The translations under genes were made by a program, and so were the position numbers. Below are positions 1 to 32,000 of a DNA stretch of 32,000 nucleotides, in pieces; within the stretch, counting starts at the first letter, position 1, and every line of letters starts with the position of its first letter. Origin of the DNA: Prochlorococcus sp. MIT 0801 (GTDB taxonomy: Bacteria; Cyanobacteriota; Cyanobacteriia; PCC-6307; Cyanobiaceae); the NCBI RefSeq assembly GCF_000757865.1, contig NZ_CP007754.1, positions 1,080,001 to 1,112,000 of the forward strand, read 5' to 3'. The notes under the pieces are model-generated. The model saw only the letters and a program-made list of their open reading frames with translations. It searched no databases and was not told the origin of the DNA.

Positions 1-206
1 AAACTTTTAGACAAAAAGGAATAATTGATTCACTCAAAATACTATAGACACATTAATAGTGCTAAGTAAATAGCTGATCTATACGAATTACTCCTCCAAA
101 TGTGAGGCGTTGACTTAAGCCAATCTTACAAAGTTACAACCCAAGTCATTAGTATATAGACAATGATTATCGTTTTAGCGAGGGTATATAGATCCTTACT
201 TCGACT

Positions 207-371
207 ATGGATTCTTGCACCAAAGATATTCATAGATATGCTTTCGCAATGGTTAAGGCCGCAAGGTCAATGCCAGCTGATATTGCAGAAAAGCTCGATC
301 ACATAAAGCAATTAAGATTTAATGTTCAATTAAAGGTATTAAGAAAAAGAATCAACAGACGATCAAATTAG
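207..371 (+). CDS. small hypothetical protein (54 aa), member of a 3-copy family in this window
   Basis: ATG 207, TAG 369-371. Product MDSCTKDIHRYAFAMVKAARSMPADIAEKLDHIKQLRFNVQLKVLRKRINRRSN. Paralogs at 4975..5136(+) and 27454..27618(-) share MDS..HRYAF..VKA.RSMP. All three also share the ~12 nt before the ATG (tacttcgact core). Confidence 0.5.
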   Translation: MDSCTKDIHRYAFAMVKAARSMPADIAEKLDHIKQLRFNVQLKVLRKRINRRSN

Positions 372-654
372 GTAGACCTATTTATGTTTATATTGTAAAA
401 ACTTTTCCTACTTCCGGGATATAGGAGTAAAGATATAAAGATCAAGCCAACAGTGGAAAGTCTAAGATTGATTGGATCAAGTTAGATTGACAATCGCTCA
501 ACAATCATTTTTGCCTAACGGAAAAATTGTTGATTTTAGGTAAGAAAGCCTCAATCATTTAATCATCTTGATAACTAAGTTTACTAGGCAATTTTTTTCT
601 AAAAATTAGACTCCAAGAAAATAACATTCAGATGCCTGATTATATAATCAACGA

Positions 655-1026
655 ACTGGTTTAAATACAGACTCAGGACGTATGTTTCGTTTGTATAACG
701 CTTCATTTAAACGCTTACCTAATGCTGATGGAATGGCATATTGGTTTAATCAGTTTAGCTCTAGAGCAAACTCCATCAGAGTCGTTGCATCATCATTTCT
801 AGGTTCAGCTGAATTTGTTGAGTGATTTGGAGATAACGTTTCTGATTCCACCTATGTGAATACTCTCTACAAAAATGTCTTAAAGAGAGATGCTGATACA
901 AGAGGCCTAAACTATTAGTTATGAAAACTTAATAGTGGAGCAGAAACAAGATTTGAAGTTTTACTTGGCTTCTCTGAATCAGCAGAGAATAAAACTCTTT
1001 TTATTGAAATGACGAGGTTTGGTTAA
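655..1026 (+). pseudogene. decayed copy of the DUF4214-type C-terminal region of the 7070..8530 gene
   Basis: Aligns codon by codon with 8160..8530 (GRMFRLYNASFKRLP.ADG..YW...F; YVNTLYKNVL.RDADT.GLNY). Three in-frame stops (tga, tag, tga) and no 5' part. Confidence 0.85.
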
Positions 1027-1378
1027 CCTTTGCAGGGTTGGGGAAACTACTACTAAGAGGGGCAAATAGCCTTTCTTTTTTAGTCTTGTTGCTGATAATT
1101 ACTGTTTAAGAGATACTACCGTTAGTCGGTGGAGTAATGAAACTTCTTTTTCAGTCAGTTTCTTTTGATCGAGTAAACATATAATCTTCCCATGCATCAT
1201 AGTCGTGATTGCATAACGCTCTTATAGCCTGATTCTTTAAACTTTCTTCGTAGTTCTTGGCATCATTAAGCGAGTCAAATCTTGTACCGTCAAAAGATTC
1301 GTAGATAGTAATTTCTTTGACCACATTTTCATATCACCCTTCTATATCATTAAACAAATAATTGATTAATGACAAGTT

Positions 1379-1510
1379 TTAGCTAAGACCTGAAAAGAAA
1401 AAATACCAAATGAAAACGATTGCGTTTAGGCCAAAGGTCACTGAAATCCCAATGATCTTGAATTTCATTCCAACATCATTCGAACCAGAATTTAATTTCA
1501 CGTCAGGCAT
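1379..1510 (-). CDS. possible 43-aa single-TM peptide
   Basis: ATG 1510, stop 1379-1381. MPDVKLNSGSNDVGMKFKIIGISVTFGLNAIVFIWYFFFSGLS. Its start overlaps the stop of 1503..1739 by 8 nt (ATGCCTGA). Below the ORF-track size cutoff. Confidence 0.3.
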   Translation of the reverse strand: MPDVKLNSGSNDVGMKFKIIGISVTFGLNAIVFIWYFFFSGLS

Positions 1511-1739
1511 CGTTATTCTCCTTTGATTGATTTGAGGCCTTCTCGAGAAACTCGACAAATTCTTTTTGTTTTGGAGTAAGTTCCTCGTTCTCTTTCTTCC
1601 CTTTTTTGATTAATGGATTGTTTGGGAAAAAGAATGTAACTATTCGCCCAAAGTAAAAAGCTCCTAATAAAACAAAACCACCACCACCCACATAAATCAG
1701 CAGGTTGGTTTGTGTAGAAGTTGCAAAAATTGGAACCAT
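1503..1739 (-). CDS. small membrane protein, hypothetical
   Basis: 78-aa ORF with one hydrophobic helix (LLIYVGGGGFVLLGAFYFGRIV) and a charged tail. More protein-like than the overlapping 1513..1836 frame. Confidence 0.45.
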   Translation of the reverse strand: MVPIFATSTQTNLLIYVGGGGFVLLGAFYFGRIVTFFFPNNPLIKKGKKENEELTPKQKEFVEFLEKASNQSKENNDA

Positions 1740-1850
1740 TAATCCTATTTTTCCGTAAACGAAAATTGGAAAAGGACTGATCTAAATCAGCCCTAGTTAT
1801 ATAGAGAGCCATCGACTGTCGACCTTCTTTATTCAATCAGAAAGGGTTAT

Positions 1851-2282
1851 TTATTCAGTCGGGACAGTGGTCTTTTTACCTTTAGCTCCCGCTGAGGCGC
1901 TAAAAACCACCATCTCTTCATCACCATTGTTTTGACAATAATGAGGAGTATCTTGGGATGAAGCGAAGCTTTCACCAGCTCCTAATGTCAGTGATTGTCC
2001 GTCACTAGTTTCACAATAAATGCTTCCTTTCTGTACATAAATAATCCCAGGCTGTGGATGTAAATGAAGAGATGTTTTAAAACCAGGTTGAGCAGTTATT
2101 TTTTCAAGTTTCATTTCTGCTTTCCCTCTTGGGTACCTAAAAGAATCTCCATTCCACGATTCAGTTGCACTGATAAGAGTTTCTACTACTACTGGTTCAA
2201 GGGATGTTTGCTTCTTTGGACTACAGGCAACTATTGGGATAGAAATTCCTGCTGTTAGTGCAAGAAGTAAAATGCGTCGCAT
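1851..2282 (-). CDS. cupin-domain lipoprotein (secreted/periplasmic)
   Basis: Signal peptide with lipobox (LALTAGISIPIVAC). Cupin-like HLHPQPG..YV.KG core. Paralogous to 5206..5646 (shared SF.YP.GK.EM.L.K....PG......H.H). Confidence 0.75.
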   Translation of the reverse strand: MRRILLLALTAGISIPIVACSPKKQTSLEPVVVETLISATESWNGDSFRYPRGKAEMKLEKITAQPGFKTSLHLHPQPGIIYVQKGSIYCETSDGQSLTLGAGESFASSQDTPHYCQNNGDEEMVVFSASAGAKGKKTTVPTE

Positions 2283-2578
2283 AAAGGTATATAAATACCA
2301 GCTCGTTATAGCTGATCTAGGTCAATCAGACATCTATTAAAAAAGGGATGACATAAAAACCCGAACTGGTTAGCCCTACCTGAACCGGCCTGTAAGAATA
2401 TGGGCATAACACTTGTGTTGTACACATCTTCACAAATCATCCAGAAACAACTTTTAGCCATACTTGCATTAAACAAATCTACCGCACCTAAAATATTAGT
2501 TCTCTGAAATCTTCCTGTACTTCTTCTATTGGCAAGTGCTTGTGAAGTTGGATCTAAAGTAATGGTTTAAGCTGATAA

Positions 2579-2746
2579 TTATTTTTTACTTCTACGATTT
2601 GCTTTTCGAGTTCCGCCGTATCTATATCCCTCAGTGTTAGTAGATTCTTGCCAACAATTCTTACAAGTAATGATCCAATCTTTTTGTTGAGCATTGACCA
2701 CTCGATATTGCACTAGGCCGTTCTTTTTACAAATATCGCAAAACAT
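2579..2746 (-). CDS. small zinc-ribbon-like protein (55 aa)
   Basis: ATG 2746, TAA 2579-2581. MFCDICKKNGLVQYRVVNAQQKDWIITCKNCWQESTNTEGYRYGGTRKANRRSKK. Two CxxC pairs and a basic tail. Below the ORF-track cutoff. Confidence 0.45.
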   Translation of the reverse strand: MFCDICKKNGLVQYRVVNAQQKDWIITCKNCWQESTNTEGYRYGGTRKANRRSKK

Positions 2747-3127
2747 TTTGCTGGTTAGATTCGGTTAACCAGAGCTAAAAGCTGTGGATAAGTTAGATGT
2801 TCAAATGGTTAACTTATCTGAGATAGTTATATGTCAGACAACTGTTAATTGAGGACGATAACTAGTTGGCTTCTGGGGAGGAGCACTAACGTTTTAAATT
2901 CACAGATCCACCCTTTAAAGCTCAGTAATAAAAAGAGTGGGCCTGTGATTTCTCAAAAGTAGTAAGAACTAAAGCTATTCAACTGCGTAGAGATAAATAC
3001 TCGTTCAGGATAAACTTTAGATTCTTTATAGAAAGTCGTTAGTTGATGTGGTTATTCATAAAGACTTTATCGTTTTGTTTTTATATAAAAATTCTCTAAG
3101 GTGCTTTTATAAGTAATTAATTTTTGG

Positions 3128-3316
3128 ATGCCTAACCCATTATTTGCAGTACCACTCAATATGGGTACAGGTACTTGGATCGTAACGATTGTTGCTGGTT
3201 TAAGTTTTGTCGTGATGTTTGGTATTGCTTCTGCCTTTGGCGACTTCAAAGGGTTGATCAATACAACATTAGAAAATGATTCAATTGCAAGAGAGAACAG
3301 GCAAAACAAAAAATAA
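3128..3316 (+). CDS. small membrane protein, hypothetical
   Basis: 62-aa ORF with a TM helix (GTWIVTIVAGLSFVVMFGIASAF). A decayed paralog lies at 17897..18100(-). A stem-loop (gactt agcc aagtc) lies just downstream. Confidence 0.5.
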   Translation: MPNPLFAVPLNMGTGTWIVTIVAGLSFVVMFGIASAFGDFKGLINTTLENDSIARENRQNKK

Positions 3317-3364
3317 AAAGGACTTAGCCAAGTCAGTACCGATTTTCTAGAGAAACCCTTCTTC

Positions 3365-3397
3365 TTTTATGTGATGCATCATTGAACTAGCAACAAA
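3365..3397 (+). repeat. copy 1 of a ~33-nt conserved intergenic motif (TTTTATGTGATG-N-TGAACTAGCAA)
   Basis: ttttatgtgatgcatcattgaactagcaacaaa. Copies at 5707..5738 and 5839..5870, all on the + strand. Copies 1 and 2 follow a stem-loop downstream of a + strand gene. Confidence 0.6.
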
Positions 3398-4086
3398 AAG
3401 AGGCATGATGATGAAAATATTCTTTTTGTAGACATGGTCTTAATGAGATTGATTAAGGTGGATAAACGATTAGCTCAGCGTATTCAAAAAAAATTAAATT
3501 TCAGCAACTATCAAATGCTTTGCCTTAGTTGGTCAATCGGTTTAGTAATGGGAATAGCTATTGCAATTCTCTTTTTCTAAATCATCTTGGGAAAAGACAA
3601 TACGTTTAAGTGGTTCTTAATCACCTATTTAGCAATTCCAATCTTTCTCATAATTACTGTTTACGGATATTTAATTCTTAAGTGATGGATGATTATAGTC
3701 TTGGCTTTTTATTTTCAATTTTTTGTTTTAAAGCCATTAGCAGGCTTGAAGAACAAGATTTGATTACTATCGCTCCGACATGTGGAGTTGTAAAAAGATT
3801 GGAAAATATATGCAGTTGTAACTACAACAGTTAGGAGGTGATATATGAATATAGCTTAGTAACGAGCATAGAAGGTGAAAATATATCACCGATAAATTTC
3901 TCCAGTCTGAAGAAAGGCTTTTTATTAGTTTTGGTTGGAGTAGATGTAGTTGTTACATGCACTGACGAAGTCTTTTAACGAGGATTGTTGAAAATCCAAT
4001 AAATAAACCAGTTGGTATTGCCAAGCTTGCAATAATTACTGCTTCGTTAACTCCGTTCATGGTTATACCTAGAAAATTTTTGGGAA

Positions 4087-4213
4087 GAGAGGACAGGATT
4101 TCACCAACTGTCCACCGTTCTAATGATGATGCTTCTGTATCACGCCATCATAAAAAAACTGTAAAAAGAACTTTTCTCACCTTGATGTTCGGTTGAGGTA
4201 GGGCTTTCCTATC
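4087..4213. repeat. copy A of a multi-copy structured non-coding element
   Basis: gagaggacaggatttcaccaactgtcc ... tgatgttcggttgaggtagggctttcc. Homologous to 11532..11670 (same orientation) and 27961..28105 (inverted). Lies just past the 3' end of clpS. Stops in all frames. Confidence 0.7.
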
Positions 4214-4258
4214 TATTTTTTTGTTGTTTTACTGAGAGTTCTATATTGATTAGTAATT

Positions 4259-4594
4259 TCATGTTTTTTCAATTGGCGCCATTGTTAATCCTCTGCTGAT
4301 CAATTGCTGGTGATATAACTCTGCCTGTTCAAAGGGGCCTCTCCATACTTCCGCCAAACCTTCCCTATCTACTTCGACTGCAAGTTGCCATGATCTTTTT
4401 TCACTCATTCCTGGAATGATTGTCACTAGACAATTTGCTACATGTTCAAACGTATTAAAATTATCATCAAGCACTATTATCCTTGCTTCTGGATATTTTA
4501 TTTTTATTGTCTTTGGATCTAAGACTGTAGTAGTTGAATTGGTTGAAAATTTCATAGCTGTTGCTGCTGTTAGGTGCAAAACATCCTTCAACAT
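4259..4594 (-). CDS. clpS: ATP-dependent Clp protease adaptor ClpS
   Basis: Core YPEARIIVLDDNFNTFEHVANCLVTIIPGMSEKRSWQLAVEVDREGLAEVWRGPFEQAELYHQQL matches the ClpS family pattern. The true start may be the internal Met at 4555 (MKFSTN...). Confidence 0.85.
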   Translation of the reverse strand: MLKDVLHLTAATAMKFSTNSTTTVLDPKTIKIKYPEARIIVLDDNFNTFEHVANCLVTIIPGMSEKRSWQLAVEVDREGLAEVWRGPFEQAELYHQQLISRGLTMAPIEKT

Positions 4595-4627
4595 TTAGGT
4601 AGTTGTCTAAGCATTTAAAAGCTCTCT

Positions 4628-4825
4628 TTATTCTTCCCTTTTCCACTCCCTGTACCATTGACGATCATCAAGCCATCTAATAAGAGGCCAATTAATGAGT
4701 ATGGATGCAAACAGAACTCCAAAAGTAGAAAATCTTCCTGAATTAATAACGAATAGAAGAGTTGGAGGTATGGACATGATTAATGCTGTAAGGCATGCTC
4801 TTCTAACGGACATTTTTGTTCTCAT
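4628..4825 (-). CDS. small membrane protein, hypothetical
   Basis: 65-aa ORF with two hydrophobic segments. Directly upstream of clpS on the same strand. Confidence 0.4.
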   Translation of the reverse strand: MRTKMSVRRACLTALIMSIPPTLLFVINSGRFSTFGVLFASILINWPLIRWLDDRQWYREWKREE

Positions 4826-4974
4826 AATAAGATCTTATCCTTTTTTGGACCTACAACTATTCGGCTTGAGCAATAAGTAAATAACCTGACAGCGTTAATA
4901 CTCAACTTACAATTTTTTTTAGACAAATACTGTTAGATGCGATCAAAATGCTCTTACAGGTCCTTACTTCGACT

Positions 4975-5136
4975 ATGGATTCTCATAAAGAAACTCATAG
5001 GTATGCTTTCGAGCTAGTAAAAGCAGCAAGGTCAATGCCAGTTGATCGGGCTGAAAAACAACCTCATATTCAAGAAATAAGAACTCAATATCAAAAACAA
5101 GCCTTAAAACTTAGAACAAATAAAAAGTTCAGCTAA
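4975..5136 (+). CDS. small hypothetical protein, second member of the MDS..HRYAF family
   Basis: MDSHKETHRYAFELVKAARSMPVDRAEKQPHIQEIRTQYQKQALKLRTNKKFS. I chose ATG 4975 over the track start 4948 because the conserved ccttacttcgactATGGATTCT context matches the other two copies. Confidence 0.5.
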   Translation: MDSHKETHRYAFELVKAARSMPVDRAEKQPHIQEIRTQYQKQALKLRTNKKFS

Positions 5137-5205
5137 TCGTGTATTAATTCTGACTTCCCGAATTCTCTACAAGGGATATGATTTAGATTCAAACATTTAA
5201 AATTA

Positions 5206-5646
5206 ATGCTTCAAAAGATCATTAGTCTCATAGCCTTTATGGCTTTTTCATTGATGAGTTTTTCACCTATTGCTATTGCAGTTGAAGATAAACCCCCTGT
5301 GGATGTACAAGAACTTTTCACAAGCACAAAGCCAATTTATGGAGAGTCATTTACATATCCCGAAGGTAAAGGAGAAATGCGTCTTTATAAAGTTGATGTT
5401 CAACCAGGTGGTGTCGTTCCCCTTCATTTTCATGAGGCACCATTAACCAGCTATATCGAAGAGGGTCAATTAACGCTGAAGACGAAGAAAGGTAAGAGCA
5501 CAACTTTTCGTGAGGGAGATTCTTTTGTATTGTCAGCTGATACTCCTCCTCATACCATGGCGAATAATGGGAAAGTACCAGCAGTCATGTGGGTAACTGT
5601 TGCTGCAGCTGAAGGAGTTCCTACTCTCACCAATGTTGAAGGATAA
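5206..5646 (+). CDS. secreted cupin-domain protein
   Basis: Signal peptide ending AIA|VE. Cupin motif GGVVPLHFHEAPLTSYIEEG. Paralog of 1851..2282. Confidence 0.75.
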   Translation: MLQKIISLIAFMAFSLMSFSPIAIAVEDKPPVDVQELFTSTKPIYGESFTYPEGKGEMRLYKVDVQPGGVVPLHFHEAPLTSYIEEGQLTLKTKKGKSTTFREGDSFVLSADTPPHTMANNGKVPAVMWVTVAAAEGVPTLTNVEG

Positions 5647-5685
5647 ATATTTTCGATTTCCATCAAATTGATATTTGTATAAAAG

Positions 5686-5712
5686 GGGCTGACTTAGGTC
5701 AGTCTTTTTTTT
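5686..5712 (+). terminator. rho-independent terminator after the cupin gene
   Basis: Stem ctgac (5689-5693), loop ttag, stem gtcag (5698-5702), then a run of 8 T (5705-5712). Confidence 0.7.
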
Positions 5713-5738
5713 ATGTGATGCCGTATGAACTAGCAAAA
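5707..5738 (+). repeat. copy 2 of the TTTTATGTGATG-N-TGAACTAGCAA motif
   Basis: ttttatgtgatgccgtatgaactagcaaaagg, immediately after the terminator. Confidence 0.6.
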
Positions 5739-5838
5739 GGCTTATCAATCCAAAATTTGATCCCAAGTAATTCTTTAGTGATAGAAATAAGCTCTCTTTA
5801 AAAAAGTTTCTCAATAGGCTTTGGTGGTACGTGCTTAC

Positions 5839-5870
5839 TTTTACATGTGATGATTGATTGGACTAGAATA
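5839..5870 (+). repeat. copy 3 (more diverged) of the same motif
   Basis: ttttacatgtgatgattgattggactagaata. Confidence 0.45.
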
Positions 5871-6038
5871 GCTAGAAAGGGTTTGTGAAACGCCTTATCC
5901 TTTCACCTTTACTTCTTTTCCTTGCCTCACCCGCACAAGCAGAGATGATAGAAAAAAAAACTGCTGAGTTCTTTATGAAGGCAGCTGACTTTGCTGCATT
6001 AAGATGAGATTGATCAGTTCTAGGCTGATTTATATATA

Positions 6039-6728
6039 GTGAATATTTTCCTTACATTATTTTTGGTTATATCTGCATGTAATCTAAAACCAGTCCATGG
6101 AGAGGAAAGATTACCAATAAATGGTTTAAATTTAGGTATATATGAAAAAGGAACATATCTAGGGATATTTACAAATTTAAATGATAACGATCAGCTAGAT
6201 TTTAGACTAAATTACCTTAAGATACCAATAGGAAAATATGATATTGGTTTGTCTGAAAGTATTAAGTTAAATTTTTTATCTTTTGGTGCACAATTTAATT
6301 ATAGAAAATATTTTCAGGCTAAAAGATATCAGGGGTTCTTCACACAAGTTGGAATAGAATTAAATCATTATTCTTTATACTCCAGAATCAATTTATCTGA
6401 ATTAGAATACCAAATGGGAAATCTAACCGTTATATGTCCATCTTGTAGTTCTCTTGATTTACATATTAAACCCAAAGCTATAAAATTAATACCTAGTCTA
6501 TCTCTTGGCTGGACAAAAAGATTAACAAAAAATATATCATTGGACTCATCTATTGGAGTGCAATATCTTAAGATTAATAATGCAGAATGGGAGTATAATT
6601 CTAATTCTGTATTACCTTTTTTTGTAAGGGATGAAATAGAGGATGCAGTTGAAGAAACAAATTCACAAATTCAAAAATTATCACCTATATTTCCTACTGC
6701 AAGAATAAATCTTTCGTATTACTTCTAA
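6039..6728 (+). CDS. putative outer-membrane / lipoprotein, beta-rich, hypothetical
   Basis: GTG start. Signal peptide with a possible lipobox (LVISAC). Ends ...ARINLSYYF, an aromatic terminal residue typical of outer-membrane beta-barrels. Very AT-rich: two 60-nt lines counted gave 17 and 13 G+C. Confidence 0.5.
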   Translation: MNIFLTLFLVISACNLKPVHGEERLPINGLNLGIYEKGTYLGIFTNLNDNDQLDFRLNYLKIPIGKYDIGLSESIKLNFLSFGAQFNYRKYFQAKRYQGFFTQVGIELNHYSLYSRINLSELEYQMGNLTVICPSCSSLDLHIKPKAIKLIPSLSLGWTKRLTKNISLDSSIGVQYLKINNAEWEYNSNSVLPFFVRDEIEDAVEETNSQIQKLSPIFPTARINLSYYF

Positions 6729-7069
6729 TATAATAAATCAAATGCAAATAATTATACCAATAGATGCATTTTTATATAAGTTTAGTCAAACATCTAAAAT
6801 CTATTATGCAATTTTAATTGAGCACATATTTGAGGCCCTTTTTCATATACTCCAATTACGATAGAGTCTATTTTGTTTGCTTTGTCAGGGTCCTGCAGAG
6901 CAGTGGTGGAAGAAATCTAAAGAAGAGAGATAAGAAAAAACTGAATCAATCGGCAGCTTTATATATATAAGTCAAGCGAAAATTAATATTAATTAATAAA
7001 ATAGCTTTACTAGATTATCTATACAGTAAGTTAGACTGCCAACCTAACAGATTCAGGTAAAAAACCATA

Positions 7070-8530
7070 GTGTCTGAGATTTCATTCAAAACACTTTCAA
7101 ATTCAGGAGTAACTTTTACACCTAGTGAATATTCCATTGGTGATTCAATAGAATGGATGAACAGCCATATCCAAAATATTCAAAGGGAAATAAATTTAGT
7201 TGACGAAAGTCCTAATCAGTTGAAAATTGATTCAGCTAAAAATACTATTGATTACACCTCAGCTTTAAGCGATTTACCTCGACTTTCATTTACACTTACT
7301 ATAGGCGATGATTTCAACTTAAGAACTGTATCTGAATCAGGATATGATACAAATATTGCTTTTAAAGAATACTCTGAAAATAATACTGGCTCCATAGGAA
7401 CAGAAGTCAATGGTTCGATATCTTTTAATGAGATTGATATAGATATAAATTTAAATGGCACACAATTATGTAAAGCAAACCTGATTGGAAGTTTTTCCAT
7501 CAATACAGTGACTAACAATGTAGATCTTTCTTCAAATATATCTAAGTTGAGTTTCGTATCATCTAATGGAGAGGAGATTTCATATAAAGGAAACCTTTCA
7601 TTTTCAAGTAATGACGAGAGTTCTAAAGATTATTTCAACTATCTAACTAACTCATCAGACATTATATATGGCACACAATATAACGATAATATTAATTCTG
7701 GCTCTGGTGCTGACGCAATATATTCCTATGGAGGCAATGATCTTATAGATGGAGGTTTAGGAATTGATACTGTCAAGCTCACGGGAAAATTTGAAGAGTA
7801 TATTTTTGCACGGTCAACAAACTCCCTTAAAACTACCGATAAAGGATCGAATCGTAGTACTCCAGATAGAGACGGTTTGTTTAATGATGGAACAAATACT
7901 CTCACAAATATTGAATATATTCAGTTCTCAGATCAAACCGTAGAAGAATCCAAAGTAGACGTTATTAAAACTTATAGCGGTAAATTTAGTGATTATAAGT
8001 TCTATAATAAAAGAGACGGAGTCTATCAAATCAAAACTGATTCTGGGTATGACGACATCACGGGTTATCCATCCTTACAATTTACGGGAGAAGCAAGTAC
8101 GAGCGCCTTCCGTGATGTGAGTGCCATCGTTGATATCAAAGGAACATTTGATCAAGTCACAGGGTTAAACACAGATTCAGGTCGTATGTTCCGCCTCTAT
8201 AACGCTTCCTTCAAACGCCTTCCTGATGCGGATGGATTAAAGTACTGGATTGATAATTTTAGTTCTGGTATAAATACAATCAGAGTCGTTGCATCCTCCT
8301 TTTTAGGTTCAGCTGAATTTAAACAACGTTATGGAGACGATGTAACCGATTCAAGCTATGTAAATACTCTCTATAAGAATGTTCTAGGTCGTGATGCTGA
8401 TACAGGAGGCTTAAACTATTGGCTAGGCCAATTGAATAGTGGAGCGGAAACAAGATATGAAGTACTCCTTGGATTTGCAGAATCAGCTGAGAATAAAGCA
8501 CTCTTTACTGACATGACTGGGTTTGGTTGA
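7070..8530 (+). CDS. large secreted-type protein with RTX-like Ca-binding nonapeptides and tandem DUF4214-type C-terminal repeats
   Basis: GTG start. GSGADAIYSYGGNDLIDGGLGIDTV resembles GGxGxDxUx repeats. The C-terminus has two DUF4214-like units (RLYNASFKRLPDADGLKYW..; YVNTLYKNVLGRDADTGGLNYWLGQLNSG...EVLLGFAESAEN). Confidence 0.75.
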   Translation: MSEISFKTLSNSGVTFTPSEYSIGDSIEWMNSHIQNIQREINLVDESPNQLKIDSAKNTIDYTSALSDLPRLSFTLTIGDDFNLRTVSESGYDTNIAFKEYSENNTGSIGTEVNGSISFNEIDIDINLNGTQLCKANLIGSFSINTVTNNVDLSSNISKLSFVSSNGEEISYKGNLSFSSNDESSKDYFNYLTNSSDIIYGTQYNDNINSGSGADAIYSYGGNDLIDGGLGIDTVKLTGKFEEYIFARSTNSLKTTDKGSNRSTPDRDGLFNDGTNTLTNIEYIQFSDQTVEESKVDVIKTYSGKFSDYKFYNKRDGVYQIKTDSGYDDITGYPSLQFTGEASTSAFRDVSAIVDIKGTFDQVTGLNTDSGRMFRLYNASFKRLPDADGLKYWIDNFSSGINTIRVVASSFLGSAEFKQRYGDDVTDSSYVNTLYKNVLGRDADTGGLNYWLGQLNSGAETRYEVLLGFAESAENKALFTDMTGFG

Positions 8531-8565
8531 TAGTCGTACTACGCACGGCTCCCTTTTTAAGAAAT
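8311..8565. repeat. left arm of the outer inverted repeat (3' end of the DUF4214 gene plus ~35 nt downstream)
   Basis: Reverse complement matches 27146..27400 at roughly 90-95% by eye, including the sequence past the stop codon (tagtcgtactacgcacggctccc). Confidence 0.85.
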
Positions 8566-8603
8566 AATTTGAGGATATATTCGATCCTCAATCATGTTCT
8601 TCT

Positions 8604-9518
8604 TTATTTATTAGCCCAAGAGCAGGGCTTTGAATATTTTCTATAAATAGTTGCATGACCTTCGTTGACCAAGTTTTGCTGCAAGTTTATTCCATCGATT
8701 GTGAGCTCTGCCACTGTTCTTCCATACCGATCCTCCGTAACTCTACGAATATTGGCTTCTTTCCCTTTTACTAAATTATTTAAATAGTCTCTTGCAGCTT
8801 TCGCAGGGATAGGATCTGACCTTCTTCCTCTGATTTCTGGAGTATCAATACAGGCAAGTCTAATTTTTTCGCCTTGTGAGGTTGTACAAGTATCACCGTC
8901 ATAGCAGCTTTGAATGGTTACGGAACCGATTTCAGGTTTGTTTGATTTTCGCCCCAAAGTCTCACATGCCTCTCCATCATTATCTCTATCTAAATAAGAA
9001 TGCCCCTCAATTAATAATTGCTGTGCTTTAGACCAATCCCCAATATCACCACATTTATATTTCTTTTTCAGTTGAATTATCTTATGGCATTCAGGAAATG
9101 GTGTGAGTTCCGATTTTTCAATACTGCAAGTTATTTGACCTTTGTTAAATTGATAGTGAAACGAGGGGTTAGATTTATATGTAGTAGGTATTAAATTGAT
9201 AAAGCCGTGAACTGGGTTGCCATTACAACTATTTGAATAATCGGAATCTATGTCATAGCCACGGATATTGATTTGCGAGAAATTTAGAGTCTCATTTAAA
9301 GCTTTATTTGCTTCACATTCAGACTTGATTCTTAAAATACTATTTTGGGCGATTACTTTTTCGGACTTACGTGTGATATCTAAGATTTTAATAAGACTTG
9401 TGCTGATTAAAACTGCCAGCACTGCTATGACAACTAATAACTCAATTAAAGAGAAGCCTTTCTCTCCTCCTTGATTCAATAGTTTTCTAATAAGTTTTTG
9501 CCTTAAGCTCACATCCAT
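8604..9518 (-). CDS. modular pilin: prepilin N-terminus + pilin-sized module + Excalibur Ca-binding domain + staphylococcal-type nuclease (SNase)
   Basis: Leader MDVSLRQKLIRKLLNQGGEKG then FSLIELLVVIAVLAVL. Excalibur signature CGDIGDWSKAQQLLIEGHSYLDRDNDGEACE (aa ~155-186). SNase motifs IRLACIDTPE and DRYGRTVAEL (aa ~198-295). Confidence 0.85.
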   Translation of the reverse strand: MDVSLRQKLIRKLLNQGGEKGFSLIELLVVIAVLAVLISTSLIKILDITRKSEKVIAQNSILRIKSECEANKALNETLNFSQINIRGYDIDSDYSNSCNGNPVHGFINLIPTTYKSNPSFHYQFNKGQITCSIEKSELTPFPECHKIIQLKKKYKCGDIGDWSKAQQLLIEGHSYLDRDNDGEACETLGRKSNKPEIGSVTIQSCYDGDTCTTSQGEKIRLACIDTPEIRGRRSDPIPAKAARDYLNNLVKGKEANIRRVTEDRYGRTVAELTIDGINLQQNLVNEGHATIYRKYSKPCSWANK

Positions 9519-9642
9519 CTAGGTAATTTAGTGAGTGTGCTTCGGTCTGTTTTTAATTATGAAAAAATCTTTATAAGTCTTTTAATAAGATTTGCTCAGA
9601 TTTTAATAATCATTAGGATCATATAAGACCCTATAAATTTTT

Positions 9643-11376
9643 TTGATAGAAGCAATCCTCTCAAGCACATTTAAGATTCTTCTGTGTTTTGCAATTCCAA
9701 GCTGTATGTTTTTAATTCAGCTTTTGAATGATAGTGAAAAAAAGAAATCAAGCTATTATCGAAGGCGAGCTTTTGCATATTCAGCACTTCTTTTTATTAT
9801 TACAGATTTTATTCCACTAATATTTGATTCTATAAATAATATTTCTAATGCCCCCTTTTTAGCGCGTGAAAATGCTATCGGTGCTTTACCTTGGCTAATT
9901 CTTATTATTAAGGGATTAGAAAAAGGTTTTGAGATAGATAAATCAGATCGTGGTTTCTTTTATTCAATTTGGGAACCTTTCTCAGATAAATCTGAAAAAA
10001 TGAATAACAGAGAAAGTAAAACTAATATAAAGTATAAAGATATAAACATTCAGAATGAAAAAAAAGTTTATGATTCTCAATCTCCCTTAGGTTTATTTTC
10101 TAATAAAAAAATTAATTCGTTTGAAAAGGAAAGGACAAGTAAAAAAGATAGGAAGGACAACTCTGATTTATTAAATATAGATATGGGTTCCCAAGTCTTG
10201 GAGAGAGTTGATTTCATATTAAGTGAATCATATGATAAAGATTATTCAGATATACATATTGAACCAAATGAAAATAATTACAAAATACGTGTTAGAAAAG
10301 ATGGCATACTTCAAAGTTTGATATATATAAAAAGCTTAGAAGGAGTTCAATTAATGGCATGTTTAAAGAATTTAGCGGATATGGATGTGTCTGAAAAAAG
10401 AGCTAGTCAAGATGGGAAAATTTATAAAAAATATAAAGGCAAAAAACTTGAATTTAGATGTTCGACTGTTCCGGTGAGAAATGGTGAGTCTATGGTTTTA
10501 AGACTTTTGAAAAGTGATTCGTTTTTGCTAGATTTAGACACTTTAATTAATTTGTCATATGTAAGAAACTCTTTTAGGGATTTAATTAGCTTACAAAATG
10601 GAATTATTATTGTTTGTGGTCCAACTGGATCAGGTAAATCCACAACTCTTGCTGCTGCTTTGAGAGAGATAGACAATGGAGAGATAAAGATAGTTACAGC
10701 TGAGGATCCAATTGAATATGCTTTAGGCGGAGACATCGTTCAAACACAAGTTAATAAAGCTAAAAATCAGACATTTCCATATCTTCTCAGAACATTTATG
10801 AGACATGATCCTGATGTTATATTGATTGGAGAAACACGTGATCCGGAGACTGCGAATGCCTCCATGGATGCATCAGAAACAGGACATCTAGTTTTTACAA
10901 CATTACATGCAAATAGTGCTGCAAGTTCGTTAACCAGATTGCTAGATATGGAGATACCAAAGTATAAATTAAATGCTTCGGTTAGGGGCGTTTTAGCTCA
11001 AAGACTAGTGCGTTGTGTTTGCAAGTCCTGTAGTGAGTTACGAGAAATAAAGGAAGAAGATTCAAATAAAACTGGTATTAAATGTAATACATTAGTTAGA
11101 TATGCCTCAGTCTTACCAGAAGAAAAAAGAAATATTAATAATACAATGTATTGTGAAGAATGTATGGGTACAGGCTATAAAGGAAGAATTGGAGTTTATG
11201 AGCTGCTAATTATTGATAGGAAAATAAAGAATGCTATTTTAAAGGGAATGACGGATCTTGAAATAGAAGATATTGCAATAGAAGATGGAATGATAACTCT
11301 AAGAGAGTACGGTAAACAACTAATCTATAATCAATTAACTACTGTTTCGGAGCTTGAAAGAGTTTGCAAAATATAA
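9643..11376 (+). CDS. PilB/GspE-family type IV pilus / type II secretion assembly ATPase with atypical N-terminal membrane region
   Basis: Walker A VCGPTGSGKSTT, Walker B/Asp box DVILIGETRD, His box TGHLVFTTLHAN, and a Zn-type Cys cluster (CVCKSC ... CEECMGTGYKGR). The first ~95 aa contain three hydrophobic stretches, followed by a Lys/Asn-rich linker. The track start is TTG; alternative Met starts are at 9706, 10000 and 10183. Confidence 0.9.
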   Translation: MIEAILSSTFKILLCFAIPSCMFLIQLLNDSEKKKSSYYRRRAFAYSALLFIITDFIPLIFDSINNISNAPFLARENAIGALPWLILIIKGLEKGFEIDKSDRGFFYSIWEPFSDKSEKMNNRESKTNIKYKDINIQNEKKVYDSQSPLGLFSNKKINSFEKERTSKKDRKDNSDLLNIDMGSQVLERVDFILSESYDKDYSDIHIEPNENNYKIRVRKDGILQSLIYIKSLEGVQLMACLKNLADMDVSEKRASQDGKIYKKYKGKKLEFRCSTVPVRNGESMVLRLLKSDSFLLDLDTLINLSYVRNSFRDLISLQNGIIIVCGPTGSGKSTTLAAALREIDNGEIKIVTAEDPIEYALGGDIVQTQVNKAKNQTFPYLLRTFMRHDPDVILIGETRDPETANASMDASETGHLVFTTLHANSAASSLTRLLDMEIPKYKLNASVRGVLAQRLVRCVCKSCSELREIKEEDSNKTGIKCNTLVRYASVLPEEKRNINNTMYCEECMGTGYKGRIGVYELLIIDRKIKNAILKGMTDLEIEDIAIEDGMITLREYGKQLIYNQLTTVSELERVCKI

Positions 11377-11399
11377 TACATTTTAATTTTTTTATTTAC

Positions 11400-11800
11400 T
11401 AAAAGAGAAATCTCTTTGACAGGGCTAACTAAAACTGTGTTAGGAACATTTTGGAAGGAAAAAGATTGATCATTCCCCTTCATTGGGTTCTAAAAAAAGT
11501 GCAGAGAAAATGATCTTTCTTGAATTGCGATGAGAGGACAGGATTTCGACGACCGTCCCCCGATCTGGGTTGATGATGCTTACTTATTACGTCATCATTC
11601 CGGAAGAAATCTAAAAAGAACTTCTTTAGTCCTGATGTTCGTTTGAAATAGCGCTTTCCAATCTTTGCTTGTTTACTAGCTTGATTTCACCTATATATTT
11701 AATTTAGGCAAAACCTCATCATGACATAATTGACTTTATGTAGTACGAGTCGATTAATAACCCCTTTAGTTAATGAAATTTCCAGAGGGGTTTCTTTTTG
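11400..11800. repeat. copy B (longest) of the structured non-coding element
   Basis: 11532..11670 aligns with copy A. 11640..11800 aligns inverted with 24445..24610. 11400..11450 (agaaatctctttgacagggctaactaaaactgtgt) aligns inverted with 28105..28150. Stops in all frames. Confidence 0.75.
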
Positions 11801-11801
11801 G

Positions 11802-12056
11802 TTATTGCAGTTGTTGTTGTATTTACTCGTAAAAGGAAGAGGGATTTTTGATTGTTTTCCGATATCTACAAACTATCTAGGTAACTTGCTCAACATGAAT
11901 CCAGCGGATTTCACCAGTATCGACATTTGCGATCTGAAAAAGTGTGGTTGCCTCTGGATCTCGTGAACCACCAAAAAAAGTAACCATTTTTTCTATCTGA
12001 TCTTTTTCATAGAAAATAACGTCCCCAGGTCTGACTTATAAAAAATAGAGGTTCAT
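11802..12056 (-). pseudogene. decayed paralog of the 24153..24440 gene
   Basis: Codon-level alignment (VRPGD.V.YEKDQI.K..TF.GGSR.P......Q.ANVD.GE..WIH.E.V) with in-frame taa, tag and taa stops. Together with element B it forms the left arm of the inner inverted repeat. Confidence 0.8.
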
Positions 12057-12101
12057 AAATACTTTCTAACTAAATCCATATGACAGGAGAAGTATTTTTA
12101 A

Positions 12102-12209
12102 TTACCAATCTGGATACTCGTCTTGGACTGGTTCCTCATAGAAATCTCCCTTTTCAATGCCTGAGAAATATTCAATTAGATATTGAGAATCTTCGTTTGT
12201 ATTCGTCAT
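12102..12209 (-). CDS. small acidic protein (35 aa), hypothetical
   Basis: MTNTNEDSQYLIEYFSGIEKGDFYEEPVQDEYPDW. Its ATG overlaps the stop of 12206..12430 (ATGA). The longer track ORF 12102..12305 overlaps the neighbour out of frame. Confidence 0.35.
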   Translation of the reverse strand: MTNTNEDSQYLIEYFSGIEKGDFYEEPVQDEYPDW

Positions 12210-12430
12210 TTTTGTTGCTGATCTTCTTGTTCCCATTCTTGAAATTGGAAATATAATATTGCGGCAATCGCTACGAAGATTGAAAGAAGTCCAGCCCAAC
12301 CCCAAAACTTATGCTCTGTAAAAAGATTTGTCAGCGATGACTGTTCTACATATTTTGCATCCATCTCGTTTTGAATATTCCCAGTCCATGCATCAGCAGA
12401 GATTATAAAATTCCCAATTGAATCAATCAT
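12206..12430 (-). CDS. small membrane protein, hypothetical
   Basis: 74 aa with one TM helix (FWGWAGLLSIFVAIAAILYF) and an acidic/Gln tail. Confidence 0.45.
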   Translation of the reverse strand: MIDSIGNFIISADAWTGNIQNEMDAKYVEQSSLTNLFTEHKFWGWAGLLSIFVAIAAILYFQFQEWEQEDQQQK

Positions 12431-12591
12431 TCCAGCAATCTGATTAAGAAGAATATTAGGAAAAAATAAACCCTTATTGTGGATGGGTAACTAAAGATTG
12501 TGTGAGGAAATTTTCCCGCGAAAAAAGCTTGCAGATTCAAATCATAGATCGTGAAAAGATAAAACTTATCTTTCTTATCGACCATCACCAT
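12427..12591 (-). CDS. possible 54-aa hydrophobic peptide
   Basis: ATG 12591. The stop overlaps the ATG of 12206..12430 (ATGA). MVMVDKKDKFYLFTIYDLNLQAFFAGKFPHTIFSYPSTIRVYFFLIFFLIRLLE. Below the ORF-track cutoff. Confidence 0.3.
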   Translation of the reverse strand: MVMVDKKDKFYLFTIYDLNLQAFFAGKFPHTIFSYPSTIRVYFFLIFFLIRLLE

Positions 12592-12635
12592 TAGATCCCT
12601 CTTTTCTGTAAGGGAGTATTTCAGTCCATTTACTT

Positions 12636-14366
12636 TCAGGATTTGGAATTTGGCATTAAATCAAAAGCTATAACCATTCTGTCTGAATCTGTACTAAAAG
12701 GTATTGTCCTATGATGTAAAGAAGAAGGGAATAGGACTATATCACCTATTTTTGGTTGATAAGTAAATTGAGGAGAGTTTAAATTTGAATAATTATTTGA
12801 ATTCAAACTGAATTCTATTGAACCTTCATCCTTACCAAGTGGGGGGACAACCTTCAAATAAATCACGCCACTTAACCAACCTGATTCATGAATATGCGCA
12901 GATTGATAACCTTGCTTCTTCAAAATCACATGCCATGCAAAAAGATTCTTTTTAGATGGCCATTCTTGAATAAAGGAACAAGAATGATTCATAAATTTAG
13001 AATAATATTCATCTAATTCAGTTAATATTAATGACTTGAGTTGTGAAATTGCCTTCGTTGAGTAAGAAAATAAATTTATATTATTTGGAGTGTGAAATCC
13101 ATTTCGAGTAGTATTCTCCTTAGGTTCCCATATGGTTTTTACTCCTTGTAGCTCATCAATGATTTCATTAATATATTTTTTAGAATTACTTTTATAAAAA
13201 TTTAAATTATTAATATGTAAAAAAGAGAGGGGATTTGGACAAAAGTTATTAGCAGTATATTTATTCTCCTGAGCTGCTATAAAAGAAGAAAATGCTGCTA
13301 ATCTTATATTTGATTCATCCAAGTTAGCAGTTTTTTCAATTCTGTCATAAATTTCATCAATTCTTCCTAAAGCATAAAGAGTCTCTAAAGCACATACTCG
13401 AGATATTTGCGAATTACAAGAATCTGCATCATTTAAAGCTAAATTAAAATTTCCTTTATCAAAAAATAATTGCCATCTATTCATTAATGCAGAATTAAAA
13501 CCTGGTTTAAAAGATATTGCTTCAGAATAACTTTTAAGAGCCTTATCTATTTCCCCAGTCTCTCTTAACAAATTCCCTAGAAAGTTATGAGCCTCTGCAT
13601 AATCAGGCTTCAATTCGATAGCTCGACAAATTGACAACTTAGCTTCATTTATCTTTCCAAGATCTTCTAAAATTCTACTCAAATTAAACAAATATTCTGC
13701 AGAGTCTGGCTTTAGACTAGTTGCTTTCCTTGCGGCTAATTCAGCATGATCTAATTTACCAAGATCTTTCAATATATTTGCAAGGTTTAGATGAGCTTCA
13801 GCAAAGTCAGGTTTCAATTTAATAGCTCTACATAAAGATATTTCTGATTCATTTAATTGACCAAAATCTCTTAATATATTTGCAAGGCTAAGATGAGCCT
13901 CAGCGAAATTAGGTCTAATTTCTATAGCCTTACGTATAGAAATTTCAGCGTCCTTTAATCTATTAAGGCTCCTAAATACATTTGCTAAATTGTAATATGC
14001 GTTTTCCTTGGTTGGATCTAGATCAATAGCTTTACGAAACAATATCTCTGCTTCTTTAGATTTACCAATATCATTTAATATAACTCCATAATTAGTAAGA
14101 ACTCTATAATCAATTAAACCATTTTTTATACAGTATTGATAGTGTTTAACAGCTTCTGAAATGTTACCTTTTAAATGAAGTTTAACTGCTTTATGAATTA
14201 AACCTTCCTTATTAGAAGTATGTAAATTATTACTCAAAGTAATTGGATTTATTGTATTTGAAACCTTATCTCCTTTTGAAGACTGAGAAACTAAAAAAAC
14301 CTTCACCTTAGAGGTTTCTCCAGCAGCTTTTTTAGTTTTTAGTTCTTCATTTTTGTCTGTTTCCAA
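12636..14366 (-). CDS. TPR-repeat protein fused to a TIGR02466/2OG-Fe(II)-oxygenase-like C-terminal domain
   Basis: The N-terminal half holds about 7 TPR units (..AEAHLNLANIL.DLGKL..AE...RKAI.LKPD..). The C-terminus reads QSAHIHESGWLSGVIYLKV..GSIEF...PKIGDIVLFPSSLHHRTIPF..RMVIAFDL, the pattern of the putative 2OG-Fe(II) oxygenase family common in picocyanobacteria and cyanophages. Confidence 0.75.
   Translation of the reverse strand: METDKNEELKTKKAAGETSKVKVFLVSQSSKGDKVSNTINPITLSNNLHTSNKEGLIHKAVKLHLKGNISEAVKHYQYCIKNGLIDYRVLTNYGVILNDIGKSKEAEILFRKAIDLDPTKENAYYNLANVFRSLNRLKDAEISIRKAIEIRPNFAEAHLSLANILRDFGQLNESEISLCRAIKLKPDFAEAHLNLANILKDLGKLDHAELAARKATSLKPDSAEYLFNLSRILEDLGKINEAKLSICRAIELKPDYAEAHNFLGNLLRETGEIDKALKSYSEAISFKPGFNSALMNRWQLFFDKGNFNLALNDADSCNSQISRVCALETLYALGRIDEIYDRIEKTANLDESNIRLAAFSSFIAAQENKYTANNFCPNPLSFLHINNLNFYKSNSKKYINEIIDELQGVKTIWEPKENTTRNGFHTPNNINLFSYSTKAISQLKSLILTELDEYYSKFMNHSCSFIQEWPSKKNLFAWHVILKKQGYQSAHIHESGWLSGVIYLKVVPPLGKDEGSIEFSLNSNNYSNLNSPQFTYQPKIGDIVLFPSSLHHRTIPFSTDSDRMVIAFDLMPNSKS
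13740..14170. repeat. direct repeat arm 1 (5' TPR-coding region)
   Basis: About 430 nt nearly identical (a few mismatches per 100 nt by eye) to 17020..17450. The offset is a constant ~3280 nt. Confidence 0.85.
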
Positions 14367-14488
14367 TATTTAAAACAATATATTGACATCATCATACATT
14401 AAATAGTTGTTTTTTAGCAGCCCAATTAAGTTATAATAATTATCGTATAGATCATTAGATTATTTCTGTATTTGAAGTCATTAAAGAT

Positions 14489-16186
14489 TTAATTTCTATA
14501 AATTATTAGATTACCAATAAACAAATAATCTAAATTTCCTCTGGAAAAAGAAGATAAAGCGTCTTTAGGCGACTCAACTATTGGCTCTCCAGGTAAATTA
14601 AAAGAAGTATTCAATAGAATTGGAATACCAGTCAACTTTTCTACTTCTATAAGCAATTTATATAAAATTTTATTTTGTTTTTCATTTACAGTTTGAACTC
14701 TAGCTGTGCCATCAATATGTTGAACAGCAATGAGTCTTTTATCTAGAACCTTTACATTCCTCATCATAACTGGAGAACTATCATTCATATCAAAATAGAG
14801 ATTGGCACGTTCTTCTATTACAACAGGAGCATAAGGACGGTATCTATCTCTGCACTTCATATAGTGATCTAAGAGATATTTTGTGAATCTACAAGATGGA
14901 TTGGCTAAAATACTTCGGTTACCTAAAGCTCTTGGTCCAAATTCACTTTTCCCTTGAAACCAAGCAATAACTTTTTCCTGATGAATAAGGTTAGACGCTT
15001 TTGCAAATAAATCATCATTAGAAAGAACTTCATATTTTAAATCAAAGTTTGATAATTCATTTATAGTTTCTTGCTCATTATAAGTTATGCCATAATAATC
15101 ATTTATTACTGAAAACTTACGATTAAAACTCATTTTTTGATTCACTGCTATGGCTGCACCAATGGCAGTGCCATTGTCTTCGACAGATCCATTTAAAATG
15201 ATAGATTTAAATAAATTACTCTTTTTTATTTTTTCGTTTGCAACAACATTTAGTGCAACCCCTCCAGAAAGATATAGATTTTCACATGGATATTTAGACT
15301 TAAGAAGATCTAATAACTTTAAAATTACATTTTCTGTCTCAGACTGTACTCTATTTGCTAAATTAATATGATGTATACTATCAGAAAGATCTAAACTAAA
15401 GATATTAGGTTTGTTATATATTTGATTGATTCTGGAAAAGTCTAAAGTGATTTTTCCAGAATCACTAATACTAAGTAAATCATTTTCGTTAGAATCTATA
15501 TCTTCACCATAGGCGGCTAAACCCATTACTTTTCCTGCAGAACTTCGCTTGCCACAACAATATAATGATGCCCAATCCCAATAATGACCGATGCTCTGGA
15601 GAAATCCTTTAGAATTTGAATTGTAATTTTCAATAGCAGCTATAGATGGACTGAATTTATAAATCAGGTGAGATTCTTTCCCATCAAACCAATATGCTGA
15701 AATAACTTCTTTACCACAAAAATGCGAAAAGTTAATAATTTTAGAGTGATATTTTTCTTTAATATTAAAATGATTTTTATCTTCCACTAAAGAACCACTT
15801 CCATCTATTACTAATACTATTCCTGGCTTGCTAAATCCATAATGAAGAATATATTCCATATGAGATAAATGATGAGGTACGTAGTATGTACCAAAGTAAT
15901 TTTTAGGAACTCCTCCAATATATTTGAACAATAATTCATTACTAATCTTCTTTACTTTCCATGGAGTAGAAAGTGCAATAGCATTTATATCTTCTAATTT
16001 TAATCCACTATAGTTTAAACAATAGTTTAAACATCTTTGTGCTAGTTCTAATTCATCACCAAGAGGTAGACTCTGACGTTTATAGCGCGAAATACGTTCA
16101 GCTTGAATAGCGACTTTTACTTCACCATCGCATAACAATGCTACACTCCCATTATGACTATTATTGATTCCAACAATTACATTCAT
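14489..16186 (-). CDS. NodU/CmcH-family carbamoyltransferase
   Basis: N-terminus IVGINNSHNGSVALLCDGEVKVAIQAERISRYKRQ and C-terminus GIPILLNTSFNLPGEPIVESPKDAL match the family hallmarks. Length 565 aa is typical. Confidence 0.85.
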   Translation of the reverse strand: MNVIVGINNSHNGSVALLCDGEVKVAIQAERISRYKRQSLPLGDELELAQRCLNYCLNYSGLKLEDINAIALSTPWKVKKISNELLFKYIGGVPKNYFGTYYVPHHLSHMEYILHYGFSKPGIVLVIDGSGSLVEDKNHFNIKEKYHSKIINFSHFCGKEVISAYWFDGKESHLIYKFSPSIAAIENYNSNSKGFLQSIGHYWDWASLYCCGKRSSAGKVMGLAAYGEDIDSNENDLLSISDSGKITLDFSRINQIYNKPNIFSLDLSDSIHHINLANRVQSETENVILKLLDLLKSKYPCENLYLSGGVALNVVANEKIKKSNLFKSIILNGSVEDNGTAIGAAIAVNQKMSFNRKFSVINDYYGITYNEQETINELSNFDLKYEVLSNDDLFAKASNLIHQEKVIAWFQGKSEFGPRALGNRSILANPSCRFTKYLLDHYMKCRDRYRPYAPVVIEERANLYFDMNDSSPVMMRNVKVLDKRLIAVQHIDGTARVQTVNEKQNKILYKLLIEVEKLTGIPILLNTSFNLPGEPIVESPKDALSSFSRGNLDYLFIGNLIIYRN

Positions 16187-16189
16187 GAC

Positions 16190-17605
16190 CTAAATTGGTA
16201 AAGTATTAATTAAATTTATTAAAGCTTTTCTAGCTAAATTATTTTCTTTAAATAGGGCAAGACTTCTTCGCGTAACAAGCCAGCCAATATCCTCTGTCTC
16301 ATTATCACTTATTAGGATCATAGATTTCTGAATATTAGTACAGGATAAATTCTCTACTTCTGAAAATTTGTTTATAGTATATTTATATTCACAATAACCT
16401 AATATGAGAAGAAACTTGTCTTTTTCATCTAATAATCCTAGTAATTTATTTAAATCATATTTCTTAAATATATATTTACTAAGATCAATTATATCTTCAT
16501 TTCTTTCATTTATTATTATAAGTTGTATAAAAATTGGTAATAGATTGTCTGTTAAACTTTGATCAACAAGTTTTTTTCCAAAATCGCACCAGAGTTTAAT
16601 GAATTCATTAACATAATCCTTTGTATATTTTGGTATATTTCTACAAATTTTTTCTAAAAGTTTTTTAGAATTTTCCCAATCACAATTTTCTATGATATTA
16701 ATTAGGTCAATATTTTCCAATAAATTCTCTCTGTAAAAATCAGAAACTTTAAGACCCTGAATTGAATAATATTTTGGATTTTTAGGTTCAAGCTTAGATG
16801 CTTTATTATAACTCAATATTGCTTCATCATATTTTCCTTGTTCTTTAAAGATATTTCCGAGCTTACAAAATGCATCTGCATAGTTAGGTTTATATTGAAT
16901 AGCTTTACGAGTAGAGATTTCTGAATTATTTAATTGGCCAAGATCCATCAATATATTTGCAAGATTTAAATGAGCTTCTGCAAATCCCGGTTTAATATCA
17001 ATACTTTTACGAACTGATATTAGAGCTTCGTCTAATTTTCCTAGATCTCTCATGATATTTCCAAGATTTAGATGAGCTTCAGCAAAGTCAGGTTTAAATT
17101 TAATAGCACTACATAAAGATATTTCTGATTCATTAAATTTACCAAGGTCTCTCAATATATTTGCAAGGCTAAGATGGGCCTCAGCAAAATTAGGTCTAAT
17201 TTCTATGGCCTTACGTATATAAATTTCAGCGTCCTTTAATCTATTAAGGCTCCTAAATACATTTGCTAAATTGTAATATGCGTTTTCCTTAGTTGGATCT
17301 AGATCAATAGCTTTACGAAACAATATCTCTGCTTCTTTAGATTTACCAATATCATTTAAAATGACTCCATAATTAGTAAAGACTCTATAATCAATTAAAC
17401 CATTTTTTATACAGTATTGATAGTGTTTGACAGCTTCTGAAATGTTACCATTCAAATGAAAACTTATTGCTTTTCCAATAATTTGTTCTTTAGACTCTTT
17501 AAATGAAATTTCTGAACTTAAAGTTATATTATCGCTAAAATCACTAATAGAAGAGGCGACTGTATATATTTTAACTCCATTCTTCTTACTTCCCCCTTCA
17601 GACAT
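16190..17605 (-). CDS. TPR-repeat protein with non-TPR C-terminal half
   Basis: About 7 TPR units. Residues ~50-190 are almost identical to the TPR region of 12636..14366. Its stop lies 3 nt before the carbamoyltransferase start. Confidence 0.75.
   Translation of the reverse strand: MSEGGSKKNGVKIYTVASSISDFSDNITLSSEISFKESKEQIIGKAISFHLNGNISEAVKHYQYCIKNGLIDYRVFTNYGVILNDIGKSKEAEILFRKAIDLDPTKENAYYNLANVFRSLNRLKDAEIYIRKAIEIRPNFAEAHLSLANILRDLGKFNESEISLCSAIKFKPDFAEAHLNLGNIMRDLGKLDEALISVRKSIDIKPGFAEAHLNLANILMDLGQLNNSEISTRKAIQYKPNYADAFCKLGNIFKEQGKYDEAILSYNKASKLEPKNPKYYSIQGLKVSDFYRENLLENIDLINIIENCDWENSKKLLEKICRNIPKYTKDYVNEFIKLWCDFGKKLVDQSLTDNLLPIFIQLIIINERNEDIIDLSKYIFKKYDLNKLLGLLDEKDKFLLILGYCEYKYTINKFSEVENLSCTNIQKSMILISDNETEDIGWLVTRRSLALFKENNLARKALINLINTLPI
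17020..17450. repeat. direct repeat arm 2 (5' TPR-coding region)
   Basis: See 13740..14170. Confidence 0.85.
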
Positions 17606-17896
17606 TTTTATTATTTAGGTAAGGTCCTATTAAATTATATATTTCAAAAGGCTTAAATTTTGTAAAAATAAATATTGTTATTCTTTTAGAGACAATTGAT
17701 TAAATAAAAAAAATGTTTGAACTTCCTATGAGTATTGAAAACGTATGTGTAGAGATATCTAAACTAGATTACTAAGTTGAACGAATGTGGAAGAAGTTCA
17801 GTCTGGTTATTTTTATAGACCATTCTGAATGACTTAAGTGAGGATTGTTTTTCTAATAATTTCATCTCTCTTTTCTAAAAAAAGCATTTATCAATT

Positions 17897-18100
17897 TCAG
17901 CTTGACTCATTATTATTATCCTTCCTCGTTTTTCTTGCAAAGGCATAGTTTTCAAGCGTTGTCTTTATTAAACCTTGATAGACTCCACCTGCAGAAGCAA
18001 AACCAAACATCGCAATAAAACCTCAACCCGAAACAATTGTCACAACCCATGTACCAGCGATCATATTGAGAGGTAAAGCAAATACAGCACAAGGGATTAG
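17897..18100 (-). pseudogene. decayed paralog of the 3128..3316 small membrane protein
   Basis: PLNMIAGTWVVTIVSG*GFIAMFGFASAGGVYQGLIKTTLENYAFARK aligns with PLNMGTGTWIVTIVAGLSFVVMFGIASAFGDFKGLINTTLENDSIAREN. One in-frame tga, and the original start is lost. Confidence 0.7.
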
Positions 18101-18182
18101 AAATTTATCTATATAAAAAGTCTTGACATTGATTTCTCCAATTTCATTTCAAATAGTTTGAAGTTTGGGTTCCTCTTGAGCA

Positions 18183-19892
18183 TTAAAAGAACGGGTTCTG
18201 TGCCTTATAAATTTCATAACCTTGATTCTCACCATCTGGTGATATTCCACTACTATCAGATCTAAAAGTAATGTGCTTCCCATCACTAGTTATCACTGGC
18301 TCCCTTAGATGACTGTCGAACTGATTAGCTTTGTCATCTAGTATCCTTTTTGTTTGACCAGTGGAAGTATTGTAGACATAAATATCAGCTATTCCATTTG
18401 TATCGTTATCATCAATATTTGTAGCCGATGATTGAAAAACTACGTAGTTACCATCTCTTGAAAAAGATGGCTGTTGTGACCATCCATCACCCTCATTTCC
18501 AGATGAACTCCCACTAATAGCATTTAACTCTCCAGAGTTCAGATCTTTGACCATGATTTGAGTATTCCCATTCCCCCCCCTGCTTGTGAACACTACTTTT
18601 GAACCATCTGAAGAGATAGAGCTTCCTCCACCTCCTCCAAATCCATACAATTGATCGCCTTGATTATTTGAGGATACCAGTGAAATTTCTGAAGTATTAA
18701 TATCTTGTACATAAAGGTTCGTTCCACTTGCTCCTGGGATTAAATCATCGCCTTCATAAACAAAACTTATTTTTGAGCCATCATCACTAATCCCAATTTG
18801 GCTAGTCGCATAGCTACCTCCTCGTGTCCTACCACTACCTGGAGAACCATCTGCTTTTGTAGGGACAACAATAAGCTCCCCTGTTTCCATATCCTTTCTA
18901 TAAATCAACCCTCTCCCTCCATCTTGTCTTTCTAAACCTGCAAATCTAGTATCAATACTTTCAAATACAACATATCTTCCGTCTGAAGACATTCTTGCCA
19001 TATCAATGCCCCAACTCGTCTGGATTTTTTCATTATTATCAAGAGTATCTACTCTAGTAATTTCACCTGTCACTAGATCTTTTCTATATATAGGTTGTGG
19101 TCCTTCACTATTACCAGCCTGACTATTTGGACCAGAAATACCGTCCAGGTCAACTGAGCCATATTCGTCAATACTTAGCAATGCATATCTACCATTGCAT
19201 GATAGATCCTGTATAAATGCTGAGTCTCCTGTTGATGGGGTACCATCTTTTGTCGAATCTATTAAAACTTTTTCACCAGATTTTATATCTACACGAAATA
19301 CGTGGCCTTCATCACCAGTAGACCAATCTCCTCGCTCAGTATAAAAATTACCATCACAGCTAATAATGCTATTTGAGCCATTCCCTGAGGATAGTTTAAC
19401 AAGTGCGTCCTCTATATCTCCACCACTAGAATTAGAACTAATACAAAGTAATCCTAAACACTCTGAGAAGTTAGTTCCTGTCTCCCCTTTAAAGCTATAA
19501 GTTAATTCATTCCCATTAGACGCCAATATAAAAGTAGGCAAAATATTCGTATCCGTAGGTATTGCACTAATTAATCCAGTTCCTGATGCTCCACTACAAC
19601 CATTAGATCCATCAGATTGGATTTGATAAAAATTTAAATTGCTTAAAGTAAATGTACCTACTTTGCCCGTGTCGGCTTTATTGATTTCACACTCAGTTTG
19701 AATTTGTTTCATGGCTGCCAACGCAGCAGTCGCTTGAGCTTTTCTCTGGAAGCAGGTAAACGTGGGGATTGCAATCGCAGATAGGACTGCCAGTACAGAA
19801 ACAACAACAACAAGTTCTATTAGAGAAAAACCTTCCTCACCTTGCTTACGCAAGAGCTTCCTTAACAGCTTAAGCTTTAAAATTTGCTCCAT
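18183..19892 (-). CDS. modular pilin: prepilin N-terminus + pilin module + large PD40/TolB-like beta-propeller domain
   Basis: Leader MEQILKLKLLRKLLRKQGEEG then FSLIELVVVVSVLAVL. The pilin module ends at ECLGLLC. The C-terminal ~410 aa hold repeated S.DG(R/S/N/K)(Y/K)(V/I).F.S blades (DGRYVVFES, DGSKISFVYEG, DGSKVVFTSRG, DGNYVVFQSSA, DGKHITFRSDS). Confidence 0.85.
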   Translation of the reverse strand: MEQILKLKLLRKLLRKQGEEGFSLIELVVVVSVLAVLSAIAIPTFTCFQRKAQATAALAAMKQIQTECEINKADTGKVGTFTLSNLNFYQIQSDGSNGCSGASGTGLISAIPTDTNILPTFILASNGNELTYSFKGETGTNFSECLGLLCISSNSSGGDIEDALVKLSSGNGSNSIISCDGNFYTERGDWSTGDEGHVFRVDIKSGEKVLIDSTKDGTPSTGDSAFIQDLSCNGRYALLSIDEYGSVDLDGISGPNSQAGNSEGPQPIYRKDLVTGEITRVDTLDNNEKIQTSWGIDMARMSSDGRYVVFESIDTRFAGLERQDGGRGLIYRKDMETGELIVVPTKADGSPGSGRTRGGSYATSQIGISDDGSKISFVYEGDDLIPGASGTNLYVQDINTSEISLVSSNNQGDQLYGFGGGGGSSISSDGSKVVFTSRGGNGNTQIMVKDLNSGELNAISGSSSGNEGDGWSQQPSFSRDGNYVVFQSSATNIDDNDTNGIADIYVYNTSTGQTKRILDDKANQFDSHLREPVITSDGKHITFRSDSSGISPDGENQGYEIYKAQNPFF

Positions 19893-19952
19893 CTAGTCAA
19901 TCTAGTTTGAATTTATAAAAGTGTCTTCAATTATTGAGAATCCCTGCTGTTA
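19893..19952 (-). promoter_or_regulatory. conserved pilin upstream region (putative promoter)
   Basis: 60 nt upstream of the ATG match the 60 nt upstream of 25625..26608 with 5 mismatches. Contains ttgaag and tataaa/taatct-like boxes. The exact -35/-10 assignment is uncertain. Confidence 0.5.
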
Positions 19953-20510
19953 GGACGAGCAATAAAAAGCGGCGCAAAACTAATCAAGTCGAACGCATTG
20001 AACTTGTCGGTTCTTACTCCTCACTATTTAAGCATTTTTCAAAATAATGGCAGTTTTATTTGCTTATTTTAGGTATTTGCATTTCCTTGTTGATCGCTAG
20101 AAAAAATTACTTCAATAAATTGGATTCACCTTGACCTTTACAGTTATAATCACTACCCAAAAACCCTTGGCCATCAAATTCATATCAATTCAAAAGAGTT
20201 TTACATACTCCATCTGGCATTGAAATTTGTGATTTCAACAGAGAAAGAATTAGACCTAAACAAGAAGACTTAATCGACAAAAACTCTAAGAAAAGATGAC
20301 TGTCATATCAGAGGAAATATTTCCACTCAAAAGATTAAGCTCCTGTGGTTATCTAACATTGCCTAACTTTTGTGTTTTAGCCTGATCCTGAAATACGACT
20401 GTAATCGACTAGTATGACCAGATATAATGTAGCTTTTATTTAACGTCTAGGGAAGCTAGTTATTCCATGGGATCTTAATTGATGTCATGGAGAAAGACAT
20501 ACTTCTAAAA

Positions 20511-21500
20511 TTAGTTGCAGATTGAAAGTTCTGCCAATCCCTGGTAACTACCCTCAATAGGAGTGTTAGTCATATCATCGAGATACATATTCTGGTTGGA
20601 AGCGTTTGGATTATTGAATATTGCTAATAATCGATCAGAATTAGAATCCGGACCTTCTTCAATGTTGTTGTTTAACACTAGATTAGAAAAAGAATTATCA
20701 AAATTGTCTCCATTGGACCATTCCCAGCTACCGTTTGGATTCCTTTTTGCACCTGTCCAAAAATGATTGATTGACCATTCATTTGGTGCCCAGGAATGAT
20801 TATCATCAGAGTACTGATATTTTGCTTTAGAAAACTCTTCTCCTATCCAAATGTTTTCCTCTAGGTCTGTAACGGAAACAAGATTGCCTCCTAAGGCAAT
20901 TGCATTTGCATTTGCATCGGTCCAATTAGGACCGTCAACTAAAACATAGGCCGAGCAACCTTTTTCGATATAAGTATCTTTTCTGACAAAAGAATTAGCT
21001 TCTATATTCGCCTGAAATGTACTACCTCCTGTGTAACCATTGGCTACATTGCAAACCAAACCCAATCCTTTGGAGAGATCAGTTCCTGTTTGACCTTTAA
21101 AGCTATACGTTAATTCACTACTATTAGTCGCCAATATGAAAGTAGGCAATATATTTGTATCGGTAGGTATTGCACTAATTAATCCTGTTCCTGATGCTCC
21201 ACCACAACTATTAGATCCATCAGATTGGATTTGATAAGAATTTAAATTGCTTGAAGTAAATGTACCTACGTTACCTGTATCAGATTTATTAATTTCACAT
21301 TCAGTATGAATTTGTTTTATGGCTGCCAATGCAGCAGTCGCTTGAGCTTTTCTCTGGAAGCAGCTAAACGTGGGAATTGCAATCGCAGACAGGACTGCAA
21401 GCACTGACACAACAACTACAAGTTCAATTAAAGAAAAACCTTCCTCACCTTGCTTACCCAAGAGCTGCCTGAAGAGTTTTAGCTTTAAAGTTTCCTCCAT
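20511..21500 (-). CDS. modular pilin: prepilin N-terminus + pilin module + C-type-lectin-like domain (variant A)
   Basis: Leader MEETLKLKLFRQLLGKQGEEG then FSLIELVVVV. The C-terminus has a CTLD pattern: CSAYVLVDGPNWTDANANAIALGGNLVSVTDLEEN..WTGAKRNPNGSWEWSNGDNF ... LSICN. Confidence 0.8.
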   Translation of the reverse strand: MEETLKLKLFRQLLGKQGEEGFSLIELVVVVSVLAVLSAIAIPTFSCFQRKAQATAALAAIKQIHTECEINKSDTGNVGTFTSSNLNSYQIQSDGSNSCGGASGTGLISAIPTDTNILPTFILATNSSELTYSFKGQTGTDLSKGLGLVCNVANGYTGGSTFQANIEANSFVRKDTYIEKGCSAYVLVDGPNWTDANANAIALGGNLVSVTDLEENIWIGEEFSKAKYQYSDDNHSWAPNEWSINHFWTGAKRNPNGSWEWSNGDNFDNSFSNLVLNNNIEEGPDSNSDRLLAIFNNPNASNQNMYLDDMTNTPIEGSYQGLAELSICN

Positions 21501-21521
21501 ATAGTCAATCTAGATCGAATA

Positions 21522-21679
21522 ATGCTTTTTGTCTGGGCATTAAAAACTAAACGGACAAGGATCAATCGATTTCGTTCTTATGGGTGGATCTGGAAAAGAT
21601 TGCTGATATTTACGGCGTGAGTCCTACAACAGTTAGGAGGTGGTCTATTTATCAGCGTTTGATTTATTCCAAGTCATAA
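21522..21679 (+). pseudogene. frameshifted copy of the small HTH gene
   Basis: MLFVWALKTKRTRINRFRSYGWIWK, then a 1-nt frame break in an A-run. The helix-turn-helix part (IADIYGVSPTTVRRWS) continues in another frame. The intact paralog is at 25421..25555(-). Confidence 0.75.
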
Positions 21680-21816
21680 GACTTGCGACCTTTATCAGTA
21701 ATTCTTTATCTTCCACCTTTTAGGCCAGGAAATTAGAACATATTCAAAGGGATTAGAATTTTCAAGCGCCCCCTACAGAGCCCCCTGAGTAATACCTGCG
21801 ACCTAGTGCTCCTGAA

Positions 21817-23068
21817 TTGACTAAAACAGTCGATCAACCAAGTTGGGTAAAAGAATTTCGAAAAGCAGTTAAAGCTTCTATCCCAAAAGGTTGGTTAGTC
21901 ATGCAAGGTAATAAAGAATCAACAAGGGATCAAATTCGTAAGGATGCTAAAAAAATTGTAGATTTAACAATTCCATACGCATGGAAAGAATCAGATTGGT
22001 CTAGTGCACTTTTAAGAATTAGATCAGCAGCAAAAGCTTATGAAGAATCAAATCAAAGATTAGATATAAAAACTTGCTTCAATATTGCTCACACAGTTTC
22101 AAGTGAGACAGAAATTAACTTGGAAAAAACAATCGAGACTTATAGGGAATTTAAAAAGATCGTGTAAAAGATTCGACTAGGCGTAGCAAATATCACCCTG
22201 TCTTTAAGAACCTAATCAAGGCCACTAGAAATACTTCCAAAGCACCTTTAAATGGGCCAGTACTTTGCAAGCTTGCACTTAAACAATGGCAACAAGGAAC
22301 ACCAATAAGAAGACACATGCACCTAGCCCTTTTTGGGTTTCTTCGGTTTTGTGTTCAGGAACAGCAGTTAGAGTCCACATAGTTGCCCCCAGCCGTAACA
22401 GATAAAGATGTAGTCACTACTAAAAAAAGAATTGGTTATCCCTTAACTGATTAACAAATTCTTCGATTATTAGATTCATTCCCCTTAGATGAAATTGGAA
22501 ATAAATGGAGATTTGCTTTTCGATATATGGCTGTTTATGGCCTAAGACCTTAGGACCTCCGAACTATCCACACCCGCAATTTTGGTCAAGAGATTTGGAC
22601 TAATTACGAAAACTCGAGAGGTGGTAAGAAAGGAGAAAAACCAGGGGCTAGACGTTTGTTTATATCCGTTGCTGGTCCATGACATTGATGGTCCAATTAA
22701 CTGGCATCTAAAAGAACAATTAGCGATATGTGAAAAGGAAGGTTTTAAACGACTTTCCCCCGATTTGTAAAGAGGGTAATGCTGGCGATACTTTTAGAAC
22801 TTATTTAAGTCGCAGAAAAGTTTGGGAGGCTATCAGAACAGAAGTTTCCAGAGAAAGTCAAGAATTAACTGCTTATTCATTCCGGCATAGATATCCCTAC
22901 TGCGGTCACAATCGACCTAAAGCGGATGGTAGTTATAAAGCTCCAAAACTAATTGCTGATGCAATGGCTCATTCATTAGATACTCATCTTTTGATCTATT
23001 CCAGATTCCAAACGAAAGATCAAGCTAGTGCTTTTGACGAAACATCACTCCTAGTTAAAGGTGCTTAA
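21817..23068 (+). pseudogene. tyrosine recombinase / phage-type integrase, multiply disrupted
   Basis: The frame is broken into at least 4 pieces by stops and frameshifts. Box I is AVYGLRP*DL (a stop where Glu is expected). Box II is AYSFRHRY. The C-terminus is AHSLDTHLLIYSRF with the catalytic Tyr. Confidence 0.8.
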
Positions 23069-23189
23069 CAAGAAAACCAGGTATTTAAAGTTAGGTTCAT
23101 TATTTCAATTTTTGAAAGATCAAAATAAATACTGATTGTCACAAATCAATTTTTTGTAAAAATAGATACAAACATTAAGGAAAAATCCA

Positions 23190-23489
23190 TTGAACCTAAA
23201 AAACAAATTCACTTCAAAGTCATCGCAGGTTCCAATAGGAACCCAAGAGGCAAGAATAAGAAATGACCGCCAAGCAGTTTTTCAGGTTGTAAGAGATTTA
23301 GTACAGGCTCAATTTGCCCGAGGTGATGAAGAATTAACTAAGAGACTTTGGCAGGATGTTGCAGATAGAAAGATTGACCTGGACCGTGTGATAAATCTTA
23401 TGTATACCTGTTCTTTTCATGAAGATGATGAAGAAATGACCAAAGTTGACGAGATTTATCAAAAGACAGGCTTGGTTGGTATGAATTAA
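23190..23489 (+). CDS. hypothetical protein
   Basis: 99-aa ORF with a TTG track start. Hydrophilic, with no recognisable motif. Confidence 0.35.
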   Translation: MNLKNKFTSKSSQVPIGTQEARIRNDRQAVFQVVRDLVQAQFARGDEELTKRLWQDVADRKIDLDRVINLMYTCSFHEDDEEMTKVDEIYQKTGLVGMN

Positions 23490-23595
23490 TTACTATCCCC
23501 TACGATCACACAATATAAATAAGACAAACTCTCGGACATCGACAATATTTTGGAGTCATGTCATGTATATTTCATATTTTCTCTTTGTTAGGCGA

Positions 23596-23745
23596 TTATT
23601 TACTATCTTTGTCTCGCCAATCTCGCTTCAATGCATAGTCTTTGCTGTTATCTAGGTAAACCACCAGAAAACCAAATAAAAGTCCAATAAAAGCAACTAA
23701 AATCACGAGTTGATTAATTGGAGAAAGATTTTGTAAGAAATTCAT
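23596..23745 (-). CDS. possible 49-aa single-TM peptide
   Basis: MNFLQNLSPINQLVILVAFIGLLFGFLVVYLDNSKDYALKRDWRDKDSK. ATG 23745, TAA 23596-23598. Confidence 0.35.
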   Translation of the reverse strand: MNFLQNLSPINQLVILVAFIGLLFGFLVVYLDNSKDYALKRDWRDKDSK

Positions 23746-23814
23746 TTAAAATATCTAATTATTAATCTATAGTTAGCTTTCATATTTTTCTATAACTCAC
23801 TTTATAAATCTTGT

Positions 23815-24063
23815 TTAAACCTTTCGAGTCTTTTGATTGGATGAATTTCTATTTGAAGGTTGAAATCTAAGCTGATCTCTAAAATCTTCATCAGCCCAAT
23901 AGTAATCATCGTAAAATGAAAAGGCTGACATAGCGACACCAGCTGTAAGGAGCGCCCCCAAGATCAAAATAATATAGAGAAGGGAAGAAGATGGAACCCA
24001 ATTACCAGTTCCAGAAAAAACCGCAAAAAGCATCGTCGGGACAACAATTAAATTTCTATACAA
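23815..24063 (-). CDS. small membrane protein, hypothetical
   Basis: 82 aa with two hydrophobic helices. TTG track start, with an internal ATG (MLFAVF...) about 10 codons in. Confidence 0.4.
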   Translation of the reverse strand: MYRNLIVVPTMLFAVFSGTGNWVPSSSLLYIILILGALLTAGVAMSAFSFYDDYYWADEDFRDQLRFQPSNRNSSNQKTRKV

Positions 24064-24152
24064 CTAGATTGGCCAAGGAAAATATTTTTACTAGCTGAAA
24101 GAAATACCCAATTTGTATAAATTCTGATGATTGGTCAAAAAGGATACTTCCA

Positions 24153-24440
24153 TTGCTTGATGGATTTGGACAAAATGAACTTTTGGATGAACCTATATTT
24201 TTAAAAGTTAGACCTGGGGACGCTGTACTCTATGAAAAAGATCAGATAGGAAAAATTCTTACTTTTATTGGTGGATCAAGATATCCAGACGCACAGACTC
24301 TCTCCCAAAGCGCAAATGTAGATTCTGGAGAAAATTGCTGGATTCATGGAGAGGAAGTTATCGAGATAGTTAGTGAATATCGAACAACAATCAAAAAGCT
24401 CTCTTCCTTTTACGAGCAAATACAGCAACAGCAGCAATAA
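24153..24440 (+). CDS. hypothetical protein (intact copy; pseudogene paralog at 11802..12056)
   Basis: 95-aa ORF ending in a poly-Gln tail. TTG track start. Its conservation in a second, decayed copy argues that it is a real gene. Confidence 0.55.
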   Translation: MLDGFGQNELLDEPIFLKVRPGDAVLYEKDQIGKILTFIGGSRYPDAQTLSQSANVDSGENCWIHGEEVIEIVSEYRTTIKKLSSFYEQIQQQQQ

Positions 24441-24444
24441 CCAA

Positions 24445-24610
24445 CAAGAAACCCCTCTAGAAATTCCAATAACTAAAGGGGTTATTAAATTGACTCGTAC
24501 TATATGAAGTCAATTTATGTCTTGATGAGGTTTGGCCTCAATAAAATTTATAGGTGAAATCAGCATAGAAAACAAGCAAAGCTTTGAAACCCCTACCTCA
24601 TATGACTGAA
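24445..24610. repeat. copy D of the structured non-coding element (proximal part), right arm of the inner inverted repeat together with 24196..24440
   Basis: Inverted match to 11640..11800. Contains stem-loops aacccct/aggggtt (24450-24483) and attgact/agtcaat. Confidence 0.8.
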
Positions 24611-25420
24611 CCTGAAGTCCATCCAAAGAAATATTTTGACCAAATAGAGGTGTTTAGCTCCATGGGAAAGAGCTCATGTATCCATGGTCCAAAGTCACCA
24701 AAGAGATTCTTTATAAATGAACCATAATGCCTTTATGAAACCCCTTTGACAGAATTGATGGGGTTGTAAGGGAAGAGGGCCTAAAAATGTTTGATAGTTT
24801 GGTTTAGCAGAGTTGGCATGAAGATCGCAACATTCCAAAACCAGCTAATAAGTGGTTTGAAGCAAGAGTGAAAGAGTTTAAATCTGGAACAGATATTGAT
24901 CTTGTTTGTAATTGTCGAAGATTTAGAGGTCAAGATGATGCTGTTCTCCTTGGAATGGATCCAAAACAAGTTAGAAAAGATATGGAAAGAAGAGATGCTT
25001 AATACAAAGAAATGAGCCTAGAGGTTGGTAGAGATATAAGACGACCAAAGGAACAGAAGAAAAAACAAAAAATTACCGCCGAGCAAAGAAAACTTTTGAA
25101 GAGCTAGTCCACTCAAAGGGCGGTAAAACTTTAAAAGATCTATTAAAAGAACAGGGCGATATATAAGCCTCACTCAGTCAAAAACGAAATCGAATCTCTG
25201 CCTATAAAGGTTTCTAAATAAGTTATCTAATAGATGATTTTCAACTGCTTTTTTCTTGTTGTTGTTAATCCTGCAAAGGTCGCAGTTTTCCTTTTGAGGA
25301 ATAGTGAAGGGAGTGAATAGTCTCATAAGACCTCCTCTTGATACATCTTTGGTCTAATCCTTCTTTTGGCCTGTAGGGAGTAGGAAAACACTACAAAAAT
25401 GTGAATAAATAGTTAACTCT

Positions 25421-25555
25421 TTAAGCCATAGACCACCGCCTAACAGTGCTAGGAGAAACCCCGTAAACAAGTGAGATTTTCTTCCAGTTCCAACCGTATT
25501 TTCTATACCTGTTAATTCTTGTTTTCTTGGTATCTAACGCCCAGATAAAAAGCAT
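25421..25555 (-). CDS. small HTH DNA-binding protein (44 aa), only intact copy of four
   Basis: MLFIWALDTKKTRINRYRKYGWNWKKISLVYGVSPSTVRRWSMA. Divergent from the pilin gene at 25625. Decayed copies at 21522..21679, 27922..27947 and 28282..28402. Confidence 0.6.
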   Translation of the reverse strand: MLFIWALDTKKTRINRYRKYGWNWKKISLVYGVSPSTVRRWSMA

Positions 25556-25564
25556 TAGCGAAAT

Positions 25565-25624
25565 TAACAGCAGGGCTTCTCAATATTTGAAGACACCTTT
25601 ATAAATTTAATCTAGATTGACTAG
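25565..25624 (+). promoter_or_regulatory. conserved pilin upstream region (putative divergent promoter shared with the HTH gene)
   Basis: taacagcagggcttctcaatatttgaagacacctttataaatttaatctagattgactag. 55/60 identical to the region upstream of 18183..19892. Mostly deleted upstream of 20511..21500. Confidence 0.5.
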
Positions 25625-26608
25625 ATGGAGGAAAGTATAAAGCTAAAACTCTTCAAGCTGCTCTTGGGTAAGCAAGGTGAGGAAGGTTTTTCTTTAATTG
25701 AACTTGTAGTTGTTGTGTCAGTGCTTGCAGTCCTGTCTGCGATTGCAATCCCCACGTTTAGCTGCTTTCAGAGAAAAGCTCAGGCGACTTCTGCACTGGC
25801 AGCAATGAAACAAATACAAACTGAGTGTGAAATTAATAAATCTGATACGGGTAGCGCAGGTACGTTTACTTTAAGTAATTTAAATTCTTATCAAATCCAA
25901 TCAGATGGATCTAATGGTTGTGGTGGAGCATCAGGAACTGGATTGATTAGTGCAATACCTACTGATACAAATATATTGCCTACTTTTATATTGGCTTCTA
26001 GTGGTAATGAATTAACTTATAGCTTTAAAAAACAGACTGGAAATAACTTTCAAGATTGCTTGGGAATGCTTTGCAATACTTTCAGAGGCCAACAAACAAG
26101 AGACTTTGTCCTTTCAGATCAATTTGAAGACATTGTTATTGAAGAAACCTATATAGAGCGAGGTTGTTCTGCTTATGCATGGGTTGGAGGTCCAAGCTGG
26201 CTAGAAGCTCAAGCAAATGCTAAAAAGCTTGGTGGCAATTTGGCAACGATTAACGATAAAGAAGAGAATGATTTTCTAATGAATATTTTCAATGAAGAGG
26301 GAAGGAAACATATACCCGTACAACAAGGTCATCTTAATTTACATATCGGTCTAACAAAGACTGTCGAAGCTGATGAGGGCGCACCATATGGTAATGGTTG
26401 GATCTCAGGGGAATCTTCACTCTATAGACCATCCACTTGGGGGGTTTGTAACAGTGAATGGTGTGGGATGGGAACTGATCCAGATGGAGATCATACTTCT
26501 TTTATTTTAGATCTTAATGATCAAAATCCATCAGCAAATTGGAATGATTTTCCTAATTGGCAAGGCGAAGGAGTGGGACTTGTAGAAATACCAATATGTA
26601 ATAACTAG
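25625..26608 (+). CDS. modular pilin: prepilin N-terminus + pilin module + C-type-lectin-like domain (variant B)
   Basis: Leader MEESIKLKLFKLLLGKQGEEG then FSLIELVVVV. The pilin module ends at DCLGMLC. The C-terminus reads CSAYAWVGGPSWLEAQANAKKLGGNLATINDKEENDFL...LHIGLTK...GNGWISGES...WNDFPNW...EIPICNN. Confidence 0.8.
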   Translation: MEESIKLKLFKLLLGKQGEEGFSLIELVVVVSVLAVLSAIAIPTFSCFQRKAQATSALAAMKQIQTECEINKSDTGSAGTFTLSNLNSYQIQSDGSNGCGGASGTGLISAIPTDTNILPTFILASSGNELTYSFKKQTGNNFQDCLGMLCNTFRGQQTRDFVLSDQFEDIVIEETYIERGCSAYAWVGGPSWLEAQANAKKLGGNLATINDKEENDFLMNIFNEEGRKHIPVQQGHLNLHIGLTKTVEADEGAPYGNGWISGESSLYRPSTWGVCNSEWCGMGTDPDGDHTSFILDLNDQNPSANWNDFPNWQGEGVGLVEIPICNN

Positions 26609-26815
26609 GTTCTTACTGGGGGTGTCATATGGGTCAGGTCATCCAAAGGGCGCGGATTCGGTCTAGCCTTTGGCCCTAATAGTTGTAGGCACTGGTTAAT
26701 TGCAGAAATAGCAGTAATACCAGTGGATTAGAGAGATTAAGAAATCTCCTATGGACAGCTAAAAATAGAGAAAGTGCATACTTTAAAAATGATTATTTAT
26801 TACCCCGTTAGCGTG

Positions 26816-27004
26816 CTATTGCAATATTAAACCTAAGTAATCTTTTAATTTTGGCTTTCCAATGGAATTTAAAAGGTGCTGATCTTTTCCCTTAACCTCA
26901 CATAGATAATCGTCTAACAATCCATCTCTTTTGAGTTTGTATAGCGTCGATCTACTCCTATAAGCAAACTTTTTGCTCGCTTGTGTATAAGTTAAGAGTG
27001 CCAT
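26816..27004 (-). CDS. putative small HTH DNA-binding protein (excisionase/AlpA-like)
   Basis: MALLTYTQASKKFAYRSRSTLYKLKRDGLL... resembles Xis/HTH_17-type N-termini. The call is by pattern only. Confidence 0.4.
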   Translation of the reverse strand: MALLTYTQASKKFAYRSRSTLYKLKRDGLLDDYLCEVKGKDQHLLNSIGKPKLKDYLGLILQ

Positions 27005-27145
27005 AATTGATAACCATTGGTTGACTAGTTAACTTAATTAAATTGTTTCTATCCCTCGCTAATTTGGATTTGTTAAGCAAAAATCTCCATACTTATCAGC
27101 GGTGACGCAAAATAAAAACCGCGGTGCGAATAAACCCGTAAAAGG

Positions 27146-27400
27146 TTTCTTTTAAAGGGACTCGTGCATAGTACGACTACCAACCGAACCCAGTCATGTC
27201 AGTAAAGAGTGCTTTATTCTCAGCTGATTCTGCAAGTCCAAGGAGTACTTCATATCTTGTTTCCGCTCCACTATTCAATTGGCCTAGCCAATAGTTTAAG
27301 CCTCCTGTATCAGCATCACGACCTAGAACATTCTGATAGAGAGTATTTAAATAGGTTGAATCGGTTACATCGTCTCCTTAACGTTATTTAAATTCAGCTC
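27146..27400 (-). pseudogene. truncated DUF4214 C-terminal fragment; right arm of the outer inverted repeat
   Basis: Inverted near-identical copy of 8311..8565 with two in-frame taa stops and no 5' part. Confidence 0.85.
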
Positions 27401-27453
27401 TACATAAATAGGAGAAGGAAAACACCACAAAAAGTTGAATAAAAAGTTAATTT

Positions 27454-27618
27454 CTAAGTGATCCTTCTATTAATTCTTTTTCTTAATTTCTTTAGTTGAA
27501 CATTGAATCTTAATTGCTTTATGTGATCAAGCTTTTCTGCTATATCAACAGGCATGGTCCTTACTGCCTTAACCAATGAGAAAGCATATCTATGAGTCTC
27601 TTTGGGAAAAGAATCCAT
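27454..27618 (-). CDS. small hypothetical protein (54 aa), third member of the MDS..HRYAF family
   Basis: MDSFPKETHRYAFSLVKAVRTMPVDIAEKLDHIKQLRFNVQLKKLRKRINRRIT. Same length as 207..371. The upstream ~45 nt are also shared with copy 1. Confidence 0.5.
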   Translation of the reverse strand: MDSFPKETHRYAFSLVKAVRTMPVDIAEKLDHIKQLRFNVQLKKLRKRINRRIT

Positions 27619-27960
27619 AGTCGAAGTAGGGACATATCAGCCACTCAAGCGAAAACGATAACCATTTGTCTATGAAGAAAATTACTTAAATTGCCAATCT
27701 CCTAGCAGTTACAGAGATCAGGGTGTTCACCTCTATCACAATGTATATGATGTGCTGATGGTATTATTCCGTCACAGGTATATTCCATTGCTGTTCCTGG
27801 CATCTTGAATCCGTCAGATAGAGTCCCACCACCACCAATAGTGCAGTCAGCAATGCGACTAAAGGATGAAAAAATAAATTACGCAAAAGTGTCGAAGCCT
27901 TTCCGCTCATAAAACACTTGCTCAAGCCATAGACCACCTCTTAACAGAAAATAGTAAAAA

Positions 27961-28150
27961 AGACTGGAAAGCTCTACCTGAACCGAACATCAGCTCAAGA
28001 AAATTTCCTTTTAGATTAAATTTTAGATTGATGGCGTACTAAGAAGCGTGATCAAATTAGATCAGAGGACAGTCGCCGAAATCCTGTCCTCTCTTCGCAA
28101 AGCTTTCTCACACAGTTTTAGTTAACCCTCCGCTGAGAGGGATTTCTTAT
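27961..28150. repeat. copy C of the structured non-coding element (inverted relative to A and B)
   Basis: ggaaagctctacctgaaccgaacatcag ... a perfect 9-bp hairpin agaggacag/ctgtcctct (28064-28092, 11-nt loop) ... a second hairpin ccctc/gaggg (28129-28144) followed by atttctt. Confidence 0.75.
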
Positions 28151-28281
28151 ATGAACTCCATTAATAAAGCAGCATTAGAAAAGAAGGCTTTTAAGTTTCT
28201 TCCATTTCTTATTCTGGGAAAAATTATATTTGCCGCTTGGTTTATTTCCTACTTGTTGCAACTCTAACTTTTGCCTAGTTT

Positions 28282-28402
28282 TCAAGCGATTGATCACCTT
28301 CTAACTGTTGTTGCTGAAACTCCATATATTCCAGCAATTGTTTTCCAGCTCCAGCCGTAAATTCTATATCTCTTGATTCTGTTTTTTTATATCCAATGCC
28401 AA
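28282..28402 (-). pseudogene. decayed copy of the small HTH gene
   Basis: LALDIKKT, then a frame break in an A7 run, then RIKRYRIYGWSWKTIAGIYGVSATTVRR* (tgg to tga). Confidence 0.7.
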
Positions 28403-28506
28403 AAAAATATCATAAGAGGAACCATGATCACAGCGCAAAGTCATACCCAAACACATGGAAAGGTATCATTAGTTTGAAAGAATGCATTTATGTCGAGTGA
28501 GGGTTC

Positions 28507-28929
28507 ATGCCCTGCGACTTCGACTTTCGGATTCTATTAATGAAAATAAAAACAATCCTAAAAACTGTTGGCTCTCTTCACTTGTTATTAGGTGTACTGC
28601 TAATAAACCTGTTGATCTTTTCTATTGATACCATTGCCACATCAGTCTCAGTAGAAACATTATTATTTATTAGAGGGACAGCAGATGTTGTTGCAGCAAC
28701 AAATATAGGTATTGGCTTCTTATTAATAATTTCTAGTTCCATCAGAGATCACGAATCTGCCAAGAAAGTTTTACTGGGTGAATTGGTATTAATGTCTTGC
28801 CTCTTAATAGTTGCAATATTCAATACTCTTAATGCAGGAGTTATTGTTGATGCTGGTCCACCTCCACCGTTTTGGGTTGTTCTAATTGCAAACCCAATTT
28901 TGTGTACTTATGGATTACTAAAAGGATAA
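28507..28929 (+). CDS. multi-pass membrane protein, hypothetical
   Basis: Four hydrophobic helices. A more likely start is ATG 28540 (MKIKTILK...). First gene of a tightly packed four-gene + strand block. Confidence 0.55.
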   Translation: MPCDFDFRILLMKIKTILKTVGSLHLLLGVLLINLLIFSIDTIATSVSVETLLFIRGTADVVAATNIGIGFLLIISSSIRDHESAKKVLLGELVLMSCLLIVAIFNTLNAGVIVDAGPPPPFWVVLIANPILCTYGLLKG

Positions 28930-28931
28930 TA

Positions 28932-29123
28932 ATGAACAACTTCTTCCTTAAGCCATTCAAAAAACTATCTAGAGGTAGACGTCTCAATATAAAACGTGTC
29001 ATCTTCTTTCCATTAATCGTCTATTCAGCCTATTTATTACTGGATAGTTTTATGCCTTTATTTATGGTGGGGTTTGTAATTTGGTTGCTATATAACTGGA
29101 CTGGTAAAAGGAGACTCTGGTGA
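28932..29123 (+). CDS. small membrane protein, hypothetical
   Basis: MNNFFLKPFKKLSRGRRLNIKRVIFFPLIVYSAYLLLDSFMPLFMVGFVIWLLYNW.... ATG lies 2 nt after the previous stop. The track start 28872 would overlap the upstream gene by 58 nt. Confidence 0.5.
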   Translation: MNNFFLKPFKKLSRGRRLNIKRVIFFPLIVYSAYLLLDSFMPLFMVGFVIWLLYNWTGKRRLW

Positions 29124-29512
29124 TGAACAGCTTGACTAATAAGAAGACACTAAAAGAAATTCTTGCAGCCTATGACAGACAGATCAGAAAAGATATGGGC
29201 TTTTGGATAAAGTATCGACCATCTCGTTGGGGAGATTTGCTACCTGAAAAATATATAAGACCTTTACTGACATTTATCAAGACGAAAGGTGGTAAGAAAT
29301 TTGTATTGATATTTGCTTTTCTTTTAAGCTTGGTATTTGTTGGAGTTATACCAACTTTAAATTTTATCTGGTCAAATATTTTCAGGATTTGGTGGATTCT
29401 CCTTATTATTCCATTGGTTTATTGGACATTAGCAATTACTTCCGTCTATTCAAAGGTGCTCGTTCAGGTTTTTTTTGATTTCTCACGAGCTGTTTTAAGA
29501 GAATTAAAATGA
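29120..29512 (+). CDS. membrane protein, hypothetical
   Basis: 130 aa with two or three TM helices. GTG track start overlapping the upstream TGA by 4 nt (GTGA); the first ATG is one codon in, at 29123. Confidence 0.5.
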   Translation: MMNSLTNKKTLKEILAAYDRQIRKDMGFWIKYRPSRWGDLLPEKYIRPLLTFIKTKGGKKFVLIFAFLLSLVFVGVIPTLNFIWSNIFRIWWILLIIPLVYWTLAITSVYSKVLVQVFFDFSRAVLRELK

Positions 29513-30060
29513 AACGCTTTTTACTCCTCGCCCTAAGCACTGGGCTTCTCTCACCTATTTCGGTAAAGGCTGAAATAAGTAATGAAATTCATAAACGCTG
29601 TCTCGATGCTAGAGATTATTCAGGCTGCGTAAGAACAAACCAGAGTTCAATTCATAAGCTCAAAAAAGAAATTACTGGTATAGGCGTTAATCTTTTCCTA
29701 AATACTGAAAATTCTGAAATAACAATACAATCAATTATTAATGGAACTCCTGCCTCTAATGCAGATATTGAATCAGGTGATGTAATTCTTGAGATAGATG
29801 GGAAGTCAACTAAAGGAATGGGCATAGAAGAAGCAATTGAATTAATAAAAGGACCAAAAAATAAGACAGTAAAATTAGTTCTTGAAAGAACAAACGAAAA
29901 AGGAAAAAGGAAAAAAATTAAAATTCGCTTGGTTAGAGATACTTTTGAAATTCCAAATAACGAATATCTGAATCAAATGAAGCTAAGAGAATGGTTTAAT
30001 CGAGAGTTACCATCAGACTTAGACCCGATGTTGCAGCAAAATGGAAAGTCATTGAGATAA
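29509..30060 (+). CDS. secreted PDZ-domain protein
   Basis: Signal peptide MKRFLLLALSTGLLSPISVKA. PDZ-like core IQSIINGTPASNADIESGDVILEIDGKSTKGMGIEEAIELIKGPKNKTVKLVLER. ATGA overlap with the upstream gene. Confidence 0.7.
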   Translation: MKRFLLLALSTGLLSPISVKAEISNEIHKRCLDARDYSGCVRTNQSSIHKLKKEITGIGVNLFLNTENSEITIQSIINGTPASNADIESGDVILEIDGKSTKGMGIEEAIELIKGPKNKTVKLVLERTNEKGKRKKIKIRLVRDTFEIPNNEYLNQMKLREWFNRELPSDLDPMLQQNGKSLR

Positions 30061-30152
30061 CAAGCTGTCATCAGGGCCCTTGGTTGACGGGATGATGTGG
30101 GTAATCTGAAAGGGAATTTGCTATCTAGCATCAACTTTCCATAAATAGACAA

Positions 30153-30686
30153 CTAAGGAATCCGTCCATGAGCCTGTAGCTCATCCTGAAATCCAAAAGC
30201 TAGTGGGCTGGTAAGACGATCAGGGAAAAGCACACCATCCAAGTGATCGTTTTCATGCTGAACGACTCGTGAATGGAAATCTAGCAACTCTTCTGTATGA
30301 AAAGCCCCTTCTAAATCTTGCCATTTCAGGTGAATACGTTGCCATCGCTCCACCTCACCACGCAAGTCAGGCACGCTGAGGCAACCTTCCCAACCAGAAC
30401 TTAATTCATCTCCAATTGATTTGATAACCGGATTGATCAGCGCACGTTCAGGTAAAGGATCAGCATCGGGGTATCGGGGGTTATGCCCCATACCGACAAC
30501 AAAAATCCTCCAAGGTTCATCGATCTGCGGTGCCGCTAGCCCTGCCCCAGAGCAAGCCAATTTTGTATCGAACAGGTCGTCTATCAGCTGCTGCAGACGT
30601 TGACTGCCGAACCAATCATCAGGAATCTCCGCCGCGCGTGTACGCAATGCAGGATGACCAATTCGAAGAACATTCCTAATAGCCAT
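30153..30686 (-). CDS. def: peptide deformylase
   Basis: All three catalytic motifs are present: GAGLAAPQ, EGCLSVP and QHENDHLDG. Markedly higher G+C than the flanks. Confidence 0.9.
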   Translation of the reverse strand: MAIRNVLRIGHPALRTRAAEIPDDWFGSQRLQQLIDDLFDTKLACSGAGLAAPQIDEPWRIFVVGMGHNPRYPDADPLPERALINPVIKSIGDELSSGWEGCLSVPDLRGEVERWQRIHLKWQDLEGAFHTEELLDFHSRVVQHENDHLDGVLFPDRLTSPLAFGFQDELQAHGRIP

Positions 30687-30847
30687 ATACCAATCATGCC
30701 GTAAGCAATAGCTTACCTTGACTCAGCACATGTAAAAGGTGTCATTAGTTTGAAAAATGCTTTTGTCAGAAGAGCCTGAAGAGATGGCCTTCTGTACTGA
30801 AACTTTAAGAGAAATATGCAATGGTGAGCTTGAACTGAAATAAATTA

Positions 30848-31234
30848 ATGTCATTCGGAGCTGAGACACCCTTTATTCTTCTTGCTCGTATTCAAGTTAA
30901 GCCAGATAAAGTTCAAGAATACTTATTACTTGCAGCTAAAACTGATAAGGCTGTTGAAGATTCAGAACCAGGAATGATTCACCATACTTTTGATCAAGAT
31001 CCTGAAGATCCTCTTTGTTTTGTTTGGTCCGAAGTTTATAAAAATGACGAGGCTTTCCTTGCTCATCTATCAAATCCACCTGTAGGAGAATATTTACAAG
31101 GTCATGCAGAACTTGGCAATAATTTCACTATGGAAGTTTATGGAACAGTTGGAGATAAATGTAAAGCAGCTATGGAAGCAACTGAATTGCCATTAAAAAT
31201 CTTTGAAAGCAAGCTTGGCTATAGCAGGGTCTAA
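30848..31234 (+). CDS. ABM (antibiotic-biosynthesis-monooxygenase-like / Dabb) domain protein
   Basis: ILLARIQVKPDKVQEYLLLAAKTDKAVEDSEPGMIHHTFDQDPEDPLCFVWSEVYKNDEAFLAHL fits the ferredoxin-like ABM pattern. Confidence 0.55.
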   Translation: MSFGAETPFILLARIQVKPDKVQEYLLLAAKTDKAVEDSEPGMIHHTFDQDPEDPLCFVWSEVYKNDEAFLAHLSNPPVGEYLQGHAELGNNFTMEVYGTVGDKCKAAMEATELPLKIFESKLGYSRV

Positions 31235-31238
31235 TTAA

Positions 31239-31502
31239 ATGGAAAAACTATTTATTGTATGTACTTTTGACTGCTCGTTTGAGTACTACGAAGAAACTAT
31301 AGAAAAGTTTGTCAAAGAATATGGAAATGGTGTTGTTATTGACTATGAGTTAAACAAAATCAATGAGCATAAATCACATTCTTTCTATAACGTCACAAGT
31401 TTAGAAGCTTTTGCAAAAATCCTCGATAATCCTTTCGCTAGGGAATGGGACAAAGCTAACAACTGCAAAGATATTGTTTATCGGCTAGAAGGGCCTTTAT
31501 AG
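31239..31502 (+). CDS. hypothetical protein
   Basis: 87-aa ORF starting 4 nt after the previous stop. No recognisable motif. Confidence 0.45.
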   Translation: MEKLFIVCTFDCSFEYYEETIEKFVKEYGNGVVIDYELNKINEHKSHSFYNVTSLEAFAKILDNPFAREWDKANNCKDIVYRLEGPL

Positions 31503-31509
31503 ATTCTTT

Positions 31510-31722
31510 TTGAAGTATAAGAATAAGTTTCCACTTAGTAGATATAATGAACAACCTTATAAAGATCACAACTATCAGATTACCAGCTGCGATTGGATTA
31601 GGACTCGCATGGGTAGGCGTTCGGATCATGAGCAACGAGAAGAAAACTTGCTACTAGCGAAATGGAACGACGACTTTTCTCCCTTCATTAAGTGTTCTAA
31701 ATACCCAATAAGTAGATATTAG
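31510..31722 (+). CDS. hypothetical protein
   Basis: 70-aa ORF with a TTG track start, basic and aromatic-rich. Weak support. Confidence 0.3.
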   Translation: MKYKNKFPLSRYNEQPYKDHNYQITSCDWIRTRMGRRSDHEQREENLLLAKWNDDFSPFIKCSKYPISRY

Positions 31723-31766
31723 TAAAATAAAAACAGCTAATAACAGGATTAATTATTGAGATAGAT

Positions 31767-31973
31767 TCATTTACCACCGTTACATTGAATAATCGCTACG
31801 ACTGCTGAATTATATTTCTGACCTAGCTTTTCCATACAATAAATTTCCGCTGTGGTTTTAATTGCTACTGGAACTTGAGTTATAGCTAAAAGCATCAGTG
31901 CAAATCCAGTCCCTGGTGCATGAATATTTAATTTAAAACCGCTCATCCATGTTCTCTTAGACATAGGTTTCAA
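31767..31973 (-). CDS. small hypothetical protein with hydrophobic N-terminal segment
   Basis: 68-aa ORF with a TTG track start and an ATG alternative at 31964. Hydrophobic stretch GFALMLLAITQVPVAI. Confidence 0.35.
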   Translation of the reverse strand: MKPMSKRTWMSGFKLNIHAPGTGFALMLLAITQVPVAIKTTAEIYCMEKLGQKYNSAVVAIIQCNGGK

Positions 31974-32000
31974 TCATTTACTCCTTGTTTATAGCTATCC

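What the first reader, a model, noticed from the sequence alone, without database searches (positions are those of the whole stretch)
8604..9518. Pilin fused to an Excalibur Ca-binding domain and a staphylococcal-type nuclease
One reading frame contains four parts:
- a prepilin signal (G20|F21 SLIELLVV);
- a pilin-like module with paired cysteines;
- an Excalibur signature (DRDNDGEACE within CGDIGDWSKAQQLLIEGHSYLDRDNDGEACE);
- an SNase fold signature (IRLACIDTPE ... DRYGRTVAEL).

Excalibur and SNase domains are both extracellular and Ca-dependent, so the combination is coherent. It implies a nuclease that is either displayed on a pilus-like fibre or exported through the pilin pathway.

Possible roles, all inferred:
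- extracellular DNA degradation for P/N scavenging in oligotrophic water;
- processing of incoming DNA for uptake;
- escape from DNA-rich aggregates.

The gene sits divergently next to the PilB-like ATPase gene, with a 124-nt shared intergenic region.
Basis: partly seen in the sequence, partly recalled or inferred. Interest (0 to 1): 0.8.

Follow-up and report, generated by a model that had tools for sequence, protein, structure and literature searches.

The report
Nuclease fused to a pilus subunit
A Prochlorococcus gene fuses a type IV pilus subunit to a calcium-binding domain and a staphylococcal-type DNA/RNA-cutting enzyme, and it occurs only in strains that can build pili, so the cell probably uses its pili to carry a nuclease outside the cell.

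Summary
ORF 8604-9518 (minus strand, 304 aa) in Prochlorococcus sp. MIT 0801 is one intact gene with four parts:
- a class III (prepilin) signal, cleaved at G21|F22 with E26 at +5;
- a ~125-residue pilin module with four invariant Cys;
- an Excalibur Ca-binding domain (C156...DRDNDGEAC185E);
- an SNase domain with every catalytic residue invariant.

More than 100 full-length homologues share this architecture, and all modules are under purifying selection (dN/dS 0.11-0.31). Among 185,579 species genomes, the fusion occurs only in Prochlorococcus. Eight of 8 scored carriers have pilus genes, against 3 of 12 genomes that hold only the free-standing SNase. In three contexts the gene lies beside T4P machinery genes.

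The same carrier pilin bears other cargos, including three paralogues in this window (beta-propeller, two lectin-like). In high-light strains the gene is a single-gene cassette in the tRNA-Pro island.

My best reading is a modular minor pilin that takes a Ca-activated nuclease across the outer membrane on type IV pili. Its role (DNA scavenging, competence or a DNA barrier) is not resolved; the phosphate link is weak. NCBI annotates it only as 'thermonuclease family protein', and the architecture was catalogued once without comment. It is a new variant of a known kind.

The parts
8604..9518 (-). Complete gene for the pilin-Excalibur-SNase fusion (304 aa; stop codon at 8604-8606).
   Evidence: ORF list. 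100% identical to Prochlorococcus sp. MIT 0801 'thermonuclease family protein'. The architecture is conserved in 120 of the 120 best homologues.
9456..9518 (-). Class III (prepilin) leader peptide, aa 1-21, ending in G21 (MDVSLRQKLIRKLLNQGGEKG).
   Evidence: PF07963 and TIGR02532 hits. G21 is invariant in alignments A2 and A4. The leader resembles that of the strain's PilA1, as listed in PMC7994388 Supplementary Data 1.
9075..9455 (-). Mature pilin module, aa 22-148. It comprises F22 (+1), E26 (+5), the hydrophobic alpha1N segment, the alpha1 helix (aa 24-73) and a four-stranded head. C68, C98, C131 and C144 are invariant.
   Evidence: AF2 models (the pilin-only model has pLDDT 85.6 and pTM 0.70). 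Profile A4 hits only type IV pilins and pseudopilins in the PDB, with a best E of 8e-15. dN/dS is 0.16-0.31.
8961..9053 (-). Excalibur Ca-binding domain, aa 156-186 (C156 ... D177-R-D-N-D-G-E-A-C185-E186).
   Evidence: PF05901 scores 22.4 bits against a cut-off of 22. Both Cys and the DxDxDGxxCE motif are invariant. These hallmarks are as defined in PMC5137146. The low pLDDT of 46-61 fits a domain that folds only with Ca2+.
8607..8930 (-). Staphylococcal-nuclease (SNase/OB-fold) domain, aa 197-304. The active site is D209, R220, D225, T226, E228, Y265 and R267. There are four invariant Cys (205, 211, 223, 299).
   Evidence: PF00565 E 1.4e-13. Alignment to S. aureus thermonuclease. Foldseek TM 0.68 to 1SNC, probability 1.00. 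Invariant columns in A2.
8569..8591 (.). Bidirectional terminator-like hairpin between the fusion gene and the convergent DUF4214/RTX gene.
   Evidence: Terminator scan: 8-bp stem with T-runs on both strands.
9519..9705 (.). Intergenic region shared with the divergent ATPase gene. It holds a promoter-like TTAAAA-18-CATAAT site at 9585-9556 on the minus strand.
   Evidence: Promoter scan, which is a consensus match only. The ATPase start is taken as M22/nt 9706 from homologue alignment A5.
9643..11376 (+). Neighbouring second PilB/GspE-type assembly ATPase paralogue. Its conserved N-terminus has two hydrophobic segments in place of the canonical PilB N-domain. Whether it belongs functionally with the fusion is uncertain.
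   Evidence: T2SSE E 3.8e-103. GspE and PilB models match from aa ~154 but below their cut-offs. It differs from Pro_MIT0801_1244. The subfamily is P0284-P0293.
18183..19892 (-). Paralogous modular pilin: the same carrier module plus a PD40/TolB-like beta-propeller cargo (569 aa).
   Evidence: Alignment A1. N_methyl + PD40. TolB-like hit.
20511..21500 (-). Paralogous modular pilin: the same carrier module plus a C-type-lectin-like cargo (329 aa).
   Evidence: A1. N_methyl passes its cut-off, but Lectin_C is sub-threshold (E 0.07).
25625..26608 (+). Paralogous modular pilin: the same carrier module plus a C-type-lectin-like cargo (327 aa).
   Evidence: A1. N_methyl passes its cut-off. Lectin_C has E 5e-4 and 21.2 bits against a cut-off of 22.6.

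Best explanation
The gene encodes a modular minor type IV pilin whose cargo is a Ca2+-dependent staphylococcal-type nuclease.

Proposed path (inferred unless marked as shown):
1. The prepilin inserts into the inner membrane by its hydrophobic alpha1N segment.
2. The prepilin peptidase cuts after G21 and methylates F22.
3. The periplasmic part is oxidised to five inferred disulfides: two in the pilin head, one in Excalibur and two in SNase.
4. The pilin module, with its invariant E26(+5), lets the strain's type IV pilus machine incorporate the protein into a filament. The ~17-kDa cargo makes the tip the most likely position.
5. The Excalibur-SNase cargo is thereby carried through the PilQ secretin to the outside.
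6. In seawater (~10 mM Ca2+) Excalibur folds and the SNase site is loaded. In the reducing, low-Ca cytoplasm the enzyme would be inactive, which protects the cell.

Cyanobacteria lack a type II secretion system. Fusion to a pilin is therefore a plausible way to move across the outer membrane an enzyme that would otherwise stay periplasmic or lipid-anchored.

Outside the cell, the enzyme would cut dissolved or particle-bound DNA/RNA within reach of the pilus. The most likely benefit is nucleotide (P/N) scavenging. Keeping the long pili free of sticky eDNA is a second possibility.

Shown here: the domain identities, the intact active site, purifying selection on every module, restriction to pilus-encoding genomes, and gene adjacency to T4P clusters. 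Inferred: processing, incorporation into the filament, tip location, enzyme activity and physiological role.
For: **Domains**
- Domain calls and catalytic residues.
- The pilin module is a genuine pilin. A profile of it retrieves only type IV pilins and pseudopilins from the PDB: Geobacter PilA 8e-15, P. aeruginosa PilA, E. coli PpdD, Neisseria PilE, Thermus PilA4/5, MshA and GspG.
- The AF2 model gives a 50-residue alpha1 helix plus a 4-stranded sheet, pLDDT 85.6.

**Selection and conservation**
- G(-1) and E(+5) are invariant in 38/38 and 22/22 sequences.
- The pilin head has dN/dS 0.16 and its four Cys are invariant. More than a membrane anchor is therefore under selection.

**Link to the pilus system**
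- The full fusion occurs only in Prochlorococcus among 185,579 species genomes, whereas the free-standing SNase is widespread.
- All 8 scored fusion carriers have pilus-gene hits in PMC7994388 Supplementary Data 1: MIT 0801, MIT 9201 and six SAGs. Only 3 of 12 genomes with the free SNase alone do. Hypergeometric P = 0.0013 (my own arithmetic from those counts). The survey's background is 24-33%.
- The gene directly flanks T4P clusters in L009 (PilD, pilins, PilB, PilT, PilC, PilM) and L095 (PilQ, PilC, PilT). It lies near PilD in L024 and next to other prepilin genes in L004, L014, L017 and L024.

**Carrier-cargo logic**
- The same pilin module carries many unrelated C-terminal modules.
- Free-standing relatives of the SNase module have Sec, lipoprotein or TM N-termini.

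**Literature**
- The modular-pilin concept and the tip-display argument: PMC8179133.
- In cyanobacteria the T4P appears dedicated to pilins, and there is no T2SS: PMC11424642.
- Excalibur is unfolded without Ca2+: PMC5137146.
Against: - There is no direct evidence of expression, processing, incorporation into pili or nuclease activity.
- Foldseek of the pilin-only model against the PDB found no pilin; the best hits were weak frataxin-like matches at E 0.16. The more sensitive libraries were unavailable. The fold claim therefore rests on model topology and on the alpha1-centred sequence profile.
- Most contexts show no T4P genes within 10 kb.
- For two of the eight carriers (AG-388-D03, AG-402-O16), the survey text I retrieved showed pilin-type hits but not clearly the apparatus genes.
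- The co-occurrence test is small and not corrected for phylogeny.
- The conserved E(+5) is typical of subunits that dock below another pilin, whereas the very tip subunit of some systems lacks it. 'Tip' is therefore not implied by sequence.
- The phosphate link is weak. pstS proximity probably reflects the position of the tRNA-Pro island, and the upstream regions share no motif with pstS.
Confidence: 0.55

Rival explanations
1. Inner-membrane-tethered periplasmic nuclease. The prepilin N-terminus serves only as a PilD-processed membrane anchor, and the protein is never polymerised. It degrades DNA that pilus retraction or porins bring into the periplasm, feeding nucleotides to periplasmic phosphatases and transporters.
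For: Free-standing relatives are periplasmic, lipoprotein or membrane-anchored enzymes. YokF, the archetypal SNase+Excalibur protein, acts at the membrane. Most loci lack adjacent pilus genes. Periplasmic Ca2+ should equilibrate with seawater, so the enzyme would be active there too (inference).
Against: A simple anchor would not need a conserved pilin head with two invariant Cys pairs under dN/dS 0.16, nor an invariant E(+5), which is required for assembly rather than cleavage (the E5 role is from established pilin biology, recalled from memory). Ordinary Sec/lipoprotein versions of the same nuclease already exist in the same genus, so the fusion must add something. Co-occurrence with the whole pilus gene set is 8 of 8.
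Confidence: 0.2
2. Exported soluble nuclease. The T4P machine, or a pseudopilus powered by the neighbouring second PilB-like ATPase, is used as a secretion route. The cargo is released into the medium by shedding of pili or by cleavage in the Lys-rich linkers.
For: There are two low-confidence, Lys/Arg-rich linkers, at aa 145-155 and 187-198. PilA1 and pili are abundant in marine picocyanobacterial exoproteomes. In MIT 0801 a distinct PilB paralogue lies next to the gene.
Against: The ATPase adjacency is not conserved. No protease or processing site was identified. Releasing an enzyme into a dilute ocean wastes it, whereas tethering keeps products near the cell (inference). In Synechocystis, loss of PilQ did not change secretion of a heterologous reporter, so its authors consider the T4P likely dedicated to pilins.
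Confidence: 0.12
3. Competence-type nuclease. It processes incoming double-stranded DNA captured by the pilus for uptake and transformation, playing the role that EndA or NucA plays in Gram-positive bacteria.
For: Type IV pili mediate DNA capture in many bacteria, and the SNase OB-fold binds and cuts both DNA strands (established knowledge).
Against: The published survey lists no ComEA/ComEC hits for MIT 0801, and most Prochlorococcus lack com genes. SNase is a non-specific endo/exonuclease yielding 3'-mononucleotides and dinucleotides (established knowledge), which would destroy rather than prepare transforming DNA. No com genes were seen in any flank.
Confidence: 0.05
4. DNA barrier or gatekeeper. 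A surface-exposed nuclease that destroys foreign DNA arriving at the envelope (plasmids through nanotubes, vesicle DNA, DNA on pili), as proposed for YokF-family nucleases.
For: YokF (SNase+Excalibur) blocks nanotube-mediated plasmid transfer. The abstract of PMC11114229, listed, reports nanotubes between Prochlorococcus and Synechococcus. The gene sits in flexible genomic islands, where defence genes often reside.
Against: There was no significant PADLOC defence-system match for the protein or its neighbours. No linked immunity or sensor genes were found. YokF acts chiefly in the donor cell and in Gram-positives.
Confidence: 0.08

Closest known systems
Modular type IV pilins (Streptococcus sanguinis PilB with a vWA module and PilC with a lectin module; Raynaud et al. 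2021, PMC8179133)
   Same: An N-terminal pilin module with a class III signal is joined by a short linker to a C-terminal module of a family not specific to pili. Related cargos also occur here, as lectin-like paralogues in the same window. That paper's Dataset S1 lists the architecture IPR012902-IPR016071 (N_methyl + SNase-like) once among 264 architectures.
   Different: The cargo here is a hydrolytic enzyme acting on nucleic acids, not an adhesin. An extra Ca-switch domain (Excalibur) lies between carrier and cargo. The host is a diderm planktonic phototroph, so the cargo must pass a secretin. The nuclease architecture was only counted in that dataset and was never described or discussed.
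Staphylococcus aureus thermonuclease (SNase, PF00565) and Bacillus subtilis YokF (SNase + Excalibur lipoprotein)
   Same: The same fold (TM 0.68), the same Ca ligands and catalytic Arg/Glu, and the same pairing with an Excalibur domain as in YokF.
   Different: About 22-26% identity to SNase. There are four clade-specific invariant Cys. Excalibur precedes rather than follows the nuclease; the cyanobacterial relative P0185 has it C-terminal. Targeting is by a prepilin signal instead of a Sec or lipoprotein signal.
Free-standing picocyanobacterial SNases (e.g. P0126, P0127, P0132, P0136; loci L026-L092)
   Same: 45-70% identical to the nuclease module, with the same CYDGDTC...LACIDTPE...YGRTV...C-W signature.
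   Different: They are 110-210 aa with Sec, lipoprotein or TM N-termini and no pilin module. They occur in genomes irrespective of pili (3 of 12 piliated). In L064 such a gene sits directly upstream of a separate pilin+Excalibur gene, which is a split form of the fusion.
Secreted nucleases used for eDNA-phosphate scavenging (Vibrio cholerae Dns/Xds, Shewanella ExeM)
   Same: Extracellular, divalent-cation-dependent degradation of environmental DNA that can supply phosphate. I read only the titles and abstracts listed: PMC4714964, PMC3212620 and PMC6085458.
   Different: The folds, secretion routes and phosphate regulation of those enzymes were not compared here. No Pho-type regulation could be shown for this gene.
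PilA1-type pili of marine picocyanobacteria (Aguilo-Ferretjans et al. 2021, PMC7994388)
   Same: The same machinery and the same patchy distribution. The carrier's leader and alpha1 closely resemble the strain's PilA1.
   Different: That work concerns the major pilin and buoyancy or grazing. Neither its main text nor its supplementary files contain the word 'nuclease'. Some modular pilins were scored there simply as 'PilE' BLAST hits.

Membership tests
Type IV pilin (class III signal peptide protein) | Short basic leader ending in Gly(-1), followed by Phe(+1) and Glu(+5). | tested here: met
   ...GEKG21|F22SLIE26. PF07963 scores 28 bits against 21.2 and TIGR02532 scores 28.1 against 16.3. G21 and E26 are invariant in A2 and A4. 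F22 is invariant in A4 and nearly invariant in A2, where the closest relatives have Leu.
Type IV pilin (class III signal peptide protein) | About 20 hydrophobic residues forming alpha1N, within a ~50-residue alpha1 helix packed on an antiparallel beta-sheet head. | tested here: inconclusive
Type IV pilin (class III signal peptide protein) | C-terminal disulfide-bounded region in the head (D-region-like). | tested here: met
   C131 and C144 are invariant in the fusion family (A2), and C68 and C98 are invariant in both A2 and A4.
Type IV pilin (class III signal peptide protein) | Cleavage and N-methylation by the prepilin peptidase, and polymerisation into a filament. | not testable with these tools
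   This needs N-terminal mass spectrometry and analysis of the pili fraction. A prepilin peptidase gene lies next to the fusion gene in L009 and near it in L024.
Type IV pilin (class III signal peptide protein) | A type IV pilus machinery is encoded in the same genome. | tested here: met
   MIT 0801 has PilA1_1246, PilC_1242, PilQ_1235 and PilB_1244. All 8 scored carriers have pilus-gene hits, against 3 of 12 controls.
Modular pilin (sensu Raynaud et al. 2021) | A pilin module fused by a short linker to a C-terminal module of a recognised family that is not specific to type IV filaments. | tested here: met
   Pilin at 22-148, Excalibur at 156-186 and SNase at 197-304. The linkers at 145-155 and 187-198 have low pLDDT. 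The definition is from PMC8179133.
Modular pilin (sensu Raynaud et al. 2021) | The cargo is presented by the filament and contributes directly to a pilus function. | not testable with these tools
   This requires immuno-EM or proteomics of pili, together with genetics.
Staphylococcal nuclease (SNase, PF00565) | HMM match above the gathering score, and the OB-fold. | tested here: met
   51.7 bits against a cut-off of 21. Foldseek probability 1.00, TM 0.63-0.68 to more than 280 SNase entries including 1SNC.
Staphylococcal nuclease (SNase, PF00565) | Ca2+ ligands D21/D40/T41 and catalytic R35/E43/R87 (S. aureus numbering). | tested here: met
   These correspond to D209/D225/T226 and R220/E228/R267 in the alignment. 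All are invariant in 38 sequences, and the motifs are present in at least 117 of 120 homologues.
Staphylococcal nuclease (SNase, PF00565) | Ca-dependent hydrolysis of DNA and RNA. | not testable with these tools
   This needs a biochemical assay.
Excalibur Ca-binding domain (PF05901) | Two absolutely conserved Cys and the DxDxDGxxCE loop. | tested here: met
   C156 and D177-R-D-N-D-G-E-A-C185-E186 are invariant. The criteria are from PMC5137146. One natural variant (L021) has C185F.
Excalibur Ca-binding domain (PF05901) | HMM match above the gathering score over the whole domain. | tested here: inconclusive
   The score is 22.4 bits against a cut-off of 22, and only model positions 23-36 aligned. 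Many homologues carry a precomputed PF05901 hit. phmmer of the segment against the PDB found nothing.
Type II secretion pseudopilin / T2SS substrate | A T2SS gene set (GspD, F, C, L, M...) and membership of a Gsp pseudopilin family. | tested here: not met
   Gsp pseudopilin models match only the N-terminal helix and score far below their cut-offs: GspG 18.8 against 88.85. The neighbouring ATPase scores 386 against 630 for GspE. No other Gsp genes were found in the window. Cyanobacteria are reported to lack a T2SS.
Competence nuclease system (EndA/NucA with ComEA/ComEC) | Com uptake genes are present and the nuclease is associated with them. | tested here: not met
   No ComEA/ComEC hits are listed for MIT 0801 in the survey. 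No com genes were found in any flank.

The most novel reading that the evidence does not exclude
Prochlorococcus may use one conserved 'carrier' pilin as a general display and export platform. Interchangeable cargo modules are grafted onto the same ~125-residue pilin module: a nuclease, lectin-like domains, a beta-propeller and many domains of unknown fold.

These genes would be traded between cells as single-gene cassettes in the tRNA-Pro island. In some strains the system would be served by a dedicated, membrane-anchored PilB paralogue.

Under this reading, the type IV pilus of the ocean's most abundant phototroph is not only a drag or anti-grazing device. It would also substitute for the missing type II secretion system, extending enzymes and binding modules micrometres away from a 0.6-um cell. 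The nuclease-pilin would be the first enzymatic example.
Probability: 0.3. Interest if true: 0.8.

Novelty: new variant of a known kind. Interest (0 to 1): 0.62.

Why it matters
Type IV pili are usually seen as fibres that pull, stick or bind DNA. A pilus subunit carrying an active nuclease would add enzymatic degradation at a distance to that list. It would also show how a bacterium without a type II secretion system can get an enzyme past its outer membrane.

Dissolved DNA is a substantial organic phosphorus pool in oligotrophic oceans. A pilus-borne nuclease in Prochlorococcus would therefore bear on how a minority of cells access that pool. It could also help explain why pili are kept in only about 15-25% of cells despite their cost in phage exposure.

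The family offers a clean natural experiment. The same nuclease exists free-standing, split from the pilin, and fused to it, within one genus. The system can be tested with existing strains (MIT 0801, MIT 9201) and an existing Synechococcus pilus mutant.

Tried and rejected
1. **Frameshift or two genes:** rejected. The reading frame is continuous in the 120 best homologues, and selection is purifying across the linkers.
3. **Pho-box or shared regulation with pstS:** upstream regions of four pstS genes and 13 fusion genes share no motif. The conserved TGAGGGAA-N3-TGAGGGAA repeat turned out to mark cassette boundaries next to partial tRNA-Pro copies, not a Pho box.
4. **pstS proximity as functional linkage:** 4 distinct fusion contexts against 6 of 68 free-SNase loci. 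I judged this positional, a consequence of where the island sits, and therefore weak.
5. **Conserved pairing with the PilB-like ATPase:** rejected.
6. **Phage origin or carriage:** only one SNase-only hit, at 47% identity, in IMG/VR.
7. **Defence-system membership:** no meaningful PADLOC hit.
8. **Profile search with the pilin module to count cargo types:** the candidate cap returned mostly short stand-alone pilins, so it was uninformative on cargo.
9. **The listing of cluster members for organism names:** no names were returned.
10. **phmmer of the Excalibur segment against the PDB:** no hit.
Full report
**1. The observation**

The window is from Prochlorococcus sp. MIT 0801, a low-light clade I (LLI) strain. 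The ORF product is 100% identical to a protein that NCBI names only 'thermonuclease family protein'.

The ORF lies at 8604-9518 on the minus strand and encodes 304 aa. Three Pfam domains pass their curated cut-offs:
- SNase: E 1.4e-13, 51.7 bits against a cut-off of 21.
- N_methyl: 28 bits against 21.2.
- Excalibur: 22.4 bits against 22, only just above the cut-off, with only the Ca-loop half aligned.

NCBIfam adds the prepilin cleavage/methylation domain TIGR02532.

The strand is minus. The 124-nt intergenic distance applies only to the longest possible ATPase ORF; the homologue-supported start (nt 9706) or the NCBI start gives 187-205 nt.

**2. One gene, conserved and functional in all parts**

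The 120 best database relatives are all 274-318 aa and 56-84% identical over 91-100% of the length, apart from one 248-aa sequence at 71% coverage. In a 38-sequence alignment the following are invariant:
- G21 and E26.
- All ten cysteines: 68, 98, 131 and 144 in the pilin head; 156 and 185 in Excalibur; 205, 211, 223 and 299 in SNase.
- The Excalibur loop D177-x-D-x-D-G-x-x-C-E186.
- Every SNase active-site residue.

In the phmmer alignment to S. aureus thermonuclease, D209, D225 and T226 correspond to the Ca ligands D21, D40 and T41. R220, E228 and R267 correspond to R35, E43 and R87. The roles of these residues come from the classical SNase literature, which I recall from memory.

Motif counts over 120 homologues show the catalytic motifs in at least 117. 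Pairwise dN/dS among 13 genes is 0.31 for the leader plus alpha1, 0.16 for the pilin head, 0.13 for Excalibur and 0.11 for SNase. No module is decaying, and the two-gene/frameshift alternative is refuted.

**3. Structure**

AlphaFold2 with the family alignment gives mean pLDDT 79. The model has three regions:
- A 50-residue N-terminal helix (24-73) followed by four strands, which is a pilin-like topology.
- A low-confidence stretch at 150-190.
- A confident SNase domain.

Foldseek matches the SNase part to more than 280 SNase entries, with TM 0.68 to 1SNC and probability 1.00.

The low confidence of the Excalibur segment fits the published NMR result that this domain is unfolded without Ca2+ and folds on binding it (PMC5137146). 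That paper also defines the hallmarks met here: two invariant disulfide-forming Cys and the DxDxDGxxCE motif.

As a substitute test, I built a profile of the pilin module from 22 fusion and non-fusion relatives. It retrieves essentially only type IV pilins and pseudopilins from the PDB: Geobacter PilA at 8e-15, then P. aeruginosa PilA, E. coli PpdD, Neisseria PilE, Thermus PilA4/PilA5, MshA and GspG. The alignments run along the leader and the alpha1 helix. I therefore regard 'type IV pilin' as established at the sequence level. The head fold is supported by the model but not independently confirmed.

**4. Domain shuffling on a carrier pilin**

An exhaustive search of 1.84 billion cluster representatives shows three things.
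- The full fusion collapses into very few 50%-identity clusters.
- The nuclease module has many free-standing relatives (45-70% identical, 110-210 aa) with Sec, lipoprotein or transmembrane N-termini. One of them (P0185) has Excalibur at the C-terminus instead.
- The pilin module recurs in proteins of 160-570 aa with unrelated C-termini.

The window itself holds three more paralogues with the same carrier module. One carries a PD40/TolB-like beta-propeller (18183-19892). Two carry sub-threshold C-type-lectin-like domains (20511-21500 and 25625-26608).

In SAG AG-412-C21 (L064), a free-standing SNase gene is directly followed by a separate pilin+Excalibur gene, which is a split form of the fusion. 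In AG-388-B05 (L024), the fusion is followed by a 542-aa modular pilin with a near-identical carrier module.

**5. Distribution and link to pili**

I scanned one genome for each of 185,579 species. The full-length fusion was found only in Prochlorococcus: HLI and HLII SAGs plus the cultured HLII strain MIT 9201. The nuclease alone is common in both Prochlorococcus and Synechococcus.

I cross-checked these genomes against the pilus-gene survey of Aguilo-Ferretjans et al. 2021 (PMC7994388, Supplementary Data 1).
- All eight scored fusion carriers have pilus-gene hits: MIT 0801, MIT 9201, AG-402-N10, AG-388-D03, AG-402-O16, AG-355-P07, AG-418-K17 and AG-388-B05.
- Only 3 of 12 genomes with just the free-standing SNase do.
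- The hypergeometric P is 0.0013 (my own arithmetic from those counts). The survey's background is 24% of SAGs and 33% of isolates.

Three caveats apply. The numbers are small. There is no phylogenetic correction. For AG-388-D03 and AG-402-O16, the text I retrieved showed pilin-type hits but not clearly the apparatus genes.

MIT 0801 has a canonical cluster elsewhere in its genome (PilA1_1246, PilC_1242, PilQ_1235, PilB_1244). The survey lists no ComEA/ComEC hits for it.

Physical linkage is seen in three contexts:
- L009: the fusion lies next to PilD, pilins, PilB, PilT, PilC and PilM.
- L095: it lies next to PilQ, PilC and PilT.
- L024: PilD is nearby.

Other prepilin genes flank the fusion in L004, L014 and L017.

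**6. Genomic setting**

In high-light genomes the gene is a single-gene cassette. Just downstream of its stop codon lies a unit made of three TGAGGGAA repeats (the first two at an 11-bp period), about 35 nt of spacer, and the 3' half of tRNA-Pro(tgg). In L013 and L024 the unit ends in the full tRNA gene.

A partial tRNA copy and a TGAGGGAA pair also lie upstream of the gene. The same units bracket other modular-pilin cassettes (L017, L024).

This matches the published picture of Prochlorococcus islands anchored at seven tRNA genes, including Pro(tgg), with partial tRNAs marking older integrations (Hackl et al., bioRxiv 2020.12.28.424599). That paper's main text does not contain the words pili, pilin or nuclease.

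The LLI copy in the window lacks these repeats. It lies between a convergent DUF4214/RTX gene, with which it shares a hairpin at 8569-8591, and a divergent ATPase gene.

**7. The neighbouring ATPase**

The ATPase at 9643-11376 has a PilB/GspE-type core from about aa 154. It is not the strain's canonical PilB.

Its N-terminal ~150 residues contain two hydrophobic segments. They are conserved in a small Prochlorococcus subfamily (P0284-P0293) and replace the usual PilB N-domain.

In other genomes this paralogue lies next to a 333-aa prepilin gene (L012) or next to no pilin gene at all (L011). The closest fusion homologue with usable context (L010) has no ATPase neighbour. The divergent pairing is therefore not a conserved feature of the finding.

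**8. Mechanism**

The best-supported model is a modular minor pilin in the sense of Raynaud et al. 2021 (PMC8179133). The type IV pilus machine would incorporate it into the filament. It would then carry the Excalibur-SNase cargo through the secretin to the outside.

Several observations support this:
- The invariant E(+5) and the conserved, disulfide-bearing head argue that filament incorporation is under selection, not mere membrane anchoring. The role of E5 in assembly is established pilin biology that I recall from memory.
- The genus already has Sec and lipoprotein versions of the same enzyme, so the fusion must confer something extra.
- Cyanobacteria lack a T2SS, and the authors of PMC11424642 consider their T4P likely dedicated to pilins. 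Exit across the outer membrane is therefore the obvious gain.

Seawater Ca2+ (about 10 mM) would fold Excalibur and load the SNase site. The need for Ca2+ and for five disulfides would keep the enzyme inactive in the cytoplasm. This last point is inference.

Tip placement is inferred from cargo size and from the argument in PMC8179133. It is not implied by the sequence.

The physiological role is the least certain step. Nucleotide (P/N) scavenging is plausible. Its only support is pstS within 10 kb in four distinct contexts, which is probably positional, and no shared upstream motif was found. Competence is disfavoured. A YokF-like DNA-gatekeeper role cannot be excluded, but it has no support from defence-system models.

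**9. Novelty**

I searched the full-text library for Prochlorococcus + pilin + nuclease, for modular pilins, for extracellular DNA/nuclease, and for T4P + nuclease. No description of a pilin-nuclease fusion turned up.

The only trace is a single uncommented line in Dataset S1 of PMC8179133, 'IPR012902 - IPR016071, 1'. The protein is annotated only by its nuclease domain.

The concept of modular pilins, including predicted peptidase cargos, is known. I therefore rate this a new variant of a known kind rather than something categorically new.

**10. Verdict**

My confidence by claim:
- Identity as a T4P-dependent modular pilin with an intact SNase cargo: about 0.8.
- Display on pili: about 0.5.
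- A phosphorus- or nitrogen-scavenging role: about 0.3.

I score interest at 0.62. A specialist in pili or in Prochlorococcus ecology would find it notable and directly testable. It extends an existing concept and has no experimental support yet.

Noticed in passing
window 18183-19892 (-), 20511-21500 (-), 25625-26608 (+): Three further modular pilins share the fusion's ~150-aa N-terminal module and are nearly identical to one another there. Their cargos differ: a PD40/TolB-like beta-propeller and two weak C-type-lectin-like domains. A fifth, Pro_MIT0801_1509, lies elsewhere in the genome and was scored as 'PilE' in PMC7994388.
   Followed up: partly
window 9643-11376 (+): This is a second PilB/GspE-type ATPase. 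Its first ~150 residues hold two conserved hydrophobic (TM-like) segments in place of the canonical PilB N-domain. It defines a small Prochlorococcus subfamily (P0284-P0293). Its likely true start is M22 (nt 9706).
   Followed up: partly
L064:9900-10990 (Prochlorococcus sp. AG-412-C21): A split arrangement. A free-standing SNase with an N-terminal HGGRLNSEGCHN...YHCH motif is immediately followed by a separate 198-aa gene. That gene encodes prepilin signal + pilin module + Excalibur, with no nuclease.
   Followed up: partly
L013:9770-11044, L017:1217-7476, L019:9880-11499, L024:9897-12669: Cassette-boundary units flank the fusion gene and other modular-pilin genes. Each unit comprises three TGAGGGAA repeats (the first two at an 11-bp period), a ~35-nt spacer, and the 3' half of tRNA-Pro(tgg). 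In L013 and L024 the unit ends in the full tRNA. They may be att scars or integrase arm sites. The LLI window has none.
   Followed up: partly
window 22582-23068 (+): Two overlapping short ORFs look like a fragmented tyrosine-recombinase C-terminus (…FRHRY…HSLDTHLLIYSRF). They lie between the modular-pilin paralogues, which suggests a degraded integrative element.
   Followed up: no
window 11705-11778 (+) and 24464-24539 (-): Two copies of the cyanobacterial sRNA Yfr13 (Rfam RF02364; 41.8 and 78.1 bits). One lies just downstream of the ATPase gene. A 61-nt direct repeat occurs at 4154-4214 and 11604-11664, the second copy sitting just upstream of that Yfr13.
   Followed up: no
window 7070-8530 (+); repeats at 642-941 / 8146-8445 and 8319-8501 / 27209-27391: A 486-aa RTX (HemolysinCabind) + DUF4214 protein converges on the fusion gene. 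Its DUF4214-coding segment is duplicated at least twice elsewhere in the window, at 75% DNA identity or as near-identical antisense ORFs.
   Followed up: no
window 12636-17605 (-): A three-gene cluster: TPR + 2OG-Fe(II) oxygenase (576 aa), carbamoyltransferase (565 aa) and a TPR protein (471 aa). A carbamoyltransferase also lies next to the ATPase paralogue in L011, so this pairing may be conserved.
   Followed up: no
L021:10001-10855 (Prochlorococcus SAG AG-896-E23): A natural variant of the fusion in which the second Excalibur cysteine is replaced (DKDGVAFE instead of ...ACE). The rest of the gene is intact.
   Followed up: no
window 4259-4594 (-); L006-L008: ClpS lies a few kb from the fusion gene both in the LLI window and in HL contigs (ClpS - fusion - UPF0259 - PstS). 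This suggests the island occupies a syntenic chromosomal position across clades.
   Followed up: partly

Follow-up and report, generated by a model that had tools for sequence, protein, structure and literature searches.

The stretch of Prochlorococcus sp. MIT 0801 DNA analysed here (32,000 nucleotides; hereafter, the window) contains a gene for a PilB/GspE-type ATPase whose reading frame continues far upstream of the recognizable ATPase part, into sequence that codes for hydrophobic segments. The locus thus raises the question of whether this extension belongs to the protein, what family it represents, and what an ATPase of this class would do with a membrane anchor of its own. The features on which the answers rest are collected in Table 1.

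Table 1. Features of the tethered ATPase gene and of the prepilin genes in the window (positions count from the first letter of the window; aa, residues of the 577-aa protein where a range is given).
Feature	Position	Strand	Evidence and remarks
Divergent neighbour, N_methyl + Excalibur + SNase, 304 aa	8604..9518	-	N_methyl 1.5e-6, SNase 1.4e-13, Excalibur 1.6e-4; NCBIfam IV_pilin_GFxxxE
Tethered PilB/GspE-type ATPase, full CDS	9643..11376	+	577 aa, TTG start, TAA stop; ORF list
Predicted TM helix 1, aa 10-28, FKILLCFAIPSCMFLIQLL	9670..9726	+	KD 2.09; AF2 helix 2-29; N-terminus outside
Basic cytoplasmic loop, aa 29-42, ...KKKSSYYRRR	9727..9768	+	6 K/R in the window protein
Predicted TM helix 2, aa 43-61, AFAYSALLFIITDFIPLIF	9769..9825	+	KD 2.01; AF2 helix 33-65
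Predicted TM helix 3, aa 78-92, AIGALPWLILIIKGL, short	9874..9918	+	KD 1.97 over 15 aa; AF2 helix 71-91
Conserved juxtamembrane motif RGFFYSIWEPF, aa 103-113	9949..9981	+	Alignment of fused and stand-alone members
Disordered Lys/Asn/Ser-rich tether, aa 114-180	9982..10182	+	AF2 pLDDT 23-42 over aa ~111-179
N2 + catalytic C-terminal domain, GspE/PilB type, aa 181-577	10183..11373	+	Pfam T2SSE; PDB GspE 4pht E=2e-79
Walker A GPTGSGKST, aa 326-334	10618..10644	+	Columns invariant or nearly so; P327 at 90% or more
Tetracysteine (zinc-binding type) cluster C460-x2-C463 ... C504-x2-C507	11020..11163	+	4/4 Cys invariant
Modular prepilin, PD40 beta-propeller repeats, 569 aa	18183..19892	-	Pfam N_methyl + PD40; GFSLIEL motif at aa 21
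Modular prepilin, C-type-lectin-like head, 329 aa	20511..21500	-	N_methyl 8.6e-6; Lectin_C weak, 0.07
Modular prepilin, C-type-lectin-like head, 327 aa	25625..26608	+	N_methyl 8.4e-6; Lectin_C 5e-4, just under cut-off

The Pfam family T2SSE (PF00437) covers residues 185-573 of the protein (E=3.8e-103; 345.4 bits against a cut-off of 24.9), and PDB chains of GspE, PilF and PilB align from about residues 155-190 to about 571-576, the best with E=2e-79. The GspE and PilB chains, aligned from about residues 165-190 on, place an N2 domain ahead of the catalytic domain, and AlphaFold2 returns for residues 179-300, at low confidence, the helix and beta-sheet expected of N2. Among 11 aligned members of the subfamily the Asp box (E354-E358), Walker B (D389-D400) and His box (H415/H422) are invariant or nearly so, and dN/dS in the ATPase part is 0.13-0.14. 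A full-length AlphaFold2 model from 11 sequences was poor (pLDDT 52, pTM 0.30) and was left out of the fold search. The Pfam search of the window protein gave no match to the T2SSE_N domain, and in the GspE and PilB profiles of NCBIfam the matched part begins only at positions 74 and 147, respectively; on these grounds we consider the N1 domain absent. Members of the superfamily may do without this docking domain (PMC10191384). The scores on the two profiles lie below their equivalog cut-offs (GspE, TIGR02533, 386.2 versus 630.25; PilB, TIGR02538, 360.3 versus 675.65), and those of the conventional Prochlorococcus paralogues fall equally far below. A tetracysteine zinc-binding cluster is present in GspE and PilB and absent in PilT-type retraction ATPases; this cluster and the profile scores, including 172.6 on the PilT family profile against a cut-off of 319, speak against assignment to the PilT type, which was rejected.

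Upstream of Met181 (10183), 180 codons follow one another without a stop, for which the base composition gives a chance probability of 8e-8; none of 200,000 shuffles left this stretch open, and its remaining two frames hold 16 and 26 stops. At the position aligned with the TTG start of the window gene, six of seven loci have ATG, GTG or TTG: the same aligned codon is TTG in L002 and GTG in L003, and the aligned position in the protein alignment is ATG in L001 and L004 and GTG in L007, with no start codon identified there in L008. Automated gene callers picked differing downstream starts in the homologues, and the first hydrophobic helix is encoded 5' of the shortened gene calls in all seven loci (among them L002, L003, L004, L007 and L008). 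The anchor as a whole is recognizable in seven diverged loci, at identities down to about 44%. The internal methionines Met120 (10000) and Met181 have I, I and S as aligned residues in homologues that are 80-83% identical, and the 11-sequence subfamily alignment contains no conserved internal start codon. Given the improbable open frame, the retention of the anchor in seven loci, the aligned starts and the unconserved internal methionines, sequence comparison argues that the upstream extension is genuine coding sequence, and we infer that the TTG at 9643 is used as the start. The database gene call, at 550 aa, begins at the TTG of codon 28, within TM1, and is hence corrected here as a mis-called start; the cluster of P0003 includes a 578-aa gene call. 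A scan for promoters and terminators produced matches that were not commoner than in shuffled sequence.

The Kyte-Doolittle hydropathy of the extension reaches 1.97-2.09 in three stretches, versus a maximum of at most 1.13 across residues 180-577. AlphaFold2 modelled the N-terminal 120 residues, from a 28-sequence alignment, as three long helices (pLDDT 84, pTM 0.74), and the first loop carries a family mean of 5.3 Lys/Arg residues versus 0 in the N-terminal tail, a positive-inside distribution. On the basis of hydropathy, charge distribution and AlphaFold, the anchor (residues ~1-95) is predicted to form three inner-membrane helices, N-out/C-in, the third of them only 15 residues long. These predicted helices set the protein apart from ATPases that are cytoplasmic or peripheral and lack a transmembrane segment. 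With dN/dS of 0.23-0.47, the anchor is under purifying selection. Residues 1-180 matched no Pfam family at E<=1, a Foldseek search of the PDB with the N-terminal model, which is a confident one, gave nothing below E=3.7, and neither the N-terminal region nor its family had a meaningful match in PHROGs. A relation of the N-terminal region to the PilC/GspF platform (T2SSF, PF00482) was rejected, as there is no T2SSF similarity and PilC is encoded in the genome.

As a lone query in a word-indexed search, the N-terminal 120 residues found just two matches, and exhaustive and profile searches were needed to recover their relatives. In an exhaustive search of representatives, phmmer connected the N-terminal part to stand-alone proteins of 116-165 aa with E-values of 1e-5 to 1e-8, and a profile of the module retrieved 33 clusters with E-values down to 1e-37. 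These sequence searches place the anchor in a so far unnamed family of small membrane proteins of picocyanobacteria, defined here (members P0122, P0124-P0129 and P0149-P0175), which serves as the N-terminal anchor of several unrelated domains; the same module is also fused to DUF1651, SHOCT and zinc-ribbon tails. The family signature consists of three hydrophobic blocks with P19, W23, Q26 / Y38-x-R-R-R-x-F44 / W84, G91 / G104-x3-S-I-W110, and the window protein fits it. Across the family P19, W23 and Q26 in TM1 are nearly invariant; Y38, R40 and R42 in loop 1 are invariant and R41 nearly so; W84 and G91 in helix 3 are invariant; and in the juxtamembrane motif of fused and stand-alone members G104 is invariant, with S108, I109 and W110 nearly so. 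The stand-alone members are located in variable islands.

What the preliminary description had observed in this gene is borne out by these results, and its interpretation in part: a C-terminal part of ~390 residues with Walker A, Asp box, Walker B, His box and Cys cluster (T2SSE match, invariant motifs); a PilB/GspE-type ATPase with a membrane region in place of N1 (no T2SSE_N match, predicted helices); a frame notably open for a further ~540 nt (the chance probability and the shuffles); and, encoded there, three hydrophobic stretches and a Lys/Asn/Ser-rich linker (hydropathy, AlphaFold2). It had also suggested a search for homologues with the same extension, and these were found; initiation at 10000 or 10183, which it had considered as a possible refutation, is at odds with the absence of both methionines from close homologues.

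The closest relatives of the ATPase part are the conventional PilB proteins of picocyanobacteria (Pro_MIT0801_1244 of MIT0801; P0019, the 'PulE' of MIT9211), which are 60-65% identical to it across N2 and the catalytic domain. The two forms have the Walker, Asp, His and Cys4 motifs in common, as well as the sub-threshold GspE/PilB profile scores. Identity between the window protein and the conventional PilB of MIT0801 is 63%, with homology starting exactly at residue 181; to an LLIV classical PilB it is 39%. The conventional N-terminus is a soluble segment of ~150 residues ('...LSLQWCRDNLVVPL...ITIAVGN...') followed by an acidic linker, whereas the tethered form has instead the three hydrophobic helices and a basic/polar linker. 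Among other systems, GspE (Vibrio EpsE, PDB 1p9r/4ksr/4pht) gives the best match in both the PDB and NCBIfam, alike in its N2E and CTE domains and its Cys4 zinc-binding subdomain. What holds GspE at the membrane is the binding of its N1E domain to the cytoplasmic part of GspL, a bitopic protein. The outcome, a membrane-held hexamer, would be similar in the tethered form, but the latter has neither N1E nor a GspL-like domain, and its anchoring would be covalent, via its own transmembrane helices. The PilB/PilF ATPases of type IVa pili (Geobacter PilB 5tsg, Thermus PilF 5it5, Myxococcus PilB 3jc8) align end to end over N2 and the C-terminal domain, and the genomic company of the tethered form (secretin, PilM/N/O, PilC, PilT) is also T4aP-like; unlike the tethered form, they have soluble N-terminal domains. 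The T4aP extension ATPase is described as located in the cytoplasm (PMC10191384). ComGA of the Firmicutes competence pilus, whose profile matches residues 192-457 (235 bits against a cut-off of 300), is an extension-type ATPase that naturally lacks N1, as does the tethered form, but it is soluble and has no transmembrane region. The literature searched contained no account of a PilB or GspE with a transmembrane anchor, an absence that is no proof of novelty.

We consider it likely that the gene encodes a full-length, covalently membrane-tethered fusion, an extension-ATPase paralogue that works with the pilus machinery common to both forms. It would have originated within marine picocyanobacteria by duplication of a pilus extension ATPase, the soluble N-terminal domain of the duplicate being exchanged for a module from the small membrane protein family. 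The protein would then run from the three-helix anchor (residues ~1-95) through RGFFYSIWEPF and a disordered tether of ~65 residues to the N2 and catalytic domains, and its own anchors, not N1-mediated docking to a partner of the GspL, PilM or TcpR type, would keep its hexamer at the inner membrane. Its ATP hydrolysis would drive the shared PilC platform. As an alternative motor it would probably serve pilins of another set, for which the enzyme- and lectin-headed prepilins nearby are candidates by adjacency only.

The genomic surroundings bear on this proposal. A prepilin-nuclease gene lies 124 bp upstream of the ATPase gene on the opposite strand, its product a candidate substrate or partner of the tethered ATPase, and three further prepilin genes are found in the window, in place of the lack of adjacent partner genes that had been reported at first. 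Pilin genes or the secretin/PilMNO/PilC cluster adjoin the gene in six of seven loci, the pil cluster in L001 and L004 and pilins in L003, L007 and L008; in L002 there is no pilus gene within 10 kb. The gene is thus associated in genomes with pilins, the platform protein and the secretin, and the tethered ATPase co-occurs with a complete PilQ/PilMNO/PilC/PilT/PilB set; in L001 the tethered and conventional ATPase classes share one cluster. The MIT0801 genome encodes the T2SSF platform protein PilC and PilA1, and PilQ, PilC, PilB and PilA1 are listed for this strain (PMC7994388 Supplementary Data 1). The early suggestion that the anchor might bypass a missing platform protein therefore fails: PilC, PilQ, PilA1 and a conventional PilB are all in the genome, and the module is unlike PilC/GspF.

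The enzyme- and lectin-headed prepilin genes mark an island in one of the ocean's most abundant phototrophs, and a dedicated system can be imagined around it. The tethered ATPase, relying on its anchor and free of PilM/N/O-type docking, would then be the dedicated motor of a reduced type IV filament system in its own right. From the nuclease-, C-type-lectin-like- and beta-propeller-headed prepilins this system would build short fibres at the cell surface or a piston for secretion. If true, the cell would display a pilus-borne toolkit of enzymes and adhesins, for example for degradation of extracellular DNA and scavenging of phosphorus or nucleotides. We regard this version as possible but unlikely.

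Quite improbable, in our estimate, is a role outside pilus biogenesis, in which the tethered ATPase would sequester PilC or PilM as a regulator or competitor, or power some other membrane process, and the anchor family would be a generic membrane-targeting tag of island-borne genes. It would agree with the occurrence of the same anchor on unrelated tails and of stand-alone members in variable islands, with the separation of gene and pil cluster at three loci (the window, L002 and L003), and with the scores under the equivalog cut-offs. The last point loses its force in view of the conventional paralogue, which scores just as far under them, and the invariant catalytic motifs and Cys4 cluster, the low dN/dS of the ATPase part and the pilin or pil-cluster neighbours in most loci all count against such a role. 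A PADLOC search with the full-length protein and three neighbours returned only a weak match of the P-loop region to mad8 (21.9 bits, E=2.7e-5). An origin from a defence system or a phage was rejected, there being no meaningful PADLOC or PHROGs matches.

In the fusion that we favour, the linker evolves fast (dN/dS 0.32-0.87). A floppy tether of ~65 residues provides proximity, not rigid docking, and therefore the anchor may serve localization or regulation rather than replace N1 docking. The homologue P0008 keeps the acidic FTQEAVLTALEEF linker motif, as in the conventional paralogue. In L001, a draft assembly, a 1-nt frameshift at an A7 run in the linker splits the homologue in two, a membrane protein of 117 aa and an ATPase of 465 aa, the latter opened by an ATG at that place; the covalent link may accordingly be dispensable, or the L001 copy is broken or mis-sequenced. 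This split, which would resemble the TcpR-TcpT pair of the Vibrio cholerae toxin-coregulated pilus (similar small membrane receptors serve other T4bP ATPases), and the existence of the module as stand-alone small proteins would suit a gene with two products, one tethered and one soluble through internal initiation, or separate halves consisting of a small membrane receptor and an ATPase. There is, however, no sequence or fold kinship with TcpR, and the membrane part here, with three helices versus one, is as a rule continuous with the ATPase. With a continuous frame in six of seven loci, no conserved internal start and a sole split case that may be an error or a pseudogene, we find this arrangement decidedly unlikely.

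That only a soluble ATPase is made, from Met120 or Met181, with the upstream 360-540 nt as a 5' leader or an unrelated small in-frame ORF, is very improbable. The database call is already shorter than the ORF, the calls for homologues start at various downstream codons, and L001 has its separate ATPase ORF with an ATG in the linker. Against these stand the chance probability of the open frame, the absence of both methionines from close homologues, the purifying selection on an anchor conserved down to ~44% identity, and an AT-rich, fast-evolving linker that, at six of seven loci, has neither stops nor a break in its frame. A decaying duplicate on its way to becoming a pseudogene, with an N-terminus scrambled in a rearrangement, might explain the rarity of the gene, its island location and the frameshifted L001 copy, but this extremely improbable reading is already largely refuted by the strong purifying selection on anchor and ATPase and by the profile search, which identified the N-terminus as a bona fide conserved protein family, and the ORFs are intact across lineages despite saturated synonymous divergence.

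The tethered ATPase is an unusual but modest variation on a well-known machine, and its impact is moderate because the gene is rare and lineage-restricted. A natural, conserved, self-anchored ATPase would show that covalent tethering is compatible with function, in agreement with models in which the ATPase ring is the stator and the platform protein moves, and it would offer a simple handle on the contribution of the N1 domain and its receptors. The tethered form accounts for about a dozen 90% clusters versus hundreds for the conventional paralogue. A scan of species-representative genomes with the N-terminal alignment gave 34 pattern matches, none of them confirmed, and metagenome contigs yielded five loci, two of which were already known.

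The ATPase with a predicted membrane anchor that the window encodes is real and conserved, yet rare and lineage-restricted. Its catalytic part matches the Pfam T2SSE family over residues 185-573 (E = 3.8e-103), and the solved structures of GspE, PilF and PilB align with it from about residue 165-190 to the end (best E = 2e-79). In an alignment of 11 subfamily members, the Walker A motif (G326-T334), Asp box, Walker B and His box are invariant or nearly so, as are four cysteines (C460/C463/C504/C507), which bears out the preliminary description of a secretion or pilus ATPase with all hallmark motifs. The protein belongs to, and would work like, the GspE/PilB extension-ATPase superfamily, and falls below the equivalog thresholds for both GspE and PilB. 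Since the curated GspE and PilB profiles begin to match only at positions 74 and 147, and the domain search detected no T2SSE_N domain in the protein, the usual N1 domain is absent, as had been proposed.

The earlier statement that no partner genes are adjacent does not hold. Four prepilin genes lie in the window, the nearest of them divergent from the ATPase gene and 124 bp from its start; to judge from its motifs, its product would be a nuclease on a pilin stem. The N-terminal ~150 residues of the three larger prepilins are nearly identical and their C-terminal heads differ, the two lectin-headed proteins terminating in ...PICN; the arrangement is reminiscent of cassettes encoding "headed" pilins, and at least one further headed lectin-type pilin is encoded elsewhere in MIT0801 (AIQ97601.1). 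Among the related loci, the anchored ATPase gene adjoins a secretin/PilN-O/PilM/PilC/PilT cluster in L001 and L004, the former cluster also containing a conventional ATPase, and a convergent pilin gene lies downstream of it in L003, L007 and L008; L002 is the sole locus without a pilus gene within 10 kb. Besides the lectin-type pilin, the strain encodes PilC (AIQ97334.1) and PilA1 (AIQ97338.1), and Aguilo-Ferretjans et al. list PilQ, PilC, PilB and PilA1 for MIT0801 and none of these for other LLI isolates (PMC7994388, Supplementary Data 1). Because MIT 0801 has the platform protein PilC, the idea that membrane anchoring bypasses a missing platform is unsupported. A role outside the pilus, regulatory or other, is possible, since other proteins carry the anchor joined to unrelated domains, but the intact motifs and the company of pilus genes argue against it.

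The 180 codons 5' of Met181 are open in DNA of 72% A+T (P = 8e-8 from composition; 0/200,000 shuffles kept the frame open), which was rightly singled out as notable; the remaining two frames over the region contain 16 and 26 stops. At all seven loci of the anchored class examined (the window, L001-L004, L007 and L008), the frame 5' of the automated start is open and encodes helix 1. The search for homologues with the same N-terminal extension found it kept in a rare class. Opposite the window's TTG start, the alignment has ATG for L001 and L004, GTG for L003 and L007, and TTG for L002; in L008, which keeps the open frame, a start codon was not identified. ATG codon 22 is ATC in L003. The database call for the window gene (P0001, 550 aa) begins at TTG codon 28, inside predicted helix 1, probably in error; calls of several homologues are shortened likewise, and a 578-aa call is on record for a close relative. 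Pairwise dN/dS values among the window, L002 and L003 (Nei-Gojobori) are 0.23-0.47 for the anchor (residues 1-115), 0.32-0.87 for the linker (116-185) and 0.13-0.14 for the ATPase (186-577); hence purifying selection acts on the anchor at the protein level, and the linker drifts in sequence yet keeps its reading frame.

Two products, or two separable polypeptides, are possible, though unlikely. In the L001 homologue, a one-base difference in the linker's A7 run (L001 9990-10025) breaks the gene in two, leaving a 117-aa membrane protein and a 465-aa ATPase whose ATG lies within the run; this is, however, a single case in a draft assembly, and genuine fission of the gene, phase variation and an assembly error are all candidate causes. 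Internal initiation giving a soluble ATPase only is very unlikely in view of the selection on the anchor, the frame open at every locus, and the lack of conservation of the methionines at 10000 and 10183, formerly named as alternative starts, in whose place the nearest homologues have I/I/S or the like. Pseudogenisation was rejected, being contradicted by the selection data. In the ~50 nt before the start, the three closest loci (window 9590-9642, L002 and L003) have a common motif, TTTGCTy ... ATTAGG..TAwAAG, which ends about 15-20 nt upstream of the TTG/GTG and may represent a conserved promoter, in which case the leader would be very short; a generic promoter scan gave matches no better than chance.

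The Kyte-Doolittle means of the three hydrophobic stretches reported in the extension are 2.09, 2.01 and 1.97, against a maximum of 1.13 in the ATPase part. The AlphaFold2 model of the anchor, based on 28 family members, is confident (pLDDT 84, pTM 0.74) and consists of three long helices at 2-29, 33-65 and 71-91, for which the PDB yielded no structural neighbour (best E 3.7). The loop between helices 1 and 2 contains a mean of 5.3 Lys/Arg and the N-terminal tail none, and since this distribution fits the positive-inside rule we infer an N-out/C-in topology, which would place the ATPase part in the cytoplasm. A profile of the N-terminal 120 residues matched no Pfam, PHROG or defence family. 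By exhaustive phmmer search and by profile search, the anchor module belongs to an unnamed family of its own: small membrane proteins from marine picocyanobacteria, in 33 clusters, with P19, W23, Q26, Y38, R40-R42, F44, W84, G91, G104 and S108-I109-W110 invariant or nearly so. The majority are stand-alone proteins of 116-165 aa, others having a C-terminal DUF1651, SHOCT domain or zinc ribbon, and such members as could be placed occupy variable regions in single-cell assemblies of Prochlorococcus type. Family genes are found at L005 8001-8642, where an XisA-like recombinase adjoins, and L006 8001-8690; the proteins are P0124-P0129 and P0149-P0175.

The full-length query retrieved two classes of Prochlorococcus proteins. 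Those of the abundant class (~550 aa) have a soluble N-terminus ('...LSLQWCRDNLVVPL...ITIAVGN...') and align with the C-terminal 67-72% of the query only; the rare class, about a dozen 90% clusters to 53% identity, has in common a hydrophobic N-terminus with the motifs LLCW.IPS..W.IQ, YYRRRAFAYS, DFIP, PWLI and RGFFYSIWEP. From residue 181 onward, identity between the window protein and MIT0801's conventional PilB reaches 63%; with the classical PilB from an LLIV strain it is only 39%; P0008, of the anchored class, has kept an acidic linker motif, 'FTQEAVLTALEEF', found in the conventional paralogue; and both classes score alike, under the cut-off, with the GspE/PilB equivalog models. By these sequence comparisons, the gene arose by lineage-specific duplication of the picocyanobacterial gene for the extension ATPase, and the membrane module took the place of the original N-terminal domain.

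The window protein joins a complete extension-type catalytic core to a conserved membrane module through a flexible, disordered tether of about 65 residues; the same genome encodes a full pilus apparatus and a conventional paralogue as well. The ATPase is held by N1-mediated binding to GspL in type II secretion and to PilM in T4aP. For the toxin-coregulated pilus, TcpR is the partner that binds it via N1 (PMC10191384). Whereas N1 usually binds such a bitopic or peripheral partner (GspL, PilM, TcpR), the window protein has its own helices, and it lacks the soluble N1 domain and, by prediction, the cytoplasmic solubility of described GspE/PilB proteins. A review of type IV filament assembly treats the extension ATPase as cytoplasmic and states that NTD1 can be absent, and nothing further (PMC10191384); a transmembrane-anchored member was not found in the literature searched, and independent cases may exist elsewhere. 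The protein would assemble into the usual hexamer beneath the inner membrane, where as many as 18 of its own helices would hold it, and could be an alternative motor driving the shared PilC platform. The long disordered tether would provide proximity rather than rigid docking, so that specific PilC contacts via N2/CTD would still be required, and a permanently tethered ring would be compatible with the ATPase as stator and a turning platform, a model summarised in PMC10191384. The most economical guess for the filament substrate, from repeated adjacency to pilin genes alone, is a dedicated pilin set, here the headed prepilins.

Features of the window and their coordinates
Feature	Position	Strand	Remarks
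RTX calcium-binding repeats, two DUF4214 domains	7070-8530	+	486 aa
Spurious antisense ORF	8319-8501	-	
Prepilin, Excalibur calcium-binding motif, staphylococcal nuclease	8604-9518	-	304 aa; type IV prepilin leader/N-methylation motif
Anchored ATPase ORF	9643..11376	+	577 aa; TTG start codon
Yfr13 match (RF02364)	11705-11778	+	41.8 bits
TPR + 2OG-Fe(II) oxygenase, carbamoyltransferase, TPR protein	12636-17605	-	576, 565 and 471 aa
Prepilin, PD40 beta-propeller repeats	18183-19892	-	
Prepilin, C-type-lectin-like head	20511-21500	-	
Two short overlapping ORFs	22582-23068	+	…AYSFRHRY…ADAMAHS…
Yfr13 match (RF02364)	24464-24539	-	78.1 bits
Prepilin, C-type-lectin-like head	25625-26608	+	
Spurious antisense ORF	27209-27391	+	

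Both matches to Yfr13, a cyanobacterial sRNA family, exceed the gathering score of 39, the first lying ~330 bp past the ATPase stop codon. The two antisense ORFs are near-identical, which suggests that the minus strand encodes DUF4214 a second time at about 27.2 kb. The short overlapping ORFs, for which there was no Pfam match, resemble by eye the C-terminal part of a tyrosine recombinase, so that the region may hold the remains of an integrase and be of island origin. Long identical stretches are common to the two TPR proteins of the three-gene run, and a carbamoyltransferase is also found beside the ATPase homologue in L002.

Follow-up and report, generated by a model that had tools for sequence, protein, structure and literature searches.

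Four genes in the window (the whole 32,000-nt stretch of Prochlorococcus sp. MIT 0801 DNA that was analysed), P1, P2, P3 and P4, encode proteins in which a prepilin head is followed by a C-terminal cargo (Table 1). Together with two paralogs elsewhere in the genome, AIQ97520.1 and AIQ97602.1, they make up a family of at least six modular type IV pilin genes in MIT 0801, set in a Prochlorococcus LLI genomic island. P1 is 100% identical to P0038 of MIT 0801. A first-pass annotation had counted P1 as the third paralog beside P2 and P3; its membership stands, but the family is not limited to three genes, as P4 and the two outside paralogs have to be added. The window also encodes a PilB-type assembly ATPase, and synteny of such an ATPase with pilin arrays is seen in two relatives (L006, L010).

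Table 1. Features of the pilin locus (window coordinates)
Feature	Coordinates	Strand	Description and evidence
P4 (AIQ97396.1)	8604..9518	-	more divergent prepilin head + Excalibur + SNase; Pfam, alignment
PilB-type T2SSE assembly ATPase	9643..11376	+	Pfam T2SSE E=3.8e-103
P1 (AIQ97405.1)	18183..19892	-	prepilin head + PD40/TolB-like beta-propeller; N_methyl 24.6 bits, PD40 E=1.5e-11
P1 upstream element, putative promoter	19893..19955	-	-35 TTCTCA about 19935-19940, -10 TATAAA 19912-19917
P2 (AIQ97406.1)	20511..21500	-	prepilin head + C-type lectin-like domain A
P2 cargo, C-type lectin-like domain A	20511..21050	-	Pfam Lectin_C weak, E=0.07
P2 head	21051..21500	-	leader, G|FSLIEL prepilin motif, alpha-1 helix, small pilin domain; N_methyl 25.6 bits
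Perfect 90-nt run, P2 side	21376..21465	-	
Residual 21-nt P2 upstream region	21501..21521	-	48-nt deletion junction
HTH ORF copy	21522..21680	+	small, frameshifted, divergent from P2; six-frame translation
Tyrosine-recombinase pseudogene	21817..23068	+	3 frameshifts, 3 in-frame stops relative to P0164
99-aa ORF	23190..23489	+	no family match
DUF3104 ORF	24153..24440	+	Pfam PF11302, 28.9 bits
Yfr13 sRNA gene	24464..24539	-	Rfam RF02364, 78.1 bits
HTH_23 ORF	25421..25555	-	intact, 44 aa, divergent from P3; Pfam E=5e-6, 26.6 bits
P3 upstream element, putative promoter	25557..25624	+	-35 TTCTCA 25577-25582, -10 TATAAA 25600-25605
P3 (AIQ97416.1)	25625..26608	+	prepilin head (about 25625-26075; Pfam N_methyl 25.6 bits) + C-type lectin-like domain B (Pfam Lectin_C 21.2 bits)
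Perfect 90-nt run, P3 side	25660..25749	+	

In the head, a leader and the G|FSLIEL cleavage/methylation motif are followed by a long alpha-1 helix with a small beta domain after it. PF07963 is above the Pfam cut-off in all four genes, phmmer matches to PilA and PilE in the PDB align F22 at residue 1, and the AF2 model of P3 (pLDDT 79) has a helix over residues 24-75 followed by strands. This head, of about 150 aa, would be the part read by the prepilin peptidase and by the assembly machinery that PilB drives; the C-terminal cargo would be exchangeable (C-type lectin-like domain A or B, PD40 propeller, Excalibur plus nuclease), to be shown on the filament or set free from it. The P3 cargo is assigned the C-type lectin-like domain (CTLD) fold by Foldseek matches of its model to the CTLDs of CD23, mincle and langerin (probability 1.0, TM(target) about 0.6). 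The P2 cargo is strongly conserved in environmental orthologs, which are 75-84% identical over their full length, and a PF00059 match is precomputed for other family members.

Modular pilins are a described and widespread class with 264 domain combinations, lectin modules being among the known grafts (PMC8179133). As in PilB-vWA and PilC-lectin of Streptococcus sanguinis (Raynaud et al. 2021, PMC8179133), a module is grafted on a type IV pilin; here, however, the graft is a C-type lectin-like fold, a nuclease or a PD40 propeller, a single streamlined genome has at least six paralogs with one common head, a promoter element is common to at least P1 and P3, and the host is a planktonic cyanobacterium in which incorporation into a filament is putative. 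In picocyanobacterial PilA1 the prepilin motif reads GF(T/S)LxE, with GFSLxE noted as a variant mainly in Prochlorococcus, and about 50 conserved N-terminal residues precede hypervariable C-termini; several pilin-like genes are clustered, and about a quarter of LLI cells have the pilus (Aguilo-Ferretjans et al. 2021, PMC7994388). The present family resembles PilA1 in its motif, its conserved N-terminus with variable C-terminus and its clustering, whereas PilA1 proteins are on average about 140 aa long and have no additional domain, as against 304-569 aa with grafted cargo here; cargo-grafted pilins are not described in that study, in which 'lectin' has 0 occurrences (PMC7994388).

P2 and P3 lie head to head, and a repeat search recovers their inverted arms at 21083-21520 and 25605-26042 (438 nt, 91% complementary, 4084 nt between them). 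Over the first 459 coding nt the two genes are 87.6% identical, and their longest perfect run, 90 nt at gene positions 36-125, starts with GCTCTTGGGTAAGCAAGG and ends with GCGATTGCAAT; of the cargoes, just 60 aa can be aligned, at 47% identity. The heads of P1 and P3 match along 19436-19952 and 25565-26081 (517 nt, 87%), and the ~62 nt before the ATG are common to both, while the P2 upstream region is without exactly the 48 nt that correspond to 25557-25604 of P3. These measurements bear out most of what had been described in the first pass: inverted modules about 4.1 kb apart with a matching 5' part and a perfect run of the same ends, strongly diverged lectin-coding 3' parts, a third paralog with the same head, about 48 nt gone from the minus-strand copy (P2) and kept in the plus-strand one (P3), and a decayed tyrosine recombinase in between. 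The wording 'near-identical' fits only the first ~125 nt, beyond which head identity falls to about 85%. Another inverted repeat in the window (8289-8583 and 27127-27421; 295 nt, 91%) equals the P2/P3 pair in quality, and the head of AIQ97520.1, encoded ~100 genes from P2, is closer to the P2 head (96% aa) than the P3 head is (86% aa).

The 48-nt deletion takes away both the -35 and the -10 box of a putative TTCTCA-N17-TATAAA promoter, and a box scan found no TATAAT-like box (5/6) within 300 nt upstream of P2. The upstream element is kept in six other family members (P1, P3, L014, L015, L009 and L008), including all three P2-type orthologs (L014, L015, L009); thus, the presumed silent state of P2 is a derived lesion of MIT 0801 and not a matter of design.

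The heads are under purifying selection (dN/dS about 0.2-0.3; 0.06-0.22 for cargoes, and 0.14-0.19 for the P2 cargo against its orthologs) and form mosaics between genes and between strains. Between P2 and P3, codons 1-50 have a dS of 0.058 as against 0.34-0.49 beyond, and a Sawyer-type run test detects 25 concordant variable sites in a row (p=0.005). This conversion tract is confined to the P2 and P3 pair and shows recent DNA exchange between the two. L014 and L015 differ by a dS of 0.21 in the cargo and 0.52 in the head, L009 differs from the other P2-type genes by 1.6-2.8 in the cargo and 0.4-0.5 in the head, and the sliding-window identity matrix is patchy.

Within the intervening segment, the recombinase pseudogene aligns colinearly with P0164, an intact relative of 405 aa (tblastn), and has the motifs GLRP.DL, SFRHRY and H..DTHLL.Y; PF00589 matches are sub-threshold in six of ten full-length relatives. 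Fragmented integrases are reported to be common and scattered in Prochlorococcus islands, whose tyrosine recombinases form a lineage apart from the common types (Hackl et al., bioRxiv 10.1101/2020.12.28.424599). The locus resembles tycheposon remnants in its fragmented integrase in an island, and in L008 a pilin-lectin gene directly follows a large serine recombinase; unlike such remnants, the window has no tRNA or partial tRNA, no replication module was found at the locus and no intact element boundaries were defined.

The anatomy of the inverted gene pair is thus genuine, but it does not amount to a demonstrated genetic switch, and the locus has the appearance of a normal gene family that recombines, next to a dead mobile element. 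We consider it probable that it consists of conversion-patched modular pilins with a decayed element as spacer and a strain-specific lesion in the P2 promoter. The 5' similarity would reflect a common functional domain and a common 62-nt promoter/leader, both kept by purifying selection, with heads and promoters patched by occasional gene conversion and by head/cargo reshuffling within and between genomes. The inverted layout and 4.1-kb spacing would stem from the insertion and later decay of integrative-element DNA, from which the HTH ORFs, the dead recombinase, DUF3104 and Yfr13 would derive, and the 48-nt deletion would be a recent event confined to MIT 0801. What sits less easily with this reading is that P2 has an intact ORF with no relaxed constraint and yet no recognisable promoter, which is compatible with a very recent deletion but also with intermittent expression. 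Moreover, recombination does occur between the inverted P2/P3 copies, and if such events were resolved by crossover, the segment would be inverted. In Prochlorococcus cultures, inversions have arisen by homologous recombination between repeated copies (Hackl et al., bioRxiv 10.1101/2020.12.28.424599); the repeats here are 91% and not 100% identical.

Alternatively, P2 might still be expressed where it now stands, by read-through or from a weak or substitute promoter, the deletion only tuning its level; both lectin pilins would then be made and switching would be unneeded. This is rather unlikely, despite the intact ORF and a cargo dN/dS in the range between orthologs. Prochlorococcus promoters often make do with a -10 box alone, and a sigma-70-like site (TTGAAA-17-TATGTT) is present at 21765-21737 on the P2 strand, but the scan returned 17 promoter-like sites against a mean of 27.0 expected from shuffled sequence, so this site is of little weight. 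The lack of a TATAAT-like box also speaks against local expression, as does the loss of precisely the element conserved in the six other members.

The first-pass annotation had suggested a possible switch, in which homologous recombination would flip the 21.5-25.6 kb segment and carry the intact promoter from one lectin to the other. A RecA crossover in the heads would in this way bring the sole intact promoter of the pair from P3 to P2, leaving populations mixed for which lectin-tipped pilin gets made. Such an inversion is physically possible, and its structural premises hold: P2 and P3 are divergent, hence both upstream regions lie inside the segment and a crossover would exchange the cargo behind the intact promoter. 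The two genes do differ in their upstream elements, the 90-nt run exceeds typical minimal pairing lengths, the recent exchange tract is specific to this pair, purifying selection still acts on the P2 cargo and inversions have the above-mentioned precedent in culture. A working or evolved switch is nevertheless quite improbable, as the damaged promoter is a derived state peculiar to MIT 0801, the only recombinase at the locus is dead, and the repeat is ordinary coding homology with no short specific recombination sites. The heads diverge past the first 125 nt, equal or better partners exist in the 295-nt inverted repeat and the AIQ97520.1 head, and 438-bp repeats of 91% identity are expected to yield rare rearrangements rather than phase variation. 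The comparison with sibling strains, which had been proposed as a check, likewise goes against it: in the sampled relatives with more than one member (L005, L006, L010) these are in direct orientation, as direct tandem arrays in L005 and L006, the P2-type upstream regions are intact, and the inverted P2/P3 architecture is not conserved.

Dedicated pilin switches differ accordingly. In the R64/IncI1 shufflon, the N-terminus of the type IV pilin adhesin PilV is constant while its C-terminal segments can be exchanged, and the active tyrosine recombinase Rci, encoded beside the invertible DNA, works on multiple short sfx repeats; the alternative segments, being 3' fragments, have neither promoter nor start codon. 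The P2/P3 locus shares the constant N-terminus, the swappable C-terminal parts and a tyrosine recombinase alongside, but none of the multiple short repeats, active recombinase or promoterless 3' fragments was found there. The Moraxella inversion uses Piv, an active recombinase dedicated to it, together with short inverted repeats and a single fixed promoter with a constant 5' end. In tfpQ/tfpI of Moraxella bovis/lacunata, the coding regions for two alternative pilin C-termini are inverted relative to each other, as in P2/P3; the junction inside the pilin gene sets the expressed region, and both phases occur in culture reads (PMC9585708). Here, in contrast, there are two complete genes with 438 nt of diverged homology, and the sole recombinase is a pseudogene.

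That P2 is a silent donor cassette like Neisseria pilS, unexpressed and feeding its paralogs by non-reciprocal gene conversion, would agree with its missing promoter, the P2-P3 tract and the near identity of its head to that of AIQ97520.1, but is highly implausible: the exchanged tract is in the conserved head and not the variable cargo, so no new variants arise, the start codon, leader and full ORF are kept under purifying selection, the P2 orthologs have promoters, and there is one silent copy with no cassette array.

As an addition to the first-pass description, the duplicated unit also includes the divergent small HTH ORF.

The genes P1 to P4 of this low-light LLI Prochlorococcus strain (MIT 0801) encode modular type IV pilins as described by Raynaud et al. 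(PMC8179133), proteins that have a functional domain grafted onto a pilin module. Each displays a prepilin head of about 150 residues, in which the N-methylation motif (PF07963) scores 24.6 bits in P1, 25.6 in both P2 and P3 and 28.0 in P4, against a curated cut-off of 21.2; the prepilin motif reads EEG/FSLIELVVVV, with the Gly at -1, Phe at +1 and Glu at +5. In a PDB sequence search, residue 1 of mature PilA, PilE and geopilin aligns with F22 of P3, and the AlphaFold (AF2) model of the latter (pLDDT 79) comprises a helix spanning residues 24-75, five strands forming a small beta domain and a separate C-terminal domain. What the first-pass annotation termed a 5' module is the whole pilin module with its leader. 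A recognizable domain is found C-terminal to this module in three of these proteins: a domain resembling the CTLDs of CD23, mincle, langerin and the mannose receptor in P3 (Foldseek, probability 1.0, TM(target) ~0.6), PD40 repeats in P1 (Pfam), and an Excalibur-SNase combination in P4, the head of which is more divergent. The Pfam Lectin_C profile is borderline in P2 and P3, the P2 match being weak (E=0.07). Two more pilin-lectin paralogs, AIQ97520.1 and AIQ97602.1, are encoded approximately 100 and 190 genes away, as gauged from accession numbering.

A PilB-type T2SSE ATPase gene adjoins P4 in divergent orientation, and genes for PilC, PilD or PilQ are not encoded within the window. The nuclease-bearing pilin P4 is unusual for Prochlorococcus. 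The PilB/P4 pair is separated from P1-P3 by a carbamoyltransferase gene and two TPR-protein genes, one of which also encodes a 2OG-Fe(II) oxygenase domain; the TPR genes have common internal repeats with a 102-nt period. The G+C content of the window ranges from 27 to 44% per kb and is mostly about 30-38%.

Coordinates of the pilin genes, repeats and neighboring elements in the window
Feature	Position	Strand	Remarks
P1	18183-19892	-	exact match AIQ97405.1
P2	20511-21500	-	exact match AIQ97406.1
P3	25625-26608	+	exact match AIQ97416.1
P4	8604-9518	-	
PilB-type T2SSE ATPase	9643-11376	+	
RTX-like protein	7070-8530		
TPR and carbamoyltransferase genes	12636-17605	-	
P2-P3 inverted repeat	21083-21520 / 25605-26042		438 nt, 91% complementary, arms 4084 nt apart
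P1-P3 inverted repeat	19436-19952 / 25565-26081		517 nt, 87%
DUF4214 inverted repeat	8289-8583 / 27127-27421		295 nt, 91%
P3 upstream sequence missing from P2	25557-25604		48 nt
HTH ORF, P2 side	21522-21680	+	frameshifted
HTH ORF, P3 side	25421-25555	-	intact, 44 aa, Pfam HTH_23 E=5e-6
HTH ORF, further copy	~28284-28413	-	decayed
HTH ORF, further copy	~3760-3850	+	decayed
Recombinase remnant	21817-23068		
Yfr13	24464-24539	-	78.1 bits
Yfr13	11705-11778	+	41.8 bits
Inverted copies of PilB-downstream block	11639-12099 / 24138-24605		80% identity
Interrupting piece	24606-27951		3.35 kb
Flanks of interrupting piece	24566-24605 / 27952-27991		~35-40 nt of 11639-11678 on both sides
~150-nt element	4074-4219	+	
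~150-nt element	11525-11664	+	
~150-nt element	27956-28106	-	

The heads of P2 and P3 form an inverted repeat, and the first-pass annotation had proposed that recombination within it serves as a switch, inverting the intervening segment and moving an intact promoter from the lectin of P3 to that of P2. The geometry is right for this, as a crossover in the heads would swap promoters between the cargoes (the differing C-terminal domains), and the third paralog P1 indeed has the same head, pairing with that of P3. The description of the modules as near-identical holds for approximately the first 125 nt, which include the perfect 90-nt run (gene positions 36-125), but not beyond; over the first 459 coding nt the identity of P2 to P3 is 87.6%. 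Perfect runs involving P1 do not exceed 33 nt with P2 and 26 nt with P3. An RNA-level constraint as the cause of the 90-nt run was rejected, as P1 differs at nine positions there and the orthologs differ too. The cargo parts are strongly diverged, as had been stated: past codon ~150 a single 60-residue stretch aligns, at 47% identity.

The heads are under purifying selection (dN/dS 0.2-0.3), and their synonymous divergence is lower between P2 and P3 (dS 0.27) than between P1 and either P2 (0.45) or P3 (0.48). Within the P2-P3 comparison, codons 1-50 have a dS of 0.058 as against 0.34-0.49 for codons 51-150, and a Sawyer-type permutation over six heads with 137 variable sites recovers a concordant P2-P3 run of 25 sites (p=0.005 uncorrected, ~0.07 corrected for 15 pairs). 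The low dS of the first 50 codons together with this run points to a recent exchange of a short 5' tract between P2 and P3; thus, the two copies do interact by conversion. The P3-type orthologs sampled elsewhere (L005, L006 and L007; 80-87% nucleotide identity) differ in leader and upstream region, which raised the question of whether P3 obtained its MIT 0801-type leader, promoter and HTH ORF by a reciprocal head swap with P2. This was rejected because P2 still has the same head type, so that any transfer would have been duplicative. A wider mosaicism is seen among the P2-type genes: those of L014 (a single-cell genome) and L015 (a metagenome contig) have a dS of 0.21 in the cargo and 0.52 in the head, whereas the gene of L009 (a genome assembly) differs from the other P2-type genes with a dS of 1.6-2.8 in the cargo and 0.4-0.5 in the head. 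A sliding identity matrix is likewise patchy, and head and cargo are re-paired across evolutionary time.

The P2/P3 pair is not special as a recombination substrate, as indicated by two observations. First, the head of the distant paralog AIQ97520.1 is closer to that of P2 (96% amino acid identity over 125 residues) than is that of P3 (86%) or of any other gene in the window, which implies a recent head exchange across ~100 genes. Second, the window contains another inverted repeat, listed in the table, of comparable identity. One of its arms is the DUF4214 tail of the RTX-like protein, the other a fragment located downstream of P3; a crossover here would invert 18.5 kb, and as a substrate for recombination it equals the pilin repeat.

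The asymmetry of the upstream regions is confirmed: P1 and P3 have in common an element of ~62 nt, of which P2 lacks exactly 48 nt. This element holds TTCTCA-N17-TATAAA, a putative promoter ending 19 nt before the ATG in both P1 and P3, and the deletion in P2 leaves nothing of the -35 box and a single base of the -10; within 300 nt upstream of P2 there is no hexamer with a match of at least 5/6 to TATAAT. The element is kept in six of seven aligned family members (from four genomes or metagenomes), a conservation that supports a function. As it is intact in the genes with P2-type cargo of L014, L015 and L009, the deletion in MIT 0801 is derived and strain-specific, and P2 is not a conserved silent cassette. 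Relaxed constraint is not seen in the P2 cargo, with dN/dS values against its orthologs of 0.14-0.19 and of 0.22 between the orthologs themselves. That P2 is still expressed, from another start, is unlikely.

Within the segment that separates them, P2 and P3 each have a small HTH ORF directly upstream and in divergent orientation. The window holds four copies of this ORF (core YGVSP(S/T)TVRRWS), a single one of them intact, and several more are present in island contigs of other strains, including L014 and L009; its behavior is that of a small dispersed element or of the N-terminal remnant of a transposase or excisionase. The recombinase in the same segment is decayed, as the first-pass annotation had it: it is colinear with residues 1-401 of P0164, an intact relative of 405 residues, but three frameshifts and as many in-frame stops disrupt it. 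The window copy itself gives no match in Pfam, PHROGs or the PDB (single-sequence and profile searches), nor do short homologs in Pfam or the PDB, and its identity was traced via full-length relatives. PF00589 (Phage_integrase) is detected in six of 10 of these with E-values of 2e-5 to 9e-4, all below the cut-off, and the intact relative contains the motifs GLRPEDL, SFRHRY and GH..DTHLLSY; the AF2 model of the intact recombinase fragment (pLDDT 44) is too poor for use. By homology, this remnant is probably a defunct tyrosine recombinase, one of the divergent type reported from Prochlorococcus islands, in which fragmented integrases are described as common (bioRxiv 10.1101/2020.12.28.424599). 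ARAGORN finds no tRNA gene in the window and, with it, no integrase beside a full tRNA; a tycheposon remnant would be expected to have an integrase of the Prochlorococcus lineage beside a full or partial tRNA attachment site. A DUF3104 ORF and a Yfr13 sRNA are also inside the segment.

The family shows a different organization in its relatives. L005 and L006 each have three direct tandem pilin copies, the L006 array adjoining PilB; two direct copies flank PilB in L010; and L014, L009 and L008 have a single family member each. In L008, a single-cell genome, the pilin-lectin gene comes immediately after the gene of a large serine recombinase, suggesting that family members travel as cargo of integrative elements. 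At this locus (7911-10951 of L008) the recombinase is 629 residues long, the pilin-lectin gene has the same HTH and promoter head, and core cox/ctaA genes are nearby. The genome contig search returned distant loci at 38-48% identity, and a metagenome search with the P2-type alignment gave three distant loci; scans of viral contigs gave no match. Two Logan contigs hold the integrase fragment, one of which (L016, DNA recovered) is 100% identical to window positions 22537-24627; as both are internal to the segment, they tell nothing about its junctions. Sequence identical to MIT 0801 is present in the read sets SRR12829168 and SRR29904083. A literature search with the MIT 0801 locus tags (EW15) and for cyanobacterial pilin-lectin fusions found nothing relevant.

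The R64 shufflon is a known pilin inversion switch. Another such switch is Moraxella Piv (PMC9585708). In these systems an active dedicated recombinase acts on short specific inverted sites, whereas here the sole recombinase is dead, with no other recombinase domain among the window ORFs scanned, and the sole inverted repeat at the boundaries is the coding homology of the pilin heads (438 nt), no separate pair of short sites being found. They have one expression site and alternative 3' segments without a start and promoter of their own, whereas P2 and P3 are complete ORFs with an ATG and leader, and the P2 orthologs have their own promoter element. A switch of this type would also be expected to keep its architecture in related strains, whereas an inverted pair is present in none of the other loci sampled. 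The tested defining features of known pilin switches are thus absent at P2/P3. A functional inversion switch would be in keeping with the conversion tract, and inversions by homologous recombination are documented in Prochlorococcus cultures, though between identical copies (bioRxiv 10.1101/2020.12.28.424599); set against the absent features and the ordinariness of the pair as a substrate, we regard it as quite improbable. If true, it would give Prochlorococcus its first reported surface structure with phase variation, and would exemplify inversion switching that is independent of a recombinase.

A broader proposal is that the shared head and promoter form a portable recombination handle, with RecA-mediated crossovers among the heads of P1, P2, P3 and AIQ97520.1 continually inverting or deleting cargo or re-pairing it with promoters. 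We consider this very doubtful. Were it true, a clone would be a mix of cells with different lectin-, propeller- or nuclease-tipped pili, i.e. a recombinase-free, homology-driven 'shufflon' in a streamlined ocean phototroph, which might provide surface variation, e.g. as protection from phage or grazers or to aid attachment to particles. Finally, in Neisseria pilE/pilS systems silent copies lacking the promoter and the 5' coding region donate variable segments, whereas P2 is promoterless yet a full ORF and the exchanged tract is in the conserved head rather than the variable cargo, making a role for P2 as a silent donor scarcely credible.

The most economical account, which we consider likely, is instead that of a modular-pilin family for which the shared head and promoter would be functional necessities, with the heads patched by occasional gene conversion; the island holding the family would have been repeatedly remodelled by integrative elements, and the deletion of the P2 promoter would be recent. 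The value of this account is descriptive: it portrays piliated LLI cells with lectin-like, propeller and nuclease pilin-cargo fusions, which have a common head (and in P1 and P3 also the promoter element), reshuffle their cargo over evolutionary time and in some cases adjoin integrases. It suggests that pili of a planktonic phototroph serve in binding glycans and perhaps also in degrading DNA, and that there is a modular route by which islands might diversify cell-surface proteins.

Several other duplications are apparent in the window. Yfr13 is present twice, each time beside a DUF3104 ORF, in a block downstream of PilB and its inverted copy. The latter is interrupted by a piece containing the HTH ORF, P3, a 62-aa ORF and the DUF4214 fragment, and a short stretch of the uninterrupted copy is present on both sides of it. 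This arrangement resembles an insertion scar, and the P3 cassette may thus have come in by insertion. An element of ~150 nt occurs three times at 74-82% identity; it contains two short hairpins, GGACAG...CTGTCC and ATGATG...CATCAT, and has no Rfam match at the gathering threshold.
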